This document shows, one piece after another, positions 1 to 64,000 of a DNA stretch of 64,000 bases (position 1 is the stretch's first letter; each line of letters starts with the position of its first letter). A program made the position numbers and the translations under genes. The stretch covers positions 30,417-94,416 of IMG/VR virus record IMGVR_UViG_3300034072_002212; one strand, 5' to 3'. Below the pieces are notes generated by a model. The model made no database searches. It saw only the letters and a list, made by a program, of their open reading frames with translations, and was not told where the DNA came from. This DNA is from a virus (lineage: Duplodnaviria > Heunggongvirae > Uroviricota > Caudoviricetes).

Positions 1-292
1 GGAGACTGGAGCCCTTGGCTCCAAACTTCACTCCTGGAACTTGCGGATGGCTAATGTTTACGGTCCAGGTCTGGTCATCTTCTGCCTTGATCCCAAAGAC
101 GCACCCATGTGACTTGAACTTACTCACAAGCTCATGAGCTGTCTTGGTATCAGTGGAATAAGGCGGAAGTGCGACAAACTTCTTGTTCTTCATGTCGCGA
201 AGTTGATAGGCGTCGGTCTCGGTATCATGGATAACCACAACACCGAGAACCTTACGCGCTATTTCAGCATCCAGATCAGGACCAGGACGCAT
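1..292 (-). CDS. Hypothetical protein, N-terminal ~97 aa only; gene continues past the window start
   Basis: Minus-strand ORF with ATG at 292-290 overlapping the S21 stop (TAATG). Translation MRPGPDLDAEIARKVLGVVVIHDTETDAYQLRDMKNKKFVALPPYST... No recognisable motif. Confidence 0.35.
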   Translation of the reverse strand, partial: MRPGPDLDAEIARKVLGVVVIHDTETDAYQLRDMKNKKFVALPPYSTDTKTAHELVSKFKSHGCVFGIKAEDDQTWTVNISHPQVPGVKFGAKGSSL

Positions 293-555
293 TAGGCCGG
301 CTGACGGCGCAATGCCTTCTTCTGGCGACGAATCGCCTCCTGACGCTTCTTGCGACGAATCTGCCCCTTGGTCTCAACATACTCCTTGCGGCGCATATCG
401 CGGATAAGGCCTTCCTGCACCGCACGACGCTTCAGCGTCCTCATCGCAGAATCCAGATTCTTCAGAGCCTGCTCGGGAGTATGAGCTGGCTTGACTTCGA
501 CCGCAAGACCACGCTTGTGGATGTCGCGACCGTTGCCATTGTAGTGCTGTCCCAC
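292..555 (-). CDS. rpsU: Ribosomal protein S21-like
   Basis: The ORF has no ATG/GTG near the conserved S21 core other than the GTG at 555, and its first codon at 615 is TTG. The segment ...LAVEVKPAHTPEQALKNLDSAMRTLKRRAVQEGLIRDMRRKEYVETKGQIRRKKRQEA... aligns to the bacterial S21 pattern (ALRRFKR..K.G.L.E.RRRE.YEKP..RKR). The likely start is GTG at 555-553, preceded by AGGAGA 7 nt upstream. Confidence 0.6.
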   Translation of the reverse strand: MGQHYNGNGRDIHKRGLAVEVKPAHTPEQALKNLDSAMRTLKRRAVQEGLIRDMRRKEYVETKGQIRRKKRQEAIRRQKKALRRQPA

Positions 556-673
556 TGTGGGATCTCCTGTTGGTGTTAACTTTATTACTCTACTTATATG
601 ACCCCAAGAACTCAATATTCTGGTTGACGTCGTGTGACACTCTCGTTACGGAATTGCCCTGAAAGGAGAACCT

Positions 674-1003
674 ATGAAGCGAATTCTGTTGATTGCCGGA
701 GCGGCACTTGCCCTCTCGGCCTGTGATCGGATCCCCCAGAAGGTGGGCGAAGAGGTCCGCGGTGTCGAAATCGCTGACGGTGGTCGCGTCGACGACATGG
801 CCGGTGAACTGCACGTTACGATCCGCGAGATCGAGTCGGGGCAGAGCTGGGACGTGAATCTCGGCGAAGAGTGCTCGCAGTATCCGCTTCCGATGGGGCA
901 GAAGTTCCTCGCCCGCTTCGACAAGATGGCGGCCAAGGCAACCCCACAGAACGTCTCGGTCGAGCCCAACCAGCAGATGCTCTGGAATTACCTGTGCGGC
1001 TGA
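674..1003 (+). CDS. Small secreted lipoprotein (signal peptide with lipobox LSAC)
   Basis: ATG preceded by AAAGGAGA. N-terminus MKRILLIAGAALALSAC is a classic type-II signal. Mature region has two Cys (EECSQY...NYLCG). Confidence 0.55.
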   Translation: MKRILLIAGAALALSACDRIPQKVGEEVRGVEIADGGRVDDMAGELHVTIREIESGQSWDVNLGEECSQYPLPMGQKFLARFDKMAAKATPQNVSVEPNQQMLWNYLCG

Positions 1004-1326
1004 TCACCGGCACCCTCGCGGCTTTGCTGCTTGCCGGCTGCGGGGGCAATTCCTACAACCTCATCGGTCATGAAGTCCGCCAGGTCGAGGTCGTGAGCCA
1101 CAAGCCGCCCAAGCGGTTCTACGTGACGCTCAAAGATGTCCAGAACGGGCACGTGGAGGAAGTCTACGTTGCCAAGCGTTGCTGGGGCTTCGAGGACAAG
1201 GTCAAGCCCGGTATGCGCTTCATGACTCGCGTGGACATCTATCGCATCTCGAACGAAAAGAACGAGACTGTGGGCGAATCCATGGAGTTCAATTCGAGGC
1301 AGTTGAGCGACTACTTCTGCAGCTGA
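994..1326 (+). CDS. Small secreted lipoprotein, paralog of 674..1003 (lipobox LAGC)
   Basis: ORF 871..1326; plausible GTG start at 994 gives MRLITGTLAALLLAGCGG. The mature part parallels the upstream gene (EVRQVEVV...RFYVTLKDVQNGHVEEVYVAKRCWGFEDKVKPGMRF versus EVRGVEIA...ELHVTIREIESGQSWDVNLGEECSQYPLPMGQKF). It overlaps the upstream stop. Confidence 0.45.
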   Translation: MRLITGTLAALLLAGCGGNSYNLIGHEVRQVEVVSHKPPKRFYVTLKDVQNGHVEEVYVAKRCWGFEDKVKPGMRFMTRVDIYRISNEKNETVGESMEFNSRQLSDYFCS

Positions 1327-1345
1327 TTCTCCGCGAATCTTAGGG

Positions 1346-1381
1346 CCGTTCTCCACGAACTGTGGGGAGCGGTTCTTTGCG
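1346..1381 (+). terminator. Rho-independent terminator after the lipoprotein pair
   Basis: CCGTTCTCCAC-gaact-GTGGGGAGCGG hairpin (9/11 bp paired) followed by TTCTTTGCG. Confidence 0.5.
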
Positions 1382-1893
1382 AATCTTTGAATCAATGGTC
1401 GAAGTGAACGAGCGCAAGCGAGTGAATGCGGACTTGCAGTAGGTAGGAAAGTCACACCTTTATTCCCCCTACGAGTGACACGCTCAATAGTGTCACCCGA
1501 AGAGGGAATTCAGTGCTTGCAGTTAGAGGTTGTCAGCACACCTTGAAACTAGAGCAGAGTGGACTCTGCGCCGGGGTCGCCCTGTCGGCTTTTCATCTAG
1601 GAATTCTGGAGTAGCGGCGGTAACCTGATCACACGTTTCAAGTCGCATGGCCAGGTCTGTGAGTTCGAGGGATATCGAGAGCTCACATCCATTGGCGCCT
1701 GTTGTTTATCCTGGCGGCAACCTACGCTCAAGAGCGCCGGGGAATCGCACCCCAGTCAAAGATAGCCAGTCGCTCCAGCGGCTCATCCATTCCGTCTTCT
1801 TCCGGACAAGGGTTATGGCAAGGCTGGTATGAGGTGCCGTATTTACGGCTCTGATACTTGGGATAACGTACAGGACAACCCAGAGTCAATTGC

Positions 1894-2673
1894 TCAGGTT
1901 GGATTCTCAGGAAAATCTGCTTGGTAGAAGATGTCCTGGAAACGCTCAGCATATTCGTCCCAGCACTCGATTTTGGACGTTGCGAATGTAATCCTCTTAC
2001 CCGCCAAGAGCCAGCGGAACGTGTAGAGGGCAATCTCATCCTCAATGCTCATTAGCCAGTTGAACAGCCGATTGAGACGCTCGAGGTAGAGGACATTGTC
2101 CTTGCCGTATTTCTCATAGAGAACAACAATATTCGCCACGGCTTCCTGTGCGAGCTGGAAGCGTTGGATGGTGTCCATTTCAGGAAGCGGCATGCCTGTG
2201 AGCAGCAAGTCCACGGGTGTCTGCTCGATGCCTTGCTCTTCCGCGAGACTCTCGAGACGTTCTTCGAAGGTCGTCCCGTCCAGATACTCCACGGGCCACG
2301 GCCGGTGATCGATCGACTGGAACGTGTCTGCGCTGTAGCCCTCGCCGCCATATTCGAAATGCGGTTCCATGAAGGCCAGTCGCGCTTCGGTCTTCTCGTC
2401 GGCGTCGAACTCGATCTTTTTGACGTTGAAGAGATATTGGCAGGCGTAAAGCTGAACATCCTTGTTCAGACTGCCGAGCCAGAGGAACAGATTGTTGGCC
2501 CGTTCGTCGATACTCTTGCCTTCTGCCATGCGCTCGGCCAGCTTGTCGCCGGCGGCGTTCACGATCTTGACCTGCTGATCAAGCGAGAAGAGTTTCTTGG
2601 GAAACTCGCCTTTGAGGATCTTGCTGGTCTTGCTCACGTGAACTCCATTGTTAGCTTTCACTCTAGCTAACAC
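1894..2673 (-). CDS. Hypothetical protein (259 aa)
   Basis: Long clean ORF. No recognisable motif. Confidence 0.5.
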   Translation of the reverse strand: MLARVKANNGVHVSKTSKILKGEFPKKLFSLDQQVKIVNAAGDKLAERMAEGKSIDERANNLFLWLGSLNKDVQLYACQYLFNVKKIEFDADEKTEARLAFMEPHFEYGGEGYSADTFQSIDHRPWPVEYLDGTTFEERLESLAEEQGIEQTPVDLLLTGMPLPEMDTIQRFQLAQEAVANIVVLYEKYGKDNVLYLERLNRLFNWLMSIEDEIALYTFRWLLAGKRITFATSKIECWDEYAERFQDIFYQADFPENPT

Positions 2674-2687
2674 AGGTGCTCAGTTTG

Positions 2688-2876
2688 TCAACCAGCAAAG
2701 CCCTCATCAAATCCCATGTTCCAGTAGAGGTATTCCTCTGAATCCCGCTCGTAGGGATTACGGCTCATTGAGCCACAACCTAGCCGCAGGGCAACCCCAG
2801 CAAGCCAACCCTTGTGATGGGCTTCTTTGAGCTTCTGTGGGCTTGTTTCAGCCGAAAGTTGTGAACTCGAGGCCAT
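2688..2876 (-). CDS. rmf: Ribosome modulation factor (RMF)-like small protein
   Basis: ORF 2688..2891, probably starting at the ATG at 2876. KEAHHKGWLAGVALRLGCGSMSRNPYERDSEEYLYWNMGFDEG parallels E. coli RMF ERAHQRGYQAGIAGRSKEMCPYQTLNQRSQWLGGWREA (AH..G..AG.A.R...C..PY......W..G). Confidence 0.5.
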   Translation of the reverse strand: MASSSQLSAETSPQKLKEAHHKGWLAGVALRLGCGSMSRNPYERDSEEYLYWNMGFDEGFAG

Positions 2877-3007
2877 GTCGACTTCCAACAAAGGGCCGAC
2901 GGGTATCGGTCCGGGTGAGATTCAAGACTATATCAGTCCCTCGGAGGGCGACTCGGATTGCCTTGTCGCTCCTCTTCAGGATATCAGCTTCTACGGTTTT
3001 GCCGGTC

Positions 3008-3424
3008 TCAGTCGAGACGACCGAGCAGGTCTCCAAAGAGCTCTTGCGTGTCACCTTTCAGGGGTTCCTCATACTTGAACAAATGCCGGAGGGTATCCAG
3101 CAAATAGCACCGATCTGAGGTCTTGCCCTTCGAGCGATCCAGCATACCCTGGATCAGGAAGGTGACAATCTTGTGGTCGCTGCGGATCTTCTCGTCGGAG
3201 AGGTCCACGCCATGAGCAATCAGAGCCGCTTCAACTTGGCGGAACACGGGGTTCGGCCCCACCCCATGTGCGATCTTGTTGTTGATCGGAAGGCTGAGCA
3301 CTTCAGCTGGGCCAGCAGTTTTGGCCTCTACTCCCCCATTGTCGTTCTGGCTGCTGATTGGCAGCTCAGTCGTCAGAACTCCCTGAGCGGCGACCGGCCG
3401 CTCAAACATACGCACAACACCCAT
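3008..3424 (-). CDS. Hypothetical protein (138 aa)
   Basis: ORF in the same orientation as its neighbours. No motif recognised. Confidence 0.4.
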   Translation of the reverse strand: MGVVRMFERPVAAQGVLTTELPISSQNDNGGVEAKTAGPAEVLSLPINNKIAHGVGPNPVFRQVEAALIAHGVDLSDEKIRSDHKIVTFLIQGMLDRSKGKTSDRCYLLDTLRHLFKYEEPLKGDTQELFGDLLGRLD

Positions 3425-3755
3425 AGAACCTCAGGCTCCATACTTTGATTTGGAACGAGGATTGCGAAGCTTGCGACCTAGCATCCTGCTGCTCGCCACC
3501 CCCTCGTGTCGTGCTGCGATATCAAGCTACGAAAAACACCAACGCCTTACAAGCGAAATTGTTGCTTGGTGTAAGATTTTTTGCGCCTTTATGTCTCCAG
3601 TTTCTGTGGATAACTGGCTTCGACCGCTGAAATCACAGGCTTTTTGACAAAGACAGGTGTTTAGAAATCTTTGAAAACGGTCGTTTCAGGACGCTAAGAA
3701 CGTCAAAGACAGGAGACCCTCACGCAACATTATGTTACATGAGGGTCAGCTTGCT

Positions 3756-4286
3756 TTAGCCTTGAGATGGCTTCTTAGGCGCCGGTGTGATAATCGTGAA
3801 CAACTGGCGTTCACTGCGGGCTACCGGACGCTCGAACTTGAACTCACCCACTTCTCTGAGAAAGTCCTGCATCACGGATGCGCCAACGTCCAAGTGGCTG
3901 ATTTCACGGCCCTTGAACTTGATGATCACCTTGACCTTGTTGCCTTCTTCCAGGAACCCCTGGGCGCGCTTGGCCTTGACTTTCAGGTCATTACTGTCTG
4001 TGGTCGGTCGCAGCTGGATCTCTTTGAGTTCCACGCGGTTTTCGCGATTCTTCTTCGCGTTCTCACGTTCCTTGCGACTCTGATCATACTTGAACTTGCC
4101 ATAGTCCAGGATCTTGCAGATCGGAATACCGTTGCTGATGTTGATCGCGACGAGGTCAAGTCCGGCCTCACGCGCACGGCGCTTGGCTTCGAGAGTTGGA
4201 ATAACACCTAGCTGCTCACCGGTGTCGGCAATGAGACGAACCTCCCTCGCTCGGATTTGGTCGTTCACCGCGTAGTTAGAATTCAC
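3756..4286 (-). CDS. infC: Translation initiation factor IF-3
   Basis: GTG start. IRAREVRLIADTGEQLGVIPTLEAKRRAREAGLDLVAI...ICKILDYGKFKY...VELKEIQLRP matches IF-3 N- and C-domain signatures over the full 176 aa. Confidence 0.85.
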   Translation of the reverse strand: MNSNYAVNDQIRAREVRLIADTGEQLGVIPTLEAKRRAREAGLDLVAINISNGIPICKILDYGKFKYDQSRKERENAKKNRENRVELKEIQLRPTTDSNDLKVKAKRAQGFLEEGNKVKVIIKFKGREISHLDVGASVMQDFLREVGEFKFERPVARSERQLFTIITPAPKKPSQG

Positions 4287-4311
4287 AGACAGTCTTTCCT
4301 TTCAAATATAC

Positions 4312-4338
4312 GAGGGAGCCTATACGTCAGGCTCCCTC
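4312..4338 (-). terminator. Hairpin terminator between clpX and infC
   Basis: GAGGGAGCC-(9 nt)-GGCTCCCTC; on the minus strand it is followed by GUAUAUUUG. Confidence 0.45.
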
Positions 4339-4345
4339 GGGTCAA

Positions 4346-5602
4346 TTACTCATTCACCGCCTTGGGGTCAAAAACGACCAGCGGCTCACTCTTTCCTTCG
4401 ATGACATCCTTGGTCACACGTACGGTAGTCGCTCCCTGCTCCTTGAGGTCAGGAAGTTCATACTGGACCTTGATCAGACGCTTCTCAATCACGCTGCGGA
4501 GACCGCGGGCGCCTGTCTTACGGGTGATGGCATCCTTGGCAACTGCGCGAAGAGCTTCTTCGTCAAACTCCAGTGTGACGTTCTCCATCTGGAACATCTT
4601 CTGGAACTGCTTGACGAGGCTGTTCTTGGGCTCGGTGAGAACCGTAACCAGCTGAGTTTCGTCGAGTTCTTCCAAGTGCGTGATGACCGGGAGACGACCA
4701 ACCAGCTCAGGAATCAGACCGAACTTGGTGAGATCTTCAGGCTCAACAGTGGCAAGAAGCTTGCTGTTGTCCTTCTTCTCAGCTTCGCTCATCACACTGG
4801 CACCAAAGCCCATGCTGCCCTTGCCCTTGTTCTGACGCTTTGCGATGATCTCGTCCAGACCAACGAATGCGCCACCAACAATGAACAGGATGTTCTTGGT
4901 ATTGACCACAGCCATCTCCGCGTTGGGATGCTTGCGGTTACCAGTGACTGGGACGCGGACTTCGCTACCCTCAATGATCTTCAGCAGAGCCTGCTGAACA
5001 CCTTCACCCGAGACGTCACGGGAAATGCTCGCCGAGTCGCCGCGCTTGGCCTTCTTATCTACCTCGTCGAGGTAGATGATACCACGCTCTGCCTTGGCAA
5101 CATCATTGTCGCAGACCTGCAGGAGGCGCGTGATGATGGTCTCCACGTCATCGCCCACATAACCCGCCTCAGTGAGGCTCGTAGCGTCAGCGATGGTGAA
5201 GGGAACGTCCAGCAGCTTTGCGATGCTGCGGGCCATCAGGGTCTTACCGGAGCCCGTAGGGCCCAGCAGGAGGATGTTGGACTTCTCGAGCTCAACATCA
5301 TCGACAACCGGATTGGCGAGACGCTTATAGTGATTGTGGACGGCCACACTCATGACCATCTTGGCTGCGTCCTGACCAATAACATACTGATCCAGGAACT
5401 CACGAATCTGTCGTGGGCTGGGAATACCACCATCCTTGAGAGACATCTTGGTCTCTGCGTTGGTGTCTTCCTTGAGAATGTCCGCGCAAAGCTGGACGCA
5501 ATCGTTACAGATGAAAACATCTGGACCGGCGATCAATTTCTGGACTGCTTCCTGTGGCTTTCCGCAGAAGCTGCAGGTCAGATTTTTCTTCTTGTCACTC
5601 AT
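4346..5602 (-). CDS. clpX: ATP-dependent Clp protease ATP-binding subunit ClpX
   Basis: N-terminal C4 zinc finger (CSFCGK...CNDCV), Walker A GPTGSGKT and 418 aa length are all typical of ClpX. Confidence 0.9.
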
Positions 5603-5635
5603 TTACTCGACCTCAGAGTTCTCGGATACATCCGA

Positions 5636-5642
5636 TATTTAG
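5636..5642 (-). promoter_or_regulatory. T4-like late-promoter-like motif (CTAAATAT on the minus strand) ~30 nt upstream of the clpX start
   Basis: Minus strand reads CACCCACTAAATATCGG...GAGGTCGAGTAAATG. The same CTAAATA core recurs upstream of at least 8 other minus-strand genes. Confidence 0.4.
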
Positions 5643-5715
5643 TGGGTGTCGATCGCTACTCTGAGGCTCGGAGGCCACACCATGATAGTATGACCTCCGG
5701 TTGTGAAATTCACTA

Positions 5716-7167
5716 TTAAAGTCCTGGGCGCGCATTCTGCATTGCGATTGCCACCTGAACGATGTCGTTGACGATATCTGGGTTCATTTCAAGAACTTCA
5801 ATGATCATCTCCTTGGGGGAACGTGGATCGTCATCCTGTGGTTTGGGCTCTGGCTTCCAAGCGTTGATAGCTTCCTGTTGCTGCTTCAACTGCTCTTCCC
5901 ACTGACCAAGAAGTTCGCGTTCGTCGTTCAGTCGGGCTTCCATGGTGAGAAGCTGACTATGGGCCTGTTCAAGAGCCTCACGGTCCTCCGCATTTTGCGT
6001 CCTCTGAGCTTCAACGTCCTGCAGTTCTGCCTCAATCTCACTGGCAATTTCAGCACGGATCGTATCACGGTCTAGCTTGGACTCTTCCTCACCAATGAGG
6101 TTCAGACTCTCCTGGTGGTCTTCAAGCAAGTTGATGCCTTCACCCTCGCCCTCGATGATCGTGACGCCAGTGTCATCACTGATGAAACGAGCAGCGCGAT
6201 CCTCTTCGGGTGCGATACTTGCGCCTTCGCCCTCAATAGGAGTCATCTCGTCCAAGACGGCATCAGCTGGCTTCTCAGAGAATAGGTGCTCAGCGTAGGC
6301 GGCTTCCTTTTCCTTGATATCCTCTTGTTCCATGAGCTTACGCACATGGTCAACCCATTCGGGCTTCATTGTGTCAAAGACGTTCTGAGGGATATTGTCG
6401 CCAGTGACCAGCGGCTCCTCAGCCTTGCGCTTACGAGCCTCCTGGTAATCCTTGAGCGAGATGCTGCCAGCGATGAACAAGCTAAGAGCAAGCGGGTCGA
6501 AGGCGATCATGATGATCACGATGATGATGCGAACTGCGGACTCAGGATCCCAGCCAAACAATTCCGCGACATACTTGACCGGACCCAGCTTGGCCTCGAC
6601 TTCAGCACCCTGCGTCTTCAGCGGCACCAGCTTGGTGTTTAGGTCATTGATCGCCTTATTATTCTCGTCAATACGAGCCTGAATTGCCGCAGCTTCACGC
6701 CTCTGGGAATTAGCTGCGCGGAGGCCCTGACGACCGGAAGTCTCGAGACTCTTGTCCGTGATCCTGCTGATCTGGTCCATGCGCTTCATCAGCTGGTCAT
6801 TCTCGGCTTGCTTCTGCTTTAGCTGGGTCTCCAACTGAGCACTCTGGATCTCAAGACCGGCCTTTGGTGCCGCCTGCTCAAGGTGTCCCTTGCTCAGATA
6901 GCCATAAATGCCAAGACTCGTGATTGTCATGAGGGCTGCGATGAACACGCAGAAGAGCCCGCGGAAATACCACGGTGCGCGAGGATTGCGCCAGTTGCTA
7001 TGAACCCACTTGGTGGCTACGATCTTGCCAACTTCAAGAGTGCCAGCCATGATGACCACACCCCAGAAGGTAGCAGCGAACAACGCACCCATACCAGCCA
7101 AGGAGAACCAAGCGGCAACCGTGCTGATTGCCGCTGCGACAAAGAATATGAAGATGATGAATGCCAT
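5716..7167 (-). CDS. Membrane protein with N-terminal TM helices, long coiled coil and acidic C-terminal region (483 aa)
   Basis: N-terminal hydrophobic segments (MAFIIFIFFVAAAISTVAAWFSLAGMGALFAATFWGVVIMAG), a second TM region mid-protein, Q/E/K-rich heptad-like stretches, then a D/E-rich tail. Confidence 0.5.
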   Translation of the reverse strand: MAFIIFIFFVAAAISTVAAWFSLAGMGALFAATFWGVVIMAGTLEVGKIVATKWVHSNWRNPRAPWYFRGLFCVFIAALMTITSLGIYGYLSKGHLEQAAPKAGLEIQSAQLETQLKQKQAENDQLMKRMDQISRITDKSLETSGRQGLRAANSQRREAAAIQARIDENNKAINDLNTKLVPLKTQGAEVEAKLGPVKYVAELFGWDPESAVRIIIVIIMIAFDPLALSLFIAGSISLKDYQEARKRKAEEPLVTGDNIPQNVFDTMKPEWVDHVRKLMEQEDIKEKEAAYAEHLFSEKPADAVLDEMTPIEGEGASIAPEEDRAARFISDDTGVTIIEGEGEGINLLEDHQESLNLIGEEESKLDRDTIRAEIASEIEAELQDVEAQRTQNAEDREALEQAHSQLLTMEARLNDERELLGQWEEQLKQQQEAINAWKPEPKPQDDDPRSPKEMIIEVLEMNPDIVNDIVQVAIAMQNARPGL

Positions 7168-7245
7168 AGTGTGCCTCTGAGATATCTGGTAGTGATAAAG
7201 ACCGCCTGGACGGACTGTCTACTTATCACTACCAGATTGAGGCAA

Positions 7246-7668
7246 TTAGGCGAAGAGTGCCTTCAGCTTCTGCCAGAAGGTCAGCTTGGGAGCCGGGGTG
7301 AGGTCCGTCAGCCCATTGTAGCGGTCCAGGAACTTGTAGGAGATGTTCTTGGCACCGAAGGCCTTCAGCTTCTCGAATGCCATCTCTGGATCGAGGTCGC
7401 TGCAGGTGTAGATGTCGAATTCGATGAAAGGCTGATCGCACTCATCCCAGGTGTGAAGCACCATGTGGGAGGTGGTGATCAGAACGTCGGCAGTCATACC
7501 GCGGTTGCCCTCTTGCTCGCAATAAGCCGCGCTGGCCTTGCGAAGGACTTCCATACCCATGCCGTGAACGATGTCAGTGAGCCACTGCTCGACAAATCGC
7601 TCATCCTTCTTCAGGGGAGGATTGTCGACAGCGGCGTGAACAATTAGGTGCTTGTGAAGCTTTGCCAT
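7246..7668 (-). CDS. speH: Pyruvoyl-dependent S-adenosylmethionine decarboxylase (SpeH / class 1 AdoMetDC)
   Basis: HLIVHAA...ADVLITTSHMVLHTWDECDQPFIEFDIYTCSD-LDPEMAFEKLKAFGA aligns with the SpeH self-cleavage region (ESHLTIHTWPE...DLFTCGD..DP..AF). Confidence 0.65.
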   Translation of the reverse strand: MAKLHKHLIVHAAVDNPPLKKDERFVEQWLTDIVHGMGMEVLRKASAAYCEQEGNRGMTADVLITTSHMVLHTWDECDQPFIEFDIYTCSDLDPEMAFEKLKAFGAKNISYKFLDRYNGLTDLTPAPKLTFWQKLKALFA

Positions 7669-7754
7669 TGGTTACTCCTAATCAAAAGATCGCGCCTTGC
7701 GATAAGCGTGTCTCGGGAAGATTAGGATAACCGCTTCTTCCTCCGTAGCACTGT

Positions 7755-8306
7755 TTAGAAAAACTTTGCCGTAGCGGTGATATTTATCGGACTTGGGATC
7801 TTCTCATAGCCCTGTTGAGCAATGAGATCATTGGACTTTACGGGCTTGAAACCCGCCTCGCGATCCAACGACCACGTGATGTGGAAGGTCTTACCATCCG
7901 GGCGAACGGTTGTGCCGTCCACCTCGACCACCAATGCCTCGATGCCTGCTTCATCACAAGCGTAGCCCACCACACGTAAAGTGGAAGCTTCGGGCAAAGG
8001 CTGATCACTCGACACACCAAACTTATATGTGATATGGTGTCCGATGAACTCAGGGAACTTGGGTGGGAACACCTCGGCCAGAGCTGAACGCGAAGCCGCA
8101 CTCACCTCGAACGCTTGGTATCCCGCACGGGGCTTTGGGCCCTGCTCCATGAACTCTTTCGCTCGCAATCTGTCCTCCAATTGAGCATCTGATATGCAAC
8201 CAGCTGCGGTGTCTGTCAACCTTTCTGATAAATCATTCTGTATCCAGTGTGAAAATTGACGCTCTGGGTTCCTAAACCATATTGTAACACAAAGAACAAG
8301 GGTCAA
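7755..8306 (-). CDS. Hypothetical protein (183 aa)
   Basis: ORF only. Confidence 0.4.
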   Translation of the reverse strand: MTLVLCVTIWFRNPERQFSHWIQNDLSERLTDTAAGCISDAQLEDRLRAKEFMEQGPKPRAGYQAFEVSAASRSALAEVFPPKFPEFIGHHITYKFGVSSDQPLPEASTLRVVGYACDEAGIEALVVEVDGTTVRPDGKTFHITWSLDREAGFKPVKSNDLIAQQGYEKIPSPINITATAKFF

Positions 8307-8308
8307 CC

Positions 8309-10180
8309 ATGTCCAACAAGATTAAGAAACTCACAGATTATCAGCACGCCAGGCTCCGAACTGAGATGTACCTGGGTAGCCGTGCTCCACACACTCAGAC
8401 GATTCTCCAGATTGTGGATGGAAAGCCACAGCCGGTTGAGATGACATGGGTGCCAGCTCTCTACACGGCCTTTCGTGAGGTGCTCGACAACGCCCTCGAC
8501 GAGGTTATCGGCCATGGACATGGCAGCAAGATTAAGGTAACCTACGACGCAACGACACGCGAAATGAGCGTTGAAGACGACGGTCGTGGTATTCCTATCG
8601 CGTATGACGACGCTCATAAGATGCACCTCGCTACACTCGTTATGACAGAGGCACGAGCTGGTCGTAACTTCGAGGATCGCGGTGAGGTCGCAGGCACTAA
8701 CGGTATCGGTGCGAGCGTTGTGAACTTCTGCTCCGAGTATTTCAAGCTGGACATTCAGAAGGATGGTGAGCGTTTCCAGCAAGAGTTCACGCAGGGCAAC
8801 GCGGTCTTTGGTGATGAGCTACAGTTTGGCAAGGTCAAGCTGACCAAGAAGCAGGGACCCAACGGCACCAAGGTCACGTTCAAGCTTTCCAGCGAAGTCT
8901 TCCCAGATCTCAATCTCCCAGAAGAGTTCATTCGCTCGCGTGTCACTGAGGTGGCAATCTGTAATCCGCTGATCAAGATCTTCTACAACGGTGAGCAGAT
9001 CAAGGTGAAGCCTCGCCCAGAGCAGACTCTCTTCCCCGGTCAGAAGCCAATGGCCCTAGAGATCAAGGACGAGAACTTCCGTAGCCGCTTCTGGATTGTT
9101 CCCAACTGGACCACAGGTGGCGATCACGTCCACACCATTGTGAATAACATTCCTGCTTTCAACGGCGGCGTTCACATCGACACTTTCCGTCGCCTGTTCT
9201 ATGGTAACCTGCTGACTGCGCTGGAGAAGGAGAGCAAGCGTCGCAAGCTCAGCCCGAACCGCTCGGACGTCACTGAGGGTGTTCTGATCTACAACATCAC
9301 GAACATGCACGGTCCTAACTTCGACAGCCAGAGTAAGACTCGACTGATTAACGAAGAAGTGGGCAAGATCCTCAAGAACGATCTCGAGAATCCAGAGCTC
9401 TACAAGGACTTCATCAAGAAGAATCGCGACTGGATTGAGGAAATCTACAAGCGTTGTGCTGAGCGCACGATGAAGAAGGATGCCGCTGACATTGCGAAGG
9501 CGGCCAAGAAGAACCTTCGCAACAAGGTTCCTCGCCTCATGGACGCAACTGGTGGTGATCGCAGCAAGTGCATTCTCTTCCTAGCAGAGGGTGAATCGGC
9601 CATCAGCGGCATGGGTTCGGTTCGTGATCCAGACCTCCACGGTGGTCTTGGCATGAAGGGTAAGGTTCTCAACGTCAACGGCGAAATGCCCAAGAAAGTC
9701 ATTGAGAACAAGGAGCTCGCAGACATCATGAATTGTCTGGGGCTTGTCATTGGTCAGAAGGCCAAGCTTGAGGACCTGCGCTATGGCAAGGTCTATATCG
9801 CGCACGACATGGACCCTGACGGTCTGAACATCGGTGCGCTCTTGATCAACTTCTTCCACACCTACTGGCCAGAGTTGTTCGAGAATCCCACCAAGCCATT
9901 CGTTCACATTTTCCGCACTCCGTTCATCATCGCTGAGCGTGGCAAGTCCAGAAAGTACTGGTATGCCCATAACTATGGTGAATTCAAGCCGGAGGATTAC
10001 AGCGGCTGGACGATTACCCGCGCTAAGGGTCTGGGTACGCTGACTCGTGAAGACTGGGAATATTCGCTTGCGAACCCTGAGGTCTATCCGGTTATCGACG
10101 ATGGTAAGATGGGTGAGACTCTCGACTTGATCTTCAACAGCAAGCGTTCTGATGACCGCAAGGAATGGATTGGTCTATGA
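8309..10180 (+). CDS. DNA topoisomerase II large subunit (T4 gp39/gp60 fused type; GyrB-like ATPase + TOPRIM)
   Basis: GHKL ATPase motifs (EVLDNALDE, TNGIGASVVN), TOPRIM LFLAEGESA, 623 aa. Confidence 0.85.
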   Translation: MSNKIKKLTDYQHARLRTEMYLGSRAPHTQTILQIVDGKPQPVEMTWVPALYTAFREVLDNALDEVIGHGHGSKIKVTYDATTREMSVEDDGRGIPIAYDDAHKMHLATLVMTEARAGRNFEDRGEVAGTNGIGASVVNFCSEYFKLDIQKDGERFQQEFTQGNAVFGDELQFGKVKLTKKQGPNGTKVTFKLSSEVFPDLNLPEEFIRSRVTEVAICNPLIKIFYNGEQIKVKPRPEQTLFPGQKPMALEIKDENFRSRFWIVPNWTTGGDHVHTIVNNIPAFNGGVHIDTFRRLFYGNLLTALEKESKRRKLSPNRSDVTEGVLIYNITNMHGPNFDSQSKTRLINEEVGKILKNDLENPELYKDFIKKNRDWIEEIYKRCAERTMKKDAADIAKAAKKNLRNKVPRLMDATGGDRSKCILFLAEGESAISGMGSVRDPDLHGGLGMKGKVLNVNGEMPKKVIENKELADIMNCLGLVIGQKAKLEDLRYGKVYIAHDMDPDGLNIGALLINFFHTYWPELFENPTKPFVHIFRTPFIIAERGKSRKYWYAHNYGEFKPEDYSGWTITRAKGLGTLTREDWEYSLANPEVYPVIDDGKMGETLDLIFNSKRSDDRKEWIGL

Positions 10181-10422
10181 TGGAAGAAATGTGGTTCTAC
10201 AGTGGACCAATTCATCTGAACTCGTTCAATGGAGACTTTGGAGAGTGGCATGCCACTCTCCAAACTGATGATCCAACTGCGGTAGTCCAATGGGTTACTG
10301 CCAATTCTACTGGACTCTGGTGTGTTCGCCAGTCTCCCAGTGAGGGTAGGTGGCTCATTGAAATCAAGATGAAGGAAGCTTCTGATCTGAACCTGTTCAA
10401 GCAGGTTTACAAGCTCACCTAA
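10177..10422 (+). CDS. FKLTWGG-family small protein, divergent member 1 of the tandem array
   Basis: Starts at ATGATGG overlapping the topoisomerase stop. Has the W-box (VQWVTANS) and a degenerate C-terminus (EASDLNLFKQVYKLT). Confidence 0.4.
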   Translation: MMEEMWFYSGPIHLNSFNGDFGEWHATLQTDDPTAVVQWVTANSTGLWCVRQSPSEGRWLIEIKMKEASDLNLFKQVYKLT

Positions 10423-10658
10423 TGACTGTTCGCATTGTGAACATTGGTTTGAATCGACTACCACCGCACGACCATGTGGTGGTAGTTCGAACCGATGAAC
10501 CCGAAGAGTTTATGGATTGGATCAAGGTTGCTTGTCCCAATTATAGCAATGTTCGCCATCCCGGTGGACGAGACGACCGCTATCCTGATCTCCAAACCTG
10601 CATCTGTCTCGATCTCAACGATCGAGATCTCATGCTTCTCAAGCTGAGGTGGAAGTGA
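10422..10658 (+). CDS. FKLTWGG-family small protein, member 2
   Basis: TAATG overlap with member 1. W-box FMDWIKVAC. C-terminus DRDLMLLKLRWK. Confidence 0.45.
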   Translation: MTVRIVNIGLNRLPPHDHVVVVRTDEPEEFMDWIKVACPNYSNVRHPGGRDDRYPDLQTCICLDLNDRDLMLLKLRWK

Positions 10659-10936
10659 CCTACAGCTGGTTTTCTATCTGGTACACACCAGAGGATGACG
10701 ACACAATCGCCTACATGACTCAGGACCGCATAGCTGAGATTGGCGGCCTAAAGCCTCATACCATCACAAGCGCAACCCTGATCGCACCCTATGTGAATAG
10801 CGGAATCGCTATCTTGAGTCGATGGTGCCGTCAAAATTGCAAATTGCCCGGCACACCAGTTAACGTCCGCGGACGCACTGGTTGGGCCTTCAAAAACTCT
10901 GAGGATGCCCTACTGTTCAAACTGACGTGGGGTTAA
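10649..10936 (+). CDS. FKLTWGG-family small protein, member 3
   Basis: W-box LSRWCRQNC. C-terminus WAFKNSEDALLFKLTWG. GTG start overlaps the previous stop. Confidence 0.6.
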   Translation: MEVTYSWFSIWYTPEDDDTIAYMTQDRIAEIGGLKPHTITSATLIAPYVNSGIAILSRWCRQNCKLPGTPVNVRGRTGWAFKNSEDALLFKLTWG

Positions 10937-10937
10937 G

Positions 10938-11408
10938 ATGTCCTTCAAAGTCACAAAGACAACTGTAAATGCGCCTTCGCGCAAGCTGAACGTCACGTGG
11001 AATCCTAGCGAGCTGAAGCCTCTTGAGATCACTGAAAAGGGTAGCGAATACCTGATCACCAATGCGCTCAAGCGTTGGATGCTTCAGCAGCATGGCACCC
11101 GAGTGGCTGTCTACACTCGTGATTTCGAAGCCATGACCGCTTGGTGCCAGGACAACATCAAGCAGCACTTTGACTGGTGCGAAGATGAGGTCCTAATGAC
11201 TAAGGAACGCCTCCAGAGCGACACTCTTTTCGCCAAGGAAGGCAAGATGTCGCAAGAATACATGGAGACATTATTCGTCAACAGCATCGCACGTCAGGTC
11301 AATCGGGAAGCCGCTGAGAGTGAAGGTCTGCCCTTTGCTCACGCGCACTTCTGGTTCGAAGACGCCAACGAAGCCATGATGTTCAAACTCACGTGGGGTG
11401 GCTGCTAA
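10938..11408 (+). CDS. FKLTWGG-family protein, member 4 (156 aa)
   Basis: W-box MTAWCQDNI. C-terminus HFWFEDANEAMMFKLTWGGC. ATG 2 nt after the previous TAA. Confidence 0.6.
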   Translation: MSFKVTKTTVNAPSRKLNVTWNPSELKPLEITEKGSEYLITNALKRWMLQQHGTRVAVYTRDFEAMTAWCQDNIKQHFDWCEDEVLMTKERLQSDTLFAKEGKMSQEYMETLFVNSIARQVNREAAESEGLPFAHAHFWFEDANEAMMFKLTWGGC

Positions 11409-11416
11409 GTAGGTGA

Positions 11417-11713
11417 ATGAATCTCACCTACACTGAACACAAAGACTGGACCCTCCCTCATTGGATGGACCTGCAGCTAGACCATAAAGACGACAACCTC
11501 ATGGCTATGATGGATGTCAATCAGTGGTGCGCCGATCAGCTGGGAGAGCTAGGCAAGCTCTGGGGTTATGAACGTCAGCAGCTCACTCTCCCGCATCCTC
11601 AGGGCCTCAACCCCGTGAGGATCAAACTCCATTACACCAAAATACAATACTCTTGGCGCTTCAAGAACAAGGAAGATGCCATGATGTTTAAGCTTCGTTG
11701 GGGTGGTGTGTGA
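11417..11713 (+). CDS. FKLTWGG-family small protein, member 5
   Basis: W-box VNQWCADQL. C-terminus SWRFKNKEDAMMFKLRWGGV. Confidence 0.6.
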   Translation: MNLTYTEHKDWTLPHWMDLQLDHKDDNLMAMMDVNQWCADQLGELGKLWGYERQQLTLPHPQGLNPVRIKLHYTKIQYSWRFKNKEDAMMFKLRWGGV

Positions 11714-11988
11714 TTCAATTCCGCTTCAACCGTGATGGCATCGGGCGACTCATGGTCGAGTTTGGTATGAAGTGGATCCTTCTAGACTATGACACCTACA
11801 ATCGTCGAGAGAAGGAGTGGGAGCTCAATCTCACCAGAGTTATTGACGAGCTGAACATTTGGTGTAAGGATCATGGCATAGCCAATTATGCCACTGGCTT
11901 CACTCAGATCGAACTTTGTATCACCTTTGGTGTTCGTGCCGAGGCGATGCTCTTTAAGCTGAGGTGGCATGATGCCTGCACCGCCTGA
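11698..11988 (+). CDS. FKLTWGG-family small protein, member 6
   Basis: W-box LNIWCKDHG. C-terminus FGVRAEAMLFKLRWHD. The start overlaps member 5 (TTG at 11698 or GTG at 11707). Confidence 0.5.
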   Translation: MGWCVIQFRFNRDGIGRLMVEFGMKWILLDYDTYNRREKEWELNLTRVIDELNIWCKDHGIANYATGFTQIELCITFGVRAEAMLFKLRWHDACTA

Positions 11989-12175
11989 AATGGGTCACCT
12001 GAAGTTTGATCCGCCTATCCGTCCCTATACTGAAGAGTATAAGAGGGCATGGTTTCTGCTGAAGGAAATGAACCTCACCAAAGAGGTCGTGTTCAGCTAC
12101 AAGGGCAACATGGATCTTCACGGTCTGACATTCCCTACCAAGGAGCAGGCCATGATGTTTAGATTGAGGTTGTAA
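11969..12175 (+). CDS. FKLTWGG-family small protein, member 7 (short)
   Basis: C-terminus TFPTKEQAMMFRLRL. Overlaps member 6. Confidence 0.4.
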   Translation: MMPAPPEMGHLKFDPPIRPYTEEYKRAWFLLKEMNLTKEVVFSYKGNMDLHGLTFPTKEQAMMFRLRL

Positions 12176-12426
12176 TGGGAACAGTTCACCGCAACGGCAC
12201 GCCGCCAAAGCGTCTACCTTTCAAGAAGGTCATGACGTTCAGCGACATGGACTTCAACGAGGATATCATCGCAAAATGGGCTCGAGAGCACCTCGAGAAC
12301 CACATGCAGTATGACTACATCGTGTTCAACGGCACCAAGGGCAAGCTCAACAGGTCGATTGAATTCACCGCGTGGTTCCAGACTCGTATTGATGCGGAAC
12401 GATTCGAGAGGGCTTGGTTTAAGTGA
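12175..12426 (+). CDS. FKLTWGG-family small protein, member 8 (degenerate C-terminus)
   Basis: TAATG overlap. C-terminus FQTRIDAERFERAWFK keeps the DA..F...W spacing. Confidence 0.45.
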   Translation: MGTVHRNGTPPKRLPFKKVMTFSDMDFNEDIIAKWAREHLENHMQYDYIVFNGTKGKLNRSIEFTAWFQTRIDAERFERAWFK

Positions 12427-12719
12427 ACCTCCGCATTTACATTGTTGATCGGGTGGATCAGGTTCGTTGGTATTTGGATCCAAAGACCTGCACCTCCTTC
12501 TGTCTCCAGCTCAAGGACAATCATCATGAGATTCGTTCCTGGCTAGAGCAGATGACCAAAGATGTCGTTGTGATAAGTGGCCAAGGTATCATGCCTCGCA
12601 TGGGTGTCAATGACCATCCCAACAACGTCTACCAGTCACTTTCGCGCGAACAGTTCAAGCTCTATTTTGCGAGCGAGGACGATGCTATGCTTTTCAAACT
12701 CACATGGGGTGGCCAATGA
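12423..12719 (+). CDS. FKLTWGG-family small protein, member 9
   Basis: W-box IRSWLEQMT. C-terminus LYFASEDDAMLFKLTWGGQ. Confidence 0.6.
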   Translation: MNLRIYIVDRVDQVRWYLDPKTCTSFCLQLKDNHHEIRSWLEQMTKDVVVISGQGIMPRMGVNDHPNNVYQSLSREQFKLYFASEDDAMLFKLTWGGQ

Positions 12720-12901
12720 GCTTTACCTGCAAGCTCTGGAAGATTGTTCTAGGGCACGACATGGCGGACGATAACACCGATCTAACTTTCTGGGGTTACC
12801 ACTTCAGCGAAGGCAAGGCGCGTGACGCTGCTCTCAATTGGGCAGAGGGTCAGAAACCAGGCAGCGTGATCACGATCAAAAGCGTTGACTTGATCAAGTA
12901 A
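12704..12901 (+). CDS. Small ORF at the array position with only weak family resemblance
   Basis: FSEGKARDAALNWAEG weakly echoes the motif but is not C-terminal. Overlaps member 9. May be spurious or a decayed copy. Confidence 0.3.
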   Translation: MGWPMSFTCKLWKIVLGHDMADDNTDLTFWGYHFSEGKARDAALNWAEGQKPGSVITIKSVDLIK

Positions 12902-12983
12902 GCTGCTATTCAGGACACATGACCAACCGTAAGGCCCTTCACAGCGAGCACTAGGAAGCAATCACGCTTCCTGGAGAATCGCT

Positions 12984-13229
12984 ATGTCAAATTGGACGCC
13001 GCCCCGCGGCTACAAGGGCCTTCGCACTGGCTACCGTCAGGCCGTGCGAGTCAAACTTCGGGTTCCTGAAGACTACCACGCTCGTGTGGCATTCTTCGCC
13101 CGTCGTTCCGAAATGGAAGATTGGTGCGAAGAAAATTGCCATCACTCTTGGAGTCACGTTGATGGCTTCTTTTGGTTTGACAAAACCAGCGAGGCTGTGC
13201 TCTTTAAGATGATCTTTGGAGGCCGCTAA
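12984..13229 (+). CDS. FKLTWGG-family small protein, member 11
   Basis: W-box MEDWCEENC. C-terminus WFDKTSEAVLFKMIFGGR. Preceded by a GGAAGC-aatcac-GCTTCC hairpin and a GGAGAA ribosome-binding site. Confidence 0.55.
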   Translation: MSNWTPPRGYKGLRTGYRQAVRVKLRVPEDYHARVAFFARRSEMEDWCEENCHHSWSHVDGFFWFDKTSEAVLFKMIFGGR

Positions 13230-13574
13230 TTGCTAGATCCCAACAATCCTCAGTTCCAAAGCTTCAAGATCACGCAGGGATTCAAAGTCACGATCCCAGC
13301 GCCCAAGCATCCAGGTAATGGACGAGTCAATGGCTTCTACAAGCATGGCTTTCCTCTTGAGGTCAAAGAGTGGCTTGATACCAATGTGGGTGAAACGTGT
13401 GGCAACCACCTTTGGGAACTAGAGGGCCAAGGGGACTGGCTTCACACGGGGGCCAAGCAAGGATCGTTTAAGAACGTCGAAGGTCACAATACCCGACGTT
13501 CCATGTTGGACTTCTATTTCCGAGACAAACGCAAAGCTGCCTTGTTTTTGGTGAGGTGGCACGGCTACCTCTAA
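13230..13574 (+). CDS. FKLTWGG-family protein, member 12
   Basis: Starts 1 nt after the previous stop. C-terminus FRDKRKAALFLVRWHGYL. Confidence 0.5.
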   Translation: MLDPNNPQFQSFKITQGFKVTIPAPKHPGNGRVNGFYKHGFPLEVKEWLDTNVGETCGNHLWELEGQGDWLHTGAKQGSFKNVEGHNTRRSMLDFYFRDKRKAALFLVRWHGYL

Positions 13575-13641
13575 ACAACCAGAAAGTTGACGCGGCTCTG
13601 GTGTGCTAAGTAAACTGCACACATAAACAGAGGCCAACTCA

Positions 13642-14994
13642 ATGACCCAAGAAAATAGCTCAAACTATATCCTAGACACTTCCCGCGAATATTCCATCTA
13701 CGTTTGTGAATCCCGCGCAATTCCCAAGGTCGCAGACGGCCTCAAGGACGCGCAGCGCAAGGCGCTTTGGCTTGTTAAGAGCCGATCGGACAAGATCAAG
13801 ACGGTGTCCCTCGCAGGCGAGATGATCTCCTCGGGACTCTATCTGCACGGTGACCAGTCAGCAGCTGGTGCTATCTCGATGCTGGCCGCTCCCTACGTCA
13901 ACAACGTGCCCTTGCTTGAGGGTATTGGTTCGTTCGGCACGCGCGTTGCGCCAGTCGACGGTATCGGTGCTCCTCGTTACACCTACGTCAAGCGCGGCAA
14001 AGCTGCTCAGGAACTCATGTTCCCCGACATGGACATTGTTCCGGTCAAGGAGAACTATGACGGGTCAACGATTGAGCCTCAGCACTTCCTCCCACTTATC
14101 CCTACGGTGCTCTTAAACGGCGTCTCAGGCATCGCAGTGGGTTGGAGCACCGAGATCCTACCTAGGTCCTTCAAGGCCCTCGTTGATGCCACGCTGAACG
14201 TCCTAGACGGCAAAAAGCTGAAGCGCATTGCTCCCAACTACGAGCTCTACAACGTGGGCGTCAGCCACCTCGAGGACAACTCGTGGGAGTTTCAGGGCAA
14301 GCTGGAAATCGTCGACACGTCGACCATTAAGATCACTGAGCTGCCACCCGAACTGACCCTCGAGAAGTTCAAGGAACGCCTGAACACGTTTGAAGACGAG
14401 AACAAGATCTCGACCTATATCGACCGTTCCACTGATACCATTGACATCACGATCAAGATGGCTCGTGGCTCGGTCAAGGGTTGGAGCGTCACTCGCGCCA
14501 TCGACTACTTCAAGCTCAAGCAGAAGAAGACCGAGCGCATCGTTGTCATCGACTGGAACGGCTCTTCGATCCGCCAGTATGAGAGCGCAGAGAAGCTTAT
14601 TGAGGACTTCGTTGCGTGGCGCTTGGGTTGGTATGAGACCCGCTACCAGAACAAGGTCAACAAGGACGACTACGAGCTAGGCTTCTGGAAGGGCGTCAAG
14701 CTTTGCTTCGACGACAAGCTGCCAGCACGCCTGGGCACAATCAAGAGTCGCACTGAACTGGATGCTGATGTCCAGGCTGTCACTGCCAAGCTCAAGCTGG
14801 ACGACAAGCGCGTTGATCGCATCGTGAACTTGCCGGCTCACCGTTGGACCAAGGATGCCTATGCTGATGTTCTCCAGAAGATCAAGGATCTGGAAGCAAA
14901 CATCAAGGAATACAAGGCCATCCTCAAGGATCCTGAAAGGCGAAAGGCCATCTACCGGGAAGAGGTAGAGGCCTTGAAGAAGGTTAAGTTCTAA
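13642..14994 (+). CDS. DNA topoisomerase II medium subunit (T4 gp52-like, GyrA-like breakage-reunion domain)
   Basis: IPKVADGLKDAQRKALW (compare IPDVRDGLKPVQRRILY), active-site tyrosine context APRYTYV, 450 aa. Confidence 0.85.
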   Translation: MTQENSSNYILDTSREYSIYVCESRAIPKVADGLKDAQRKALWLVKSRSDKIKTVSLAGEMISSGLYLHGDQSAAGAISMLAAPYVNNVPLLEGIGSFGTRVAPVDGIGAPRYTYVKRGKAAQELMFPDMDIVPVKENYDGSTIEPQHFLPLIPTVLLNGVSGIAVGWSTEILPRSFKALVDATLNVLDGKKLKRIAPNYELYNVGVSHLEDNSWEFQGKLEIVDTSTIKITELPPELTLEKFKERLNTFEDENKISTYIDRSTDTIDITIKMARGSVKGWSVTRAIDYFKLKQKKTERIVVIDWNGSSIRQYESAEKLIEDFVAWRLGWYETRYQNKVNKDDYELGFWKGVKLCFDDKLPARLGTIKSRTELDADVQAVTAKLKLDDKRVDRIVNLPAHRWTKDAYADVLQKIKDLEANIKEYKAILKDPERRKAIYREEVEALKKVKF

Positions 14995-15000
14995 GACAAT

Positions 15001-15022
15001 GGGGAGGGTCTAGACCCTCCCC
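15001..15022. terminator. Bidirectional terminator hairpin between convergent genes
   Basis: Perfect palindrome GGGGAGGGTC-TA-GACCCTCCCC, then ATTTCCTTT on the plus side. It sits between the gp52-like stop (14994) and the minus-strand stop (15030). Confidence 0.6.
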
Positions 15023-15029
15023 ATTTCCT

Positions 15030-16274
15030 TTACTCGTCGCCGTTGATCGGCACCTCACAATACTTGGTCTTGAGGGTCAGCAGGTATTGCGTGACCTTCT
15101 CGGGCATGTCCGTGTGGCTCTGCCGGTCAGGACCCGTGTTGTTGGACCCATAGTAGTAACCACGGCTCTGGGGCTGGGTGCTCACAAACTCCTTGTCGTT
15201 CTCGATTTTATCCTTGTCGTAGGAGTGAATCCAGACCTTATCGAAGCCGTTGCGGTTGTGCCGCACCGTGTCGTGATACTGCTTCATCGAGAACGCGCAC
15301 CAGCGACCATTCTGCCCCGGCATCTCACCGAAGAAGACACCCTCAGGACGCTTGCTTGCGACCGCGAAGTCTTCCTCGGTGATGGTGAGGATCAGGTCAC
15401 TTTTTTTTAGAGCCTCCGAGGAAACCGCGACCACGTAGCCGTCGGAATAGGCGTTCTCGTTCACGCACGAGCCATAGTTGCGGCCCTTGCGATACTTGAT
15501 GATCGCCTCATTGATCTCCTTCTCCGCAGCTTCCTGCGTGAGGGTACCGTCGCCCTGTTCGACTTCGGCAATCTTCGGGGTCGCGATCGAGCGCCACTCG
15601 CCCGCGCCATGGCCGCTGGTCACCTTGAACAGGAACCGCTTCTTGTCGCCGAAGTTCTGATTGATGCCGTTGTGGCCGTAGCGCGCATGGGCGAGGAAGA
15701 AGTAGCCGTAGAAGATGCCCTCGTCACCATTCTGCATGATGATCTTGTCGCCCAGCTTGACCTCGCTGGGCTTGACCTTCTTGGCGGCGCGCTCGGTGTT
15801 GGCCTGTGCCGCTCGGTAGGCGTCGCTGTCCACTGGGACCAGCACGTTCTCAGAGCCGAGCCGGCCCCAGATAAGCTGTTCCTGGATCTCGCCCTTCTCC
15901 ATGGTGCAGAGCATCAGGATCTGTGCGAAGTTGGAACTGCTGATCTCGAGCTCGAACCCACGCGGGTCCTCGATGCGCCACTTGACGTTGCCGTTGCCGA
16001 AGCTCGCATAGCGGCGAACTTCGCGCGACAGCTTGAAGCCGACCATGGGCTTGTTCTCATAGGTCACCGCAGGCGGCACGTCCTTGGTCTTGCCGTAGCC
16101 ATAACCCTGTGCCCACTGGTCCACCGTTGCCTTGCGCTTGACTGCCGCGGCATCGGTGCCATCCGGGGTCATGAAGCCCAGCGGCGTATTGTCCTGCGTG
16201 GGACGGCTCTGGAAACCCACGTAGTGGTGGGACGGGAACTTGATAGCCTTGTTGTCTGCTTCGATTTTGCTCAT
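15030..16274 (-). CDS. Hypothetical protein (414 aa)
   Basis: Long clean ORF. No motif recognised. Confidence 0.5.
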   Translation of the reverse strand: MSKIEADNKAIKFPSHHYVGFQSRPTQDNTPLGFMTPDGTDAAAVKRKATVDQWAQGYGYGKTKDVPPAVTYENKPMVGFKLSREVRRYASFGNGNVKWRIEDPRGFELEISSSNFAQILMLCTMEKGEIQEQLIWGRLGSENVLVPVDSDAYRAAQANTERAAKKVKPSEVKLGDKIIMQNGDEGIFYGYFFLAHARYGHNGINQNFGDKKRFLFKVTSGHGAGEWRSIATPKIAEVEQGDGTLTQEAAEKEINEAIIKYRKGRNYGSCVNENAYSDGYVVAVSSEALKKSDLILTITEEDFAVASKRPEGVFFGEMPGQNGRWCAFSMKQYHDTVRHNRNGFDKVWIHSYDKDKIENDKEFVSTQPQSRGYYYGSNNTGPDRQSHTDMPEKVTQYLLTLKTKYCEVPINGDE

Positions 16275-16286
16275 TCGATCGCCCCT

Positions 16287-16523
16287 TTATCGGCTTTGGA
16301 GTTTCAGATACATGGCATAGCGGCGCTCGATCTTTTCGATCGCCTCGAGGTAGGGCTTTGCCGCTTCCTCCGCCGCAGCCTTTTTGGCGGCGTTCATTTC
16401 CAGCTTGAGTGTCTGGATTTGATCCCACATGGCCGTGATGGCCGAACCCTCGCTCAGAATCTCCTGTTCGGTGGACTCTGTGCTCTTCATCAGTTGCTTG
16501 CGGATATCCGCCAGAATGCTCAT
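16287..16523 (-). CDS. Small coiled-coil protein (78 aa)
   Basis: Ala/Glu/Lys-rich helical sequence. Translationally coupled to its upstream gene. Confidence 0.4.
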   Translation of the reverse strand: MSILADIRKQLMKSTESTEQEILSEGSAITAMWDQIQTLKLEMNAAKKAAAEEAAKPYLEAIEKIERRYAMYLKLQSR

Positions 16524-16975
16524 GCGTAGTTGACCTCAAAGCCACACTGGCGCAAGAGATCGATGCCCTGCATCATCTTGCGTTCCCAGACCATGGGCTG
16601 TTCGTTGCGTTCAAATTGGGTGAGCTCGACCACTTGGGTCAAGAGTTCTGCGTCCTCGACCACCTTCTTGGCCTGCGCTAGGCCGAAACCGGTCATAGCA
16701 CGGACCTCCTTGATCGCTTTGATCTTGAAGGAGACGTCATTGGAGCCTGCGCGATAACGCTCGGGATCAACGAGGCGGAAGGAGATCTTGTTGGTGGTCT
16801 GGTAGGTGCCCGAGAGCTTGTGGAGGATTACTCTATCCTTCCACGCTTTGCCCATAGGGCCCTCGAGAGCAGCCATGACCTCGGCGGACTTGTCAGCACC
16901 CATGGATAGCTTGACGGCCCGCAGAAACTGCTGGCTGATCTCGTCAAGCAACTGGGTATCTGGTTCGCCGTTCAC
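16520..16975 (-). CDS. Protein with a ribosomal L7/L12 C-terminal-domain-like region
   Basis: KIKAIKEVRAMTGFGLAQAKKVVEDAELLTQVV...GFEVNYA matches the L7/L12 CTD ([35 protein letters not shown]...GAEVEVK). The N-terminal ~80 aa are unrelated. Confidence 0.5.
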   Translation of the reverse strand: MNGEPDTQLLDEISQQFLRAVKLSMGADKSAEVMAALEGPMGKAWKDRVILHKLSGTYQTTNKISFRLVDPERYRAGSNDVSFKIKAIKEVRAMTGFGLAQAKKVVEDAELLTQVVELTQFERNEQPMVWERKMMQGIDLLRQCGFEVNYA

Positions 16976-17075
16976 GCTGCCTCCTGTTACCCTGTCACAT
17001 CTATACTCTAGGTGTCACCTGTCAACCGTCCAGATAAGTATTGTATTGAAAAGGAGACTTTGCTAGACAGAACGA

Positions 17076-17672
17076 ATGCCTTGGACTTTTGAACAGAGGA
17101 TCCAAAGGGCGTGTAATGCGCTGGTAGATCGTAGCTTGCTAGAGGAGTCGCAGATCGAGACCCTCCGCAGACCGCTCTACTTTGGGCATTTTGCCTATGG
17201 CGTTGGCTTGTCGCTGAACCTGGCACATTGGGGTGATTGGATTCATGTAAAGGACATGATTCTCAAGGGCCTCGAGCGCATGGATGCGACCCTTCAGAGC
17301 AATCAACGCACCTATCAGTTCAATGCCTTTAGTAGTGATCCGGCGATGCTTCGCTGGTTTATTCAGCATCAGTCCATGTTCGCATTCAACCATGTCCGCA
17401 TCGTCGATCGATCGTGCTGGCACCTTGCCCTCCCTAAACCTCGCCCCAAGGCGAAGTTCTATGGAGAGTATGGCTGGCGCTTTGAGTTTAAGAATCCCAA
17501 GTGGGGTTTGGAAGCGGACAATGTTGCCGAGTTGGAGAAGCTATCTGGCCCAACCAAGTTGGTAACCTATCCTCGAACCTTTCTCTACTTGGATAAGCTC
17601 TCAGACGTCCTGATGTTCAAACTCATCGTGGGCGAGCAACTGTTGAGCTTGGATGACCGACACGAACTTTAG
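17076..17672 (+). CDS. FKLTWGG-family protein, long solo member (198 aa)
   Basis: C-terminal region YGWRFEFKNPKWG...YLDKLSDVLMFKLIVGEQ carries the family signature. AAAAGGAGA lies upstream of the ATG. Confidence 0.5.
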   Translation: MPWTFEQRIQRACNALVDRSLLEESQIETLRRPLYFGHFAYGVGLSLNLAHWGDWIHVKDMILKGLERMDATLQSNQRTYQFNAFSSDPAMLRWFIQHQSMFAFNHVRIVDRSCWHLALPKPRPKAKFYGEYGWRFEFKNPKWGLEADNVAELEKLSGPTKLVTYPRTFLYLDKLSDVLMFKLIVGEQLLSLDDRHEL

Positions 17673-17678
17673 GTTCGG

Positions 17679-17708
17679 TTGACATCTCACCTCTCTCCGA
17701 GGTATAAA
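17679..17708 (+). promoter_or_regulatory. Sigma70-like promoter TTGACA-N18-TATAAA(GG) upstream of the SleB-like hydrolase gene
   Basis: Hexamers read directly. The same TTGACA...TATAAAGG arrangement lies upstream of the tmRNA gene. Confidence 0.4.
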
Positions 17709-17741
17709 GGGAGATCGGATTAACAACTTATGAGGTGATGG

Positions 17742-18287
17742 TTGAAATTATTTGGAGCAGTAGTGCTCCTCTTGTCGCTCTTGCTAACGCCAGACCAAGC
17801 CGCAGCGGCGACACCTACGAGATACCAAAATCTGCATACTGCGGTTCGAAATCTGGGCACACTCATCCCTGAGGTCCAGAATGCCAATCGAACCGATCAA
17901 GACGAGATGTTGTGCTTGGCACTAAACATCTATCATGAGATTCGCGGGGGGAGTACGCGACACCAGTGGGCAGTGGCTTTTGTCACTATGAACAGGACGA
18001 AAAGGGCAGTCTTCAATGCCAAGACGATCTGCCAAGTAGTCTGGGCAAGGGGGCAATTTTCATGGACCGTATGGAATTTGAGGGCACAGTTACCGCGTGA
18101 ACGAGGCGCATGGGCAGAATCACAGAGAAAAGCTGCCTTGCTCGTTTCCGGTGAGAAGATGAATGACCCTACGAATGGCTCAACGCATTTCTACCAGGCA
18201 CGGTTGAATCCTGGTTGGGCCCGACGCCTCGTTTCGAGGATTCGTATTGAGAACCACACGTTCGCAAGGTTGCCTGGCAGCAACTAG
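17742..18287 (+). CDS. Secreted cell-wall hydrolase, SleB/CwlJ (Hydrolase_2) family; candidate lysin
   Basis: Signal peptide MKLFGAVVLLLSLLLTPDQAAA. MLCLALNIYHEIRGG...QWAVAFVTMNR...ICQVVWARGQFSW matches the SleB-family core. Confidence 0.7.
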   Translation: MKLFGAVVLLLSLLLTPDQAAAATPTRYQNLHTAVRNLGTLIPEVQNANRTDQDEMLCLALNIYHEIRGGSTRHQWAVAFVTMNRTKRAVFNAKTICQVVWARGQFSWTVWNLRAQLPRERGAWAESQRKAALLVSGEKMNDPTNGSTHFYQARLNPGWARRLVSRIRIENHTFARLPGSN

Positions 18288-18324
18288 GGTTTGCCCATTA
18301 ACTCAAGATAACCAAAGAAAGGAC

Positions 18325-18356
18325 GACCCCCGGCTTTGCCGGGGGTCTTTGTTTCT
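18325..18356. terminator. Bidirectional rho-independent terminator between the SleB-like gene and queD
   Basis: GACCCCCGGC-tttg-CCGGGGGTC followed by TTTGTTTCT on plus; T-rich on minus as well. Confidence 0.7.
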
Positions 18357-18372
18357 GCGCTACAGTGGAAGC

Positions 18373-18912
18373 TTAGCCGTAATAAACAGCCGAGTTCGCA
18401 CCATGCTCAAAGCACTCAACAGACACGAGGCGCACGTCTGGGTTCACATTGTAGCGACCCAGCTTGCCGGCCTTCATCTCTTCCAGCATCTCGACGCTCT
18501 TCTCGTAAACGAGCTTCGCGGTCAGCTCACAGCCAACGCCGGGAACGATGCGGAGATTACAGACGCGGCCTTCCTCATAGAGACCAACTTCCTTCTCAGT
18601 GGGCACGCCATTGAGTTCTGGGTTCAGCGAGAACGCTGCTAGGGTCTTGAAGGTTTCGAGTGCGGGATCATCCTCGGCCACCAGGATCGTGTGGTCGAAC
18701 ATATGGTCGAGGAAGTTCTTGATGGGCTTCATACCACCAAAGTCAAAGCACCAGTTCTTCTCGTCCAGAGTCTCAGACTCCCAGACAAACTTGAAACCCA
18801 GGCTATAGCCGTGGAGCGTTGAACAGTGCGAGTGATTGGCCTTCCACTGACGGAAGCAGCAAGAGAGACCACGGTCGGTGCCGTAGGTCTTGGTCGATTG
18901 GAATTTAGGCAT
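18373..18912 (-). CDS. queD: 6-pyruvoyl-tetrahydropterin synthase / QueD-family protein
   Basis: FRQWKANHSHCSTLHGYSLGF and DFGGMKPIKNFLDHMFDHTIL parallel the QueD zinc and catalytic motifs (AAHRL..C..LHGHS; DFAELK...LDHHYL). Confidence 0.6.
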   Translation of the reverse strand: MPKFQSTKTYGTDRGLSCCFRQWKANHSHCSTLHGYSLGFKFVWESETLDEKNWCFDFGGMKPIKNFLDHMFDHTILVAEDDPALETFKTLAAFSLNPELNGVPTEKEVGLYEEGRVCNLRIVPGVGCELTAKLVYEKSVEMLEEMKAGKLGRYNVNPDVRLVSVECFEHGANSAVYYG

Positions 18913-18969
18913 TTTCTGCTCTCATTCTTGCGACGCAGAATCTTTAGAGAGGGTTGAGTCGTTGTCCTC

Positions 18970-19419
18970 TTGCTATTTATCTACGATATTCTGGTTATTG
19001 CCCGCAATATAGACATCACCAGAATGTCACTCTATATGGATCACATGACCCGAGGACTCACTAAGGAGGATAGCGAGCTATGGACTCGCGTAACCAAGGA
19101 CGTTAGGCCCCTTGGCAAAGCCCCTGTGAGCTCCTCTGAGGGTCAGAGCTACCCGAGAGCACCCGAACCCCGTAGCGCACCCTATAACCCACGAGTGGAC
19201 CTCCACGGGGTAACAATCCATGAAGCATGGGGTGTGGTCAACGACCACATCTATCATGGGGTACAGAACGGCTATAAGAAGCTGCTCATTATCACTGGCC
19301 GCTCAGGCCAGATCAACCAAGAACTTCCGCGCTGGCTTGAGCGCAACCCGCACGTCAGATCGGTTACACAGATGCCAAACGGTGGTTCATGGGAAATAGC
19401 AATCAAGCCCGTTACGTAG
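18970..19419 (+). CDS. Smr (small MutS-related) domain protein
   Basis: VDLHGVTIHEAWGVVNDHIY...LLIITGRSGQ...LPRWLERNPHVRSV matches the Smr core. The true start may be an internal Met (about 19024). Confidence 0.55.
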   Translation: MLFIYDILVIARNIDITRMSLYMDHMTRGLTKEDSELWTRVTKDVRPLGKAPVSSSEGQSYPRAPEPRSAPYNPRVDLHGVTIHEAWGVVNDHIYHGVQNGYKKLLIITGRSGQINQELPRWLERNPHVRSVTQMPNGGSWEIAIKPVT

Positions 19420-19653
19420 ACGCTGACAAACTCAAGATGGCGCTTTATTCGCTCCATCCCGCAGTTGGAGCATCATATTCTAGCGGGCTGTTGGACCAGC
19501 AGGTCAATCAGCTGATTCTCAACGCTCTCACGAACTCCTTTGAGTCGTTCAAGCATCAGCTCATAAATGCCATTGATCAGGCGTCAGTGCCCTACGACAA
19601 GTGTATGCTTTGCGTCCAGCGAGACTCCTGCATCCCGCCTGATCCCCGACTGC

Positions 19654-20013
19654 CTAGTTGAGCCGGATCTCGATGTCACCACCCTCGGTCTTGAGATATT
19701 TCATAACCTCGAGGCCATAATCAGTGAACGTGTAGAGCTCACGCTTACCCGTGATGGTCGTTGAATCCCAGACATAATCCCAAGAGTATTCGATCAGACC
19801 CACGTCCTGAAGACGCTTGAGGTCTTTGACCTGGAAGCCCTTGCACAACTTCGCCACTTCACTGACAGTCAGAACCGTCTTCTCGCCCGGTTCAGCGGCC
19901 AGCTTCTTCATCACAAGCTTGGAGTTCATAGCCTTGAGGAAGGTGTGAGCCGGCGACCCTTCGCAGATCACCGCATAGTTGTGGCCGTCGATAACTTCGA
20001 TGTCGTACATCAC
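19654..20013 (-). CDS. Hypothetical protein (119 aa), last gene of the cca–family operon
   Basis: ORF only. No family motif. Confidence 0.4.
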   Translation of the reverse strand: MMYDIEVIDGHNYAVICEGSPAHTFLKAMNSKLVMKKLAAEPGEKTVLTVSEVAKLCKGFQVKDLKRLQDVGLIEYSWDYVWDSTTITGKRELYTFTDYGLEVMKYLKTEGGDIEIRLN

Positions 20014-20018
20014 CTACC

Positions 20019-20321
20019 TCAGAACTTCTGGTGCGCCTTACAAGCAAGTTCGCCACCGAAAGTCAACTTGAAACGCACCGCATCTGAACGGTTTTCAAAA
20101 GACAGGTTGTGTGGTGCCATGGTATAATCCACCGAATAGCAACCTGTGGTGTGGTTGTTCAGCCAGTCATAGTCAGCATCCGTGAGTGGACGCGTCAGTC
20201 CAACACGGTGGGTATAATACTTGAGGGACTGGCGATGCGGATGGCGAATGCTCTCGAGACGGGCCTTGTTCTTGCCCGTGAATTGGAGGATCTTGGCCTC
20301 GATCTGCTTGAGCTTCTTCAT
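20019..20321 (-). CDS. FKLTWGG-family small protein
   Basis: W-box DYDWLNNH. C-terminus FENRSDAVRFKLTFGGE. Confidence 0.55.
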   Translation of the reverse strand: MKKLKQIEAKILQFTGKNKARLESIRHPHRQSLKYYTHRVGLTRPLTDADYDWLNNHTTGCYSVDYTMAPHNLSFENRSDAVRFKLTFGGELACKAHQKF

Positions 20322-20581
20322 AGGAAAGACAGTTTGAACATTGCCGCATGGGCGGGATTGGAAAAGAAGATGCGTGTTCCTCTGTCCCTATTTACGCTAT
20401 GCCAGTTGTTGGCAATGATGTAATGGTCCTTGTCACCACTGTAGGGTTCGCTGTCGGGGTGGCGGAACTGCTGGATTCCCACAAAGGTCTCCAACCAACG
20501 CTCAGCTTCCTCGGTTAGCTTGACACTACCGCTCTGCTCCCAAACGCGATCGTTGAGTTGAGGAACCTCAATCGGTGTCAC
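20318..20581 (-). CDS. FKLTWGG-family small protein
   Basis: C-terminus FFSNPAHAAMFKLSFL. Overlapping start/stop with both neighbours. Confidence 0.5.
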   Translation of the reverse strand: MTPIEVPQLNDRVWEQSGSVKLTEEAERWLETFVGIQQFRHPDSEPYSGDKDHYIIANNWHSVNRDRGTRIFFSNPAHAAMFKLSFL

Positions 20582-20865
20582 GCAAAGGTCAGCTTGAACA
20601 GAGCCGCAAGGTCTGCGCGATCCTTGGGAAAGAAGAACGTTGTGATGTCCGGCTCGTCTGAACTGTTGCTCGACAACACAGTGAGACCGTGGCGCTTGTA
20701 GAAGTCCTCAATCTCGGGACCTGCGACCCACTGGAAAGTGTCCTCCCCAGTGGATCGCTTCGTGAAGTGCGCCTTGCCCTTGATGTCTACACCCATGGAC
20801 TCAGCTTGCTTCTGTTTGATGCTCTCCCAGAGAGCTTCATAGGCCGAATGGCGAGGATCGGTCAT
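20578..20865 (-). CDS. FKLTWGG-family small protein
   Basis: W-box DTFQWVAGP. C-terminus FFPKDRADLAALFKLTFA. ATG overlaps the cca stop (TAATG). Confidence 0.5.
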   Translation of the reverse strand: MTDPRHSAYEALWESIKQKQAESMGVDIKGKAHFTKRSTGEDTFQWVAGPEIEDFYKRHGLTVLSSNSSDEPDITTFFFPKDRADLAALFKLTFA

Positions 20866-21998
20866 TACTCGATCTCCAGCAGTTCTTCCTTGGTCTTCGT
20901 GAAGCGCGAGAACACCCAGGCATTCTCCAGCTTACGCAGACGCTGCCCCATAGCCGGCCCCGGCTTCATCCCCGAAGCCAGCAGGTCCTTCCCCGTTACC
21001 GGGAACGTCGGGACCACAAAGTTGCGGGCGTATTCAGCCAGCATCGGTTCCCCGGCGATCTCCAGCATGGACACGACATGATCCAGAGGGAACTTGTCGC
21101 GGGTCAGGTAGATCTCGACCTTCTCCTCGGTCCAGTTCACGCACCGGTTGCGGATCAGGTTGCGGACCTTGGCCTCTTCGGCCGAGCTCAGCTTCCAGAA
21201 CTGGAAGAACTTTTCCTCGTCGGTACTGGCCACCAGCGTCGACAGTGCCGCGACCGCATCATCCGAACGCGCCAGCTCAACAGGGTTGAACCGGAAGACT
21301 CCCAGCGAACGGTTGACGCGCGTCTTGAACATCGCGTCGACCACCCGAACCCGAGCCGGCATCGAGGGATCCAGCAGCTTTGACATTTCCAGCCAGAACC
21401 GCTCGACCGACACGACGTTCAGCTTGTCCAGGGTCTCGCCCACGCTGAACAGGTCCAGCGTGTCGTCGTCCATGGTCGCATCGAAGCGCGCCGCAAAGCG
21501 GAAGTAGCGCAGGATACGCAGGTAGTCCTCCTGGATTCGCAGCTCTGCGATCCCGACGAAACGGACGACCTTGTTCTTCAGGTCATCGCGTCCGCCAAAG
21601 TAATCGTAGACGTTGCCCTCGAAGTCCATCGACATTGCGTTGATGGTCAGGTCGCGCCGCTCTGCGTCCAGCTCGAAGGAGCGGGTGAACTCCACGGTCG
21701 CATGACGCCCGTCGGTCTCTGCGTCGATCCGCAGCGTGGTGACCTCGAACGGCTCCTTGTTGACCACGATGGTCGCCGTGCCGTGTGCGATGCCGGTTTC
21801 GATGAAGCCGAACTTGTTGGCCGTTGCGATCTCGCGCATCTCTTCCGGCGTTGCGTCGGTGCAGAAGTCCACGTCCTTGGGGACCACGCCCAGGATCGCG
21901 TCACGGACACAGCCACCCACGAAGCGGATCTCGAAGCCGGCGGCCTTGAAGGCATCGCCCAGCTTGCGCGTTTCCGTGGTCATCAGCTTGTCCAGCAC
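20865..21998 (-). CDS. cca: tRNA nucleotidyltransferase (CCA-adding enzyme) / poly(A) polymerase family
   Basis: Head-domain motifs GGCVRDAILG...DVDF and 377 aa length. Confidence 0.8.
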   Translation of the reverse strand: MLDKLMTTETRKLGDAFKAAGFEIRFVGGCVRDAILGVVPKDVDFCTDATPEEMREIATANKFGFIETGIAHGTATIVVNKEPFEVTTLRIDAETDGRHATVEFTRSFELDAERRDLTINAMSMDFEGNVYDYFGGRDDLKNKVVRFVGIAELRIQEDYLRILRYFRFAARFDATMDDDTLDLFSVGETLDKLNVVSVERFWLEMSKLLDPSMPARVRVVDAMFKTRVNRSLGVFRFNPVELARSDDAVAALSTLVASTDEEKFFQFWKLSSAEEAKVRNLIRNRCVNWTEEKVEIYLTRDKFPLDHVVSMLEIAGEPMLAEYARNFVVPTFPVTGKDLLASGMKPGPAMGQRLRKLENAWVFSRFTKTKEELLEIE

Positions 21999-22057
21999 GT
22001 CGATCTCCTCTTTGTTACAAGGCGAGATCTAACACCAATTTGGTGAGTGTCAACCAG

Positions 22058-22633
22058 TCAGGATAGATCTTCTGGGTCTATGGATGAGTTGGCCACCTTT
22101 TTGGCAAACCGCTCATCCTTTTTGCGTTGGATCTCAGCAAAATGCTCTCTGATCTCATTGACCACGACATTCCATTCAGGCTTCACATAGAGCAAAATGG
22201 CGATCTTCCAGATAAAGGCCGCACGAGCATCTGCTCGCTTCTCTTTGACTTTGACCTTGCGCTGCTGGAGTGAAGCCGCCTTCATCTTCACGTAGACCCG
22301 CCATGCCTCGGGATCACGCCGCAGCTTGAGGAACTTGTTGAACTTCATGTCCCCACGCAGGTTATTACACCCTGAGCAGCTCATGACGAGATTGCTCAGG
22401 TGGTCAGTGCCACCTTTGCCCTGACACAGAACATGCTCCAACGTGGCGCGACGATTGTTGGAAATTGGTGTGTCGCCGGGTAACCAAGTCTGCTTGCCAC
22501 AGAAATAGCAGAGACCGCCTTGCTTGTGGAACAGCTGAGTGGTCTTCTTGCGCCGGGCCAACGTGAACTTGGTGTACCACCACTCCTTGTCCTCAGGAGT
22601 GTGCCACTTCTTACGAACCGCGCGGCCTACCAC
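22058..22633 (-). CDS. HNH endonuclease
   Basis: CYFCGK...LEHVLCQGKGGTDHLSNLVMSCSGCNNLRG is an HNH motif with zinc-binding cysteines. The 277-aa ORF has a Ser-rich low-complexity N-terminus that looks non-coding. A GTG start at 22633 is proposed. Confidence 0.5.
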   Translation of the reverse strand: MVGRAVRKKWHTPEDKEWWYTKFTLARRKKTTQLFHKQGGLCYFCGKQTWLPGDTPISNNRRATLEHVLCQGKGGTDHLSNLVMSCSGCNNLRGDMKFNKFLKLRRDPEAWRVYVKMKAASLQQRKVKVKEKRADARAAFIWKIAILLYVKPEWNVVVNEIREHFAEIQRKKDERFAKKVANSSIDPEDLS

Positions 22634-22847
22634 CTTTGTGTAGCTGGTCCCATCCGAGGAACGACCAGGCCTTGCGCTTGGCACTGTGGCAAAGTCGAAG
22701 GGGAATGACAAAGATGAGAGCGAGGAGGAAACCGATGGTAGCGAGGATGCGACCAATGAAGCCACCGGTGCCCTTGACACTGAATATGACGATGAGCAGG
22801 ATGAAGAGGAGCAGATCCCCTCGCTTGCTTCGGTTACTTGACCACAT
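22611..22847 (-). CDS. Small two-TM membrane protein (78 aa)
   Basis: MWSSNRSKRGDLLLFILLIVIFSVKGTGGFIGRILATIGFLLALIFVIPL has two strongly hydrophobic helices. It lies in the frame overlapping the HNH ORF's Ser-rich extension. Confidence 0.4.
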   Translation of the reverse strand: MWSSNRSKRGDLLLFILLIVIFSVKGTGGFIGRILATIGFLLALIFVIPLRLCHSAKRKAWSFLGWDQLHKGGRPRGS

Positions 22848-22877
22848 TGCGGCGCCTCCATAATTTCGCGCAATAGG

Positions 22878-23096
22878 TTACTCGCCACCAAATGTCAACT
22901 TGAACAATAGGGCGTGCTGCTTTTCCCGGAAGGCGAATGGGATTTTGTCCTGGGTCTGCCCACCGAAGCGGAAGTCCAAACCAATCTTCAGCTTGTGGTC
23001 AGCCATCCATGTAAAGATGGCGTTGATCGAGTTGCGTGAGGAAACGTGGACCTCATGCCAGTTCAGGAGACTAACGATAGCCATCGAACAATCCAT
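22878..23096 (-). CDS. FKLTWGG-family small protein, solo copy
   Basis: W-box IFTWMADHK. C-terminus FAFREKQHALLFKLTFGGE. Confidence 0.5.
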   Translation of the reverse strand: MDCSMAIVSLLNWHEVHVSSRNSINAIFTWMADHKLKIGLDFRFGGQTQDKIPFAFREKQHALLFKLTFGGE

Positions 23097-23811
23097 CTAT
23101 CTCGTCGTCGCTGTAGCCCTCTTCGAACCACCGCGCTCTGGACTCTTCCTCACTGATGAGATCCTCAAGATCTTCATCATCCTCAGGATCATCATCTAAT
23201 GCCGGGTTATAAGCCCAGCGAGCGTCAGCAGCGTCAGTGAACTTGAAGTCACGCTCCAAGGCACTACAGGTCAAACGGTAGCATGTCTGACCCTGAGAAT
23301 CACTGTCATAGACCTGCTCAGTTGCGTAGATCCCATAGGACGCAAGGCCTAGAAGCAGGCAGTTGATGTTGAACCGGCCTTTGTTGGGATAGACCAGCAG
23401 TTCAAAGGTCCACCCATCCCCATCAACGTCCTCTTCCGTGTAGTCATCATGACGAAACTTGGTTGAGATGTTGGCTTCTGCGACCCGGTCGATTGTGACC
23501 TTTTCATAGGCCGTGGGAGTGCGGGTGTCTATGAGGATATTGAGAGGACAGGCATAGACCTCGAATTGCTCACTGTTGATCCACGTCATCAACTGCTCAA
23601 TGGACGTGAATGCCTGGACCTTGTCCCGATAGACTTGATATTGGGTAATCGCATGGCGGAGAACTCGATAGGCTCGGGCGCTCTTTCCCCACGAACCTAG
23701 GTTACGCATCTCCCAAAAGAGATTGCGATAGTATTCCCAGACAGGAGACTTCCCGACCTCTCCGGGCTGGAGAGGCGGGATTCTTTCATTGTTGATGAGG
23801 CTCCGGATCAA
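23071..23811 (-). CDS. Hypothetical protein with acidic C-terminus (246 aa)
   Basis: ORF with a D/E-rich tail. Confidence 0.45.
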   Translation of the reverse strand: MIRSLINNERIPPLQPGEVGKSPVWEYYRNLFWEMRNLGSWGKSARAYRVLRHAITQYQVYRDKVQAFTSIEQLMTWINSEQFEVYACPLNILIDTRTPTAYEKVTIDRVAEANISTKFRHDDYTEEDVDGDGWTFELLVYPNKGRFNINCLLLGLASYGIYATEQVYDSDSQGQTCYRLTCSALERDFKFTDAADARWAYNPALDDDPEDDEDLEDLISEEESRARWFEEGYSDDEIDGLFDGYR

Positions 23812-24953
23812 AGCACCTTGACCCGAGTGAGGGTGGTGGACTTCATGCCCTTGAACTCATTGTGGTCCTTGACCGTGCCACGGATCTTGACCGACTTGCC
23901 GAGGAAGGGACGGAGGACAGCCTTGCTGGCGAACCACGTGTAGCGGTTGCCATGCGCGTCGCGCATCTTGCACAAGTAGTTGAACTCGCGGTCCCTGACC
24001 TCATCAACGGTCACCTCGATCTCTAGCTTCTGCCCCTTGACGCCCTGGAACGTGCTGTTGGCGCTTCGCGGCTGATTCTTGGCATAATAGCTGCCCACGA
24101 TCGAAGCCGCAATGCCAATGCTGCGGGGCTCAATGGCCTCGCTCATCGCGATCACGTGGATGTTGTGCTCATAGTCGTTGAGCTCACCCTCGAGGCCCTG
24201 TGCCCAGTCGAGAGCAGCCGCAGCGAGGTTCTTTGCGTTGTCGCTGACCAACGGAAGCCGATCATGCATCCGCGACCACACGTCATCGGCCGTGCTATTC
24301 AGGCCAGTCTCGTTGGACTTCTTGCGCGAGGTCCAGCCGCGCTCCAGAATGCTCTCCGCACAAAGCTGGAGGAACATCTCCGTGCCGATCCAGCGATGAT
24401 CGATCAGTGCTGACCCGTCCTCGCCCTTGTTCCATGCGATGCGACGCAGTTCACCCAGGCTGGCGACCATCTCTGCCAGCTTGGCCCACTTGTCAGCATC
24501 ACCATGGCCCAGGAAGTCCTTGAGGCACGAGCTACCGACCTGCTTGAACTCGTTGAGTTCCTCGTTGAAGACCACGAACGTGTCGCGCCGACGACGCTTG
24601 TGACCGCAATGGTCACAAACAGGATCGCTGGTCCGATATGCTTCGGGAAGGTCGCGGGTATCCGTGGTGCGAACAATGTTCCCGGCTTCGTTAGCGTGGT
24701 CGATGCGAGCCACGAACTCCCACCCGGCCAGCTTGGGCTCGGGATAGGCCACGAAGACCTCCATGATCTTCTGGTTGAAGAACTTGCTGTCCTTGGACTC
24801 TTCGAAGTGGAAGCCGACCACGGTCATGAAGAGACGCTCACCGGTGAGCTTCTTGGCGCGCTTGCCCAGCCGCTCCATCTGAGCCTTGAACCAATCAAAG
24901 CCAGCTGCCGGAATGTCGAGCGTCTTACCTTCGGCCATTGTCGATCTCCTCAT
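23808..24953 (-). CDS. Hypothetical protein (381 aa) with an internal CxxC...basic patch
   Basis: CDHCGHKRRRRD lies mid-protein. Otherwise unrecognised. Confidence 0.45.
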   Translation of the reverse strand: MRRSTMAEGKTLDIPAAGFDWFKAQMERLGKRAKKLTGERLFMTVVGFHFEESKDSKFFNQKIMEVFVAYPEPKLAGWEFVARIDHANEAGNIVRTTDTRDLPEAYRTSDPVCDHCGHKRRRRDTFVVFNEELNEFKQVGSSCLKDFLGHGDADKWAKLAEMVASLGELRRIAWNKGEDGSALIDHRWIGTEMFLQLCAESILERGWTSRKKSNETGLNSTADDVWSRMHDRLPLVSDNAKNLAAAALDWAQGLEGELNDYEHNIHVIAMSEAIEPRSIGIAASIVGSYYAKNQPRSANSTFQGVKGQKLEIEVTVDEVRDREFNYLCKMRDAHGNRYTWFASKAVLRPFLGKSVKIRGTVKDHNEFKGMKSTTLTRVKVL

Positions 24954-25026
24954 CTGTTATCCTGTTTCTATAACCAGGTGAGAGGATGTCAACCAGAAAA
25001 GTGGCGCCGGTCTCCCAGCGCCACTT

Positions 25027-25371
25027 TTAGTCTACGATGCGGACCTTTGATCCCTTGAGCTTGACCAGCTTGTCATAGACCTCTGGGCTTACATTTACGC
25101 ACCCGTTGGTAATGAACTTGCGGTCTTCTGCGTTGGGGCTCTGAAGCCTTTCCCGCCTGCGCTCTCTGGGTCTCAGCGTCCAGACCCGGTGTATGGCATA
25201 GACATACTTGTCATCCTCGTGGAACTGAAGCACATCGCCGCCATACCCTTGGGCCAGGACCATCCTCTGCTGGATCGTGAACTCTCCCTTGGGAGTGTTC
25301 CCTCCAACAAGTGCCGGGTGACACTGTTGGAGGAAACAGATCAGAGCCAGCTTGAGGTGGACCGTGATCAC
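25027..25371 (-). CDS. L,D-transpeptidase (YkuD-like) catalytic domain protein
   Basis: YAIHRVW...ITNGCVNVSPEVYDKL resembles the YkuD (H/S)xGC(I/V)R catalytic region. Start overlaps the upstream stop. Confidence 0.5.
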   Translation of the reverse strand: MITVHLKLALICFLQQCHPALVGGNTPKGEFTIQQRMVLAQGYGGDVLQFHEDDKYVYAIHRVWTLRPRERRRERLQSPNAEDRKFITNGCVNVSPEVYDKLVKLKGSKVRIVD

Positions 25372-27017
25372 TGGCGGATCGGCTTGGCCGGGACCTCCAC
25401 GATAGTGGGCTGGGGAACCAGCGTTCCGACCTGGCAGCTCACCAGCTGGATGTTGGTCACCAGGCGGGTGTTGGACGAGCTGTTGCCGAAGCCGCCCTGA
25501 CCCCAGTCACCGTTGCCCGAACCGCCACCGATTGCGATGTTGCCACCGCCCGAGATGCCGACCACAGTCGTGAACATCACGACCTGGTGCCCGAAGAGCT
25601 GGATCGAACCATCCGGGAGAACGACCCGACGGTAGTCCAGGATATTGCCCGACGCGTCGAGGAACGGAGCCAGGTCATACGTGAAGCCCTGATCGACCTT
25701 GCTGCGGGTGAAGATGCCCGAGCGGGTGCCGATGATCGGGGTGCGGATCACGCTCTGGAGTGGACCGCAAGCCAGGGTCTCCTTGATGATGTTGCCGATA
25801 GCAACATGCGAGGGCGGAGTTGCAGGCACGACCGGCGGGATGAAGATCACGCGCGAATTGTCCGTGTAGGACGACGAGCTGCGGTCGCTTGCATCGACCA
25901 TCGTGGTGTTGCCCTGGGCCGCATTGGTGCTGTTGTTGCCAGCATTGCTCTGCGTCGAACGGCTGTTGTTGCCGGCATTGCTCTGCGAGGTGTTGCCGGT
26001 GGTCAGAGCCGTGTTCTGCGAGTTGCGGTTGTCGGAGTTGCCCGAACCATTGTTGCTCGCCGAATTGCGGTTCTGATTGGCGCTCGAAGCGTCGACATTG
26101 TTGCGCTGGTCCGCGCTGTTGCGCTGATCGGCCGTGGTGTTGTTGGACACGTTGGTCCGCTGATCACCACCGGTCATGGACTGGTTGCCGCCGGTCAGCG
26201 TCTGGTCGCCACCGGTCACGCGGGTATCACCGCCGTAGATCGACGAGTCCACGCTCAGCTTGTTGCCCGAGCCATTGCCGTTGCCGACGTCACCGATTGC
26301 CTGGCCCATGGTGTTGCCACCCGAATTGGAGCCGCTGATCGACTTGGAATCGTTGTTGAAGTCGTTGCCCGAACCGTTGCCGTTGCCGCTGTTCGCACCA
26401 GCGCCGGCACCTGCGAGAAGACCCGCACCAGCACCTGCTCCGGCGCCCGCATACTGACCCGCATTCGCACCAGCGCCTGCGCCAGCATACTGGCCTGCGT
26501 TCTGGCCCGCATGGGTGCCCACGTTGCCGACGGTCGAGGACGAAGCCGAATTGCCCGAATGGCCGACCGAACCACCAGCTGCATTGCCGCCCTGACCGTA
26601 GCCTACGCCGAGGCCCAGACCGGTGCCGCCCGTAGCATGTCCGCCGGAAGCGTTCGAGTTGGCGCCTGCGTTCGAGTTGGAGTTGGCCGTGCCGCCGCCG
26701 CCACCCTGACCTCCGTGACCGGTTCCACCGGAACCACCATAGCCGGTCCCGCCGTTGCCACCGTAGCCAGTGCCACCGTGACCACCTGCTCCGCCCTGGC
26801 CGCCGTTACCACCATTGCCACCATTGTTGCCGGTGGAAGGAGTCGGCGTGGGCGTCGGCGAAGGGGTCGGTGTGCCGCAGCCGTTGGTCTGTTGGCCTAC
26901 GCCACAACCACCGTTGCCGCCACCATTGTTGCCGTTATTGCTACCCTTGTTCGTCGCAAGGGCTGGCGACGCGATCACGCTGAGCGCAACGGCCGCCAAA
27001 AGAAGACTGCGATTCAT
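25368..27017 (-). CDS. Secreted Gly/Asn/Ser/Ala-rich low-complexity protein with a structured C-terminal domain (549 aa)
   Basis: Signal peptide MNRSLLLAAVALSVIASPALA, a TPTPSPTPTPTPS linker, GGxGGxGY and AGQYAGAGAG repeats, and a ~150-aa non-repetitive C-terminus. Confidence 0.55.
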   Translation of the reverse strand: MNRSLLLAAVALSVIASPALATNKGSNNGNNGGGNGGCGVGQQTNGCGTPTPSPTPTPTPSTGNNGGNGGNGGQGGAGGHGGTGYGGNGGTGYGGSGGTGHGGQGGGGGTANSNSNAGANSNASGGHATGGTGLGLGVGYGQGGNAAGGSVGHSGNSASSSTVGNVGTHAGQNAGQYAGAGAGANAGQYAGAGAGAGAGLLAGAGAGANSGNGNGSGNDFNNDSKSISGSNSGGNTMGQAIGDVGNGNGSGNKLSVDSSIYGGDTRVTGGDQTLTGGNQSMTGGDQRTNVSNNTTADQRNSADQRNNVDASSANQNRNSASNNGSGNSDNRNSQNTALTTGNTSQSNAGNNSRSTQSNAGNNSTNAAQGNTTMVDASDRSSSSYTDNSRVIFIPPVVPATPPSHVAIGNIIKETLACGPLQSVIRTPIIGTRSGIFTRSKVDQGFTYDLAPFLDASGNILDYRRVVLPDGSIQLFGHQVVMFTTVVGISGGGNIAIGGGSGNGDWGQGGFGNSSSNTRLVTNIQLVSCQVGTLVPQPTIVEVPAKPIRQ

Positions 27018-27150
27018 AAACGATCCTTATCCTGTGTTCTGGACAGGAACGTCTATGGCTAATCCTAAACAGGATGTCAATGCCAGAGTGTCAGAATATT
27101 TGACACAAGAATGGGGAGAGGTTGCCCTCTCCCCATTCTCATTAGAAAGC

Positions 27151-27555
27151 TTAGACGCCAGCGTCTGGATCGACTGGTGGCTCTTCCTCTTCCTCTTCGG
27201 TGACTTCTGCGTCAACGATCTGGACAGTGCCAGTGGTCGCTGGAGCAAACTTCCAAGCAACGCGCGAGTCGTCTGCGAGGACCGCGGTGTGGCCCTTGAT
27301 GACCTTGACGTTCTGCTTGTCGCCGTCTACGTCAACGCTCTGAATGACCATTTCGCCTGCGAGCAGGTCCGCGTCAGCCTTGTCGACCAGGTAGCAAACG
27401 CCAGTTTCCGAACCAGCCTTGACGATGAAACGCTTGGTGCCAGTCTGCTTCACGATCTCCGCGGTAGCAACTGCGCCGGAACCGATCTTAGCGAGAACGA
27501 CGAAATGGTCGCCTGCACCGGTGCCGAAGAACTTCTTGTTTAGTGGACGTCCCAT
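27151..27555 (-). CDS. Hypothetical protein (134 aa) with acidic tail
   Basis: ATG preceded by TAGGAGAA and a CTAAATAGG late-promoter-like motif. Confidence 0.45.
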   Translation of the reverse strand: MGRPLNKKFFGTGAGDHFVVLAKIGSGAVATAEIVKQTGTKRFIVKAGSETGVCYLVDKADADLLAGEMVIQSVDVDGDKQNVKVIKGHTAVLADDSRVAWKFAPATTGTVQIVDAEVTEEEEEEPPVDPDAGV

Positions 27556-27582
27556 GGATGTTCTCCTAACTAGGGGTTTAGC

Positions 27583-27590
27583 CTATTTAG
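27583..27590 (-). promoter_or_regulatory. Late-promoter-like CTAAATAG motif
   Basis: 22 nt upstream of the ribosome-binding site of gene 27151..27555. Confidence 0.4.
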
Positions 27591-27613
27591 CGGATCTTGG
27601 GAAGAATTAACTG

Positions 27614-28057
27614 TTAGGGGATCGCCAGACGCAGAAACATCGCCCGTTTGGGCGCCTTGGAAAGCGGTTCGTCAATCATAGTGCCAATCTGCTCCAGCAG
27701 ACCAGGAATGCCTTCCATGAGACTAGGTTGCTTGCTCAGAAGATCCATAGCGTTTTGGCGAAGATCAAACCAGTAGTTGGCACCTGGCTTGCTATATTCA
27801 CCTGGGCCGACTTTCAGGGCATCAACATACGCCACGAAGTAGAACACCATCTTCTCTTGCTTGTGAAGCAAGCAAAGGTCTTTGAGCGTCTGGCCCAAGC
27901 GAGTGCAGCTACGGGTTAGTCTTCCCCGTTCATAGGGAGTGACCTGATTACAGTCCACGAATTCATTTTGCGTGGCATCTTTATGACTGCGGGAGACGTT
28001 GCGGACCACCCGTAGATGCTTGATCACATCCTTGTAGAGGTCCGCTACATCGCTCAC
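27614..28057 (-). CDS. Hypothetical protein (147 aa)
   Basis: ORF only. Confidence 0.45.
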   Translation of the reverse strand: MSDVADLYKDVIKHLRVVRNVSRSHKDATQNEFVDCNQVTPYERGRLTRSCTRLGQTLKDLCLLHKQEKMVFYFVAYVDALKVGPGEYSKPGANYWFDLRQNAMDLLSKQPSLMEGIPGLLEQIGTMIDEPLSKAPKRAMFLRLAIP

Positions 28058-28620
28058 GCGGTGGGCAACCCGTCCGGGCCGATGCCGATGATCTCACCGC
28101 CCACAAACTTGACCCGGCCTAGCTTGTCCGTGCCAGCTTGTGCCCAGCGCATCCACCAGATGTCCTCACGAACTTGCGTGACAATTTCACCTAGCCAGTT
28201 GGTGCCCTGCCAGGTGTTGCGGTCCTGGGCCAGGGGATCGTTGGACGCGAGGCCAATACCCCAGATCTTGTCCCACGGGCTTGCTTCGACCAGCGTGGTG
28301 CCTCGGGTACCCATCAGCCATTTCATCGCCTCGTGGTTCTGCGTGAACTTGGCAAAGTTGGCGCGGTAGACATACACCTTGGCATTGGCTTCCCAGATCG
28401 CCTTGTCGAAGTTCTGAACCGTGCGACCGGCGGCTTTCTGAATCTTGGGATTGTCGGTCCCCATGATGATTGCCAGCGCGGCCTGGTCGTCGAACAGGAT
28501 AGCCTTCTGAGCCATCATATACTGCTCGGCGCAGTTATACTTCACCCCGTCGAGAATGAACTCGCTGGGAGCCCACTGGCTTGCCCAGCCGCCATAGAAG
28601 AACGTGAACTGCTCAGCCAT
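28054..28620 (-). CDS. NADAR domain protein (YbiA-like, DUF1768)
   Basis: FFYGGWASQW...AEQYMMAQKA...FAKFTQNHEAMKWLMGTRGTTLVEASPWDKIWGIG aligns along the length of E. coli YbiA (FYS...SEHYFQAQKF...LVEHTENDAYWGDG). Confidence 0.7.
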   Translation of the reverse strand: MAEQFTFFYGGWASQWAPSEFILDGVKYNCAEQYMMAQKAILFDDQAALAIIMGTDNPKIQKAAGRTVQNFDKAIWEANAKVYVYRANFAKFTQNHEAMKWLMGTRGTTLVEASPWDKIWGIGLASNDPLAQDRNTWQGTNWLGEIVTQVREDIWWMRWAQAGTDKLGRVKFVGGEIIGIGPDGLPTA

Positions 28621-29095
28621 TGGGGCACCATCCCTTGCGCGCGCCGCCCACGTAGGGTCGTGCGTAGCTTTGCATGATCAGGTCCTGCGCGAGGTTCCGA
28701 CCGTTGACGTAGACGTCTGCGTCCACGCGCCCGCCATACTTGTCCCATTTGAGATTGGTCAGGGTGACCTTGTTACCAGCCAGCCTGATCATGCGGGTTG
28801 TGTAGAGCTTGGCACCGGCAGCGTTGCGCTTCTCGAACTCGCACTTGCCGCGCATCTCAGGGGTGTCCACTCCACGCACCCGAACGCCAATGCGGCTCAA
28901 CTCGGGCGGCAGGCCATCCATGCGGATGTAGAAGGTGTCTCCATCATAGATATCCACTACATCGTAGGTATAGGAACGAGAAGTCTGGGCTTGTGCCTCA
29001 TAGTGGCAAGCCCCGAGGCTTAGGGCCGCTGCGGCCAGGAGAGTGGATAGAATCTTCATGTCCATATCGCTATAGGATAGGTGACCGGTTGTCAA
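28613..29095 (-). CDS. Secreted staphylococcal-nuclease (thermonuclease) family lipoprotein
   Basis: Lipobox LSLGAC. DGDTFYI...VRVRGVDTPE...DKYGGRVDADVYVNGRNLAQDL matches SNase catalytic motifs. Confidence 0.7.
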   Translation of the reverse strand: MTTGHLSYSDMDMKILSTLLAAAALSLGACHYEAQAQTSRSYTYDVVDIYDGDTFYIRMDGLPPELSRIGVRVRGVDTPEMRGKCEFEKRNAAGAKLYTTRMIRLAGNKVTLTNLKWDKYGGRVDADVYVNGRNLAQDLIMQSYARPYVGGARKGWCPNG

Positions 29096-29137
29096 CCAGT
29101 CATGGAAAAGGCCCCGGTTTCCCGAGGCCTTTCCAGT

Positions 29138-30343
29138 TTAGCGAGCTGCCAGCTGAGCCTGCCGGTTGGCTGCGCTGAGCAGCGTTTCCTTGAGCTTCTG
29201 CTCGGCGCCCTGGAGCGCCACTTCGGCCGCAGCGCGCTTGGCCTTGCCCTGCTCCGCGAGGTCGATGCTCTCGTTGATCGTCGAGATCAGGTATTCGTTG
29301 GCCTCGACCGCCGCCTCGACGTCGAAGATACCACGCTCCATTTCCGTCCGGGTGATCCGGTTGGTCTCGTTGATCTGCTTCGCGCTGGCGACCAGCAGTT
29401 CGTTGGTGAAGTCGGTCGCGGCCTTGCTGGCCTTGCCGGCTTCCGCCGCGCGCCATGCGGCGATCTGAACCGCCATCGTGCGCTTCCAGAGGGGAACGGC
29501 CGTCAGGATCTGCGTCTGGATCTTCTCGGCCATGCCCTTGTCGTTGGCCTGGACGATGCGGATGCTGGGCAGCGCCTGGATGGTCACGTTGCGGGTCAGC
29601 AGCAGGTCAGCGCGCTTGCGCTCCAGCGAATCGCGCGCTTCGATCATGTCGCGCACTTCCTGGGTGTCGGCCATGTCCTGCGTCTCGTTGGCCTTTGCCT
29701 GGAGCCGCGGGATCTCGACGGTGTTGACCTCGTTGAGCAGCCACTCGACCGCCGCGATCTGCTCGTCGAGCGAATCCAGCAGGCCCAGCGTGGCCTCGTA
29801 TTGCTTGTCCAGCGCAACGATGTCCTTGAGCATCTGAACGCGATGACCCTCGAGCACGTTGGTCGACTTGATGATCTGCGCTTCGACCGTCTGATACTTG
29901 TCCAGGAACTTCTGGAGAACCGACGCGCCGCCGAACAGCTTCTTCAGGAAGCCAGGCTTCTTGCCCGCTGCCAGCTCACCAAAGTCCAGACCCTTCATGT
30001 CGCGCACCATCAGATTCAGCGCATCGCCGGCCGGACCCGTGTCCTTGGTGCGGACTCCCTGAAGCATCTGCTCCGAGACCTGAGTGGTCGCCTTCTGAGC
30101 TTCGACGCCGAAGGTGATGATCGACTGGCTGTCCTTGAGGTTGATCTTGCTGGCGAGCTCCTTGGCGCGCTCCGGCGAGATCTTGCGCGGCGCGCGTCCG
30201 GCGGCATTGTTGAGCGAGACGATTTCCTGCGAGCCGATCTCCGGCACGATCAGGGCATTGTCCGCCTGTGGGGTCGGGAGGAGTTCGCCGGTCAGAGACG
30301 GGGTTGCCGTCGCCGTGCCGACCTTGGTAGGATCAGTCGCCAT
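29138..30343 (-). CDS. TelA-like (toxic anion resistance / KlaB family) protein
   Basis: 401 aa, helical throughout, with a TelA-like organisation. An XpaC-like gene is adjacent, as in the Bacillus yaaN–xpaC operon. Confidence 0.55.
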   Translation of the reverse strand: MATDPTKVGTATATPSLTGELLPTPQADNALIVPEIGSQEIVSLNNAAGRAPRKISPERAKELASKINLKDSQSIITFGVEAQKATTQVSEQMLQGVRTKDTGPAGDALNLMVRDMKGLDFGELAAGKKPGFLKKLFGGASVLQKFLDKYQTVEAQIIKSTNVLEGHRVQMLKDIVALDKQYEATLGLLDSLDEQIAAVEWLLNEVNTVEIPRLQAKANETQDMADTQEVRDMIEARDSLERKRADLLLTRNVTIQALPSIRIVQANDKGMAEKIQTQILTAVPLWKRTMAVQIAAWRAAEAGKASKAATDFTNELLVASAKQINETNRITRTEMERGIFDVEAAVEANEYLISTINESIDLAEQGKAKRAAAEVALQGAEQKLKETLLSAANRQAQLAAR

Positions 30344-30348
30344 AGTGT

Positions 30349-31008
30349 TCAGATTCCCTCGTTCTGGAGACGGTTGTTCATGACCGTCATGTTCACGTCA
30401 AAATCCATGACGTCGTTGGACAGAAGCTTGTCGAGCAGCTTCTGAAAGTTGATCTCGATGGTGTCGAGCATTTCGTCGAACTTGGCCATCTGCTTCTGCG
30501 CCTCGAGGCTGCGCGAACCAGTGCGGCTCAAATGCGCGTAACCCTTGACCAGCGTGATAGTCTCGTCCAGGTAGCTGTTGAGCCAGCTCTGTGCAAGGAC
30601 CACGTCCTTGGGGTCGACGTGGAAGTCTTCGATGATCTTGCGACCGATGGCATCAATGTGCTTGATGCGCCGAACCGTGTTGGGGCTCTTGATCTGGGCG
30701 GCTTCCATGAGGATGCGGTCCAGCTTGTCGCTGCCCATCTTGATTGCTTCGACGACCAGCTTGGTGTCAACACCCGAGGTGCCGGCCGCGATGTCGTCGA
30801 TATGCTTGTGAAGAGCGCGGATGTCGTCAGCCGTTACGGGCTTGCGACCAGGCCAGAAATACCAGATGCCCGATCCTGTGAGTAGCGCCAGCGGCGCGCT
30901 GATCAGGATATCACCGATGAAGCCCGTGGGCAGAGCGGCCATGCCGCCGATGAAAACACAAGCGGCTCCTCCCAGCGCAGCCGCCTTACTCACTAGACTA
31001 TTTGCCAT
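30349..31008 (-). CDS. XpaC-like membrane protein (tentative)
   Basis: N-terminal TM segments followed by a helical cytoplasmic domain. Positioned next to TelA as in the Bacillus yaaN–xpaC pair. Confidence 0.35.
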   Translation of the reverse strand: MANSLVSKAAALGGAACVFIGGMAALPTGFIGDILISAPLALLTGSGIWYFWPGRKPVTADDIRALHKHIDDIAAGTSGVDTKLVVEAIKMGSDKLDRILMEAAQIKSPNTVRRIKHIDAIGRKIIEDFHVDPKDVVLAQSWLNSYLDETITLVKGYAHLSRTGSRSLEAQKQMAKFDEMLDTIEINFQKLLDKLLSNDVMDFDVNMTVMNNRLQNEGI

Positions 31009-31129
31009 TGCTACCTCGTTGTTACAGAGCTCTGTATAGTCCTAATTGGACATCTGTCTACCACTCATTTGTTCAGAAAGGAAGGGCCACGGTTTCCCGC
31101 AGCCCTTCCCCTACGAAGCCCAGTGAGGG

Positions 31130-32869
31130 TTATTCAGCGTCGGGATGAATCCCTGCCAGCCGCTGAAGTTCCTCACGCTCGTCGGCCGGGAGAGGCTCGT
31201 CGCGCACCCGGCGGGGCTTGGGGGCCGGAACCGCCTTGGCCACCGGCGCATCACCGTTGCCGGTGATCGGAGCCGAAAGACCATCGACCACACCCGACAT
31301 GCCCTTGCTCAGGTCAATGCCAAGTTCCTTGGCCAGCTCGTCCACGAAGGGAGCCTGGAGCCGGTAGCCCAGCAGAGCGTCAGTCATCTGGCCGGGCAGA
31401 CCGTTACCGCCGTTTCCCGAGGTCTCGCCCTCCTCACCGCCGAAGGTGCGACCGCCACCGATGCCGCCGTTCATGTGAACAACGCGGAAGCTGTCAATCT
31501 TCTCGATGGGCTTGCCCATCTGCTCGAGGATCTCAGGCAGCTTGTCGATGAGCTTGAGGCGGATCTGCAGCGCAGCCTGCTCAGGGCTCATGAGGTTCGC
31601 AGCTTCGTTCAGCGCCCGCTGACCCTCGGCCTCAACCTCGTAACGACGTGCGTCTGCCTCGACTAGGCGCTCCTTGGCCTTGGCGCTGGCGTCAGCTGCC
31701 GCGAGCTCAGCTTCCGCACGGATGCGGATACCAGCGGCCTCTTCCTGTGCCTTGGTCTCGGCCGCGATGACCGCAACCTTCTGGTCACGCTGGGCGCGCG
31801 CTTCGGCCTCAACGGTCTTCACCGCTTCAGCAGCCGCGACCGCAGTCGCGCGGGCTTCGTCAGCCTTGGCACGAGCAGTCGACTCTTCCTCGGACTTCTG
31901 GGCGACCGCAATGCGCGATGCCTGTGCCGCAATCTCGAGAGCCTGTGCGGCCTCGGTCTCTGCGACCTGAATCCGGCGCTTCTGCTCGACACGCGCTGCC
32001 TCGGTGGCCTGGTTGGCCTCGATTTCAGCGATGTCAGCTTCGCGAGTGCGCTCAGCGCGGATCTTCGCAAGACTAGCAGCCTGCTCGGCGCGCTGGGTCT
32101 CGACCTGACGCTCCTGCTCCAGGGTTGCGAATTCGTCCTGCTGCTTGATTTCGAGCGAACGCTTGTTCGCCTCGAAGTTCTTCTGCTCGATGGCGACGCG
32201 GTTGTCGGCCTCGATTTCGTTGCGCTCCTTGCGGCGGGTCTCGGTCACGCTCGTGAGCTTAGCCAGACCTTCAGCGTCGAACGCATTGTTGGGGTTGAAG
32301 TGCTCGACCGACGTCTGGTCCAGACCGGTCAGCGAGACCGATTCCAGTTCCAGACCGTTCTTCTTCAGGTCTTCAGCCGCTGTGGTCTGGACCTGCTTCA
32401 CGAAGTCGGCCCGCTTCTCATGAAGGTCCTGCATGTCCATGCCCGCCGCAACAGCGCGCAGAACGTCGACGAACTTGCCTTCAATCAGCTCAGCGAGCTG
32501 CTGGGGGTTGGTCGTCCGCTTACCCAGGGTCTGCGCCGCTGCCGCGATGCTTTCCAGATCCGGCGACACACGAACGTAGAACTCAGCCTTCACGTCAACG
32601 CGCAGGCGGTCCTTGGTGATCAGCGAGTCCTTGGCCTTGCGATCGACGGTGAGGCGCAGGGTCTGCATATTGATGTCCACAGTCTCGTGGAACACCGGCA
32701 GAATCAGAGCACCGCCGTCCTTGACGACCTTCTGACCGCCCATACCCGTGCGGACGAATGCCATTTCCTTGGACGCTCGCTTATAAAGCTGCGTCATGAA
32801 GAAGACAATCACACCAAGGACGACAACCGCCCCCAGGATGATCGCCCCAATAAAGGTGAGATTATCCAA
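31130..32869 (-). CDS. Flotillin / band-7 (SPFH) protein, YqiK-like
   Basis: N-terminal TM, SPFH core (ILPVFHETVDINMQTLRLTVD...) and a very long A/E/K/R coiled coil. 579 aa. Confidence 0.75.
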   Translation of the reverse strand: MDNLTFIGAIILGAVVVLGVIVFFMTQLYKRASKEMAFVRTGMGGQKVVKDGGALILPVFHETVDINMQTLRLTVDRKAKDSLITKDRLRVDVKAEFYVRVSPDLESIAAAAQTLGKRTTNPQQLAELIEGKFVDVLRAVAAGMDMQDLHEKRADFVKQVQTTAAEDLKKNGLELESVSLTGLDQTSVEHFNPNNAFDAEGLAKLTSVTETRRKERNEIEADNRVAIEQKNFEANKRSLEIKQQDEFATLEQERQVETQRAEQAASLAKIRAERTREADIAEIEANQATEAARVEQKRRIQVAETEAAQALEIAAQASRIAVAQKSEEESTARAKADEARATAVAAAEAVKTVEAEARAQRDQKVAVIAAETKAQEEAAGIRIRAEAELAAADASAKAKERLVEADARRYEVEAEGQRALNEAANLMSPEQAALQIRLKLIDKLPEILEQMGKPIEKIDSFRVVHMNGGIGGGRTFGGEEGETSGNGGNGLPGQMTDALLGYRLQAPFVDELAKELGIDLSKGMSGVVDGLSAPITGNGDAPVAKAVPAPKPRRVRDEPLPADEREELQRLAGIHPDAE

Positions 32870-32891
32870 CTACTTTCTCCTGGTGATCTGT

Positions 32892-33551
32892 TTAGATCTT
32901 GCGAACGATGAATGCGTAAGCGCGTTCTCGGTGTGGACCGATTAGCACCACCTGTGAACCATTTGCAATACTTTCTTCTCCCTCCCCACAAACCATTACT
33001 GTGTGATCGGTTCCATGCGCGTCAGTAAAGCGCGCCATGCCAAAGTCCTCGCGGGCAATTGGACCAACAGTCACAACGCCGGCAGAACCCGTGAGACTCT
33101 CGAGGCTAACGGCATTCGACTCATCCTTGGGAAGGACGGGAGCGAGCCCCAGAGAACACAAACGAACGGTTGGAAGGGTGAGAGCGAGCACGATGGGCGC
33201 ACCAAAGAGCGCAGGCGCTAGGGAGCCCGTCAGTCCATCATAGATCCACTGAGCACTGTAGCCCAGGAGAGCAAAGCTGCCGCAGAATAGCGTGAGGAAG
33301 ATTGTGCTGGGCACATGGCCGGGATTGGCCCAACCGATGATACCAGCATGGCCGATTTCCAGATGATCTGGAATGCCGTTGCCGTTGAGGTCTAGGCTAA
33401 AATCAGCATGGCCATGGAGGGCATCAAAGCCAGCGCCCAGCGCCATTCCAATGATGCCGAAGAGGAGAAGGGCGAGAACCACACATCCTGAAATTAGGTA
33501 TGGGAGGTTGGGCCCGGCTGTAAGGAAATCCATGAGGCTCATAAGCCCCAC
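32892..33551 (-). CDS. NfeD/YqiJ-like membrane protein, partner of the flotillin gene
   Basis: Multiple TM helices plus a C-terminal OB-fold-like segment (GSAGVVTVGPIAR...ARFTDAHGTDHTVMV...GSQVVLIG). Lies immediately upstream of the flotillin gene. Confidence 0.55.
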   Translation of the reverse strand: MGLMSLMDFLTAGPNLPYLISGCVVLALLLFGIIGMALGAGFDALHGHADFSLDLNGNGIPDHLEIGHAGIIGWANPGHVPSTIFLTLFCGSFALLGYSAQWIYDGLTGSLAPALFGAPIVLALTLPTVRLCSLGLAPVLPKDESNAVSLESLTGSAGVVTVGPIAREDFGMARFTDAHGTDHTVMVCGEGEESIANGSQVVLIGPHRERAYAFIVRKI

Positions 33552-33588
33552 ATACAGGACTAGGAAGCCCTATGTCAAATGTATTGGA

Positions 33589-33891
33589 TCACTTTTCCTT
33601 GGGCTTTGATGCGTCTGCCAAACGAGCAAGGACCTGACCGTGGCAAGGAGCAGGGTGGCACCAGCAACCGAGGCGCTTTCCCTTGAGTTCGTGTAATGCT
33701 TCCATAAGGTGCTTTTGGTCCACGATCCATTCGGCAAATTGCTGAATGCATTCCTCGCGGGTGCCATCTTTACCAACTACGAAAGGATTGCCCCACTTGG
33801 TCTTGCGGTCAATACGAACGTCGTAGTGATCCTCTTTGAGGTTCACCACAGTGGTTCCAGGTGGGGGCCAGTGGAATAGATCGTCTGCCAT
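33589..33891 (-). CDS. Small Cys-rich protein (DUF4326-like, tentative)
   Basis: GNPF...LGCWCHPAPCHGQVL motif. The longer track ORF (to 34023) runs into the tRNA; an internal ATG at 33891 is proposed. Confidence 0.35.
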   Translation of the reverse strand: MADDLFHWPPPGTTVVNLKEDHYDVRIDRKTKWGNPFVVGKDGTREECIQQFAEWIVDQKHLMEALHELKGKRLGCWCHPAPCHGQVLARLADASKPKEK

Positions 33892-34103
33892 CGATCTACT
33901 TATCGGGCAGAACTTGCGGATGGGGGCTAGGCAGCTTGCGACCAATCCTAGCCCCCTACGTCCTGCAAAGAGGGGTAAGCACGACGCCTTCCACCGTTGT
34001 AAAGAACAATACGACGAAAGCAAGAGCTTTTGCGATGAGTTGTACTTTCACGTAGCCCCAGAACTCATGGAAACGGGTGGCAATCGGCCACCCGTTCGTC
34101 CTA

Positions 34104-34178
34104 TGGTGCTGTTGGGGAGGATTGAACTCCCGACTTCCTCATTACCAATGAGGTACTCTACCACTGAGTTACAACAGC
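34104..34178 (-). tRNA. tRNA-Thr (anticodon GGU), 75 nt with encoded CCA
   Basis: Folded by hand: acceptor GCTGTTG/CAACAGC, D-arm ACTC-AGTGGTA-GAGT, anticodon arm CCTCA-TTGGTAA-TGAGG, T-arm GGGAG-TTCAATC-CTCCC, discriminator A, CCA. Confidence 0.75.
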
Positions 34179-34194
34179 ATTGTGTTGTGCTCTC

Positions 34195-34222
34195 TGTATA
34201 GCACCAACACGCCTATTTATCA
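34195..34222 (-). promoter_or_regulatory. Sigma70-like promoter TTGATA-N16-TATACA upstream of tRNA-Thr
   Basis: -10 at 34200-34195 and -35 at 34222-34217 on the minus strand. Predicted start about 10 nt before the tRNA 5' end. Confidence 0.4.
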
Positions 34223-34582
34223 AAATAGATATACCATCTTTTTCAAATGGTCCTGCGCTTCCTGAGGGCGGTAGGGCTTCATGAGAACCTCCCAACCCGC
34301 ATAGCAATCATGAAGGGCATTGGAATCACTGCCTGAGCAAACGACTACATGGATGCCCATACCACGAAGCTTTTCAGCTACCGGCTGGCTAGTCCCGTCG
34401 TGAAGGTTCACGTCGAGGATCACCCCGGTGAGATTGGAACCATGCTTGTCGATAATCTCCAGGGCCTCACCGCTTGTCATTGCTATCCCTGCTATCTCGA
34501 TGTCAGCGAGGGCGCAAATGTCTTCCCATAGGAAGTGAAGCATCGGCTCGTCTTCTACGAGCAGGATTAGACCTTTGGTCAT
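34220..34582 (-). CDS. Single-domain response regulator (CheY-like receiver)
   Basis: LILLVEDEP...GVILDVNLHDG...KPY: the acidic pocket, phospho-acceptor Asp and conserved Lys are in their expected positions. Confidence 0.7.
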   Translation of the reverse strand: MTKGLILLVEDEPMLHFLWEDICALADIEIAGIAMTSGEALEIIDKHGSNLTGVILDVNLHDGTSQPVAEKLRGMGIHVVVCSGSDSNALHDCYAGWEVLMKPYRPQEAQDHLKKMVYLF

Positions 34583-34596
34583 ACTGGCCTCCGTGC

Positions 34597-35127
34597 TTAG
34601 AACGCGGCCAGTTTTGCAAGCATCACCTGATCGACAGTCCCCTTGTCGAGGATCATCGCGCTGGAGGGCTTACCAACACGAACCATTGCGTTCTTGATTT
34701 CATGGTTGCCCAAACCGCTCTTGAACAGTCGAGCGTAAATGGTGCCCTTGTCCGAGATCTTGCGAACAGTGCCCATGACCATGTCCACACGGGCGCCGTC
34801 AGTGCCACGGGGGAACAAAATCGTATGGCCGACCTCAATCGTGCGACCCATCAGGTCGTGATAGGCCGGAGTGGTCTTGTCCTCTGCGAAATGAGTACCG
34901 CCATGCCAGTCCACAAGATGCTCCAAATTCGAGCCCTTGACCCAAAAAGGACGTTTGCCCTTGACTGCGAGCTGGTATTCGTGGGCGCTGAAATACTTGG
35001 AGTTAACCTGCATTACGCGACCCACCGTGCCAGCACGGGGTCCAGTCGTTACGCGAACAAACTGTGGACCTTCTTCCATGGACTTCAGAAGACTCATAGC
35101 AGCATAATGGTTATTCAGGCTCATCAA
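34597..35127 (-). CDS. Hypothetical protein (176 aa)
   Basis: ORF only. Confidence 0.45.
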   Translation of the reverse strand: MMSLNNHYAAMSLLKSMEEGPQFVRVTTGPRAGTVGRVMQVNSKYFSAHEYQLAVKGKRPFWVKGSNLEHLVDWHGGTHFAEDKTTPAYHDLMGRTIEVGHTILFPRGTDGARVDMVMGTVRKISDKGTIYARLFKSGLGNHEIKNAMVRVGKPSSAMILDKGTVDQVMLAKLAAF

Positions 35128-35418
35128 ACGCTAACCCTTACAACTTTGGTTCGATCTTGCTGCTACGAGGCTCAGGAGGTCCTTAGTTCCCACCCCACAA
35201 AAATTAAGCACATTGTGCAACTAAACAGCGCGCTAGTGCGTTGTTTGCTGCCCATACAAGCTATGATAAAGCGCGCTGCCAGTCTAGCGGATAGTCAGGT
35301 GTCACCTGTAAAAATTACTGACATACGCACTTTTGAGACTTGACGTCCTCGCAAGTCACAGAAAAGCGCGGGCCTCGACACATAAGACCCGCGCTTACTC
35401 TGTGGATAACTCTGTGAA

Positions 35419-35607
35419 TTATCCTACGAGTTCTTCGTCAAATTGGAGACGGAAACGAAAGGCATCGTCAATGCTCAGAAAGTCAACCTGCACGGCATCA
35501 TTCGTGGGAATCAACACATAACCCTTGGTCGCTTCCTCGTCGAGCCAAGCTTCGACCTTTTCCTTCGACTCGGGTGCGACACGCAGAATCCAAGAACTTG
35601 CGACCAT
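35419..35607 (-). CDS. Possible short FKLTWGG-family member (62 aa)
   Basis: C-terminus LSIDDAFRFRLQFDEE resembles the family signature. Short, so low confidence. Confidence 0.3.
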   Translation of the reverse strand: MVASSWILRVAPESKEKVEAWLDEEATKGYVLIPTNDAVQVDFLSIDDAFRFRLQFDEELVG

Positions 35608-35676
35608 TACTCTTACCTCAACTGTCTTGCTAGGACCTGATTATTAACTGTTTAACCAGCTAGGAATCAATATGTT

Positions 35677-37428
35677 CTAGCCATTCTTGGATGCGAGTTC
35701 GTTCACAACCATGTGATTGAGGTCAGAGATCCTGTAGGGCTTGCCTAGCACCTTGATCTTATGACTGCGGTCTCGCTTGAGCTCCCTAAGGGCCACTTCA
35801 GCATGACCTGTGGTGAAGATCACGGGTAAATCCGGACGGATATTGCTGGCAGCTTTGGCAAGCTGGAAACCATCAATGCCATTGGGCATCACAACGTCGG
35901 TGAACAATAGGTCAATGGGAATGTCGAGATTCTGAATGATCTCCAGTGCGCTTTTGCCATCTTGTGCGCTCAGGACATTGTAGCCCATTTCCATCAAAGC
36001 CTGCGCTGCGAGCTCTCTGACGCCGGGCTCGTCATCTACCACAAGAATGCTGGCCTTGGTAGCGTCGTAGTTGAAGTCTTCCTCGTCCCGCGTTTCTTCG
36101 ACCGTTTCTCCGGCTGTGTAGGGGAAGAGCATCTCTACGGTTGTTCCCTTGCCCAACACGCTGTCAATGAAGACCTTGCCGTTGCTCTGCTGACAGAAGC
36201 CATAGACCATGGAGAGACCAAGCCCACTACCCTTGCCCACGTCCTTGGTCGTGTAGAATGGTTCAAAGGCCCGTTCTTTGGTTTCCTGAGTCATGCCTTC
36301 GCCAGTATCACTGACGCTGACACTCACAAAGCGCGTGTCGTCAATGGAACGGTTTTGTGTCTTAATACAGATCCGACCACCATTGGGCATTGCGTCTCTG
36401 GCGTTGATGCCAAGGTTGAGAATAGCACTCTCGAGCTGTGATTTGTCGCTCAAGCAAAGCCAGACGTCTTCCTGGAGATCAATCTCAACAGGAATACTAA
36501 CACCGACCGCCCGCTGGACCATTTCCTGGACGCCAACGACGACCTCGTTGACGTTCAGTCGCTCGGGATGGAGTCGCGATTTACGAGAGAACGCAAGCAA
36601 TTGGCTCGTGAGCTTTTCTGCCTTGAGGGCGGCCTCGATCGCCATGGAAGTCTGACGTTCAATACGCTTTGCCACGGAGTTGTCTGGCAAGTTGGCCAGA
36701 CTCATCTTCGAGAGCTCGAGGTTCCCGATGATCACTGTGAGCATGTTGTTGAAATCGTGCGCGATACCACCGGTCAACTGCCCAACGCTCTCCATCTTTT
36801 GTGCCTGGCGGAGAGCATCCTGTGTTTTCTGCCGCTCTTCAATCTCTTGAAGGAGGCGCTCATTTGCTTCCTCGAGCTCTTGAGTGCGTTCGCGGACTTT
36901 GGTCTCTAGCAGTTCGTGAGCGTGGATAGATTCTTCCTGAGCCATTTTGAGCTCATGAATTATTGAAGCAACACCCAGCCATTTTACGAGGTTTTCGTTA
37001 TCATCCTTGATGGCTCGAGTGGTTGCACGGAACCAGCGATATTCTCCGTCATGTCGACGAATGCGAAACTCGGCTTCGTATGCTAACCCCTTGACATAAT
37101 GCTCTTCCATTGCCAGACGAATTACTGCTATATCGTCGGGATGAATGCATGTCTTCCAAAGATAATCATCATCAAGGGAGTATTTTACTCCCGTGAATTC
37201 AAACCAAAAATTATTGAGATAGGTGAGATTTCCCTGATCGTCTCGGGTCCAGATAATTGTCGGCGCAAGATCTGTGAGCATCTTGATATTGATGTCAGAT
37301 TTGATCGCCTTATCCACAAAACCCTCATCGCCCACTCCGCAGACAAGAAGACCTTGGGGTAATGGCCTACCTCCGGTCTGTCGCTTTGGCATCGAGAACC
37401 CCTTTAGAAGCGTAACGAATAGAACCAA
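35677..37428 (-). CDS. Hybrid sensor histidine kinase (PAS – HisKA – HATPase – receiver)
   Basis: H-box IAHDFNNMLTVI; ATPase DTGEGM...GSGLGLSMV; C-terminal receiver ILVVDDEP...DLLFTDVVMP. Uses a TAG stop. Confidence 0.8.
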   Translation of the reverse strand: MVLFVTLLKGFSMPKRQTGGRPLPQGLLVCGVGDEGFVDKAIKSDINIKMLTDLAPTIIWTRDDQGNLTYLNNFWFEFTGVKYSLDDDYLWKTCIHPDDIAVIRLAMEEHYVKGLAYEAEFRIRRHDGEYRWFRATTRAIKDDNENLVKWLGVASIIHELKMAQEESIHAHELLETKVRERTQELEEANERLLQEIEERQKTQDALRQAQKMESVGQLTGGIAHDFNNMLTVIIGNLELSKMSLANLPDNSVAKRIERQTSMAIEAALKAEKLTSQLLAFSRKSRLHPERLNVNEVVVGVQEMVQRAVGVSIPVEIDLQEDVWLCLSDKSQLESAILNLGINARDAMPNGGRICIKTQNRSIDDTRFVSVSVSDTGEGMTQETKERAFEPFYTTKDVGKGSGLGLSMVYGFCQQSNGKVFIDSVLGKGTTVEMLFPYTAGETVEETRDEEDFNYDATKASILVVDDEPGVRELAAQALMEMGYNVLSAQDGKSALEIIQNLDIPIDLLFTDVVMPNGIDGFQLAKAASNIRPDLPVIFTTGHAEVALRELKRDRSHKIKVLGKPYRISDLNHMVVNELASKNG

Positions 37429-37564
37429 ACTGATCCTGTGTCACGCACAAAGTAGGCTTTCTCGAGATATCTATCGCGGGATTGGCGCTTCCCTATTAAT
37501 CCATCATTATCGCACTATACGACACGAGACCTTAACCGCGTATTGCGGTAAGGTTTTGATTCTG

Positions 37565-37768
37565 TAAAGAAAGCTAAAAGGCCCGTCCTGTTCCGCGGTG
37601 GAGCCCATACCGGTTTGGCAAACCCTAAGGGTTAAGCCGCAACTGCCATTGCTGGCTCGTTGTCGTTGACATTTCTGTCGTTGGCCTTTTCGGATCCGAA
37701 GATCCCAGGGAACCACCCCTCGTTGTCTCTCGCAGCCGTTCGCGCACACGTCGATCCTGGTTCGGCCC
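37565..37768 (-). ncRNA. ssrA: tmRNA coding piece (5' acceptor strand, tag reading frame, post-stop helix)
   Basis: 5' end GGGGCCGAACCAGGAUCGACG at 37768. Resume codon GCC at 37684-37682. Tag stop UAA at 37633-37631, followed by the AACCC-UUA-GGGUU hairpin. Confidence 0.6.
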
Positions 37769-37815
37769 CTTGCTTCAGGATTGCTCCCGATAAGGTTTCC
37801 AGTATTGCCACCTGG

Positions 37816-37880
37816 TTGGTGGAGCCGGCGGGTACTGCCCCCGCGTCCGCTGATTGCTATTGAGCTTTGGTCATCAACAA
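37816..37880 (-). ncRNA. ssrA: tmRNA acceptor piece (T-arm + 3' acceptor strand + CCA)
   Basis: The 3' end ...GCGGG-GGCAGUA-CCCGC-CGGCUCC-A-CCA lies at 37816. The last 12 nt (CCGGCUCCACCA) match the E. coli tmRNA 3' terminus. Confidence 0.6.
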
Positions 37881-37887
37881 CCCCGCC

Positions 37888-37916
37888 TTTATAGCGCGCT
37901 CGTAACCAAATGTCAA
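37888..37916 (-). promoter_or_regulatory. Sigma70-like promoter TTGACA-N17-TATAAA(GG) driving the tmRNA locus
   Basis: -35 at 37916-37911 and -10 at 37893-37888 on the minus strand, immediately after the PAAR stop codon. Confidence 0.5.
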
Positions 37917-37919
37917 CAG

Positions 37920-38195
37920 CTATCCTACAAAAACGTCGCTGCTGCCTTGTGCAACCTTGCTACCACAGGCCACGGGGTCAGATAACCTGCCCTGTCCGCG
38001 TCCATTGACGAAGACTGTGGATGATCCCCTAGCCAAAACACTTGGATGACCACTATGTGGTGCCCATTTATCGCCTTGCCTGTGAGCCGGCTTGCCGTTG
38101 ATAAAGACGTCAGGGCTTCCCTGAACGTTTGGACGTGGAGGAGCGCCGGGATGGCCCGTGCATTTGTCTCCCATACGGGCCGCTGGCTTACCCAC
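37920..38195 (-). CDS. PAAR-repeat protein (spike-tip, T4 gp5.4-like)
   Basis: N-terminus (M)GKPAARMGDKC...HPG...VFINGKPAHRQGD...VFVNG are PAAR repeats. GTG start overlaps the upstream stop. Confidence 0.75.
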   Translation of the reverse strand: MGKPAARMGDKCTGHPGAPPRPNVQGSPDVFINGKPAHRQGDKWAPHSGHPSVLARGSSTVFVNGRGQGRLSDPVACGSKVAQGSSDVFVG

Positions 38196-39042
38196 CTAGC
38201 ACCGCCGCCGCAGCACCAGTTGCCACGCTACCTAGGAGACCACGCAGGCAAGGATCCTGTGGCAGATTAGCCATTAGGTCAGCCAAACCCTGACGGATCT
38301 GTGCCAGCATTGCCTTGGCAAACTTCATGACTTCTTCTTTGGCCTTTGCGATCATCTGTGCGATCGCAGCTTTTGCCTGAGCAATGCCCGCCTTGATCTG
38401 GTCGATGATAGGGCCAATGGCTTCGTTGACCGCATTCTTAACCTGCGAGATCATATCAGAAATCTTGGCCCTGATCTGATTTAGCAAAGCTTTTCCAGAA
38501 TCCATGATGCTGCCAAGGAAGCCATCCAGACCAAGGCAGGGATTGCTGAGCAAGTTCATCACCGTAGCGAGCGCCATTGCTCCCTGGGCGATACCTGCTA
38601 GGCTTGGTAGGTTGTTGGTCAGGCGATCCGTGTGATCTTCAATCTGATCCAGATCTTCGTTGATGTCCTGACAGTCAGCATCGAACTCAGGCTTATAGGC
38701 CGCCCAAGTGCCATTGTCGCTGAAACGACCAATGAGGTAGATGCTGAAGTCCTGAAGATCTGTGCGAATCGGAGAGATCAAACATTCAGTGGGATTGACA
38801 ATCACTCCCTGGTAAGGATTGAACAGGGAGAGATTATTGAAAGAGTCAACGTGGGCCTGAAGGCTGACGTCAACTTCCCCTGGAGTCACAAGCGGAGGAC
38901 GACGCGGAGTGGTCCTCGTGTCCACAATGGGCGTGCTCTCCATAATCTCCTGGAGCATCAAGACCTTGGGATCCAGAGGTGGATTGTAGAGGCTGCTCTC
39001 TAGCGCCTCGGTGTTCACCAGCTTCGACATGGATTGCATCAC
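38188..39042 (-). CDS. Hypothetical virion-associated protein (284 aa)
   Basis: ORF directly upstream of PAAR. Helical A/I/Q-rich C-terminal half. Confidence 0.45.
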   Translation of the reverse strand: MMQSMSKLVNTEALESSLYNPPLDPKVLMLQEIMESTPIVDTRTTPRRPPLVTPGEVDVSLQAHVDSFNNLSLFNPYQGVIVNPTECLISPIRTDLQDFSIYLIGRFSDNGTWAAYKPEFDADCQDINEDLDQIEDHTDRLTNNLPSLAGIAQGAMALATVMNLLSNPCLGLDGFLGSIMDSGKALLNQIRAKISDMISQVKNAVNEAIGPIIDQIKAGIAQAKAAIAQMIAKAKEEVMKFAKAMLAQIRQGLADLMANLPQDPCLRGLLGSVATGAAAAVLGG

Positions 39043-39343
39043 TATCCTCCAAATCGGGATTCAAATGGATCCCGTGAGTATATTGGTCACCGTCGTTGCC
39101 GCTACGGACAACCACGTGCTGATCGGAGGTCAGGTAGAGGTTGCCTGATGCGCGAATCTCGAAATCGCCTTCTATGACCAAACGACGGTTGACCGGGTCA
39201 TAGGAAATCAGCTGGCCCGAATGTGCTGCCACGACGTGGCTTGGAGCCACAAGCACATTACAGGCCAGCTTGACTCTCTGGAACAAGTCCAGAAACACTT
39301 TAGCCAGCGATGGCGTGCTCATACTGATCCGCAGCGTCATCAC
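38870..39343 (-). CDS. Small beta-rich protein, possible spike/baseplate component; 3' boundary uncertain
   Basis: First ~100 aa look protein-like (LVIEGDFEIRASGNLYLTSDQHVVVRSGNDGD). The last ~55 codons overlap 38188..39042 in another frame and look non-coding. Confidence 0.3.
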   Translation of the reverse strand: MMTLRISMSTPSLAKVFLDLFQRVKLACNVLVAPSHVVAAHSGQLISYDPVNRRLVIEGDFEIRASGNLYLTSDQHVVVRSGNDGDQYTHGIHLNPDLEDSDAIHVEAGEHRGAREQPLQSTSGSQGLDAPGDYGEHAHCGHEDHSASSSACDSRGS

Positions 39344-39596
39344 GAGCAGGAGTCACAGCAACCACGTGGGCGTTCTTGATCGTCACAACTTCCTTGCCCG
39401 AAGCCACCATCCAAGGCGTGAACATCACACGAGTCTGGGTTGGGTTATCGGGATTCTCAGCCATGACCATAGCCAGTGGACGGCTAACAATGATGTGCTG
39501 ATCGTCATCGCTGATCTTACGAGCAATAACTTCCTCACCAGTTACCAACTTGATGGCAACCACGACGGAATCTTGGGTTTTCTTTTCAACTAGCAT
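39300..39596 (-). CDS. Hypothetical small protein (98 aa)
   Basis: ORF only. Confidence 0.4.
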   Translation of the reverse strand: MLVEKKTQDSVVVAIKLVTGEEVIARKISDDDQHIIVSRPLAMVMAENPDNPTQTRVMFTPWMVASGKEVVTIKNAHVVAVTPARDDAADQYEHAIAG

Positions 39597-39617
39597 GTTG
39601 GTATTTATCCATGTAGT

Positions 39618-40136
39618 TTATACAATTGGGTGCTTTTTGTTCAAAAGCGCGCGATGAAAGCCTTTGTAGTTCTCTAGCGTCATATAACCCACAAGCCTGC
39701 TACTCTGCATGAGAGGATAACGGTCAAAGGCTCCAATGGCCACCACACTATCCCCAAAGCGCACAAACTCATCATCAACAATCATGAAGCTGTCCTGATA
39801 GTCGATTTGAATCTGCCAATCCCTATCACCTTTGTTGGTGCCTAGGAAAGTCTCCCCACCATCCCAGAGGCGAACCTCATAAGTGGGCTTGGGCATTGCT
39901 CGGGCCTTAGCATCAGCTTCATCTGCTGCTCTGACGATGTCCTGAAGTCTTTCCTTTTGGCCTTTGCCGCCGGAGAGTTTCAGGATTTTTAGTGCCTCTC
40001 TTACCCAGAGAGCTTCACTGAGGGCATCTATGTCCGCTTCAGTCATCTGGGCTACACTGTCGATTAGAGCCTGCAGGCGGGGCTTTTTCTTGGCCGCCGC
40101 CAGCAGCATCTCATCCTTGGTATAGGACGAACGCAT
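39618..40136 (-). CDS. Hypothetical protein (172 aa)
   Basis: ATG overlaps the glutaredoxin stop (TAACATG). Confidence 0.45.
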   Translation of the reverse strand: MRSSYTKDEMLLAAAKKKPRLQALIDSVAQMTEADIDALSEALWVREALKILKLSGGKGQKERLQDIVRAADEADAKARAMPKPTYEVRLWDGGETFLGTNKGDRDWQIQIDYQDSFMIVDDEFVRFGDSVVAIGAFDRYPLMQSSRLVGYMTLENYKGFHRALLNKKHPIV

Positions 40137-40137
40137 G

Positions 40138-40494
40138 TTAGCCCTTGAAGTGGGCTTCCAGCTCAGTGTAGCCGCCGACGTACTTGCCGTCGAGCCAGAT
40201 CTGAGGGACAGTCCTTGGTGCCGCGCCGGTCTCCTTGGTCACTTCCTCGATGAGCTGGTCACGATGATCAACTGCGCTGATCTCAGTGATCTCGACACCC
40301 TTGCTCTGGAGGAGCATCTTGGCGCGAACGCAGAATGGGCAGTTGGGCTTGCTGTAAATCGTTGCCTGCATTGTATTTCTCCTAGTGTTTTCTTCAAGCC
40401 AAGGAATGGTCTTGCGACCGGCCGCGGTGCTGGGCTCTTCATTCAAAAGAGCTTCTTTGACCGCGGCCCAATTGGCTTCAAATAGGTTGCTCAT
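40138..40494 (-). CDS. Glutaredoxin (NrdH/Grx-like) for RNR
   Basis: CPFC active site in TIYSKPNCPFCVRAKMLL. Its start overlaps the nrdB stop by 1 nt. Confidence 0.75.
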   Translation of the reverse strand: MSNLFEANWAAVKEALLNEEPSTAAGRKTIPWLEENTRRNTMQATIYSKPNCPFCVRAKMLLQSKGVEITEISAVDHRDQLIEEVTKETGAAPRTVPQIWLDGKYVGGYTELEAHFKG

Positions 40495-41624
40495 TAGAGC
40501 TTGAAGGTGTTGAAATCGTCTGCGCTTGCGTCCTGCTTAACGCCGCCCACGACGTAGCTGGAGATCTCAGTCTCCTGTGGGGCGACCTGAACCGACTTCG
40601 AGGCAATCCACGAAGAAGTCCATGGGAGCGGGTTGCGAGCTGGAACGGGGAACGGTGGCTTGAGACCAACGCCGCGCATACGGGTGCCGGCAATGTAGTC
40701 CACGTATTCGTTCAGCAGAGCCTCATTGAGACCGATGATCGAACCGTCCTTGAACAGGTAACGTGCCCACTGCTTCTCCTGGCGGATAGCCGACAGATAC
40801 ATCTCGATGGCCAGATCCTCAGTTTCTTCAGCAATCTTGATGAAGTCTGGGTCGTCCATCTTGAGGATGTTGCGGATCAGGTTCTGCGTGCCTGCGAGAT
40901 GAAGGTTCTCGTCGCGAGCAATGAACTTGATGATCTTCGCGTTGCCTTCCATGCGCTTGTTCTCGGCAAACGCCCAGGAGCAAGCGAACGAAACGTAGAA
41001 ACGAACACCCTCAAGGATGTTCACTGACATCAAGCAGAGCCACAGCTTCTTCTTGAGATCATAGAGATCAACAGTGATCTTCTTGCCGTTGACAGTGTGG
41101 GTGCCTTCGCCCAAGAGCTCATACCACTTGGAAGCCTCGATTAGTTCGTCGTAGTTGGCGCTGATATCCTTAGCGCAATCGACGATTTCCTGGATCTCCT
41201 TCATGGTATCGAAAACCTCGCCTGGGTTTGGATACACATTACGGATGATGTGTGTGTAGGAACGGCTATGGATCGTCTCAATGAACGCCCAAGTCTGTGC
41301 CCACGTCTCCATCTCTGGCAGCGACGTGATGTTGCCGAACGCCTGTGTGGGCGAACGACCCTGCACCGAGTCCAGCAGGATCTGACGCTTCAGATTGCTG
41401 GTGAAGATGTGCTTTTCATGATCGGTCAGCTTCATGAAGTCGCCACGATCGGTGTTGAGATCGACCTCTTCAGGACGCCAGAAAAAGCCCAGCTGTTGAT
41501 TGGTTAGGTGTTCTAGTTCAGGATACTTGACCTGGTCAAAACGCTGGATGTCAACGGGTCCCGAGGGATCGAAGAACATCTTAGCGGTCAGATGGTCAAC
41601 CTTGTTCAGGTTAAAAACGGACAT
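40494..41624 (-). CDS. nrdB: Ribonucleotide reductase small (beta) subunit
   Basis: Ferritin-like di-iron motifs (FACSWAFAENKRMEGNAKIIKFIARDENLH), 376 aa. Confidence 0.85.
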   Translation of the reverse strand: MSVFNLNKVDHLTAKMFFDPSGPVDIQRFDQVKYPELEHLTNQQLGFFWRPEEVDLNTDRGDFMKLTDHEKHIFTSNLKRQILLDSVQGRSPTQAFGNITSLPEMETWAQTWAFIETIHSRSYTHIIRNVYPNPGEVFDTMKEIQEIVDCAKDISANYDELIEASKWYELLGEGTHTVNGKKITVDLYDLKKKLWLCLMSVNILEGVRFYVSFACSWAFAENKRMEGNAKIIKFIARDENLHLAGTQNLIRNILKMDDPDFIKIAEETEDLAIEMYLSAIRQEKQWARYLFKDGSIIGLNEALLNEYVDYIAGTRMRGVGLKPPFPVPARNPLPWTSSWIASKSVQVAPQETEISSYVVGGVKQDASADDFNTFKL

Positions 41625-41728
41625 GATCTGCCTCTTGTTCTATTTGTGTAAGAATACTGGATCCTCACCAGTTTTGTCTATTTGTGACAGGTGGGGCCAT
41701 GGGAGATAAACCCATGGCCCTGAACACC

Positions 41729-44056
41729 TTAGAGCTTGCAGGAGTCGCAGTCGTCTTCTGGTAGCTCTTCCATTGCTTCTTCAGCCTGGGCGTTCAGATC
41801 AGCCTTGTCAGCGGCCAAGGTAGCAATCGCTGCGGCGTCTTCCTGACCGTCATAGGTGTTGAAGTAATAGAGGTTCTTGCCGCCATACTTGTAGAACGTC
41901 AGCAGGTCCGTGATCATTTCCTTCATCGAGATCTCACGATCAGGATAGTGGTCAGGGTTGTAGCTGGTGTTCACCGATGCGCTCTGATCCAGATACTTCA
42001 AGAGCACGCAAGCAATCTTGAGGTAACCACGTGGGCTCTTCTGGTCCCACAGGAGCTCATACTTGTTCTTGAGCTTCTGAATCTCAGGCACAACCTGCTT
42101 GAGCACGCCGTGCTTAGACACCTTCTCCGACACGAGCGCGCGAACTGGCTCGATACCGTTGGTCGAGTTCGAGAGCTGCGCCGAGGTCTCTGCTGGCATG
42201 AGAGCCGTCAGGGTCGAGTTGCGGATACCAACCTTGAGCATCTTCTCACGGAGTTCACCCCATGGCATACGCTCCTGATGTGGAACCAGCTCATCCAGAT
42301 CACGCTTGTAGGTGTCGATGGGCAGGATACCGCGGCTATACTTGGTCTTGCTGACCTCTAGGCAAGCGCCCTTTTCTTCAGCGAGATCAACCGAAGCCTT
42401 GGTCAGGTAGTAGGAGAACGCTTCCGCGTATTCGTCCACCAGAGCCAGAGCAGAGTCATCATACTTGAGTCCATTCTTGGCCAGGAAGTAGGCCAGGTTG
42501 ATGATGCCAACACCAAGAGGACGGAACTCCTTGGTAGCGATTTCAGCGGCCTTCACAGGATAGTTCTGGTAGGTCAGGATTTCATCGAGGAAACGCACAA
42601 CCAGCTTGGCTGGCTTCTCGAAATCATGAGGCGTCTTAACGCGACCCCAGTTGAGTGCGCTGAGCGTGCAGAGCGAAATGCGACCCTCTGGATCGTCATA
42701 ATACTGCATTGGCACCGTTGGCAGCGTGATCTCCTGGCAGAGGTTGCTCTGAGTGATTGGAGCATATTCTGGGAGGTAGGAGCCGTGGGTGTTCGCGTGG
42801 TCGATGTTCATCAAGTAGATGCGACCAGTTTCCTTGCGCTCGGTCATAAAGGCGACGAAAACGTCGAGTGCCTTCATGGAGTGCTTACGGATTGAAGGAT
42901 CGTTCTCATACTTGACGTAGAGCTCGTCAAACTTGTCCTGGTCAGCGTAGAAAGCATCGAGGAGACCTGGAACGTCCTTGGGCGAGAAGAACGTGATGTC
43001 GCCACCGGTGACAAGACGCTGATACATCATGCGGTTAAACAGGAAGCTGTAGTCCAACTGACGAATGCGGTTGAACTCAGTGCCCTTGTTGTTCTTGAGC
43101 ACGATCAGCTCAGGGAACTCATAGTGCCACAGTGGGAAGTGGACGGTAGCAGCACCACCACGAACACCGCCCTGCGAGCAGCTCTTGACCGCAGTCTGGA
43201 ACCAACGAATGAATGGCAGAAGACCAGTGTGTTCTGCGTCACCCTTGCGAATCTTGGAACCAAGCGCACGGATGCGCCCCATGTCGATACCGAGACCAGC
43301 TTTCTGGCTGATATACTTGACGATCGCACCGTTGGTGGCGACAAGCGAATCCAAGGAGTCATCAGTGGAAATGGTAACGCACGAGCTGAACTGCTTCTGT
43401 GGCGTCCTCAGACCTGCCATGATGGGCGTGGGCAGGCTGATGTCGAACTGGCTGACCGCATCATAGAAATCCTTGATGTAGTCCATGCGCGTTTCCTTGG
43501 GATACGCCATGAAGCCAATCGCGCTGATCAGAACCAGAGCAATCTGTGGGGTCTCGAAGAACTGGTTGGTGACACGGTCCTTGACGAGGTACTTGCCGCG
43601 CCACTGTTCCATACCTGCGTAGGCAATTAGGTCGTCGCGCGAATGCTTGACGATCTTCTCAATCTTCTTCCAGTCTTCATCGTCGAAGTTGTCGAGCAAC
43701 TCCTGGGTGTAGTGACCAAGAGCAACGTTCTTCTCAACAACCTGCTTGACGGTCCAAGGCTCATAACGGCCATAGACTTCCTTGCGAAGCTGATAGCTTG
43801 CAAGACGCGAAGCAACGAACTGGTAATTGGGAGTGTCTTCGCTGATCAGTTCAGCGGCACTCTTGACCAGCAGTTCGTGGATCTTGGTAGAAAGGGTGCC
43901 GTCTTCAAGCTGAAGCTGAGCACGCAATTCGATTTCCGAGGGCGACACACCAGTGAGGTCTTCGCACGCCCAGAACACAACCTTATGGATTTTCTCGAGG
44001 TCCAAAGCCTCCTTGCGGCCGTCACGCTTGACGACCATAATCGGTGTGTTGCCCAT
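41729..44056 (-). CDS. nrdA: Ribonucleotide reductase large (alpha) subunit, class Ia with ATP cone
   Basis: ATP-cone VVKRDGRKEALDLEKIHKVV plus the catalytic core. The track ORF extends to 44104, but the ATG at 44056 has an AAGGA ribosome-binding site and follows a CTAAATAT motif. Confidence 0.9.
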   Translation of the reverse strand: MGNTPIMVVKRDGRKEALDLEKIHKVVFWACEDLTGVSPSEIELRAQLQLEDGTLSTKIHELLVKSAAELISEDTPNYQFVASRLASYQLRKEVYGRYEPWTVKQVVEKNVALGHYTQELLDNFDDEDWKKIEKIVKHSRDDLIAYAGMEQWRGKYLVKDRVTNQFFETPQIALVLISAIGFMAYPKETRMDYIKDFYDAVSQFDISLPTPIMAGLRTPQKQFSSCVTISTDDSLDSLVATNGAIVKYISQKAGLGIDMGRIRALGSKIRKGDAEHTGLLPFIRWFQTAVKSCSQGGVRGGAATVHFPLWHYEFPELIVLKNNKGTEFNRIRQLDYSFLFNRMMYQRLVTGGDITFFSPKDVPGLLDAFYADQDKFDELYVKYENDPSIRKHSMKALDVFVAFMTERKETGRIYLMNIDHANTHGSYLPEYAPITQSNLCQEITLPTVPMQYYDDPEGRISLCTLSALNWGRVKTPHDFEKPAKLVVRFLDEILTYQNYPVKAAEIATKEFRPLGVGIINLAYFLAKNGLKYDDSALALVDEYAEAFSYYLTKASVDLAEEKGACLEVSKTKYSRGILPIDTYKRDLDELVPHQERMPWGELREKMLKVGIRNSTLTALMPAETSAQLSNSTNGIEPVRALVSEKVSKHGVLKQVVPEIQKLKNKYELLWDQKSPRGYLKIACVLLKYLDQSASVNTSYNPDHYPDREISMKEMITDLLTFYKYGGKNLYYFNTYDGQEDAAAIATLAADKADLNAQAEEAMEELPEDDCDSCKL

Positions 44057-44087
44057 GTTTTTCCTTGTTCTCTTTATCGTAGGGCAG

Positions 44088-44095
44088 ATATTTAG
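44088..44095 (-). promoter_or_regulatory. Late-promoter-like CTAAATAT motif upstream of nrdA
   Basis: Minus strand reads GGACTCACTAAATATCTGCC...AAGGAAAAACATG. Confidence 0.4.
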
Positions 44096-44147
44096 TGAGT
44101 CCAATTTGGCATTCTCCAGGGCGTTAGAAGGCCCTGGTAGGTGCTAA

Positions 44148-44600
44148 TTAGACTTCCACGTGTCCCTGTTCGGGATCTACCTGGTAGCTAACCAAATATG
44201 CACAATCTGCCCGCTCAATGTCAAAATTCAGGACCTCTGCGTGAAGATAATTCAGGGCCCATTTGTTATCCACGAGCAACACCATGGTTTCCATGCTGGC
44301 ACTCTGGTTCCTCACATAGTGGAGGCGGAAACGCTGAGGAGCCCAACCCGCCATGATCAGGGTCTGCTCCATCAAGTAAGCCTTGGCGGTGTCATCAAAG
44401 TCACCCACGTTGAGCAACTCCCATGGACCAGGCCAGGAGGCGGTGTCATTATAATCCAAAACGTAGTTTGATGTTGGAGCCTGAGCGACCCAACGAGCTA
44501 CCATCTTGAGCTGTTCCATCTCCTCAAAAGCAGGCAGAGCGAGTCGGAACGTCCTCCACTCAGCGAGACGCTCGCTGGGAGGGAGTAGGAATGGATTCAT
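44148..44600 (-). CDS. Hypothetical protein (150 aa)
   Basis: ORF only. Confidence 0.45.
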   Translation of the reverse strand: MNPFLLPPSERLAEWRTFRLALPAFEEMEQLKMVARWVAQAPTSNYVLDYNDTASWPGPWELLNVGDFDDTAKAYLMEQTLIMAGWAPQRFRLHYVRNQSASMETMVLLVDNKWALNYLHAEVLNFDIERADCAYLVSYQVDPEQGHVEV

Positions 44601-44623
44601 GGAATTCTCCTAAGAGAAGATTA

Positions 44624-45262
44624 TCAGACTGAGGGGTTGGACCATTCACGTCCAGAGACGCTGAGGATAAACTCAGAACCGGCTGGGACGTCATTGAGGA
44701 ATGACAACCACGTTACACCGCTATCCAAGCCTTCATTGTCGAAACGAGTTAGCTTGAACTTGCCTGGACGAGAAGCATCACCGACGATGGTATCGAGGTA
44801 ATCCCTAGTCTCAGACCAACCCATAACGCTATGAGTCTTAACGGTTACAATACTCTGATCGGGATCAGTGGGATGAACACAAACCGACAGAGTACCAACA
44901 ACCTTAGTGGAACGGTTGTTCGCTGATAGCGCGAAATCATAAGTAGCAAAATCGCGCGAACTATGAGCGAAGAGAGGCACCACAGAAGACCACACACCAT
45001 TGCGTGGACAGCGTGCGCCCACAAGTGCACCATGGTAATAGACGTCACCCTTAATACCGCGCTGAACATCTAGTTCAGTGAGAATCTTGATGTTCTGATA
45101 GGGATAGGACTTACGGCCTGAAACCGCTGGATGATCCGATGCGCCGATGAAGACCTCACCGGTATCAGTCGTCATACCAATCTCGCCGTCAGCGAGTGCG
45201 TCAGGAAGCTCACCGCTAGTGCCCCTGCGATGCTGAATCCTGGAGATTTGATATACCGCCAT
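44624..45262 (-). CDS. Hypothetical protein (~212 aa)
   Basis: Track ORF begins with TTG at 45274. The ATG at 45262 follows GGAGGGCAGA and a CTAAATATAGG motif (45282-45290). Confidence 0.45.
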   Translation of the reverse strand: MAVYQISRIQHRRGTSGELPDALADGEIGMTTDTGEVFIGASDHPAVSGRKSYPYQNIKILTELDVQRGIKGDVYYHGALVGARCPRNGVWSSVVPLFAHSSRDFATYDFALSANNRSTKVVGTLSVCVHPTDPDQSIVTVKTHSVMGWSETRDYLDTIVGDASRPGKFKLTRFDNEGLDSGVTWLSFLNDVPAGSEFILSVSGREWSNPSV

Positions 45263-45281
45263 TCTGCCCTCCAAATTACCC

Positions 45282-45290
45282 TATATTTAG
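45282..45290 (-). promoter_or_regulatory. Late-promoter-like CTAAATATAG motif
   Basis: About 22 nt upstream of the ribosome-binding site of gene 44624..45262. Confidence 0.4.
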
Positions 45291-45334
45291 TGCTCAACTG
45301 TTGACTTTGGCGACAGACTTGCTACGTTAGTCCT

Positions 45335-45754
45335 ATGAGCGAGATCGAAGTTCCTCCGCGCGGCACGCGGGTAGAAGTCCTGACCCGTTATTCCCTCGAG
45401 TGGATGAACCAGTATCGGCGTCCAACCGTTGGTATTGTGGCCCACAGCAACCCCTGGGACAAACCAGGCACGTTCCGCCTAATTGGCGTCGACAACTGCT
45501 TGGGCGAGAGCGTCATCAACCTTGAGAACGTTGAATACCTCAAGGTTCTTGGCACTTCCAATGAGCCCAACAACCCAGAAGCCGCCAATATCCCAGATCC
45601 CAAGAAGGCCGAAACCTTCGAGATCAAGGGCAGCAAGGACAACGTCTATATCGTCACACTCGACGGAGATAAGTCGTCCTGTACCTGCCCCGCCGGCACC
45701 CATGGGCGCCAGTGTAAGCACGTCAAAGCTGCTCGGGAGATGCAGGCTTCGTGA
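45335..45754 (+). CDS. SWIM zinc-finger protein
   Basis: C-terminal CTCPAGTHGRQCKHV fits the SWIM CxC...CxH pattern. Confidence 0.45.
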   Translation: MSEIEVPPRGTRVEVLTRYSLEWMNQYRRPTVGIVAHSNPWDKPGTFRLIGVDNCLGESVINLENVEYLKVLGTSNEPNNPEAANIPDPKKAETFEIKGSKDNVYIVTLDGDKSSCTCPAGTHGRQCKHVKAAREMQAS

Positions 45755-46418
45755 AGAACTGATCCAGTCGGTCCATCCATTCTTGGACCGCCTTTTCAAA
45801 CTCTTCACCCTCGAATACATACTCCTGGAAGCTCAAGTCACGAGCAACCATAAAGATCACGCCCTTCTTGATGTTGGTGCCGAAGAGCTCGTTGTGAGCG
45901 AGCGCATAAGCGGCCAACTGACAAGCATAGTTGTTGATCTTGTCCTTGCTCTTCATCTTGTTTGTGGTCTTATAGTCCATGATCGCCGGCTCGCCCTTAT
46001 GGAGGCCAATCAAGTCGGCGGTGCCAGCATATAGACCTGGGAAGTAGAGCATCTCTTCCATGGCCCAGACTTCACTGACATTCACGAGACCGCGCTCGAT
46101 GATCGTGTCAGCCATGTTGCGCGCCATCTGACGAACAACATTGTTGCCACCAGGACGGTCGATGCCTTCCATCCAGTTTTCCAGATGAGTGTGCATCAGT
46201 GAGCCAAGACCAGTGGCTTCGTCGCGAATCTGATCCGCTTTCTTATCACCAACCCAAGCTCGCCACTCCAAGAGGCCAGTCTTGTCCTCTGTGGCTGAAA
46301 GAATCGTGGTTACGCTGGCATGAGGGATCTGCTGATCGCAGATATAGTGACGGGTTCCGTCCTCTTGCGTCACGCGCTCGAGGGTCGGATAGGTGAATTG
46401 TTTGTTGATTGGGATCAT
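45723..46418 (-). CDS. PD-(D/E)xK nuclease (RecB/YqaJ-like exonuclease fold)
   Basis: GTADLIGLH...EPAIMDYKTT (D...D/ExK) plus QLAAYALAH (QhxxY) motifs. Confidence 0.55.
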   Translation of the reverse strand: MIPINKQFTYPTLERVTQEDGTRHYICDQQIPHASVTTILSATEDKTGLLEWRAWVGDKKADQIRDEATGLGSLMHTHLENWMEGIDRPGGNNVVRQMARNMADTIIERGLVNVSEVWAMEEMLYFPGLYAGTADLIGLHKGEPAIMDYKTTNKMKSKDKINNYACQLAAYALAHNELFGTNIKKGVIFMVARDLSFQEYVFEGEEFEKAVQEWMDRLDQFFTKPASPEQL

Positions 46419-46487
46419 GTCTTTTTCTTTCAGCTATACGGATTCTGGGTACGTTTTGTCTATATCCGATCTAGCCCTGACATGGCT

Positions 46488-46512
46488 GGAGCGGGGATTA
46501 CCTCCCCGCTCC
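46488..46512 (-). terminator. Stable hairpin just downstream of the 546-aa gene (no U-tract)
   Basis: GGAGCGGGGA-ttacc-TCCCCGCTCC, 10-bp perfect stem. Lies 10 nt after the stop at 46522. Confidence 0.4.
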
Positions 46513-46521
46513 ATATTTACC

Positions 46522-48162
46522 TCAATTCATGTACTTGGTCTTGACGATCGTTTTTGGACGAGCAACCCTTTCACCACGAGCATCAGCGTTGAACTCATCA
46601 AGCGAGCCATACTCGAACTCGGCCTGTGCTTCCACTTCCTCGCTCAGGCTAACATCACCGTGAAGCTTGTGGCAAACTGCCTTGATAGCCTGGCGAACCG
46701 AAGCTTGTGGGTTCTGCTTGAGGGTCTCCTTGACTACGCGGAGAGTGTGAGCCAGCTGGCCCTGCGAAAGACGGGTTTCGGTAATCGTCTGTGCTTCTTC
46801 CTCAACTGCTTCCATGTAGGACTGAGTTAGGGCTTCTAGGCGGGCGCGGGTCTCATGAACGCTTGGGGTGCCCTTGTTCTCGTAGGTACCATGCCTTATG
46901 CCTGCGAGCTTGTCCATTTCCATGACCTGCTGCTGGAAGAATACCTCCTCAGTGGTTTCCTCTTCAACTACGTCTTCTTCCTCGACAGCTTCATAGAACT
47001 GACGATACTCACCAGTTGGCATGACATCGATACCCAGGACGTATGCGCCCTCAGCGATCTCAACTTCATGCTCACCAGCCGCGACCTTAGCTGCCAGAGC
47101 GCGTGCCTCACCATAGTTGGTGAAACCTTCTTGAACCAGCTGAACCTTGGTGCCAGCCGTTGCCCAGCTGGGGTTTTCAGCCGAGCCAATGTTTTCCATC
47201 ATCTGGGTGTGAACCACCACAGCAAAGTTGTTGGCCTCCATCACGGGCTCCTCTTCTAGTTCTTCTTGTTCAACAAAGGCGTGATCGTCAGATGCCACAT
47301 CACAAACATCAGACAAACCACCATCAAGTCCAAGCTCTTCCTCAAGATCTTCACAGAAGTTATCCTCCACATCGGTGAGGAGAGCGTCAGTCTCCATGAT
47401 ATAGTTTAGCGCACGGCTGCGGAACTCATCCTCATCCAGCTTACCCAGAGTGTGCATGTAGCTGGTGTTCAGATAGTGACCATATGCGCGGTTGAGAACG
47501 GTCTCAATGGGGAAACCCTCGTCCATTCCGCCCCACTCGAGGCACTCTAGGAGGTCACCCTTATCCAGGCTACCGGCAATATCGGAAAGGCCCTCAGACA
47601 AGCTCTCTGACACTCTACGAGCAACCATGAGGGGCGACTTAATACCCTGGGTGATCAAACCCTTCTTCTTGAATTCCTGATAGGTCTTCTCGTCGGTGAG
47701 CATCGCGTGACTCTTGCTGGCACTGTAAGCCGCGAGCTGGAAATGCTCCATGTCAAACTCAGTGCAGCCACCATACATCAGGTTAGGCTTGAAGGTGTAT
47801 TTCTTGAACGCCTTGATGGCTTCATGCTTGCTGGAATAGCCAAGCATAACCTTGTCCTCGTCAAAACGAGAACCATCAACGGTCAGCTGGTGCATGACGT
47901 AAACTTTGGCGTTGTGCTTGGGAGCCTTCCTCAGATAGCAATCGAGGTGCTCACCGTCTGGGCTATGCGTGCCCCTGATGTAGCCATAGTTGTCATCAAT
48001 CTTGTGAGACCACTCCTCGCCGGTCTTCTTGTTCTTGCCACGACGGTAACCGCCGGCAGGAACCTCGACACTGATGTCGAGACCTTCGAAGTGCATGCGA
48101 GAGTGGAGTTTGGCTTCGTTTAGCATCTTGAGGAAGTCCATTGTCACCAGAGAATCTCCCAA
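46522..48162 (-). CDS. Hypothetical protein (546 aa), acidic central region
   Basis: Long ORF. E/D-rich middle segment. No recognised domain. Confidence 0.5.
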   Translation of the reverse strand: MGDSLVTMDFLKMLNEAKLHSRMHFEGLDISVEVPAGGYRRGKNKKTGEEWSHKIDDNYGYIRGTHSPDGEHLDCYLRKAPKHNAKVYVMHQLTVDGSRFDEDKVMLGYSSKHEAIKAFKKYTFKPNLMYGGCTEFDMEHFQLAAYSASKSHAMLTDEKTYQEFKKKGLITQGIKSPLMVARRVSESLSEGLSDIAGSLDKGDLLECLEWGGMDEGFPIETVLNRAYGHYLNTSYMHTLGKLDEDEFRSRALNYIMETDALLTDVEDNFCEDLEEELGLDGGLSDVCDVASDDHAFVEQEELEEEPVMEANNFAVVVHTQMMENIGSAENPSWATAGTKVQLVQEGFTNYGEARALAAKVAAGEHEVEIAEGAYVLGIDVMPTGEYRQFYEAVEEEDVVEEETTEEVFFQQQVMEMDKLAGIRHGTYENKGTPSVHETRARLEALTQSYMEAVEEEAQTITETRLSQGQLAHTLRVVKETLKQNPQASVRQAIKAVCHKLHGDVSLSEEVEAQAEFEYGSLDEFNADARGERVARPKTIVKTKYMN

Positions 48163-48473
48163 AGGAAGGTGTTGCCCGTGCTGGTATTCTTCAGTGGCGT
48201 GACCTGATAGCCAAGATCCACGAAGTTCTTCTGCACGATATCGATCTGTTCCTTGAGAGAACGGTCATTGAAGTCCTCAAAGAGAACTTTGTAATAAGCA
48301 TGACTGCCCATGGCTAGAGGATTGGTCATCGGGCTGTTGGTAATGCGAACACTCAGGGCACCATCAGCGATCGCCGTGTAGATGGATTGCTCAATGGAGC
48401 GAATCTCGGCATGAATCGTTAGATTGTTACGTGAGCCGGCGCGGGCTTCTGCTGCGGTGGGGAAGGTGCTCAT
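48144..48473 (-). CDS. Hypothetical protein (109 aa)
   Basis: ORF only. Confidence 0.4.
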   Translation of the reverse strand: MSTFPTAAEARAGSRNNLTIHAEIRSIEQSIYTAIADGALSVRITNSPMTNPLAMGSHAYYKVLFEDFNDRSLKEQIDIVQKNFVDLGYQVTPLKNTSTGNTFLWEILW

Positions 48474-48835
48474 TCGGCGTTGTTCCTCTCTACGGAACGC
48501 AGGGCTGCGCTACGGATCGCCTTGTCATCCTTCTCAGCCTGCTTCTGGTCAACCTGACGTCCAGCCGTTGGATTATCCCAGAACACCGTCATCTGGCCAG
48601 TCTCAGGATCGGGCTCAATCTTTATGCCCTTGACGCCCTGTAGAGCCTGGTTAACAAGATCCCCCTCAACATTGGTGCCGTCGAAGTCTGGGCTCTTGGA
48701 GATCTGATCAACAATCTGCTGAACTGTGATGCTGTCCATACCCTGAGCTTTGAGGGGAGCAATGATGTCCATAGCATAGCTCTTGGCTAGTTGGACAACG
48801 CTAATTTCCTCAGTGACGATTTCGTTCCAGCGCAT
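48470..48835 (-). CDS. Hypothetical protein (~121 aa)
   Basis: Track ORF 48470..49063. The first 76 codons lie in the alternate frame of the upstream gene's acidic tail; an ATG at 48835 is proposed. Confidence 0.4.
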   Translation of the reverse strand: MRWNEIVTEEISVVQLAKSYAMDIIAPLKAQGMDSITVQQIVDQISKSPDFDGTNVEGDLVNQALQGVKGIKIEPDPETGQMTVFWDNPTAGRQVDQKQAEKDDKAIRSAALRSVERNNAE

Positions 48836-48917
48836 GGGCGGCCTCCTAATTTCAGTGTATTTACCGCTTTCGCTCAGAGACGGCGATGCCCGGAGTTTCC
48901 TCCGGGCACCTTCGTTC

Positions 48918-51032
48918 TTACTTCTCGGAGTCGTCGCTGTCGGACTCTTCCTTGGGCTCTTCAGCCTTTGGCTCTTCCGACTTCTTCTCCCAGGGCTTAC
49001 CACCCTCTGGAGCCTTAGAACCAGCAACCTCGTCGGCCTTTGGCTCAGCAGCCTTCTCACCACCTTCGGTCTTTGCGGCCTTTGGTGCGGTCAGTGGCTT
49101 CAGCTTCTGGTAATCGGTCTGGAAAGGCTCACCCTTATACTGGCCCGCGGAATCAATTGGCCAGTGGGCAGCATTGATGTTCTCGTCTAGGCTTTCATCG
49201 ACATTATCACGAGTTCCGTGGACTTCGACATTGCCTTCATTACGTTCCAACCAAGCCATGAAAGAACGACCATCCTTGAAAGTCTTACGCCAAGGGCGGC
49301 TCTTTAGACCAGCCACACCATAAGCCTCAACTTTGCCAGTCCAGCCACCGTTTGGATCTTCCTCTCCAAAGGATTCATTGGTTTCATCACCAACCATTGC
49401 TGCCGCCTTCTGTGCGAACTCACCTGCGTTCTTTGGGTTCTCACCGTCCTGCTTCATCTTGTTCAGCATCTTGTTTGCTGCGCTACGCTCTGCGCCGTCC
49501 ATGCCGGCCATTGCGCTCTGAACACTCTTGGTACCTGCGTTCTTGTCAGCACCCATAACGCCGCTCATCTTGGCTAGAGCAGCATTACCGTTCTTCTTGT
49601 CCTGGCTGTTGAGCTCCAGGAACTCACGTAGCTTGCGGACTGAGAAAGCAGCTGGCTTCATGCCATACTCTGCGTGGAATGCTTCGAGAACCAGAGCCTC
49701 AACGTCAGTGTCACCTTCAACGAGGTTCTGACCAGCGAGGTAAGCAACCGCTTCCTTGACCGCCTTAGCAGCATTACCCTTGCCTTCGCGTGCGATCGAA
49801 GCTTCGATCAGCTGGGCAACGGCACGAGCAGCGAGAACGGTCTCATCAACCTTCTCTTCGCCCTTGCGCTTGCGTGCGTCCTTGCGAGCAATGTCCTTGC
49901 CCTTCTTGGACCAGTTGTCATCGTCTTCGTCGTTGGCCTTGTAGGACTTGCCTTCGTCAACCTTTTCGTCGTGCTTGCGCTTGCGAGCATCCTTGCGAGC
50001 GACGTCCTTGGACTTCTTATCTTCATATTCGTCGGCGTCATCGCCACGACGGAAAGTCTTGCCTTCGTCAACCTTCTCTTCCTTTTCACGGCGAGCAGAC
50101 TTACGAGCGATGTCCTTGCCCTTCTTCTCTTCATAGTCCTCGTCGCCCTTACGGAAGGTCTTACCCTCCTCGAGGTCAACAACCGAGAGATCAGGAGTTG
50201 CGGTATAGGTTGGTTCAGCGAGCTGAGCCATTGCTGCCATACCGTGCTTCTTCTTACCAATCCAGCCAGCGAGCTTCACTGGATCCTTTGCTGCCTTCTG
50301 AGCAACGCTGGTAGCAAAAGTGCGGAAGTGCTCTTCTGGCATACCTGCGGCTGCTTCTGCGAGCACCCAGGAGATCAGCGAATCAAGACCTTCGGTCTCA
50401 ATCAACTTCTGACCAGCTGCTTCGAGGATGATGGACTCGTTAAGAGCCTTACCGCCTTCACGCGATTCCTTACGTGCGCGACCCAGTGGTTCTGCGTCAG
50501 GTCCAGCGGCGGCATCAGCACCACCGAAGTCATCCATAGCAGCATCTAGATCAGCGCCGGCATCAGCTGACATCTCAGGAGCAGCGGCGGCCATATCAGT
50601 TGGCTCCGGAGCAGGAGAAGCACCAGCTGCCATATCATTGGCTGGCATCTTGCCTTCGAGGCGCAGGATGGCGTTGCCCATCTCGTCCTTGGCATGACGA
50701 ACAGTGTTCATTGCCTGGGTGATAACTTCCTGTGCGGAAGCCTCAAATGCGTGAGCGCCTTCCTGGCCGAACGAAGCCTTCATCTTGTCGACGAGTGGGA
50801 AGAGGTCCTGAGCGTTCATCTTGGCGAGATCTTCCGCCATGTTCTGAAGCTTATGCATCATGTCCTGGGCAGCGAGGATCAGCTCAGCCTGGTCCAGGTC
50901 GTTTTCGAGAAGGGTTGCCATGCCAGCTGGCTGGGCGGACTCTTCAAGCTTACGGACTTCCGCGAGACGAGCCTGCGTGCGAGCAAACTCCTCCTTGATA
51001 GCCTTAAGCCTTTCAATCTTGGTCTGTGTCAT
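48918..51032 (-). CDS. Large coiled-coil protein with three tandem 36-aa basic/acidic repeats and acidic C-terminus (704 aa)
   Basis: Repeats GKTFRKGDEDYEEKKGKDIARKSARREKEEKVDE / GKTFRRGDDADEYEDKKSKDVARKDARKRKHDEKVDE / GKSYKANDEDDDNWSKKGKDIARKDARKRKGEEKVDE. Tail EEPKAEEPKEESDSDDSEK. Confidence 0.55.
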   Translation of the reverse strand: MTQTKIERLKAIKEEFARTQARLAEVRKLEESAQPAGMATLLENDLDQAELILAAQDMMHKLQNMAEDLAKMNAQDLFPLVDKMKASFGQEGAHAFEASAQEVITQAMNTVRHAKDEMGNAILRLEGKMPANDMAAGASPAPEPTDMAAAAPEMSADAGADLDAAMDDFGGADAAAGPDAEPLGRARKESREGGKALNESIILEAAGQKLIETEGLDSLISWVLAEAAAGMPEEHFRTFATSVAQKAAKDPVKLAGWIGKKKHGMAAMAQLAEPTYTATPDLSVVDLEEGKTFRKGDEDYEEKKGKDIARKSARREKEEKVDEGKTFRRGDDADEYEDKKSKDVARKDARKRKHDEKVDEGKSYKANDEDDDNWSKKGKDIARKDARKRKGEEKVDETVLAARAVAQLIEASIAREGKGNAAKAVKEAVAYLAGQNLVEGDTDVEALVLEAFHAEYGMKPAAFSVRKLREFLELNSQDKKNGNAALAKMSGVMGADKNAGTKSVQSAMAGMDGAERSAANKMLNKMKQDGENPKNAGEFAQKAAAMVGDETNESFGEEDPNGGWTGKVEAYGVAGLKSRPWRKTFKDGRSFMAWLERNEGNVEVHGTRDNVDESLDENINAAHWPIDSAGQYKGEPFQTDYQKLKPLTAPKAAKTEGGEKAAEPKADEVAGSKAPEGGKPWEKKSEEPKAEEPKEESDSDDSEK
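49830..50180. repeat. Three ~108-bp direct tandem repeats (coding)
   Basis: Repeated DNA blocks (gccttcgtcaacctt... cgcttgcg...gcgatgtccttg...) correspond to the 36-aa protein repeats. Bounds are approximate. Confidence 0.5.
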
Positions 51033-51044
51033 GTGGTTTGCTCC

Positions 51045-51344
51045 TTAAGCGGAAGTCTTCTTGGTTCGCTTGATACGCTTGGGCGCAACTTCGCTGAGGA
51101 AGATATGGATAGCTTCCTGGATCAGGACAGCCTTGGTGTAAGCAGGATCATTGTTATAGGAGTTGTGTGACGACTCCTTGATAATCTTGCTGCGCTCAAG
51201 TCCATACATCTCATAGATGCTCTGGAGTTGAGCCAGGCTCTCGGCAGCATCAAAGTCAATCGTCAATCCGTAGAGTGACTCGAGAAGATTCAGAACCTTC
51301 GAAAGACGATAGCTTGCGCTGGTGTTGAGTTCACTAATGACCAT
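51045..51344 (-). CDS. Hypothetical protein (99 aa)
   Basis: ATG preceded by GGAAGGA and a CTAAATATG motif (51381-51387). Confidence 0.4.
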   Translation of the reverse strand: MVISELNTSASYRLSKVLNLLESLYGLTIDFDAAESLAQLQSIYEMYGLERSKIIKESSHNSYNNDPAYTKAVLIQEAIHIFLSEVAPKRIKRTKKTSA

Positions 51345-51380
51345 GGCATCCTTCCAGAATCATGCGCTGCGATAGTCTCA

Positions 51381-51387
51381 TATTTAG
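51381..51387 (-). promoter_or_regulatory. Late-promoter-like CTAAATA motif
   Basis: 37 nt upstream of the start of gene 51045..51344. Confidence 0.4.
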
Positions 51388-51449
51388 CGCGGACGTCATT
51401 CACTCAGCAGATAACGACTGGTAGTTAATTCTACCAGTCGTTTATCCTT

Positions 51450-52184
51450 TTAGCGGATGGATTCGAGGATGCTCTTAATCTGGTCCTGAGCGGCCAGAGC
51501 GTTTGCCTTGGCTACATTGAAGCGAGTCTTGAACACTTCAGCAGCCGCAGTTTCACCAAGTTCCATGGAACGCTGGTAGCGCGACTTGTGGCTAACGGTT
51601 TCCTTGCGGTAACGGCTGAACTCTTCCTCGAGCTCAACAACTTCCTGAACACGCGAGCTCTCAAAGGCCAGACCCTTGTTCATGAGCTTCATGATCGCCT
51701 GTGCCGACTCCTGTAGCTTGAGATCGCTGACAAGATCACGACGCTGATTGTCGACCACGTTGTAGGAACGAAATTCCTTGCCATTGCTCTCACGGAGCGA
51801 GATCAGAACCTCATATGGTGCGCCACCGGCAATTGGAACGTTCTGGTGGAAGTGGTTGCTCTCAACGAGAGCCTGAGGCTGACGCTGTGGCGCAGACGAT
51901 TCGCCGCCGTCCAGTGCGTTCAGCTTATTGAGAATGTTCTTCATTGCGTCCACTTCTTCGCGGCTAGTGCCGAAAGAAGGCATGTAGGCAGGAGCAGCTG
52001 GTGCGCGGCTCTCATGAAGAGGACGCTGGGTGCCTGCGTAACCGCCTGAGTAGTGGGCCTGCTGTGGCTGCTGAACTGCGGGAACAGAACCACCGCCTTC
52101 GCCACCGTTCATGATCTTGAGCAGACGAGCCATTTCAGCCTTGTCCGCGTTGCTTGGGCCCATAGGGATGAGAGAGTTCGACAT
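51450..52184 (-). CDS. Hypothetical protein (244 aa)
   Basis: ORF only. Confidence 0.45.
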   Translation of the reverse strand: MSNSLIPMGPSNADKAEMARLLKIMNGGEGGGSVPAVQQPQQAHYSGGYAGTQRPLHESRAPAAPAYMPSFGTSREEVDAMKNILNKLNALDGGESSAPQRQPQALVESNHFHQNVPIAGGAPYEVLISLRESNGKEFRSYNVVDNQRRDLVSDLKLQESAQAIMKLMNKGLAFESSRVQEVVELEEEFSRYRKETVSHKSRYQRSMELGETAAAEVFKTRFNVAKANALAAQDQIKSILESIR

Positions 52185-52185
52185 A

Positions 52186-52416
52186 TTATCTCCAAAGGTC
52201 GTCTAGCTTGCTTACCACATAGTAGAGAGATCCATCACGCTGGGTCCTTTCCAGGACACCTCGGCTGACCATCTTGCGGGCAACTTCACGCTGACGTTCA
52301 TCAAGTTCACTGCGCTTGATGAAGTTTCCCTCCTGAGATTCAATCAAGTCGATCAGACCCTGTTCCTCATTGGAAACAGGGATCTGAATACCACCTCGAA
52401 TCTCACGAAAGCGCAT
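52186..52416 (-). CDS. Hypothetical small protein (76 aa)
   Basis: Translationally coupled ORF. Confidence 0.4.
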   Translation of the reverse strand: MRFREIRGGIQIPVSNEEQGLIDLIESQEGNFIKRSELDERQREVARKMVSRGVLERTQRDGSLYYVVSKLDDLWR

Positions 52417-52417
52417 C

Positions 52418-53809
52418 TTACTTCTTCAGACGACGCTGTTCGCCAAGGTAATCACGGCCCATCATCTGGGCCTGGTTGGTGAGATCCTGAAGTTTCTGGA
52501 TCAGACTCTTGTATTCCGAGAGACGAATGTCTGCCAGCATGGACTGAATGCCATTAAGGCTGTCTTCAATCTGCGCCATTGCTTCGCTCTGGGTTGGCGC
52601 AGCCGGAGCCATGCCAGGAACTGGTTCAACTGGGTCAGTGCCAAGAGCACCAGGAACACCAGCATCAGCAGGAATGTCCATAGCGTCATCACCTGGGAGA
52701 GCCATGTCGTCTGCTGGGGCGTCCATACCGCCGTCCATGTCAGCCATTGGCTCTTCGACAGGATCAGCACCCATGCCATCAATGTCCATGTCAGCGGGGA
52801 CTTCTTCACCGCCAACTGGACCAGCAGCTAGGACACCCTCTGGGTCAATCTCTGGAGCATCAGCAACTTCGATACCTTCGAAGTCATCTTCTGCCATATT
52901 GCGTGGAAGACCTGCGAGTTCGCGCAGGCGGAAAAGTGGATTCACTGGCTGCATGCCCATCACTCCCTCGTTCAAGTGGCTAACTTCGGTTTCGCTGACC
53001 ATTTCCAGCTGACCGTTCATGATGACACCAATGGTGCCGTTTGGACCGCGAGGGATCTTGACCTGGCCTGCAATATCGCCGACCATGACGTCCTCGCCAA
53101 TTGCGAAATCGATCTCCTCGTCGAAACGAGGCTTGTGCTTGGCGCCACGGCCAAACTTGTCCTGCTTGCGGGGATCCTTGCCGTTATCATGATAACCAGC
53201 ACCGCTGCGAACCTTTACGGCAGCAACCATTGGATTACGGGGTTTCATGTCGGCAATTTTTTCACGAGCTTCACGCTCGCGCTTCTTGGAATTCTTGCTC
53301 ATCTTTTCCTCAATTTCAACGGAGTCACGCACCGTTGGCTTCCTGAGGATCTCAGACAGAGCACGGCCGGTGCGATAAGCCACATCACGGTCACCACATT
53401 CGATGCGGTAAGCCATTGGGCTGGTAGCCTGATACTCTACCTGATTTTCATCCAGCCAGTCAAGAACTCGGTCACGAGTCTGCTCAGAGACTTCAACGGC
53501 GTAGCTGAAGCCTTCATTGAGCTTGGTCATGACACCAAAGGTTTCATCAAGAGCCTGACCAGAGCGGACGCTCTCATACTTGGCACCTAGATAGTTGTCA
53601 CCCATGTTGTTTCTCCCTAGCTTGATACCATATTTACCAAGGATTTTCTCGGCTTCGATCTGACCACGAGCGGGCCTATCATTCCTATTGAGTGCGTTGA
53701 CGAGGTTCATGAGATCGTTACCGTCGATCTCACCCTTGAGGCGGTCAGCGGCTTCCTGGCTAACGCCACGACGCACGAGCTCAGCAGAGATGTCCATCTG
53801 ATCAACCAT
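52418..53809 (-). CDS. Hypothetical protein with acidic Met/Asp/Pro/Ala-rich segment (463 aa)
   Basis: Long ORF. Its start overlaps the upstream small ORF by 8 nt. Confidence 0.5.
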   Translation of the reverse strand: MVDQMDISAELVRRGVSQEAADRLKGEIDGNDLMNLVNALNRNDRPARGQIEAEKILGKYGIKLGRNNMGDNYLGAKYESVRSGQALDETFGVMTKLNEGFSYAVEVSEQTRDRVLDWLDENQVEYQATSPMAYRIECGDRDVAYRTGRALSEILRKPTVRDSVEIEEKMSKNSKKREREAREKIADMKPRNPMVAAVKVRSGAGYHDNGKDPRKQDKFGRGAKHKPRFDEEIDFAIGEDVMVGDIAGQVKIPRGPNGTIGVIMNGQLEMVSETEVSHLNEGVMGMQPVNPLFRLRELAGLPRNMAEDDFEGIEVADAPEIDPEGVLAAGPVGGEEVPADMDIDGMGADPVEEPMADMDGGMDAPADDMALPGDDAMDIPADAGVPGALGTDPVEPVPGMAPAAPTQSEAMAQIEDSLNGIQSMLADIRLSEYKSLIQKLQDLTNQAQMMGRDYLGEQRRLKK

Positions 53810-53978
53810 TCTTCTTAGCCTTCTTTACCACAATACGGGTCTTGACCTTTGGCCCACGATTCTCGCGAATGATTTGATCGAACTGACGCGCCCACAGATT
53901 CTTGGCATGTTCCAAGAACTTGCGTTCTTCGGCAGTCATTGACAGGGGTTCATCACCCAAGAGCTCAGAAAGAGTCAT
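53802..53978 (-). CDS. Small basic protein (58 aa), not in the supplied track
   Basis: MTLSELLGDEPLSMTAEERKFLEHAKNLWARQFDQIIRENRGPKVKTRIVVKKAKKNG. Its stop overlaps the next start (ATGGTTGA). Preceded by CTAAATACC. Confidence 0.3.
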   Translation of the reverse strand: MTLSELLGDEPLSMTAEERKFLEHAKNLWARQFDQIIRENRGPKVKTRIVVKKAKKNG

Positions 53979-54007
53979 CACTTACTCACTATTAGGATAT
54001 CCGCAGG

Positions 54008-54014
54008 TATTTAG
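54008..54014 (-). promoter_or_regulatory. Late-promoter-like CTAAATA motif, minus-strand member of a divergent pair
   Basis: 30 nt upstream of the small ORF start at 53978. Confidence 0.4.
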
Positions 54015-54080
54015 CGTATCACCAATGTTGCGAGCCCAATATGGGTAGTTAAAGCGGGACAACCCAGACAGCACTTTGCG

Positions 54081-54089
54081 GTAAATACC
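54081..54089 (+). promoter_or_regulatory. Late-promoter-like GTAAATACC motif, plus-strand member of the divergent pair
   Basis: About 34 nt upstream of the ATG at 54123, with an AGGAGA ribosome-binding site at 54106. Confidence 0.35.
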
Positions 54090-54122
54090 ATAGCAATTCC
54101 GCGAGCTAGGAGACGGCTGTTC

Positions 54123-54368
54123 ATGGGTGACATCTTTAAGAGCCTGGTCGAAATGCTCGCTAAGGGCGACGGCGGTGCCTTGACGGCACTACTGCTTGGT
54201 ATCATCGGTATTCTGGGCTGGTATGTCTGGCGCCTGACTAAGCAGTTGGAAAAGAAAGACGAAAAGATCTACAAGATCATCGACGACTATTCCAAGAACA
54301 ACATCACCATCACCGAAGCAATGAACGGTTTGAAGATGGTGCTCATCGAGATCAAGGCGAAACTGTAA
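54123..54368 (+). CDS. Small single-TM membrane protein (81 aa)
   Basis: GGALTALLLGIIGILGWYVW transmembrane helix followed by a charged tail. Confidence 0.4.
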   Translation: MGDIFKSLVEMLAKGDGGALTALLLGIIGILGWYVWRLTKQLEKKDEKIYKIIDDYSKNNITITEAMNGLKMVLIEIKAKL

Positions 54369-54369
54369 A

Positions 54370-56040
54370 ATGTTGAAGTGGATCTTTGAGAACAAAGCCG
54401 CAGCCGAAAAGAAGAAGCAACGCGAGGATGTTCTCAAGGCTGCTCTTGAATCTGGTGAGGCACTGGAGCGGGCCGCTAAGGGCACAATGAACCTGGCTCA
54501 GGATGTTACTGAGACTCTCCAGGCGAAGATTGATGACTACGCCGCGCAGATCGACCAAACCTCCCGCCTCCTAAGTGACGCACTCATGCTGGTCAGCGTC
54601 GATGGTGAGATTCAGAGCTTTAACCCAGCTGCTGAAACCATGTTTGGTTGGAAAAAGCGCGAGGTCATTGGCAAGAAGATCTCCACCATCTTCCAGTTCT
54701 CCCAAGAAACTGTTGTGAACAGTGAGTTCATGGAAAATCTCGTTGGCAAGGTCAACGACGATGATGAGTTCACGTCAGTCCACCATGAAGAGTTCATGGG
54801 CCTCTGCAAGGATGGTACCACGATCTACATTGACGTAGGCGCCAGCAAGTTCGTTCGCAGTGACAAGAAGATCTATTACATCATGCTTGTCCGCAACGTC
54901 ACACAACGCGTCAACAATAGCAAGATGATCCGAGAACTTGCTGAACGCAACCAGGAACTCCTGACTACTATTGATGCGTCCTCAACTGGTTTCATGATCC
55001 TGACCCCCGATGGTTCAGATTTCAACATCAGCTTCGTCAATGAGGGTTTTGCCAAGCTCACTGGTATGAAGCGTGCTCAGATCCGCAAAATGAGTATCAG
55101 GGATCTCTTTGGAGTTGAGTCCACATTCTGGGCTATCCGTCGAACCCTCATCGAGGGCACTGAAGGCCGTCACGAGGTTCAGTTTGAAATCGGTATGAGC
55201 CAGACCACTTGGTTTGAAGTCCACATCACCCCAGTGAAGAAGGGCATGCAACCAGTTCAGTGGATTTTGGTCTTCTATGATACGACTGAGCTCAAGAAAG
55301 CCTATCATGCGCTCAGCAAGAGTGAAGCGCACTTCCGAGCATTCTCGGATGCCAGCTCTGAAAGCATGATCATTCACGATTACAAGACCCTCATGGATTG
55401 GAACGATCGCGTAGCTCTGCTGACTGGCTACAATGACGCAGAGATCGAGAAGATGAACTTCTTCGACTTCCTACATCCTCTTCAGAGGGAAGAGGCCATG
55501 TCGAAGCAAGACCTCAGTATCGATGGCAGCTACGAAACCTTGTTCATGACCAAGACTGGTGATGTCAAGGAAGTCGCAGTGAACAGTCGTGCGATTGAGT
55601 GGGACAACGCTGAGGCACAGATCGCTATCGTGCGCGACATCACCGAGTTCAAGGACATCGAGACTCAGCTGAAGAACTCGAGGGAGCGTTACAAGACGGT
55701 CATCGAGAACACTATTGACATGGTGATCTGCTTCAACAGCAACTTTGAGATCACGTTCAGCAATCAGACGTTCCGAGACTACTTTGATGTGGAACTCGAG
55801 GATATCAATGGCTTCTCGCTCCTGGAAATCATCCCAGAGAGTGACCACAAGAAGTTCAAGGAGTATATGCTGAGTATCACTCCTGAACAGGATATTCGTC
55901 GCGGCGTTCACCGCGTTCAGCGTCATGATGAGACCCGTTGGCAGGATTGGATCGATCGTGGCATCTTTGATGAAGAGGGTAATCTGATCGAGATCCAGAG
56001 TGTGGCCCGAGACATTCAGCACCTGATGCCCAGCCAATAA
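54370..56040 (+). CDS. Multi-PAS domain protein (four PAS/PAC modules, no output domain)
   Basis: Four repeats of the PAS core pattern (for example VSVDGEIQSFNPAAETMFGWKKREVIGKKI and ILTPDGSDFNISFVNEGFAKLTGMKRAQIRKMSI). Confidence 0.65.
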   Translation: MLKWIFENKAAAEKKKQREDVLKAALESGEALERAAKGTMNLAQDVTETLQAKIDDYAAQIDQTSRLLSDALMLVSVDGEIQSFNPAAETMFGWKKREVIGKKISTIFQFSQETVVNSEFMENLVGKVNDDDEFTSVHHEEFMGLCKDGTTIYIDVGASKFVRSDKKIYYIMLVRNVTQRVNNSKMIRELAERNQELLTTIDASSTGFMILTPDGSDFNISFVNEGFAKLTGMKRAQIRKMSIRDLFGVESTFWAIRRTLIEGTEGRHEVQFEIGMSQTTWFEVHITPVKKGMQPVQWILVFYDTTELKKAYHALSKSEAHFRAFSDASSESMIIHDYKTLMDWNDRVALLTGYNDAEIEKMNFFDFLHPLQREEAMSKQDLSIDGSYETLFMTKTGDVKEVAVNSRAIEWDNAEAQIAIVRDITEFKDIETQLKNSRERYKTVIENTIDMVICFNSNFEITFSNQTFRDYFDVELEDINGFSLLEIIPESDHKKFKEYMLSITPEQDIRRGVHRVQRHDETRWQDWIDRGIFDEEGNLIEIQSVARDIQHLMPSQ

Positions 56041-56099
56041 GCGGTTGACGTTCTGATTTGTGGTGTTAGCCTCCAAACATCAAAAGGAGGTTACACCAA

Positions 56100-56357
56100 A
56101 TGCTCAACGGCAATTTCCGACTCAATATGTATCGTGGTACCGCTCGGTTCGGTGACGACACCGCCCGCAAGCGCATCTACGACTACCTGACCAAGCTTCC
56201 GGGCAGCGTCTTCGCCTATGACAACAAGGAAGTCACCGGATCGATCGTCGCCGACTTCGCAACCCGCGAAGAGCGTGATGAATTCCTCGCCCGCTTCGGC
56301 CGCGGCACCATCGTCCAGACCGCCAAGACCGCCGGCCATCTCGCCGTCGCGGCCTAA
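56100..56357 (+). CDS. Hypothetical small protein (85 aa)
   Basis: ORF followed by a strong terminator. Confidence 0.4.
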   Translation: MLNGNFRLNMYRGTARFGDDTARKRIYDYLTKLPGSVFAYDNKEVTGSIVADFATREERDEFLARFGRGTIVQTAKTAGHLAVAA

Positions 56358-56369
56358 GCCAGACACGGA

Positions 56370-56408
56370 GAAGCCCCGGACGTTGCCGTCCGGGGCTTCT
56401 TTGTCTCT
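56370..56408 (+). terminator. Rho-independent terminator
   Basis: GAAGCCCCGGACG-ttgc-CGTCCGGGGCTTC followed by TTTGTCTCT. Confidence 0.7.
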
Positions 56409-56423
56409 AGTTCTAATCTAGGA

Positions 56424-56786
56424 TTAGAACTCGAAAGCTGCGATAGCAACAGTCACCGTGTTATCGTTCAGCGCAGCGCGGAGGCCAGCCTGAACCTTAG
56501 CAGCGAAGCCCGAGAGAGTCTCGTTGTCGCCAGCTGCGTCGGTGCCGAAGATGTCGTTGTGCTCAACAGCGAAACGGAAGCCGGTTGCCGAAACCTTACC
56601 GATAACAACTGGCTGTGCGCGAACCGAGATGAGCTCGATCAGCTTGTCGAGAGCAACCGAGTGTGCCTCTTCAGTGCCAGTGGTTGCAGTCAGGTCGACG
56701 TTAGCAACAGTGACGGTGAACATTGGAAGACCGCCCGACAGGAACTGATCGGGAGCCTTTGCGAAGCCGTGAACCTTCTGAGTCAT
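56424..56786 (-). CDS. Hypothetical protein (120 aa)
   Basis: ORF only. Confidence 0.45.
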   Translation of the reverse strand: MTQKVHGFAKAPDQFLSGGLPMFTVTVANVDLTATTGTEEAHSVALDKLIELISVRAQPVVIGKVSATGFRFAVEHNDIFGTDAAGDNETLSGFAAKVQAGLRAALNDNTVTVAIAAFEF

Positions 56787-56861
56787 TGTGAATTCTCCTA
56801 AAAGAGAGTTTCTGTTCGTTTATTTATCAACCAGCTTGAAAACTGGTGTTATAAGCGTAGC

Positions 56862-57302
56862 ATGTCAATCACCAAGATCTACAAGTCTGAATACGGCGCT
56901 TGGGTCAACATGCGTCATCGCTGCTAGAACTCTAAGCATCCACAATACAAAGATTATGGAGGCAGGGGTATATCAATCTGTCCCTCCTGGGGCACATTTG
57001 ATCAGTTCTTTCAAGACGTTGGACCAAAACCTAGTCCTGAGCTAACCCTTGAGCGTCTTGACAACAATGGCAACTATGAGCCAGGAAATGTAGCTTGGCG
57101 ATCTCGATCAGAACAGCAAAAGAATCGGAGAAAACATAGCAAGTCCACTGATCGTCTAATCACGTTCAACAACCGGACTCAAACCCTAGAAGATTGGGCA
57201 AAGGAAACCGGAATCAAACGCTCAACTCTACAGATGAGGCTTGACTCCGGTTGGTCTGTTTCTGATGCTCTGACGAAGCCGGTCAGAAGCTATGGCTTTT
57301 AG
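56862..57302 (+). pseudogene. HNH-like homing-endonuclease gene interrupted by a single in-frame TAG (56925-56927)
   Basis: MSITKIYKSEYGAWVNMRHRC * NSKHPQYKDYGGRGISICPSWGTFDQFFQDVGPKP...LERLDNNGNYEPGNVAWRSRSEQQKNRR...TLEDWAKETGIKRSTLQMRLDSGWSVSDAL is continuous apart from one amber codon. The pattern matches what I recall of a phage HNH-type homing-endonuclease family (WxNMxxRC, YGGRGI, LDRIDNNGNYEPGN). Confidence 0.5.
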
Positions 57303-57523
57303 CGGCGGATTACAGGCGCAGCCTCGCTGGTCTTCTTGCGCTTCTTCTTGCGTTCAGCAGCATCATAGATGCCCTTGTGACCGTTGGGATCAAAGCCAGC
57401 ACCAATAGCGCCGCCTCCGGCTTTGCCACCATTACCAACCACAGTCGCAATGTTGCCCGATGCTGTGGCACCCGAAGATGCCGTTTCGTTTACCTTCTGT
57501 CCAACAATCTCGCTCCAGCGCAT
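57299..57523 (-). CDS. Hypothetical small protein (74 aa), Gly/Ala-rich
   Basis: ORF only. Low confidence. Confidence 0.3.
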   Translation of the reverse strand: MRWSEIVGQKVNETASSGATASGNIATVVGNGGKAGGGAIGAGFDPNGHKGIYDAAERKKKRKKTSEAAPVIRR

Positions 57524-58431
57524 TACTTCACCTTGATACCATAGCTCTTGAATATGTCGGTCGGAATATCCGCCTTCAGGCTATTTAAGCGTTCAAGATA
57601 GATATCGCAGATCTTCTTCCAATCGGCCGCATTGTAGTTATAGCGGGTAGTCACGGCAATCTGCTCAAAGGTGTTCAAACCTTCGGGATGATGATGTTCA
57701 CCCATGATCATCTCAGTGACGACCTTTGGGTCCTTGACCACGCTGGCACGCGCCTTGACTGCGCTGGGAAATTCCTTGAGGAACTCTTCCTCAGTGACTT
57801 CCTTGAGCTCCTTAACACGAGCCTTGCCATCCTTTCGCATGGGCCGATAGCGGTAGCGCCACACGCAACCCTTATCGTGGAAGAACGTGGGACCCACGCG
57901 GGCAATCATCTCACCGTTTTCTTCCAAGACCCAATCACTGTTGAAAGCAACCAGAGCCTTGATGAACTCAGTGCGGTAGAGACCCTTGAGGGCCGAGGTG
58001 TCAGCCTGCTGTCGCCAATAGCATCGTGAATACTGGACATTTTGGTCAATCTTGGCCGAATAGTAGCTGAACTTCTGCCACTCGTAGTCACCAAACATGA
58101 AGTCAACCTGAACATAGCCAAGTGCCGGATCACCCTTGATAGGCACGGCCGTGAAGATCTGATTGTTGCCGAGGCGTGGCTTCACATGGTCTTCGCCCAG
58201 CAGCTCAATCAGCGCCTTCGCTACTTCTTCCTGATTGTAGAGTTCAATGTTCAGGTTGAGATCAAGATCGCCAGAGTCGGGATTCTTACCCGCCGATCCA
58301 AGGAGGTGCTCCATATAGTTTCCACCCTGGATCTTGGATCCAGACCAGTTACTGGTGAGCCAGTTCAGAGTAGGCTCAATCTCCTCAAGCCGAATCCTGC
58401 GAGTGATTCCCTCGAATGCTTTACCGCCCAT
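57523..58431 (-). CDS. Pol-beta-superfamily nucleotidyltransferase fold protein (function unknown), adjacent to RNA ligase
   Basis: LLGSAGKNPDSGDLDLNL fits the hG[GS]x(9-13)DhD nucleotidyltransferase signature. 302 aa. Confidence 0.4.
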   Translation of the reverse strand: MGGKAFEGITRRIRLEEIEPTLNWLTSNWSGSKIQGGNYMEHLLGSAGKNPDSGDLDLNLNIELYNQEEVAKALIELLGEDHVKPRLGNNQIFTAVPIKGDPALGYVQVDFMFGDYEWQKFSYYSAKIDQNVQYSRCYWRQQADTSALKGLYRTEFIKALVAFNSDWVLEENGEMIARVGPTFFHDKGCVWRYRYRPMRKDGKARVKELKEVTEEEFLKEFPSAVKARASVVKDPKVVTEMIMGEHHHPEGLNTFEQIAVTTRYNYNAADWKKICDIYLERLNSLKADIPTDIFKSYGIKVK

Positions 58432-59590
58432 CTTCGATTCTCTTTCTTGTGTCTCGGAACATATTCAGGGTGCGCTGAGCCAGCTGTCCTGAGTAACTGT
58501 AGAGGTGGGACTTGTCACCATACGACATCAGGTAGTGGAGGGGATGACGTCCGCTCTCGAACCGGTCCAGAAGCTGCCGTAGACGAGCTAGTCTCTTATC
58601 AATCGGCCAATCCTTGGTCCTACTGAGGAAGCTGGGACGTGCCGGACGACGTCCACCCACAATCATATATTTGATCCGGTGAGTAAACTGGTTTGCCACA
58701 CTGAATTGCTGGCGATCCACAATCTTGAATACACCATTATCAGTGGCGACCACTACACCTTCCTTGAAGGATCCAGCACCAATAACACTAGGCGTCTCAT
58801 GGATAAGAACCCTCTGCGCGATGTCCTTGAACAAGAGCACAATAGAGGAGAACACTTCTCGGAGTTCCTCCCGCTCCTTCATGAGTTCCTTCTTCAGTTC
58901 GTTCCAGTTGCGATCGCCACAGTTGGGATGCTTCTTTGACAAGCTGATATCAAGGACCTCGAGGATCGTGAAACCCTTGACATTGGACTCAGTAGGGAAC
59001 CAGCGATCCAGGACCTTCTTGAGTTTCTGAGCGTGTGGTCCAAGTCGTGACTGAACCCATGGCATAGAATGCGGCGGGTTGATCTTCACAAGCCAGTTCT
59101 GATTCTGGACCTTGCGCTCAATGTCCCAACCGTTATTGCTCAATAGGGTTTCGTGCTGGAAAGAGCACTGAAACTTCTCCATAACCTTGAAGAAGCTGTC
59201 ATTGACATCATAGTCGATGGTGGTGATTACCAGCATACCATTGAGGTGTATAGGCATCTGGTAAGGGACAGTGTTGGGGAGGCATCCCTGTAGGATCTCT
59301 GCTCCCATACCTTGACCTGGACCAATGAGACCTTCCTTGCGGAGACCTTCAACTACCATACCAGCAACCGTGTGGCCAATCTTGTAGGTATCGGCCCAGC
59401 ACTCTTCAGGAAACTCCTCGAGGGTGTAGGTCTTGGAACCGCCTTTGCGCTGGGTGTAGAAGAAGCCTTCATCATCAAGGCCAAACTTGAGGTAGGATCC
59501 ATCAAGCTTTTCGCTCACCCACCACTGGAGGTCCAACGAATCATAGATCCGCTGGGCACTCAAATCTTCGAAGTGTGGAATACTGACCAT
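58421..59590 (-). CDS. ATP-dependent RNA ligase, T4 Rnl1-like
   Basis: Motif I SEKLDGSY (compare T4 Rnl1 KEDGSL), a later EGVVVATDNGVFKIVD block, 389 aa. Confidence 0.6.
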   Translation of the reverse strand: MVSIPHFEDLSAQRIYDSLDLQWWVSEKLDGSYLKFGLDDEGFFYTQRKGGSKTYTLEEFPEECWADTYKIGHTVAGMVVEGLRKEGLIGPGQGMGAEILQGCLPNTVPYQMPIHLNGMLVITTIDYDVNDSFFKVMEKFQCSFQHETLLSNNGWDIERKVQNQNWLVKINPPHSMPWVQSRLGPHAQKLKKVLDRWFPTESNVKGFTILEVLDISLSKKHPNCGDRNWNELKKELMKEREELREVFSSIVLLFKDIAQRVLIHETPSVIGAGSFKEGVVVATDNGVFKIVDRQQFSVANQFTHRIKYMIVGGRRPARPSFLSRTKDWPIDKRLARLRQLLDRFESGRHPLHYLMSYGDKSHLYSYSGQLAQRTLNMFRDTRKRIEDGR

Positions 59591-59621
59591 GCCCTGCGTT
59601 TAGCACGCTAGGGGCATGGTC
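59585..59621 (-). promoter_or_regulatory. 10-bp inverted repeat sequestering the RNA-ligase start codon
   Basis: GACCATGCCC-(17 nt)-GGGCATGGTC. The ATG at 59590-59588 lies inside the stem. A CTAAATAA late motif sits at 59627-59633. Confidence 0.45.
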
Positions 59622-59629
59622 CGCATTAT

Positions 59630-60643
59630 TTAGGTGCGTGCGCGGAGGAATGCGAACGCAATGAGGCCAAGATCCTGCATATCAGAATCGGTCATCTTGC
59701 TGATGCTGTCAACGTTCTTGACCTTGCGAGTCAAGCTCTCCAGCCATGGCTTGGTCTTTTGGAAATCGTTACGCAGAATTGCCCACATCTCTTCGGCATC
59801 ATACTGACCAGAAGGCTTGCTACCACCGGTGTTTGGGCTCAAGCGTCCGGTCTTACCACCCATCTGCTGGGCAGCGTCAGCGGTTGCTGCGGCCTGGTCA
59901 TTTCTTGGGCCATTGAGCAGGTATTCGTCGTTGATGCGAGCCGCGCTGCGATCCATGATCGCGCTAATGGTCTCACGATCTAGGATATCAGTTTCCTCGG
60001 CCTCGTTAATGGACTCAACGGCTTCTGGTTTCTCCACGTCACCCTTACTACGGTAGAAGGTCGAAGTGCCAAGAGTCAGCTTGTCACCAAATGGCATCTT
60101 ATCCAGCTTGGCCGTGATCTTCTTGCGATCCCATTCGCCGTTGGACTGACGATACTTCCTTGGGTCGTCACGGACCTCACCAGGTTCATTCTTCTTGTCA
60201 TCAACCTCAACAGCAACGCCAAGCTTTGCGAAGTCAGAGAGCTTGGTATTTAGATCCTTGGGGATAGGAACGCCTTCTTCTGGATCCCACTCATCACCCT
60301 TGGTCTCATTGCCAGTCTTGATCTTCTTCTCGACCTCTGGTTCTGTTCCATCTTCGTCATTGGCGTTATCCTCGTATGGGATGACTTCATCCAAGACTAC
60401 GTTGATGTCTTCGGGCGTGAAACCAATGCGAACAGCCATGAAGCGTTCTAGGTCTTCAATGGTGCCCTGACGGCCCGCTTGACCCAGCCACTTATAGTAT
60501 TCCTTCTTGAGGCGATCTGCCATTTCGGCACGTTCCTGGTTGCCCAGGCGCTGAGCCTTCTTGGCACCAAGCTTGTCACGCAGGTTCTGAACCCAGCCTT
60601 CGTTGAGGATCTGAGGCTTGGAGTTACCCTCGAGAAGATCCAT
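59630..60643 (-). CDS. Hypothetical protein (~338 aa); 5' end uncertain
   Basis: Track ORF runs to 60805, but its first 54 codons overlap the next gene and look non-native. The ATG at 60643 is proposed. Confidence 0.4.
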   Translation of the reverse strand: MDLLEGNSKPQILNEGWVQNLRDKLGAKKAQRLGNQERAEMADRLKKEYYKWLGQAGRQGTIEDLERFMAVRIGFTPEDINVVLDEVIPYEDNANDEDGTEPEVEKKIKTGNETKGDEWDPEEGVPIPKDLNTKLSDFAKLGVAVEVDDKKNEPGEVRDDPRKYRQSNGEWDRKKITAKLDKMPFGDKLTLGTSTFYRSKGDVEKPEAVESINEAEETDILDRETISAIMDRSAARINDEYLLNGPRNDQAAATADAAQQMGGKTGRLSPNTGGSKPSGQYDAEEMWAILRNDFQKTKPWLESLTRKVKNVDSISKMTDSDMQDLGLIAFAFLRART

Positions 60644-60665
60644 CAGTTGACGGATTCGTTCGCTT

Positions 60666-60935
60666 TCACTTGCCACGCTTGCTCTCCTCAATCTTGCGAT
60701 ATTCACGGATCTTGCGGTTGAACTTGTCAGGATCGCGATTCTTGATCGCACCCAAGAGGCGACGCTGAAGTTCATCAGCTTCATCCTCAGTAAAGCTCTC
60801 GGCAATGAGATTCATAAGGTTCACAGCACTAGCGATGACGTTAGTGGCACGAGCCTCAACAATTTGATGCTTGTCCCTCTGTGGGACAAAAAGATCGAGT
60901 TCCTCGATCAAACTTTTGACGCGACCGTCTTTCAT
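60666..60935 (-). CDS. Hypothetical small protein (~89 aa)
   Basis: Internal ATG of track ORF 60666..61034 (MKDGRVKSLIEELD...). Confidence 0.35.
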   Translation of the reverse strand: MKDGRVKSLIEELDLFVPQRDKHQIVEARATNVIASAVNLMNLIAESFTEDEADELQRRLLGAIKNRDPDKFNRKIREYRKIEESKRGK

Positions 60936-60945
60936 CTCTGACCCC

Positions 60946-61227
60946 TTACTTGCTGGAGTTACCAGAATGGCGTTCCAACAGCCTTTCGAGCATGTTGGCG
61001 GCAAGTGCCAATCCTTCTTCGACGCCGCGTGCATAGTCCAGGTTGTCGTCAGACTCGCTGTAACTGCGAAGCTTGAAAATCATATCATTGACATCTTCAA
61101 GAAGTAGGAAAGAGACATCCAGGTCAGGGACCCGGATGCTCTCTAGAATCATGTCCTCGTCATCCGACGAGGCGGTATTTTCAGTTAGCCTGATATACCT
61201 CCTAATGTCGTCGGGTTGACGGTCCAT
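60946..61227 (-). CDS. Hypothetical acidic small protein (93 aa)
   Basis: ATG preceded by AAGGAGAG and CTAAATAG (61257-61264). Confidence 0.4.
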   Translation of the reverse strand: MDRQPDDIRRYIRLTENTASSDDEDMILESIRVPDLDVSFLLLEDVNDMIFKLRSYSESDDNLDYARGVEEGLALAANMLERLLERHSGNSSK

Positions 61228-61256
61228 TCATGACTCTCCTTACTGGCGCGCTTCCA

Positions 61257-61264
61257 CTATTTAG
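61257..61264 (-). promoter_or_regulatory. Late-promoter-like CTAAATAG motif
   Basis: About 20 nt upstream of the ribosome-binding site of gene 60946..61227. Confidence 0.4.
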
Positions 61265-61274
61265 TAAAAGGAGA

Positions 61275-62777
61275 TTAGTCCTTAAACCTATTCGCTAGAG
61301 CGCGTAGTTGGGACCCGCTGGCTTGCGCCTTAGAGGCTTCTCCCGGCGTCGGGCGTGCCAGTATAGGATTCTGTGCTGCGGGCCCTGTAGGCCCCTTGTC
61401 GGGCGAAAATGACGTGCCAATGCTCTTGGGCACGACTGTCTGAACTTTGTTCAGCAAGCCTGCCTGCATTGCGCCGACACCTGAGCCTCGGCCCTCAATC
61501 ATCTCCTGCGGAGCATCTTCAATCCTCAGTGTGTTGGGATCAATCTTCAAGAAGATCTTCTGACCAACACCAGACGAAGAACGCGTCTTGAGGAACTGGA
61601 TCTGATATTCACCACGATCCTTCATGGCCGCAGTGGTCAGAATGGCCAGCACGTTATCTGCCGTGTTGATCTTCGAGATACCACCTGCGATGTGGCTTGC
61701 GTCGAAGTCCTGCTCCTGGATCGATGCTCGGTTGAGCTGCGATGCCGTAGCGCAGAGGATGTTCCATTCCACCGCAAGCGCGCGAAGTTCTTCCGACGTG
61801 AACTTGTCCTTGATGAACTGGTCACTGACGTTGATCTTGCCCGAGTTTGGATGCATAAGGTCGAGGTAGTCGACCACGATGGCGTCAGGACGCGCACCGG
61901 TCTGGATCTCAAACTCCTGAAGATAAGCACGAATATCGTTGGCCGTGGTGCCTGCCATTGGCAGCTTCTTGATCTGAAGCTTGCCCCACTTGTGAGCCTT
62001 ACCACCAGACTTCCTCATCATACCCAGTCGCATTGCGACGTCGTTGATGTCCTTGAAGATCATCTTAGTTGGCGTTTCAGTGATCATGGCGTCAAAGCGC
62101 AGACCAACGAGTTCCTCACTGAGCTCCATTGTGATGTAGATCACGCTGAGACCCATCTGGACCCAATTGAGAGCCAGGTTCTGAAGGAACAGTGACTTAC
62201 CAGTACCTGGACCACCGCAGAAGAAGGTGATTTCGCCGCGGTTTAGACCACCATAAAGCTTGCTGTCGATATCACGCCAGCCGGTCGATGTGGTGTCAGT
62301 CTTGTCCCTCATACGCTCAAGGCGTTCCTGAGGATTCGCGAAGTAATCGGTGCCCAATTCAGTCTGAAGACTGATGAGCATGTTCTCCTTGGAGCGACGC
62401 TCTAGTTCCGCGTAGTCACCCTTGGCAATGAGAGTCGGACCCTCATAGACCAGAGCTTCCATGGCCTTGTGGCGACAGAAGCCAGCAATCTCATCCAGGA
62501 ACCAATCAATGTGCTGGCTCTGAATGTTTGGGATCAGAGGAGTATCAATCCCCGTTTCCGCACGCACCTGCTCAGGAGTGGGCAGGGCACGATATTCTTC
62601 AGTGAACTTCTTGATATAGCGAACCGCAGGGCGGAGCCGCTCATTCCAATACTCTGGCTTAACGATGTTCTGACAACGCACATAGGCGCTGTTGTCGGTA
62701 AGCATGAACTGAATGAGGACCTTCTGTACGTCCTCGCTGTATTCCTTGAGCTCTTGTTGTTCTTTTTTCTGGCTCAC
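61275..62777 (-). CDS. Replicative DNA helicase (DnaB family, T4 gp41-like)
   Basis: Walker A GGPGTGKSLF and a RecA-like core. 500 aa. Confidence 0.85.
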   Translation of the reverse strand: MSQKKEQQELKEYSEDVQKVLIQFMLTDNSAYVRCQNIVKPEYWNERLRPAVRYIKKFTEEYRALPTPEQVRAETGIDTPLIPNIQSQHIDWFLDEIAGFCRHKAMEALVYEGPTLIAKGDYAELERRSKENMLISLQTELGTDYFANPQERLERMRDKTDTTSTGWRDIDSKLYGGLNRGEITFFCGGPGTGKSLFLQNLALNWVQMGLSVIYITMELSEELVGLRFDAMITETPTKMIFKDINDVAMRLGMMRKSGGKAHKWGKLQIKKLPMAGTTANDIRAYLQEFEIQTGARPDAIVVDYLDLMHPNSGKINVSDQFIKDKFTSEELRALAVEWNILCATASQLNRASIQEQDFDASHIAGGISKINTADNVLAILTTAAMKDRGEYQIQFLKTRSSSGVGQKIFLKIDPNTLRIEDAPQEMIEGRGSGVGAMQAGLLNKVQTVVPKSIGTSFSPDKGPTGPAAQNPILARPTPGEASKAQASGSQLRALANRFKD

Positions 62778-62793
62778 AGGACCTCCTGGTCTC

Positions 62794-63831
62794 TTATCTT
62801 AGGCGTTGCCGCTTTACACCTATTTCTAGCCTATTCTTGGTTCTGGCGTCAATAATGGACCAAATCGTGTAGAGTTTACCGTAGGCTCGCACGGCATCTG
62901 CGGCATCCTTGATGCCATCGTCCCAGCGGGGAAACGAAACATGCCAGCCTTCAGTGAGGGCGGTATCAACCAGCTTTCCGCCCTGGTTTACGCGGTCAGG
63001 CACCACAATGGGTGTCTTGCCCGATCTGTTGATCCAGGCAATCTGTTCCGCAGTTGATTTATCACCGAGCATACCAGCGCCATTGATTGAAATGGCGTCA
63101 AAGGGTCCTTCAGTGATGAACAGGTATTGCCAGTCTTCTTTGATCTTCTCAGTGTTGAAGATGTAGTGGGGCTGGGTGTCGCTCATATAGCGCCGTCCTG
63201 CTCCACCATTCACCAGACGACCCGTATAGCCCACGATGTCACCGTTCCAGTAGAATGGAATGATGATCCGATGGTTCCATCCCATCGTAGTGTCAGGCGT
63301 CCAATAGTATTCATTGCCCAACAGGATGTCGTCGCCGCGACTAGCCAAATAACTGATGGCTTCCACGAATGCTGGGTCTTCACAACCCTCATCCAACCAC
63401 ATGCTTACCGGCATTACCCCCTTGGGAAGCGGACGCTCTTCAAAGGTAGGCATGGGGTTGGTCTGAGGAATAGCGGCTTCGATATTGAGCGTACCGTTGT
63501 TGAGCATCTCCTTTCGCAGTTCAGCAACTGTGAAATGGAGACGCATCAACTTCTCGGCAGGCATACCTAGCCACTTGAAGTAGTCTTCCCACTTGCGTGA
63601 GAATGGAGAGCCAGGGGACCAGCTTAGACGCAAGCCACAGTTGAAGCACGATACCGAGGTTCGACCGTCATGGTCAAACAGGATACCACTGCGCTTCTTT
63701 GTGTCAGGCCTCATCTGTCCGCGATGTAGGCAACATGGCCCATTGTATGTGGTCCATCGACTGGGGGTCATTTTGCCCCCAGGGATGTTCCGCATTAGCG
63801 CGTCATAGATGAGAGTGCGTCCGTCAATCAT
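62794..63831 (-). CDS. DNA primase (T4 gp61-like: zinc ribbon + TOPRIM)
   Basis: CCLHRGQ...CFNCG zinc ribbon and ITEGPFDAISI TOPRIM. Lies immediately upstream of the helicase gene. Confidence 0.8.
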   Translation of the reverse strand: MIDGRTLIYDALMRNIPGGKMTPSRWTTYNGPCCLHRGQMRPDTKKRSGILFDHDGRTSVSCFNCGLRLSWSPGSPFSRKWEDYFKWLGMPAEKLMRLHFTVAELRKEMLNNGTLNIEAAIPQTNPMPTFEERPLPKGVMPVSMWLDEGCEDPAFVEAISYLASRGDDILLGNEYYWTPDTTMGWNHRIIIPFYWNGDIVGYTGRLVNGGAGRRYMSDTQPHYIFNTEKIKEDWQYLFITEGPFDAISINGAGMLGDKSTAEQIAWINRSGKTPIVVPDRVNQGGKLVDTALTEGWHVSFPRWDDGIKDAADAVRAYGKLYTIWSIIDARTKNRLEIGVKRQRLR

Positions 63832-63837
63832 AGTCCG

Positions 63838-64000
63838 TCAAACAGGCTCTTGTCAGCTACTTCCAGTTCTGGCTTTGCTTCTGCGAGGATCTCCTTGTCG
63901 AGGTTCCTCTTCTGCTTAACCAGATTGTTGTGGACCTTGATGTCAGGCATCTCGAAATCCACAAGGACCTGCGTGCCGCGCGACGCATTGTCGCTGGCCA
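63838..64000 (-). CDS. C-terminal fragment of a gene that starts beyond the window end
   Basis: Open minus-strand frame running to the window edge, stop near 63838. Too short to identify. Confidence 0.25.

Follow-up and report, generated by a model that had tools for sequence, protein, structure and literature searches.

A conserved yqiJ–flotillin and xpaC–telA gene block in jumbo phages, with a possible role in upkeep of the host inner membrane

Four consecutive open reading frames (ORFs) lie on the minus strand between positions 29138 and 33551 of the window, our term for the whole 64,000-nucleotide stretch of phage DNA analysed here, and an ORF check returned exactly the gene boundaries first given for them in an earlier note on this DNA (Table 1). 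The large-phage context proposed in that note also holds. The window encodes topoisomerase II subunits, ribonucleotide reductase, a DnaB helicase, a primase and a virion protein, and it is a portion of a 468-kb jumbo phage, with an identical flotillin encoded on a 468,011-bp contig. In Pfam searches scored against the curated gathering cut-offs, all four ORFs exceeded them, in agreement with the earlier assignment of TelA, XpaC, flotillin and YqiJ-like proteins. TelA and XpaC had been rated the weakest of these assignments, with a domain search named as their possible refutation; both are supported, the cut-offs being 30 bits for PF05816 and 29.8 bits for PF10112. The TelA match spans profile positions 2–331 of 332, and TelA additionally matches PHROG 5890 'tellurite resistance' (3.1e-35).

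Table 1. Genes and candidate regulatory elements of the block and its upstream neighbour (window coordinates).
Feature	Position	Strand	Description
Terminator-like hairpin 3' of telA	29107..29132	-	AAAGGCCTCGG-GAAA-CCGGGGCCTTT; pairing read from sequence
telA	29138..30343	-	401 aa; Pfam TelA PF05816, E=1.7e-87, 294 bits
xpaC	30349..31008	-	219 aa; Pfam Halogen_Hydrol/XpaC PF10112, E=1.1e-29, 104 bits
Promoter-like element for xpaC–telA	31033..31061	-	GTAGAC (31061-31056), 16-nt spacer, TATACA (31038-31033); putative function
Intrinsic terminator between flot and xpaC	31075..31109	-	13-bp hairpin, loop GAAA, then TTTCT
Flotillin gene, flot (YqiK-type)	31130..32869	-	579 aa; Pfam Flot PF15975, 2.7e-35; Band_7 PF01145, 6e-18
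yqiJ	32892..33551	-	219 aa; Pfam YqiJ_N PF21001, 3.4e-16; YqiJ_OB PF07290, 9.9e-8
Promoter-like element upstream of yqiJ	33549..33578	-	TTGACA (33578-33573), 18-nt spacer, TATGTG; putative function
orf34597	34597..35127	-	176-aa phage-specific protein; weak KOW match, E=0.004, below Pfam cut-off

YqiJ is predicted to sit in the inner membrane, its N-terminal part forming a membrane domain and its C-terminal part an OB-fold. Hydropathy analysis places hydrophobic segments at residues 12–46 and 106–140, and the YqiJ_N (59.9 bits) and YqiJ_OB (32.4 bits) matches each score above their Pfam cut-off. Relatives align only from residue 4–9, and translation probably begins at the ATG at 33533 (MDFLTAG...) or 33542 rather than the GTG at 33551. 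The protein had been labelled 'NfeD/YqiJ-like'; the YqiJ part of the label stands, whereas the Pfam NfeD part does not, as only YqiJ models were matched and the NfeD profile PF01957 gave no match at E≤0.01. YqiJ is 'NfeD-like' only loosely, as an OB-fold protein that partners an SPFH protein. The adjoining flotillin gene, 22 nt away, encodes a membrane anchor (residues 1–30), an SPFH/Band_7 domain (65.9 bits), an Ala/Glu-rich helical region of ~250 aa, a Flot domain (121.6 bits) and a Gly/Pro-rich tail. Over residues ~200–450, Ala, Glu, Lys, Arg and Gln together account for 52–74% of positions, with zero Pro or Gly. The low-complexity helical region that had been described as an A/E/K coiled coil of ~250 aa is thus present, but it is rich in Ala, Glu, Arg and Gln, with Lys at merely 4–10%. 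The identical protein is named YqiK by JGI, and orthology to FloT was ruled out in favour of a YqiK-type assignment (NCBIfam NF058507, 75.5 bits against an equivalog cut-off of 700). The flotillin sequence matched no PDB chain, and a literature search returned no relevant paper joining jumbo phages and flotillin.

In XpaC, residues 5–48 are hydrophobic by hydropathy, and the AF2 model contains helices at 4–25 and 30–50 and a confident bundle at 82–200 (pLDDT 80–94). By this model, XpaC crosses the membrane with two N-terminal helices and carries a helical bundle in the cytoplasm; it is presumed to be a membrane partner or regulator of TelA. The model is all-helical and lacks an enzyme-like fold despite the family name Halogen_Hydrol; compared with the PDB in Foldseek, it found nothing at E≤0.001. 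The start of telA lies 5 nt past the xpaC stop, so that an XpaC-family gene stands immediately upstream in bacterial style. TelA, of the TelA/YaaN family, is a soluble all-helical protein without a hydrophobic segment by hydropathy, and its AF2 model consists of long helices at low confidence (mean pLDDT 61). Its sequence matched no PDB chain, and a Foldseek search of the PDB with this weak model gave nothing at E≤0.001, the best matches being ClyA-family helical toxins (E ~0.02, TM 0.2–0.27). Overall, the Foldseek output for TelA and XpaC comprised generic helical bundles and ClyA-type toxins at TM 0.2–0.4, none of them significant. The gene families that mark a Ter (tellurite resistance) system (TerB, TerC, TerD, TerF or biosynthetic genes) were not matched among the neighbouring ORFs scanned. 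A search of the PADLOC-DB defence models with the four proteins was likewise negative at E≤0.01.

The four genes had earlier been taken as one unit, a view that the intergenic sequences contradict. A consensus promoter and terminator scanner called fewer sites here than in shuffled DNA and overlooked the conserved elements, which were found by aligning the loci of relatives. Between flot and xpaC, positions 31109–31097 pair with 31092–31080; in an RNAalifold analysis of 9 phage loci, 11 of the 13 pairs show compensatory double changes, with a covariation term of -4.12 kcal/mol. Downstream of this hairpin, GTAGAC is invariant in 9/9 aligned phage loci, including that of the cultured Sinorhizobium phage Phosso, amid diverged non-coding sequence. 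The overlapping TAGACA agrees with TTGACA at 5/6 positions, and a GAGG ribosome-binding site (31017-31014) precedes xpaC. GTAGAC was also considered as a general phage promoter motif and rejected, since it is not enriched and has a single other composite match in the window. The promoter-like element of yqiJ begins directly past the stop codon of a DUF4326 gene, and a TTGACA, ATGACA or ATGACG box occupies the equivalent place in 8/9 aligned loci (exact in 6); with no T at the end of its -10 box, the element escaped the consensus scan. At the other end, the hairpin behind telA is kept in the window and in two related loci (L002 and L004), other relatives not being alignable there, and a TTGACA box beyond it (29095-29090) is positioned for the next gene, which encodes an SNase-like lipoprotein. 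With a covarying terminator and a conserved promoter-like box separating yqiJ–flot from xpaC–telA even in Phosso, the block appears to form two adjacent transcription units with host-type promoter-like boxes.

A megablast search of phage records with the 4.4-kb block gave no match, and relatives were found by protein-level searches only. In all 11 related phage loci (including Phosso, L002–L008, L096 and L098), the synteny comparison suggested earlier found yqiJ, flot, xpaC and telA in identical order, giving 12/12 with the window, although the immediate flanking genes are replaced between subclades. The cassette corresponds to genes 491–494 of Phosso, where protein identity falls to 28–50%. 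From pairwise dN/dS between phage loci, all four genes evolve under purifying selection, with values of ~0.05–0.18 overall: 0.09–0.16 for yqiJ, 0.08–0.18 for flot, 0.06–0.16 for xpaC and 0.06–0.14 for telA in 4/5 pairs, the exception being 0.30 for telA in L002/L004. In a neighbour-joining (NJ) tree, the phage flotillins sit on long branches apart from a tight bacterial clade. GC3, compared as a possible sign of recent import, is 0.86 for telA, 0.77 for xpaC, 0.75 for flot and 0.56 for yqiJ, and other phage genes reach 0.83–0.85. The earlier description of the genes as imported can be kept for the deep past only; with its presence in 12/12 loci and the low identity in Phosso, the block is an old component of a jumbo-phage lineage and no recent moron. 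Every subclade has an orf34597 homologue on the upstream side of yqiJ; in Phosso (gene 490) and L098 the two genes are direct neighbours, and none was found beside the bacterial flotillins examined. A 176-aa ORF also stands ahead of yqiJ in Sphingomonas gilva; it has no similarity to orf34597 and was rejected as a counterpart. Membership of orf34597 in the four-gene system is uncertain.

Both gene pairs have bacterial counterparts, as had been claimed: yqiJ and the flotillin gene are adjacent in 4/4 bacterial flotillin loci examined, and xpaC and telA in 76 of the 80 bacterial loci with the closest TelA relatives. The four-gene combination appeared in neither sample, 0/80 TelA loci containing a flotillin and 0/4 flotillin loci containing xpaC–telA. 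Just downstream of telA, 66/80 bacterial loci carry an SPFH gene of the Band_7_1 family (Pfam on one example), and 52/80 carry a zinc-ribbon gene. In this TelA subfamily, an SPFH partner is therefore habitual for XpaC–TelA; the phage cassette has a different one, a flotillin in place of Band_7_1. YdjI of Bacillus subtilis is presumably another Band_7_1 member. Taken together, the habitual XpaC–TelA–SPFH link in Proteobacteria, the phage trio with another SPFH protein and the purifying selection point to a functional SPFH–TelA connection.

We tentatively read the cassette, with a probability of roughly 45%, as a phage-made module that would maintain the host inner membrane, encoded in two adjacent operons with apparently host-type promoters. 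The first operon, yqiJ–flot, would provide an SPFH scaffold: the flotillin, anchored in the inner membrane via its N-terminal hydrophobic segment, may form oligomeric assemblies beneath the membrane by way of its Flot domain and the long Ala/Glu-rich helical region, with YqiJ as its membrane partner. From the second operon, two-helix XpaC would tether or regulate the soluble helical TelA at the membrane. Together the two would preserve the integrity, fluidity and energisation of the infected cell's membrane through the long and demanding replication of a ~470-kb phage, in parallel with bacterial envelope-stress systems such as B. subtilis PspA–YdjGHI, where an SPFH protein serves as the membrane link of a soluble helical effector. 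The topology fits this model, with hydrophobic anchors in flotillin, YqiJ and XpaC and none in TelA, and the published bacterial data on PspA, XpaC and TelA given below likewise implicate the membrane. Physical or functional coupling between the operons, their expression timing and the gain to the phage are inferred. Three observations count against membrane maintenance: the two pairs do not occur together in the sampled bacteria, L096 has an additional ORF between xpaC and telA, and L097, a phage-like contig, has yqiJ–flot without xpaC–telA. With separate promoter-like boxes and an intervening terminator, the two pairs need not be co-regulated.

The conserved adjacency could instead reflect general synteny of the genome region, in which yqiJ–flot and xpaC–telA would be two unrelated accessory modules acting separately. 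We regard this as somewhat unlikely. It would account for a promoter-like box and a terminator for each pair, for the failure of the pairs to occur together in the sampled bacteria and for the solitary yqiJ–flot of L097, and the wider synteny around the block (DUF7217, PAAR and orf34597) is kept too. It accounts less well for an adjacency and order that persist in every locus while the immediate flanks change between subclades. Moreover, because the closest bacterial TelA relatives are SPFH-linked in most loci, the SPFH–TelA pairing is no coincidence of this phage.

The earlier note had suggested both inner-membrane stabilisation and exclusion of superinfecting phages, and both are plausible. 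For jumbo phages, superinfection exclusion has been proposed as the task of TelA and further Ter components (Iyer et al. 2021), TelA being described as forming sub-membrane structures that block entry, a proposal that is itself a hypothesis (PMC7824862). Here, flotillin and XpaC–TelA assemblies would alter the inner membrane and so block entry of a second phage's DNA. In keeping with this role, jumbo phages such as Munch and 7t3 have TelA by itself, and an SNase-like nuclease with a lipoprotein-type signal, encoded directly downstream of telA, could degrade incoming DNA. That neighbour is conserved in the window clade and L096 but absent in Phosso and L098; with no PADLOC defence model matched by the four proteins and no other Ter genes in the scanned neighbourhood, we consider exclusion of rivals an unlikely function.

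A role in counter-defence, in which the module would buffer the inner membrane against depolarising or perforating abortive-infection effectors so that the phage cycle is completed, seems doubtful. TelA/XpaC and SPFH/PspA systems do protect against membrane-active agents, host-interaction genes lie nearby (including a NADAR protein in the surrounding region that matches a PADLOC candidate family), and host-type promoter-like boxes would suit early expression; no known anti-defence family was matched, however, and the present data do not separate counter-defence from general membrane maintenance. Control of lysis timing or host proteolysis, with the flotillin scaffold sequestering holins or modulating FtsH-type proteolysis to delay lysis or protect phage proteins, is very improbable: HflK/C-type SPFH proteins do cage FtsH and the window encodes a ClpX-like ATPase, but the flotillin is YqiK-type rather than HflK/C-type, the ORFs scanned next to the block include no holin, endolysin or FtsH-related gene, and XpaC–TelA would be left without a role.

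Envelope-stress proteins of the TelA and XpaC families are common in bacteria and have no established mechanism that we know of, and bacterial flotillins too are debated. Membrane maintenance by the cassette invites a bolder extension, speculative and on balance unlikely: by analogy with PspA and YdjI, XpaC–TelA may be a widespread, unrecognised SPFH-dependent membrane-repair machine that ~470-kb jumbo phages have rebuilt around flotillin–YqiJ and deploy early. Such a machine would sustain the host membrane in the face of the phage's own burden, membrane-killing abortive-infection effectors or rival phages. Since Phosso is cultured, with Sinorhizobium meliloti as its host, a system is on hand in which membrane repair is directly testable; if true, it would supply the first mechanism for TelA and XpaC, and membrane homeostasis would join the host functions carried by giant phages. 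Were the genes dispensable passengers, they would be ordinary host-like accessory genes on a jumbo phage.

Several known systems resemble parts of the block. The proteobacterial yqiJ–yqiK pair (E. coli, Sphingomonadales) shares the two Pfam architectures and the adjacency of the phage pair, and the closest named bacterial flotillins, those of Sphingomonadales, are 53–55% identical to the phage protein; only in the phage does the pair stand next to xpaC–telA, against 0/4 bacterial loci. The Firmicutes xpaC–telA (yaaN) pair of B. subtilis, L. monocytogenes (lmo1966-1967) and E. faecium has the same families, order and near-abutting junction, and the phenotypes reported for it involve the cell membrane and antibiotics that act on the envelope. 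Deletion of xpaC in E. faecium alters daptomycin binding and phospholipid microdomains solely when telA is intact (PMC6811118), and a Listeria telA mutant is cited in PMC12791056 as having raised nisin sensitivity. At 219 aa, the phage XpaC is shorter than its proteobacterial relatives (~300 aa), and none of the bacterial TelA relatives found exceeds 48% identity to the phage protein. The proteobacterial xpaC–telA–SPFH(Band_7_1+GYF_2)–zinc-ribbon operon follows the same XpaC, TelA and SPFH logic, with TelA 40–48% identical. Its SPFH protein is a soluble Band_7_1 protein encoded downstream of telA together with a zinc-ribbon protein, whereas that of the phage is a membrane-anchored Band_7+Flot flotillin encoded upstream of xpaC together with YqiJ.

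Among phages, SPFH ORFs are known from T4-like phages, where they stand alone (PMC1524935), and other jumbo phages (among them Salmonella phage Munch, 7t3 and Xanthomonas XaC1) carry stand-alone TelA/Ter genes. Their TelA proteins are only ~23% identical to that of the window, and the two ORFs upstream of telA in Munch match neither XpaC nor any SPFH family. The working analogy is the B. subtilis pspA-ydjGHI cluster. TelA and PspA are compared by analogy only, the fold search with the weak TelA model having given no significant match. In that cluster, the SPFH protein YdjI and small membrane proteins recruit a soluble helical effector, PspA, to the membrane, and, like the phage block, the cluster contains an internal terminator (PMC8581546).

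All four consecutive minus-strand ORFs that the earlier note had proposed as a membrane-stress cassette lie exactly where it placed them, and each scores above the Pfam curated cut-offs. The TelA and XpaC assignments, regarded there as the likeliest to fail, proved sound: TelA is the strongest Pfam match of the four, and XpaC exceeds its cut-off more than threefold. The flotillin was aptly called YqiK-like, YqiK being the JGI name of an identical protein; against NCBIfam FloT it reaches 75 bits (cut-off 700) and is thus no FloT orthologue. Its partner matches both YqiJ models but not the Pfam NfeD model, so that 'NfeD-like' is true in a loose sense only. The flotillin has a single N-terminal hydrophobic anchor (residues 1–30) and a region of helical-type composition (residues ~200–450; A+E+K+R+Q 52–74%, zero Pro or Gly), corresponding to the ~250-aa A/E/K stretch noted before, although its abundant residues are Ala, Glu, Arg and Gln, not Lys. 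YqiJ and XpaC both have hydrophobic N-terminal parts, and TelA has no hydrophobic segments; such simple features fit the assigned families. The TelA model, built from an alignment of 35 sequences, shows long helices but is weak (mean pLDDT 61), and that of XpaC is better (mean pLDDT 73), with two membrane helices and, over residues 82–200, a confidently modelled bundle of helices (pLDDT 80–94). Neither the weak TelA model nor the XpaC model had a significant match in the PDB. As no enzyme-like features were seen in the XpaC model, XpaC is probably ill described by the Halogen_Hydrol family name ('hydrolysis protein').

Positions of the cassette, its internal hairpin and other features in the window
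Feature	Position	Strand	Details
IF3 homologue (translation initiation factor)	3756-4286	-	full-length; IF3_N + IF3_C
ClpX-like AAA+ ATPase	4346-5602	-	N-terminal zinc-binding-type segment; PHROG 4339, ATP-dependent protease families
Low-complexity ORF	25368-27017	-	549 aa
NADAR-domain protein	28054-28620	-	E=3.7e-46; PADLOC candidate family PDC-M42C, 2.7e-38
SNase-like nuclease	28613-29095	-	directly downstream of telA
Whole cassette	29138-33551	-
telA	29138-30343	-	401 aa; Pfam TelA, E=1.7e-87
xpaC	30349-31008	-	219 aa; Pfam Halogen_Hydrol (XpaC family), 1.1e-29
Hairpin, flot/xpaC gap	31109-31097 with 31092-31080	-	13 bp, then TTTCT
flotillin (flot)	31130-32869	-	579 aa; Pfam Flot 2.7e-35 + Band_7 6e-18
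yqiJ	32892-33551	-	219 aa; Pfam YqiJ_N 3.4e-16 + YqiJ_OB 9.9e-8
tRNA-Thr	34104-34178	-	anticodon GGT; sole tRNA in window
Two-component-like pair	34220-34582; 35677-37428	-	just upstream of cassette
Phage-specific protein	34597-35127	-	176 aa; weak KOW match only
PAS protein	54370-56040	+	556 aa; ~four PAS domains

The carrier is phage DNA, encoding both subunits of topoisomerase II and of ribonucleotide reductase, tRNA nucleotidyltransferase, a DnaB-type helicase, a primase and a virion protein; the table lists an IF3 homologue, a ClpX-like ATPase and a PAS protein with no output domain, a second sensor-type protein in the window. A flotillin and a TelA identical to the window's occur on a 468,011-bp JGI contig. 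By virion protein, the nearest cultured relatives are Sinorhizobium phage Phosso (469 kb, 37% identity) and Agrobacterium phage Atu_ph07 (490 kb, 33%), the latter absent among matches to the cassette flotillin. The order yqiJ, flot, xpaC, telA recurs in 12 of the 12 related phage loci examined, window included. Phosso carries the cassette as genes 491–494, all four confirmed by Pfam though two are annotated only as 'hypothetical' (identity to the window: YqiJ 28%, Flot 50%, XpaC 28%, TelA 40%). It is also found in seven IMG/VR contigs (up to 465 kb, 42–84% identity), in the 480-kb Phosso-like contig L098 and in the more divergent L096, where an additional 138-aa ORF separates xpaC from telA. 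Pairwise dN/dS is about 0.05–0.18 for all four genes (0.086, 0.078, 0.160 and 0.055 in L006/L007, the least saturated pair). A bootstrapped neighbour-joining tree sets the flotillins of four-gene loci on one side (split support 59%) and those of Sphingomonadales, a tight clade, on the other (100%), which fits, with moderate support, a single old origin within the phage lineage. Similarity over the cassette is mosaic among the window and its relatives L002–L008: TelA is 84% identical between the window and L002 and 56% between L002 and L004, with flotillins at 75–76%, and YqiJ is the most divergent in every comparison. This hints at recombination between yqiJ–flot and xpaC–telA among relatives. 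One further contig, L097 (ENA k141_178484, 869,618 bp), has yqiJ–flot at 6357–8677 (54% identity) without xpaC–telA; its content is phage-like (HNH, Gad2-like, SspB, numerous small ORFs). The contig represents either a huge phage or an artefact of assembly, for example a concatemer.

Alignment of the relatives' non-coding gaps revealed transcription signals that a consensus scanner had missed. The hairpin between flot and xpaC, in which 11 of 13 pairs are maintained through two-sided changes across nine phages, is a predicted intrinsic terminator. About 20 nt beyond it, the hexamer GTAGAC is invariant in all nine loci, Phosso included, amid diverged sequence; it does not repeat elsewhere in the window and so is specific to this junction. 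TAGACA, a 16-nt spacer and TATACA make a plausible host-type promoter, and the xpaC ATG has a predicted GAGG ribosome-binding site ahead of it. Upstream of yqiJ, directly past the DUF4326 stop, a TTGACA box (exact in 6/9 loci) overlaps the called GTG start at 33551; the real start is therefore probably ATG 33542 or 33533, the latter aligning with the 'MD' at which yqiJ relatives begin. In the window, L002 and L004, telA is followed by a further hairpin and by one more TTGACA box. The two pairs are adjacent, as the earlier note had it, but its 'one unit' would instead be two operons, yqiJ–flot and xpaC–telA, each with one predicted sigma-70-like promoter box and one predicted terminator. We infer that these signals are used and that the genes are expressed early.

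The flanks vary: the window clade has DUF4326 upstream and the SNase-like and NADAR genes downstream, and Phosso and L098 have none of these. The SNase-like gene is also kept in L096; its called TTG start falls within the TTGACA box that follows telA, and ATG 29065 is probably the real one. The N-terminus of its product, MKILSTLLAAAALSLGAC, resembles a lipoprotein signal, suggesting an exported nuclease. The NADAR-domain gene may serve counter-defence. Farther downstream, the 549-aa ORF has a signal-peptide-like N-terminus, very long Gly/Asn/Ser/Ala-rich stretches and no Pfam match; an overlapping 491-aa ORF on the opposite strand is probably spurious. Upstream, the 176-aa protein is kept in every subclade. 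In L098 and in Phosso, where it is gene 490, it directly adjoins yqiJ; it could be either a fifth part of the cassette or just a syntenic neighbour. In the two-component-like pair, 35677–37428 encodes a hybrid histidine kinase of cytoplasmic type (PAS, HisKA, HATPase_c, receiver; 64–67% identical in L004, L006 and L007) and 34220–34582 a small stand-alone receiver-like protein below the Pfam cut-off, with the tRNA gene between the receiver-like gene and DUF4326. An HWE-type kinase lies nearby in L098.

Both gene pairs have bacterial counterparts, as originally claimed. Among named bacterial flotillins, the nearest are those of Sphingomonadales (53–55% identity); in a thin sample of four loci, yqiJ adjoins the flotillin in every case and xpaC or telA lies within 6 kb in none. 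A TelA profile scan of a species-level genome collection gave 80 Alpha- and Gammaproteobacterial loci (40–48% identity), with features counted by tblastn: xpaC is directly upstream of telA in 76, an SPFH gene follows telA, mostly immediately, in 66, and a zinc-ribbon protein gene comes next in 52. This SPFH gene belongs to another family (Band_7_1, 4.8e-98, plus GYF_2 in the one example scanned), and a YqiK-type flotillin or YqiJ was found within 10 kb in 0/80 loci. The phage four-gene combination is thus not seen in the sampled bacteria, whereas XpaC, TelA and an SPFH protein in one cluster are the bacterial norm for the phage-related TelA subfamily. The resulting operon, xpaC, telA, SPFH protein and zinc-ribbon protein, is widespread (loci L016–L095; for example, L013 6043–10492).

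Published work locates both halves of the cassette at the membrane. PspA of B. subtilis depends on the SPFH protein YdjI to reach the membrane, and an intra-operon terminator in pspA-ydjGHI sets differing expression levels (PMC8581546). In E. faecium, xpaC deletion alters daptomycin binding and phospholipid microdomains only with intact telA (PMC6811118), and a Listeria telA mutant shows raised nisin sensitivity (cited in PMC12791056). On this basis the cassette may be read as a phage-made inner-membrane maintenance module, to which we assign a probability of roughly 0.45. Flotillin and YqiJ would form a scaffold, TelA would be tethered or regulated by XpaC, and the four proteins would jointly keep the membrane intact and energised through a long, heavy infection. 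Confidences here are not mutually exclusive, as several readings could hold at once. Two unrelated modules held together by synteny are the least improbable alternative, at about one chance in a few. Superinfection exclusion, a role that Iyer et al. (PMC7824862) had earlier put forward for TelA of jumbo phages, is somewhat less likely. PADLOC defence models gave no match to any of the four proteins. Protection from membrane-killing abortive-infection effectors seems improbable, and control of lysis timing or of a protease more doubtful still.

Stand-alone TelA genes in jumbo phages are already known, as are stand-alone SPFH ORFs in T4-like phages (PMC1524935). Our literature search found nothing on Phosso, no relevant link of flotillin with jumbo phages, no paper joining TelA, SPFH and tellurite, and no description of the proteobacterial operon. 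The conserved four-gene arrangement within a jumbo-phage lineage and the regular linkage of xpaC–telA to an SPFH gene in Proteobacteria both appear new. The finding is valuable chiefly because the question can be put to the test in a cultured phage. Compared with the proteobacterial xpaC–telA–SPFH cluster, the phage cassette differs in both the identity and the position of its SPFH partner; the proteobacterial operon, with its zinc-ribbon gene, in turn resembles B. subtilis pspA-ydjGHI, with TelA replacing PspA.

Follow-up and report, generated by a model that had tools for sequence, protein, structure and literature searches.

Gene content of the locus

The 64-kb window (the whole stretch of 64,000 nucleotides that was analysed) encoded a hybrid histidine kinase and a stand-alone receiver, hereafter REC120 (Table 1). 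Two genes, orf62 and orf176, lay between them, where the preliminary description had counted a single hypothetical gene. A tmRNA gene and a tRNA-Thr gene, both missed in the first reading, bracketed the cassette. The tmRNA gene matched Rfam model RF01849 over its full length (84.3 bits, gathering score 50) and RF04321 (84.7 bits), and its tag reading frame ended ...ANDRNVNDNEPAMAVAA, with the stop at 37632. Its position was kept in 11 related loci, and the tmRNA of Sinorhizobium phage Phosso scored 108 bits. The tRNA-Thr gene occupied the same place in L008, L011, L093, L095, L142, L143 and L147.

Orthologues of orf62, 45-62% identical, were found in all close relatives whether the kinase was present or absent, but none could be clearly recognized in L009 and L011, the two members that had diverged furthest. 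The protein had no Pfam or PHROG match and evolved with a dN/dS of 0.13. Where the kinase was present, orf62 appeared to be co-transcribed with it; where it was absent, orf62 directly followed the tmRNA. The stem-loop and U-run just after orf62 (z -6.6 against shuffled sequences) were retained via compensatory changes in 9 loci and probably close the kinase-orf62 unit, and the kinase and receiver lay in separate transcription units. The orf176 product was made of two small KOW/Tudor/SH3-like beta barrels with helices at both termini, and its gene preceded the receiver gene by 8-16 bp across all loci.

Table 1. Features of the kinase-receiver locus and of other parts of the window (positions counted from the first letter of the window; kinase residues and domains numbered on the maximal ORF)
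Feature	Position	Strand	Remarks
Phage ClpX, N-terminal zinc finger	4346..5602		possible ClpXP partner if the host cell-cycle relay were mimicked
tRNA-Thr (anticodon GGT)	34104..34178	-	directly downstream of receiver; ARAGORN, Rfam 72 bits
REC120, stand-alone receiver	34220..34582	-	120 aa; assigned to SdrG/Sma0114/MrrA (FATGUY-like) class
REC120 phospho-acceptor D57 codon	34412..34414	-	
orf176, phage-restricted	34597..35127	-	ends 14 bp before receiver gene
Putative recombination block (kinase, upstream region, orf62, terminator)	35260..37610	.	99-100% identical to L093
Probable intrinsic terminator	35358..35397	-	stem-loop then U-run, just after orf62; -33.4 kcal/mol
orf62, small conserved protein	35419..35607	-	orthologues in close relatives
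Hybrid histidine kinase, soluble	35677..37428	-	maximal ORF 583 aa; Pfam domains
Kinase receiver domain	35710..36048	-	Pfam Response_reg, E 5.5e-19
Kinase D511 codon	35896..35898	-	
Kinase HATPase_c	36118..36447	-	Pfam E 2.5e-19
Kinase HisKA/DHp	36580..36783	-	Pfam HisKA 26.9 bits, exactly at cut-off
Kinase H224 codon	36757..36759	-	
Kinase PAS	36967..37284	-	PAS_3, Pfam E 1e-16
tmRNA, permuted two-piece, alphaproteobacterial type	37577..37920	-	directly upstream of kinase; Rfam
PAS556, soluble, four PAS domains	54370..56040	+	Pfam PAS_9, four stretches, E 6.9e-41

Phage identity and genome setting

By sequence, the window derives from a phage of about 470 kb belonging to the Atu_ph07/Phosso lineage. 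Its genes included a split topoisomerase II, RNR, a DnaB helicase, a primase, a virion protein and PAAR, and the identical kinase was also found on a 468-kb contig. Among isolates, Phosso, with a helicase 69% identical, and Agrobacterium phage Atu_ph07 came closest, which together with these genes supported the phage setting of the two-component genes. The host is presumably an alphaproteobacterium, as the cultured relatives infect Alphaproteobacteria.

Phosso (PV764938), AP-J-162 (PMC11242549) and Atu_ph07 (PMC6102473) have genomes of about 470-490 kb, like the window phage, and share replication and virion proteins with it. Phosso also resembled the window clade in its alpha-type tmRNA downstream of PAAR and in its orf176-YqiJ-flotillin-XpaC-TelA block, but its locus lacked the receiver, the kinase, orf62 and DUF4326. 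A tmRNA has been reported for AP-J-162 (PMC11242549), and two-component genes are not mentioned for AP-J-162 (PMC11242549) or Atu_ph07 (PMC6102473). The region from RNR to TelA was syntenic as a whole, so that adjacency within it is weak evidence.

The hybrid histidine kinase

All four Pfam domains of the PAS–HisKA–HATPase–REC architecture first proposed were recovered, but the accompanying length of 583 residues probably overstates the protein: the likely start is the ATG at 37392, preceded by AAGGGG, which gives 571 residues as in orthologues P0003 and P0004. Among 28 orthologues, the stretch Q208-L230, which carries H224 within the H-box GGIAHDFNNML, was almost wholly invariant, and the H-box aligned with that of CckA. 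Invariance extended to N338/N342, D374xG376xG378, F391 and G398-K-G400xG402-L-G404, while D465/D466, D511, T540 and K563-P564 of the receiver domain were invariant or nearly so. No hydrophobic segment was detected, no 19-residue window of the kinase exceeding a hydropathy of 1.26. Loss of the conserved His or Asp, named at the outset as the mark of a pseudo-kinase, was not found: the His and Asp were present and invariant in the 28 kinases, as was D57 in the 32 receivers. From their sequences, the kinase and REC120 are predicted to be catalytically intact, soluble and of alphaproteobacterial type.

Among solved structures, the kinase core best matched CckA (5idj, E 7e-36) and its receiver the Rec domains of hybrid kinases (28tm, 6tne). 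The receiver domain carried a FATGUY-like P-V-I-F-T-T-G-H. In both core and attached receiver the phage protein comes closest, among solved structures, to CckA of the CckA-ChpT-CtrA/CpdR relay (5idj, 5idm, 6tne), with which the likely host range of the phage also shares an alphaproteobacterial setting; unlike in that relay, no ChpT-like/HPt gene was found in the phage window. A CckA orthologue was rejected, since the kinase had no membrane anchor and a single PAS domain versus PAS-A/PAS-B. It matched phrog_5982 (E 4.7e-114) and was one member of a proteobacterial hybrid-kinase family with more than 8000 relatives, about 40% identical; the best bacterial relatives reached only 37-49% identity. 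Sensor modules varied among the relatives, with GAF-PAS or PAS-PAS in place of the single PAS, and dN/dS of the kinase ranged from 0.04 to 0.15.

The separate four-PAS protein of the preliminary description, PAS556, was likewise recovered with four Pfam stretches and had no output domain. Its orthologues were 66-74% identical on IMG/VR contigs, including the kinase-less 3300034072_000926. Pfam or PHROGs searches of about 60 ORFs from the window (64 of about 468 kb) detected neither an Hpt domain nor an output domain of the DNA-binding, GGDEF or any other kind. A complete relay of kinase, Rec, HPt and terminal regulator was rejected for these ORFs, and the window contained no HWE/HisKA2 kinase, PhyR, NepR or EcfG. 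A neighbourhood link to general stress signalling failed in bacteria: only one of 81 bacterial kinase relatives adjoined phyR/ecfG, and likewise only one of the 81 adjoined an SdrG-like receiver.

The stand-alone receiver

REC120 fell below the cut-off of Pfam Response_reg (26.8 versus 30.2 bits). A profile of its orthologues matched SdrG (5ieb, E 1.2e-27, 99.8 bits) and Sma0114 (2lpm, E 9.8e-27, 96.8 bits), followed at a distance by the next match (1.6e-14, 57 bits) and by CheY (about 5e-10, about 43 bits). SdrG was also the top Foldseek match of the AlphaFold model, at about 31% identity. In this model (pLDDT 91) helix alpha4 was absent, and the segment joining beta4 to beta5 had only two turns of 3 residues each.

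Residues E10, D11, E12, D57, K102 and P103 were invariant in 32 orthologues, and position 83 was S or T. The switch position (K102 minus 3) was V/I/L/M/A/T in 30 of the 32 (aliphatic in 26) and F in the other two. Only the active-site face was conserved; alpha2, beta5 and alpha5 varied. The clade consensus of beta4, P-V-x-V-S-T-G-S or, with its variants, P-V-[VIL]-V-[SAC]-[TS]-G-[S/H/Y], was like the strict FATGUY motif (PFxFATG[G/Y]) in position and shape. T/S and G were kept, as was the P in the majority of copies, but both Phe were aliphatic and the Ala was replaced; in the window copy (H-V-V-V-C-S-G-S) the Pro was lost.

These features place REC120, by profile and model, in the SdrG/Sma0114/MrrA class of Rec-only phosphotransfer proteins, with the FATGUY motif approximated only. 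Like REC120, MrrA, SdrG and Sma0114 (PMC5964349, PMC9981736; 5ieb, 2lpm) are Rec-only proteins of about 120 residues in which alpha4 is degenerate and the Y-T switch residue is not aromatic, and the Rec-only intermediaries described previously (PMC9981736) fit both this switch and the active-site-face conservation; unlike them, REC120 is phage-encoded and has no adjoining HWE/HisKA2 kinase. The initial label of a 120-aa CheY-like receiver was right as to receiver and length, and wrong as to class. A CheY-type receiver was rejected because the switch was non-aromatic in 30 of 32 copies, alpha4 was missing, beta5/alpha5 were the least conserved parts, CheY scored far below SdrG, and no che genes lay in the window.

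Distribution, exchange and selection

The receiver was present in every clade member examined, while the kinase was missing in at least four relatives, as judged by pattern scans that a divergent kinase could escape. L140-L143 and L147 had no kinase and retained an intact orf62-orf176-REC set. In the backbone tree, kinase-less lineages were nested at two places among kinase-bearing ones. The receiver is a fixed gene of this uncultured clade; the kinase is accessory and occupies a variable site that follows the tmRNA.

A block of 2.35 kb encompassing the kinase had a nearly identical counterpart in L093, a phage whose backbone belongs to a different lineage. Sliding identity was 0.97-1.00 within the block and 0.38-0.41 upstream of it; orf176 gave values of 0.73-0.84 and the receiver 0.46-0.55. 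A SegE-like GIY-YIG homing endonuclease adjoined the block in L093. This pattern points to a recent exchange of the kinase block between phage lineages. The 99%-identical kinase adjoined receivers merely 41% identical; with one kinase allele beside such different receivers, tight cognate pairing is not evident, and the two genes do not appear to form an obligate or dedicated pair.

Synonymous sites were saturated among phage copies, and dN/dS of 0.03-0.15 indicated purifying selection on all four genes. Given this saturation and the low identity to the best bacterial relatives, recent acquisition from the host, for which a comparison had been proposed initially, was not supported. The 50,697 GenBank phage records contained no close kinase relative (identity at most 30%) and, by tblastn, no receiver relative. 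In line with the rarity first noted for sensor kinases in phages, two-component genes of this kind are uncommon in cultured phages, but hybrid kinases recurred at 44 IMG/VR loci in other huge viral contigs, six of these on contigs of 250-500 kb.

Possible role in host signalling

The best, if tentative, reading of the locus is still the hijacking of a host phosphorelay proposed at the outset, for which the intact proteins and the receiver kept by kinase-less relatives speak: the phage may tap host signalling, with REC120 exchanging phosphoryl groups with host proteins and the kinase adding a phage sensory input. A fixed receiver with an optional, swappable kinase suggests such a tap, and the persistence of intact REC120 in kinase-less phages implies that at least some of its partners must be host proteins. 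REC120 would act as a passive phosphoryl carrier whose D57 takes phosphate from histidine kinases, with DHp/HPt-like partners either receiving phosphate from REC120 or losing phosphate to it. In Alphaproteobacteria, the candidate host partners are HWE/HisKA2/HisKA kinases, together with phosphotransferases, that act upstream of PhyR-NepR-EcfG in general stress signalling and in related circuits. Where present, the kinase would sense a cytoplasmic cue via its PAS domain (or GAF-PAS or PAS-PAS in relatives), autophosphorylate on H224 and load REC120 directly, much as CC2874 loads MrrA in Caulobacter; phosphate may also travel by way of the kinase's D511 to an HPt protein of the host, for instance ChpT. 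The phage would in this way control how far a signalling hub of its host is phosphorylated over the course of a long infection.

A described parallel is the CC2874-MrrA pair of Caulobacter crescentus (PMC5964349), in which a hybrid kinase of the HisKA type, ending in a receiver, likewise occurs with a Rec-only FATGUY-type protein; the likeness is one of description, not of sequence comparison. CC2874 can dispense with its Rec domain when it phosphorylates MrrA. MrrA itself is promiscuous, accepting phosphate from many kinases, and donates it to PhyK and LovK (PMC5964349). The phage genes differ from this pair as described in lying in separate transcription units and in the dispensability of the kinase. 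REC120 is of a type that serves the likely hosts as a hub of stress signalling.

A circuit closed within the phage is unlikely. In it, the kinase would read the condition of the infected cell, and phosphorylated REC120 would bind another phage protein, for example orf176, whose gene lies just upstream, to time development or lysis with host signalling uninvolved. Such a circuit would be consistent with the adjacency and common orientation of the four genes in nine independent kinase-bearing lineages, with the tight spacing of orf176 and receiver, with the barrel folds of orf176, which are of a protein- or nucleic-acid-binding kind, and with the purifying selection noted above. RNR-TelA synteny, however, devalues the adjacency; another phosphodonor must exist in the kinase-less relatives that retain an intact receiver, orf176 does not depend on REC120 given that Phosso has it without any receiver, and alpha4-beta5-alpha5, the usual output face, was the least conserved part of REC120 and lacked alpha4. 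It is quite improbable, too, that the kinase serves as a soluble CckA surrogate feeding host ChpT-CtrA/CpdR while REC120 acts like CpdR and primes ClpXP by its phosphorylation state. The nearness of the core to CckA and the match of its FATGUY-like receiver domain to 6tne would fit, as would the FATGUY-like motifs of CckA-Rec and CpdR, both of which engage ChpT (PMC9981736), the phage-encoded ClpX and tmRNA, and the known exploitation of CtrA by phages of Alphaproteobacteria (PMC9437464). Against it stand the missing membrane anchor and two-PAS architecture of CckA, the roughly 40% identity to a very large proteobacterial hybrid-kinase family, and the match of REC120 to SdrG/Sma0114, which are assigned to the MrrA profile and not to CpdR (PMC9981736; CpdR compared by description).

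Very little probability was given to REC120 being a cREC-type enzyme that acts on cyclic phosphate or ADP-ribose derivatives with DUF4326 and NADAR, the kinase being unrelated cargo. In clade members DUF4326 does come next after the receiver and tRNA genes, with NADAR and SNase a few kb downstream, and divergent Rec domains tied to NAD/ADPr enzymes have been reported from as many as 18% of jumbo phages (PMC7824862, PMC9503650). However, REC120 was close to canonical receivers such as SdrG and kept all five phospho-site residues, including K102-P103; cREC, a divergent Rec joined to Nudix, 2H or sirtuin genes by linkage or fusion, is described as never occurring with histidine kinases (PMC7824862/PMC9503650), and REC120 lies 2 kb from one, a comparison made with the description of cREC and not with a cREC profile. 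The GenBank phage records in which the REC120 search was blank should include the published cREC phages, and L011 has genes inserted between REC and DUF4326. That kinase and receiver are passenger bacterial DNA or an assembly chimera with no infection role is scarcely credible: the kinase does sit at a variable insertion spot, some relatives do without it and recombination moves it, and both families abound in Proteobacteria, but the same arrangement recurred in more than 10 independent assemblies from different samples, synonymous divergence was saturated under low dN/dS with invariant catalytic residues, and no bacterial relative exceeded 49% identity.

Histidine kinases have been encountered on viral sequences before, as phoR-type auxiliary genes on soil viral contigs (PMC10987575), as sasA in Microcystis phage MaAM05 (MW495066) and in PHROGs phrog_5982, 857, 20458 and 10912. 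Like the window kinase, these keep intact ATP-binding boxes and are under purifying selection. They are isolated annotations with no partner, whereas in the window clade a Rec-only partner occurs clade-wide, the kinase is inserted at a defined site, its sensor modules vary and there is evidence of its exchange between phages.

Organization of the kinase-receiver locus

Judged from their sequences, the hybrid kinase and the stand-alone receiver (phospho-acceptor D57) are two intact, selected and soluble phosphotransfer proteins of alphaproteobacterial type. ORF calling in the window placed them among four co-oriented minus-strand ORFs (table below). The preliminary description had read the 583-aa ORF as PAS–HisKA–HATPase–REC, which Pfam bore out, and had placed a single hypothetical gene between kinase and receiver, where there are actually two, orf62 and orf176. 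The most likely kinase start is the ATG at 37392, which has AAGGGG ahead of it and gives a 571-aa protein, as in the orthologues P0003 and P0004 (residues below follow the 583-aa numbering).

A conserved hairpin with covarying pairs and a U-run lies 3' of orf62 (-33.4 kcal/mol, z -6.6); kinase and orf62 are therefore assigned to one unit, and orf176 and the receiver to another. This terminator was detected solely by alignment and folding, and a scan for promoter and terminator consensus sequences over 33500..38300 gave hits no more numerous than in shuffles. The spacer between orf62 and orf176 (~290 bp) had no match in Rfam. Short blocks in it were kept in nine loci (alignment A7), including CTAGACT, AACGCAC, TTAGTTGCA and AGATCGA, and may be a phage promoter or an operator of the orf176-receiver unit.

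Directly 5' of the kinase, an apparent 490-bp intergenic gap is filled by a full-length tmRNA of the alphaproteobacterial permuted (two-piece) type (Rfam 84 bits, gathering score 50), which was missed by ARAGORN and whose tag frame ends in ...AMAVAA (ANDRNVNDNEPAMAVAA). Its position was conserved in 11 related loci and also in Phosso, a cultured Sinorhizobium phage. The tRNA-Thr directly 3' of the receiver gene is the sole tRNA of the 64-kb window and recurred at this position in seven related loci.

Features of the window discussed in the text
Feature	Coordinates	Strand	Remarks
Ribosomal protein S21	292..615	-	
Initiation factor IF3	3756..4286	-	
ClpX	4346..5602	-	with zinc finger
S-adenosylmethionine decarboxylase-like and 6-pyruvoyl-tetrahydropterin synthase (QueD-like) genes	7246..7668 and 18373..18912	-	
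L7/L12-like protein	16520..16975	-	
tRNA nucleotidyltransferase	20865..21998	-	
NADAR	28054..28620	-	cluster near receiver
SNase-like nuclease	28613..29095	-	cluster near receiver
TelA	29138..30343	-	membrane-stress block
XpaC-like PF10112 protein	30349..31008	-	membrane-stress block
Flotillin/SPFH protein	31130..32869	-	membrane-stress block
YqiJ	32892..33551	-	membrane-stress block, downstream of receiver
DUF4326	33589..34023	-	cluster near receiver
tRNA-Thr (GGT)	34104..34178	-	
Receiver, 120 aa	34220..34582	-	Response_reg 26.8 bits, below 30.2 cut-off
orf176	34597..35127	-	Pfam: KOW only, sub-threshold
Blocks in orf62–orf176 spacer	35130..35350	-	
orf62	35419..35607	-	Pfam: nothing
Hybrid kinase, maximal ORF 583 aa	35677..37428	-	Pfam PAS_3, HisKA (at its cut-off), HATPase_c, Response_reg
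tmRNA	37577..37920	-	
Mtd_N ORF	44624..45274	-	
SWIM zinc-finger ORF	45335..45754	+	
Four-PAS protein	54370..56040	+	

Conservation and affiliation of the hybrid kinase

Across 28 phage kinase orthologues, H224, the N, G1, F and G2 boxes, D465/D466, D511, T540 and K563 were invariant or nearly so. The kinase histidine and receiver aspartate, whose loss had been named beforehand as the sign of a pseudo-kinase, were kept in 28 kinases and 32 receivers, and such an outcome is excluded at the sequence level. For the least saturated pairs, dN/dS was 0.04 (kinase), 0.13 (orf62), 0.03 (orf176) and 0.07 (receiver). Hydrophobic segments were absent from these four proteins and from the four-PAS protein, so that all of them are cytoplasmic.

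The solved structure closest to the kinase core was Caulobacter CckA (5idj, E 7e-36). The kinase's own receiver domain, with P-V-I-F-T-T-G-H at beta4, came nearest to 28tm and 6tne, both Rec domains of hybrid kinases. The best solved relatives of the PAS domain were uncharacterised sensory-box domains. The sensor region differed among phages, with one PAS in the window, PAS-PAS in locus L009 and GAF-PAS in L011 and others.

The kinase has a very large family of proteobacterial relatives. Comparison with host hybrid kinases, suggested earlier as a check for recent acquisition, made no recent donor visible, since the best genome matches were only 37-49% identical and scattered over Alpha-, Beta- and Gammaproteobacteria. 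That the phage took the gene from a host recently was rejected, as no relative exceeded 49% identity among genomes of 185,579 species. In Xanthobacter, the homologue P0035 has phyR, ecfG and an HWE/HisKA2 kinase as neighbours; this type of arrangement occurred in one of the 81 bacterial loci surveyed, and a general-stress link through the kinase neighbourhood was rejected as a general property. An SdrG-like receiver likewise adjoined the kinase in a single bacterial locus of the 81 (L087).

Matches to GenBank phages reached at most 30% identity, many of them on mislabelled bacterial records; one was sasA in the Microcystis jumbo phage MaAM05. In IMG/VR, kinase relatives were found at 44 loci, of which six lie on 250-500 kb contigs, and the PHROGs match was phrog_5982 (E 4.7e-114). 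Outside the clade, hybrid kinases ~40% identical were carried by the huge viral contigs L139/L007 (IMGVR_UViG_3300031088_000008, 416 kb, two copies) and L107/L005 (499 kb), none of them having an SdrG-like receiver within 10 kb. Kinase genes on viral contigs have already been reported as auxiliary genes, e.g., phoR (PMC10987575). Histidine kinases and response regulators were not mentioned in the jumbo- and huge-phage reviews searched, nor in the genome papers of the Agrobacterium phage Atu_ph07 (PMC6102473) and the Sinorhizobium phage AP-J-162 (PMC11242549).

A stand-alone receiver related to Rec-only intermediaries

In 32 receiver orthologues, E10, D11, E12, D57, K102 and P103 were invariant. 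The label "CheY-like" initially given to this protein does not hold: its orthologue profile matched SdrG (5ieb, E 1.2e-27) and Sma0114 (2lpm, E 9.8e-27) far better than CheY (~5e-10), the next match being at 1.6e-14. The AlphaFold model (pLDDT 91) was without helix alpha4 and had SdrG as top Foldseek match. The switch position (K102 minus three) was non-aromatic in 30 and aliphatic in 26 of the 32 orthologues. Conservation centred on the face around the phosphorylation site (beta1-alpha1 loop 1.00, beta3-alpha3 loop 0.82, beta4 0.77; alpha2, beta5 and alpha5 0.39-0.44).

MrrA, SdrG, Sma0114 and CckA-Rec are Rec-only intermediaries of the FATGUY class (PMC9981736), which has a motif at beta4. 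The phage receiver is like this class in its loss of alpha4, non-aromatic switch and active-site-face conservation (class properties from PMC9981736), whereas the motif itself is only approximated, by P-V-x-V-S-T-G-S in the clade and H-V-V-V-C-S-G-S in the window copy. Its features are those of a passive Rec-only carrier. A derivation from the kinase's own receiver domain was rejected; BLASTP similarity between them was absent altogether, so that their origins are separate. The receiver had no match among GenBank phages.

Variable presence and exchange of the kinase among related phages

The neighbourhood from RNR to flotillin was syntenic in nine independent kinase-bearing lineages. Five loci of the clade had no kinase (L140, L141 on 436 kb, L142 on 465 kb, L143 on 462 kb and L147); in these, orf62, orf176 and an intact receiver came after the tmRNA, either directly or past other small ORFs. 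Kinase pattern scans of the whole collection did not return these contigs. To judge from such loci, kinase and receiver are not an obligate pair. In a crude backbone tree (flotillin, orf176, YqiJ), kinase-less lineages fell at two positions within kinase-bearing ones, and the kinase was present in the basal lineages, which suggests that the kinase was ancestral and lost at least twice. Clean insertion borders were not revealed when the tmRNA–kinase spacer was aligned with the tmRNA–orf62 spacer of kinase-less phages.

A 2.35-kb block (~35260..37610), comprising the kinase, its upstream region, orf62 and the terminator, was 99-100% identical to L093, a locus of another backbone lineage, while its flanks were 70-83% identical and the receiver genes shared ~50% nucleotide and 41% protein identity. 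Between tmRNA and kinase block, L093 carries a SegE-like GIY-YIG homing endonuclease (8743..9360, minus strand), exactly at the edge of the near-identical block (window-equivalent 37610). This suggests that the kinase spreads by homing-associated co-conversion, with the endonuclease as a plausible driver. In L009, the RNR large subunit was split and had an intein-like insertion with an extra ORF (1190..4986), and a NUMOD3-type endonuclease ORF lay nearby.

In Phosso (PV764938), YqiJ, flotillin, an XpaC-like gene and TelA come after a homologue of orf176; receiver, kinase, orf62 and DUF4326 are all absent from it. Together with the kinase-less loci, this comparison separates three layers: orf176 and the membrane-stress block are a deep core in common with Phosso, receiver, tRNA and DUF4326 are a clade-wide addition, and the kinase is an accessory gene.

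Phage lineage and probable host

Genes of the window that are typical of phages encode both subunits of RNR, a topoisomerase II in split form, a helicase like DnaB, a primase and an exonuclease, and also a structural protein of the virion, a PAAR spike tip and an HNH endonuclease. An identical kinase protein is recorded on a contig of 468,011 bp, with relatives on contigs of 435-481 kb. The nearest cultured phages, Phosso (469 kb; helicase 69% and virion protein 37% identical) and Atu_ph07 (490 kb), infect Alphaproteobacteria. Because of these hosts and of the alphaproteobacterial-type tmRNA, itself a strong pointer, an alphaproteobacterial host is likely. Translation and proteostasis genes are typical of huge phages; here S21, IF3, ClpX, the L7/L12-like protein and tRNA nucleotidyltransferase make up, with the tmRNA, a small ribosome-rescue/degradation toolkit. 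A tmRNA has been reported in the related phage AP-J-162 (PMC11242549).

Proposed role in phosphotransfer

No HPt or output domain was found among the ~60 window ORFs scanned. The receiver would take and give phosphoryl groups at D57 and, since kinase-less phages retain it intact, host kinases or phosphotransferases are its likely partners. The kinase, where present, probably loads the receiver directly; alternatively, phosphate may pass from its own receiver domain to ChpT or another HPt of the host. The HisKA hybrid kinase CC2874 of Caulobacter loads MrrA, its own Rec domain being dispensable for transfer; MrrA is itself promiscuous, trading phosphate with many kinases, and supplies PhyK/LovK and PhyR (PMC5964349). 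Taken as a whole, this host-coupled hub model has somewhat under an even chance of being right. The first description of the locus holds once corrected and its interpretation is supported in part; the early suggestion that the phage hijacks a host phosphorelay is still the preferred one. The fuller proposal is a tentative one: a phage-owned Rec-only hub trading phosphate with host kinases and phosphotransferases of the alphaproteobacterial general-stress or cell-cycle relays, with an optional, swappable PAS/GAF kinase as lineage-specific sensory input.

A circuit closed within the phage would draw on four neighbouring, co-oriented genes, and the intact receivers of kinase-less loci point away from it; it is considered unlikely. 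Mimicry of the CckA/CpdR type, possibly with the phage ClpX, recalls the CckA-like kinase core, the closest relatives of the receiver being SdrG and Sma0114, and seems improbable. A catalytic, cREC-like role of the receiver, in connection with the DUF4326 and NADAR genes nearby, is very unlikely given a profile that places it with SdrG and Sma0114, and the notion of kinase and receiver as passenger DNA is barely credible beside their low dN/dS, even with a kinase that comes and goes.

Bacterial two-component signalling is usually viewed as host-only, phages interfering through small inhibitor proteins or borrowed transcription factors. Kinase and receiver belong to known families; new are the setting and architecture: throughout a clade of huge phages the hub-type receiver is fixed, and a dispensable, recombining sensor kinase lies beside the tmRNA. 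Phages of this huge-genome lineage keep a putative hub-type phosphate carrier under strong selection and repeatedly gain, lose and swap the sensor kinase. If the hub reading were true, a virus would for the first time be seen to take over bacterial His-Asp signalling through the flow of phosphate instead of through transcription. Host takeover would gain a new layer, and the evolution of specificity and promiscuity in Rec-only hubs a natural test bed. A carrier talking to host kinases could let the phage read or override stress and cell-cycle decisions in a long infection. A kinase block moving between phages beside a homing endonuclease would be a route by which sensory modules spread in huge phages. 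Cultured relatives (Phosso, AP-J-162, Atu_ph07) with genetically tractable hosts make the idea directly testable.

Neighboring genes and auxiliary functions

Both genes between kinase and receiver were rejected as the missing HPt: orf176 has two beta barrels, the family of orf62 was not detectable, and neither fitted a four-helix HPt. An exhaustive profile search for orf176 returned 112 stand-alone proteins and no fusions; its PHROGs matches were only weak, to families of unknown function, and the PF23835 label of some orthologues was not reproduced. As a dedicated effector of the receiver, orf176 was weakened as a candidate because Phosso keeps it, with the flotillin/TelA block, without a receiver. 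The membrane-stress block (29138..33551) was conserved in the clade and in Phosso.

DUF4326 is a predicted ADP-ribose-phosphate processing domain, and the cluster with NADAR and the SNase-like nuclease may be a counter-defence acting on NAD/ADPr signals. The four-PAS protein indeed has four PAS stretches, as first described, without an output domain; it was 66-74% identical in the clade (L149-L152), including one kinase-less contig, which makes it a core gene that does not depend on the kinase. An ORF with the major tropism determinant N-terminal domain (Mtd_N) adjoins a SWIM zinc-finger ORF, and the two could mark a putative diversity-generating retroelement target. The S-adenosylmethionine decarboxylase-like and QueD-like genes point to possible polyamine and queuosine-type auxiliary metabolism.
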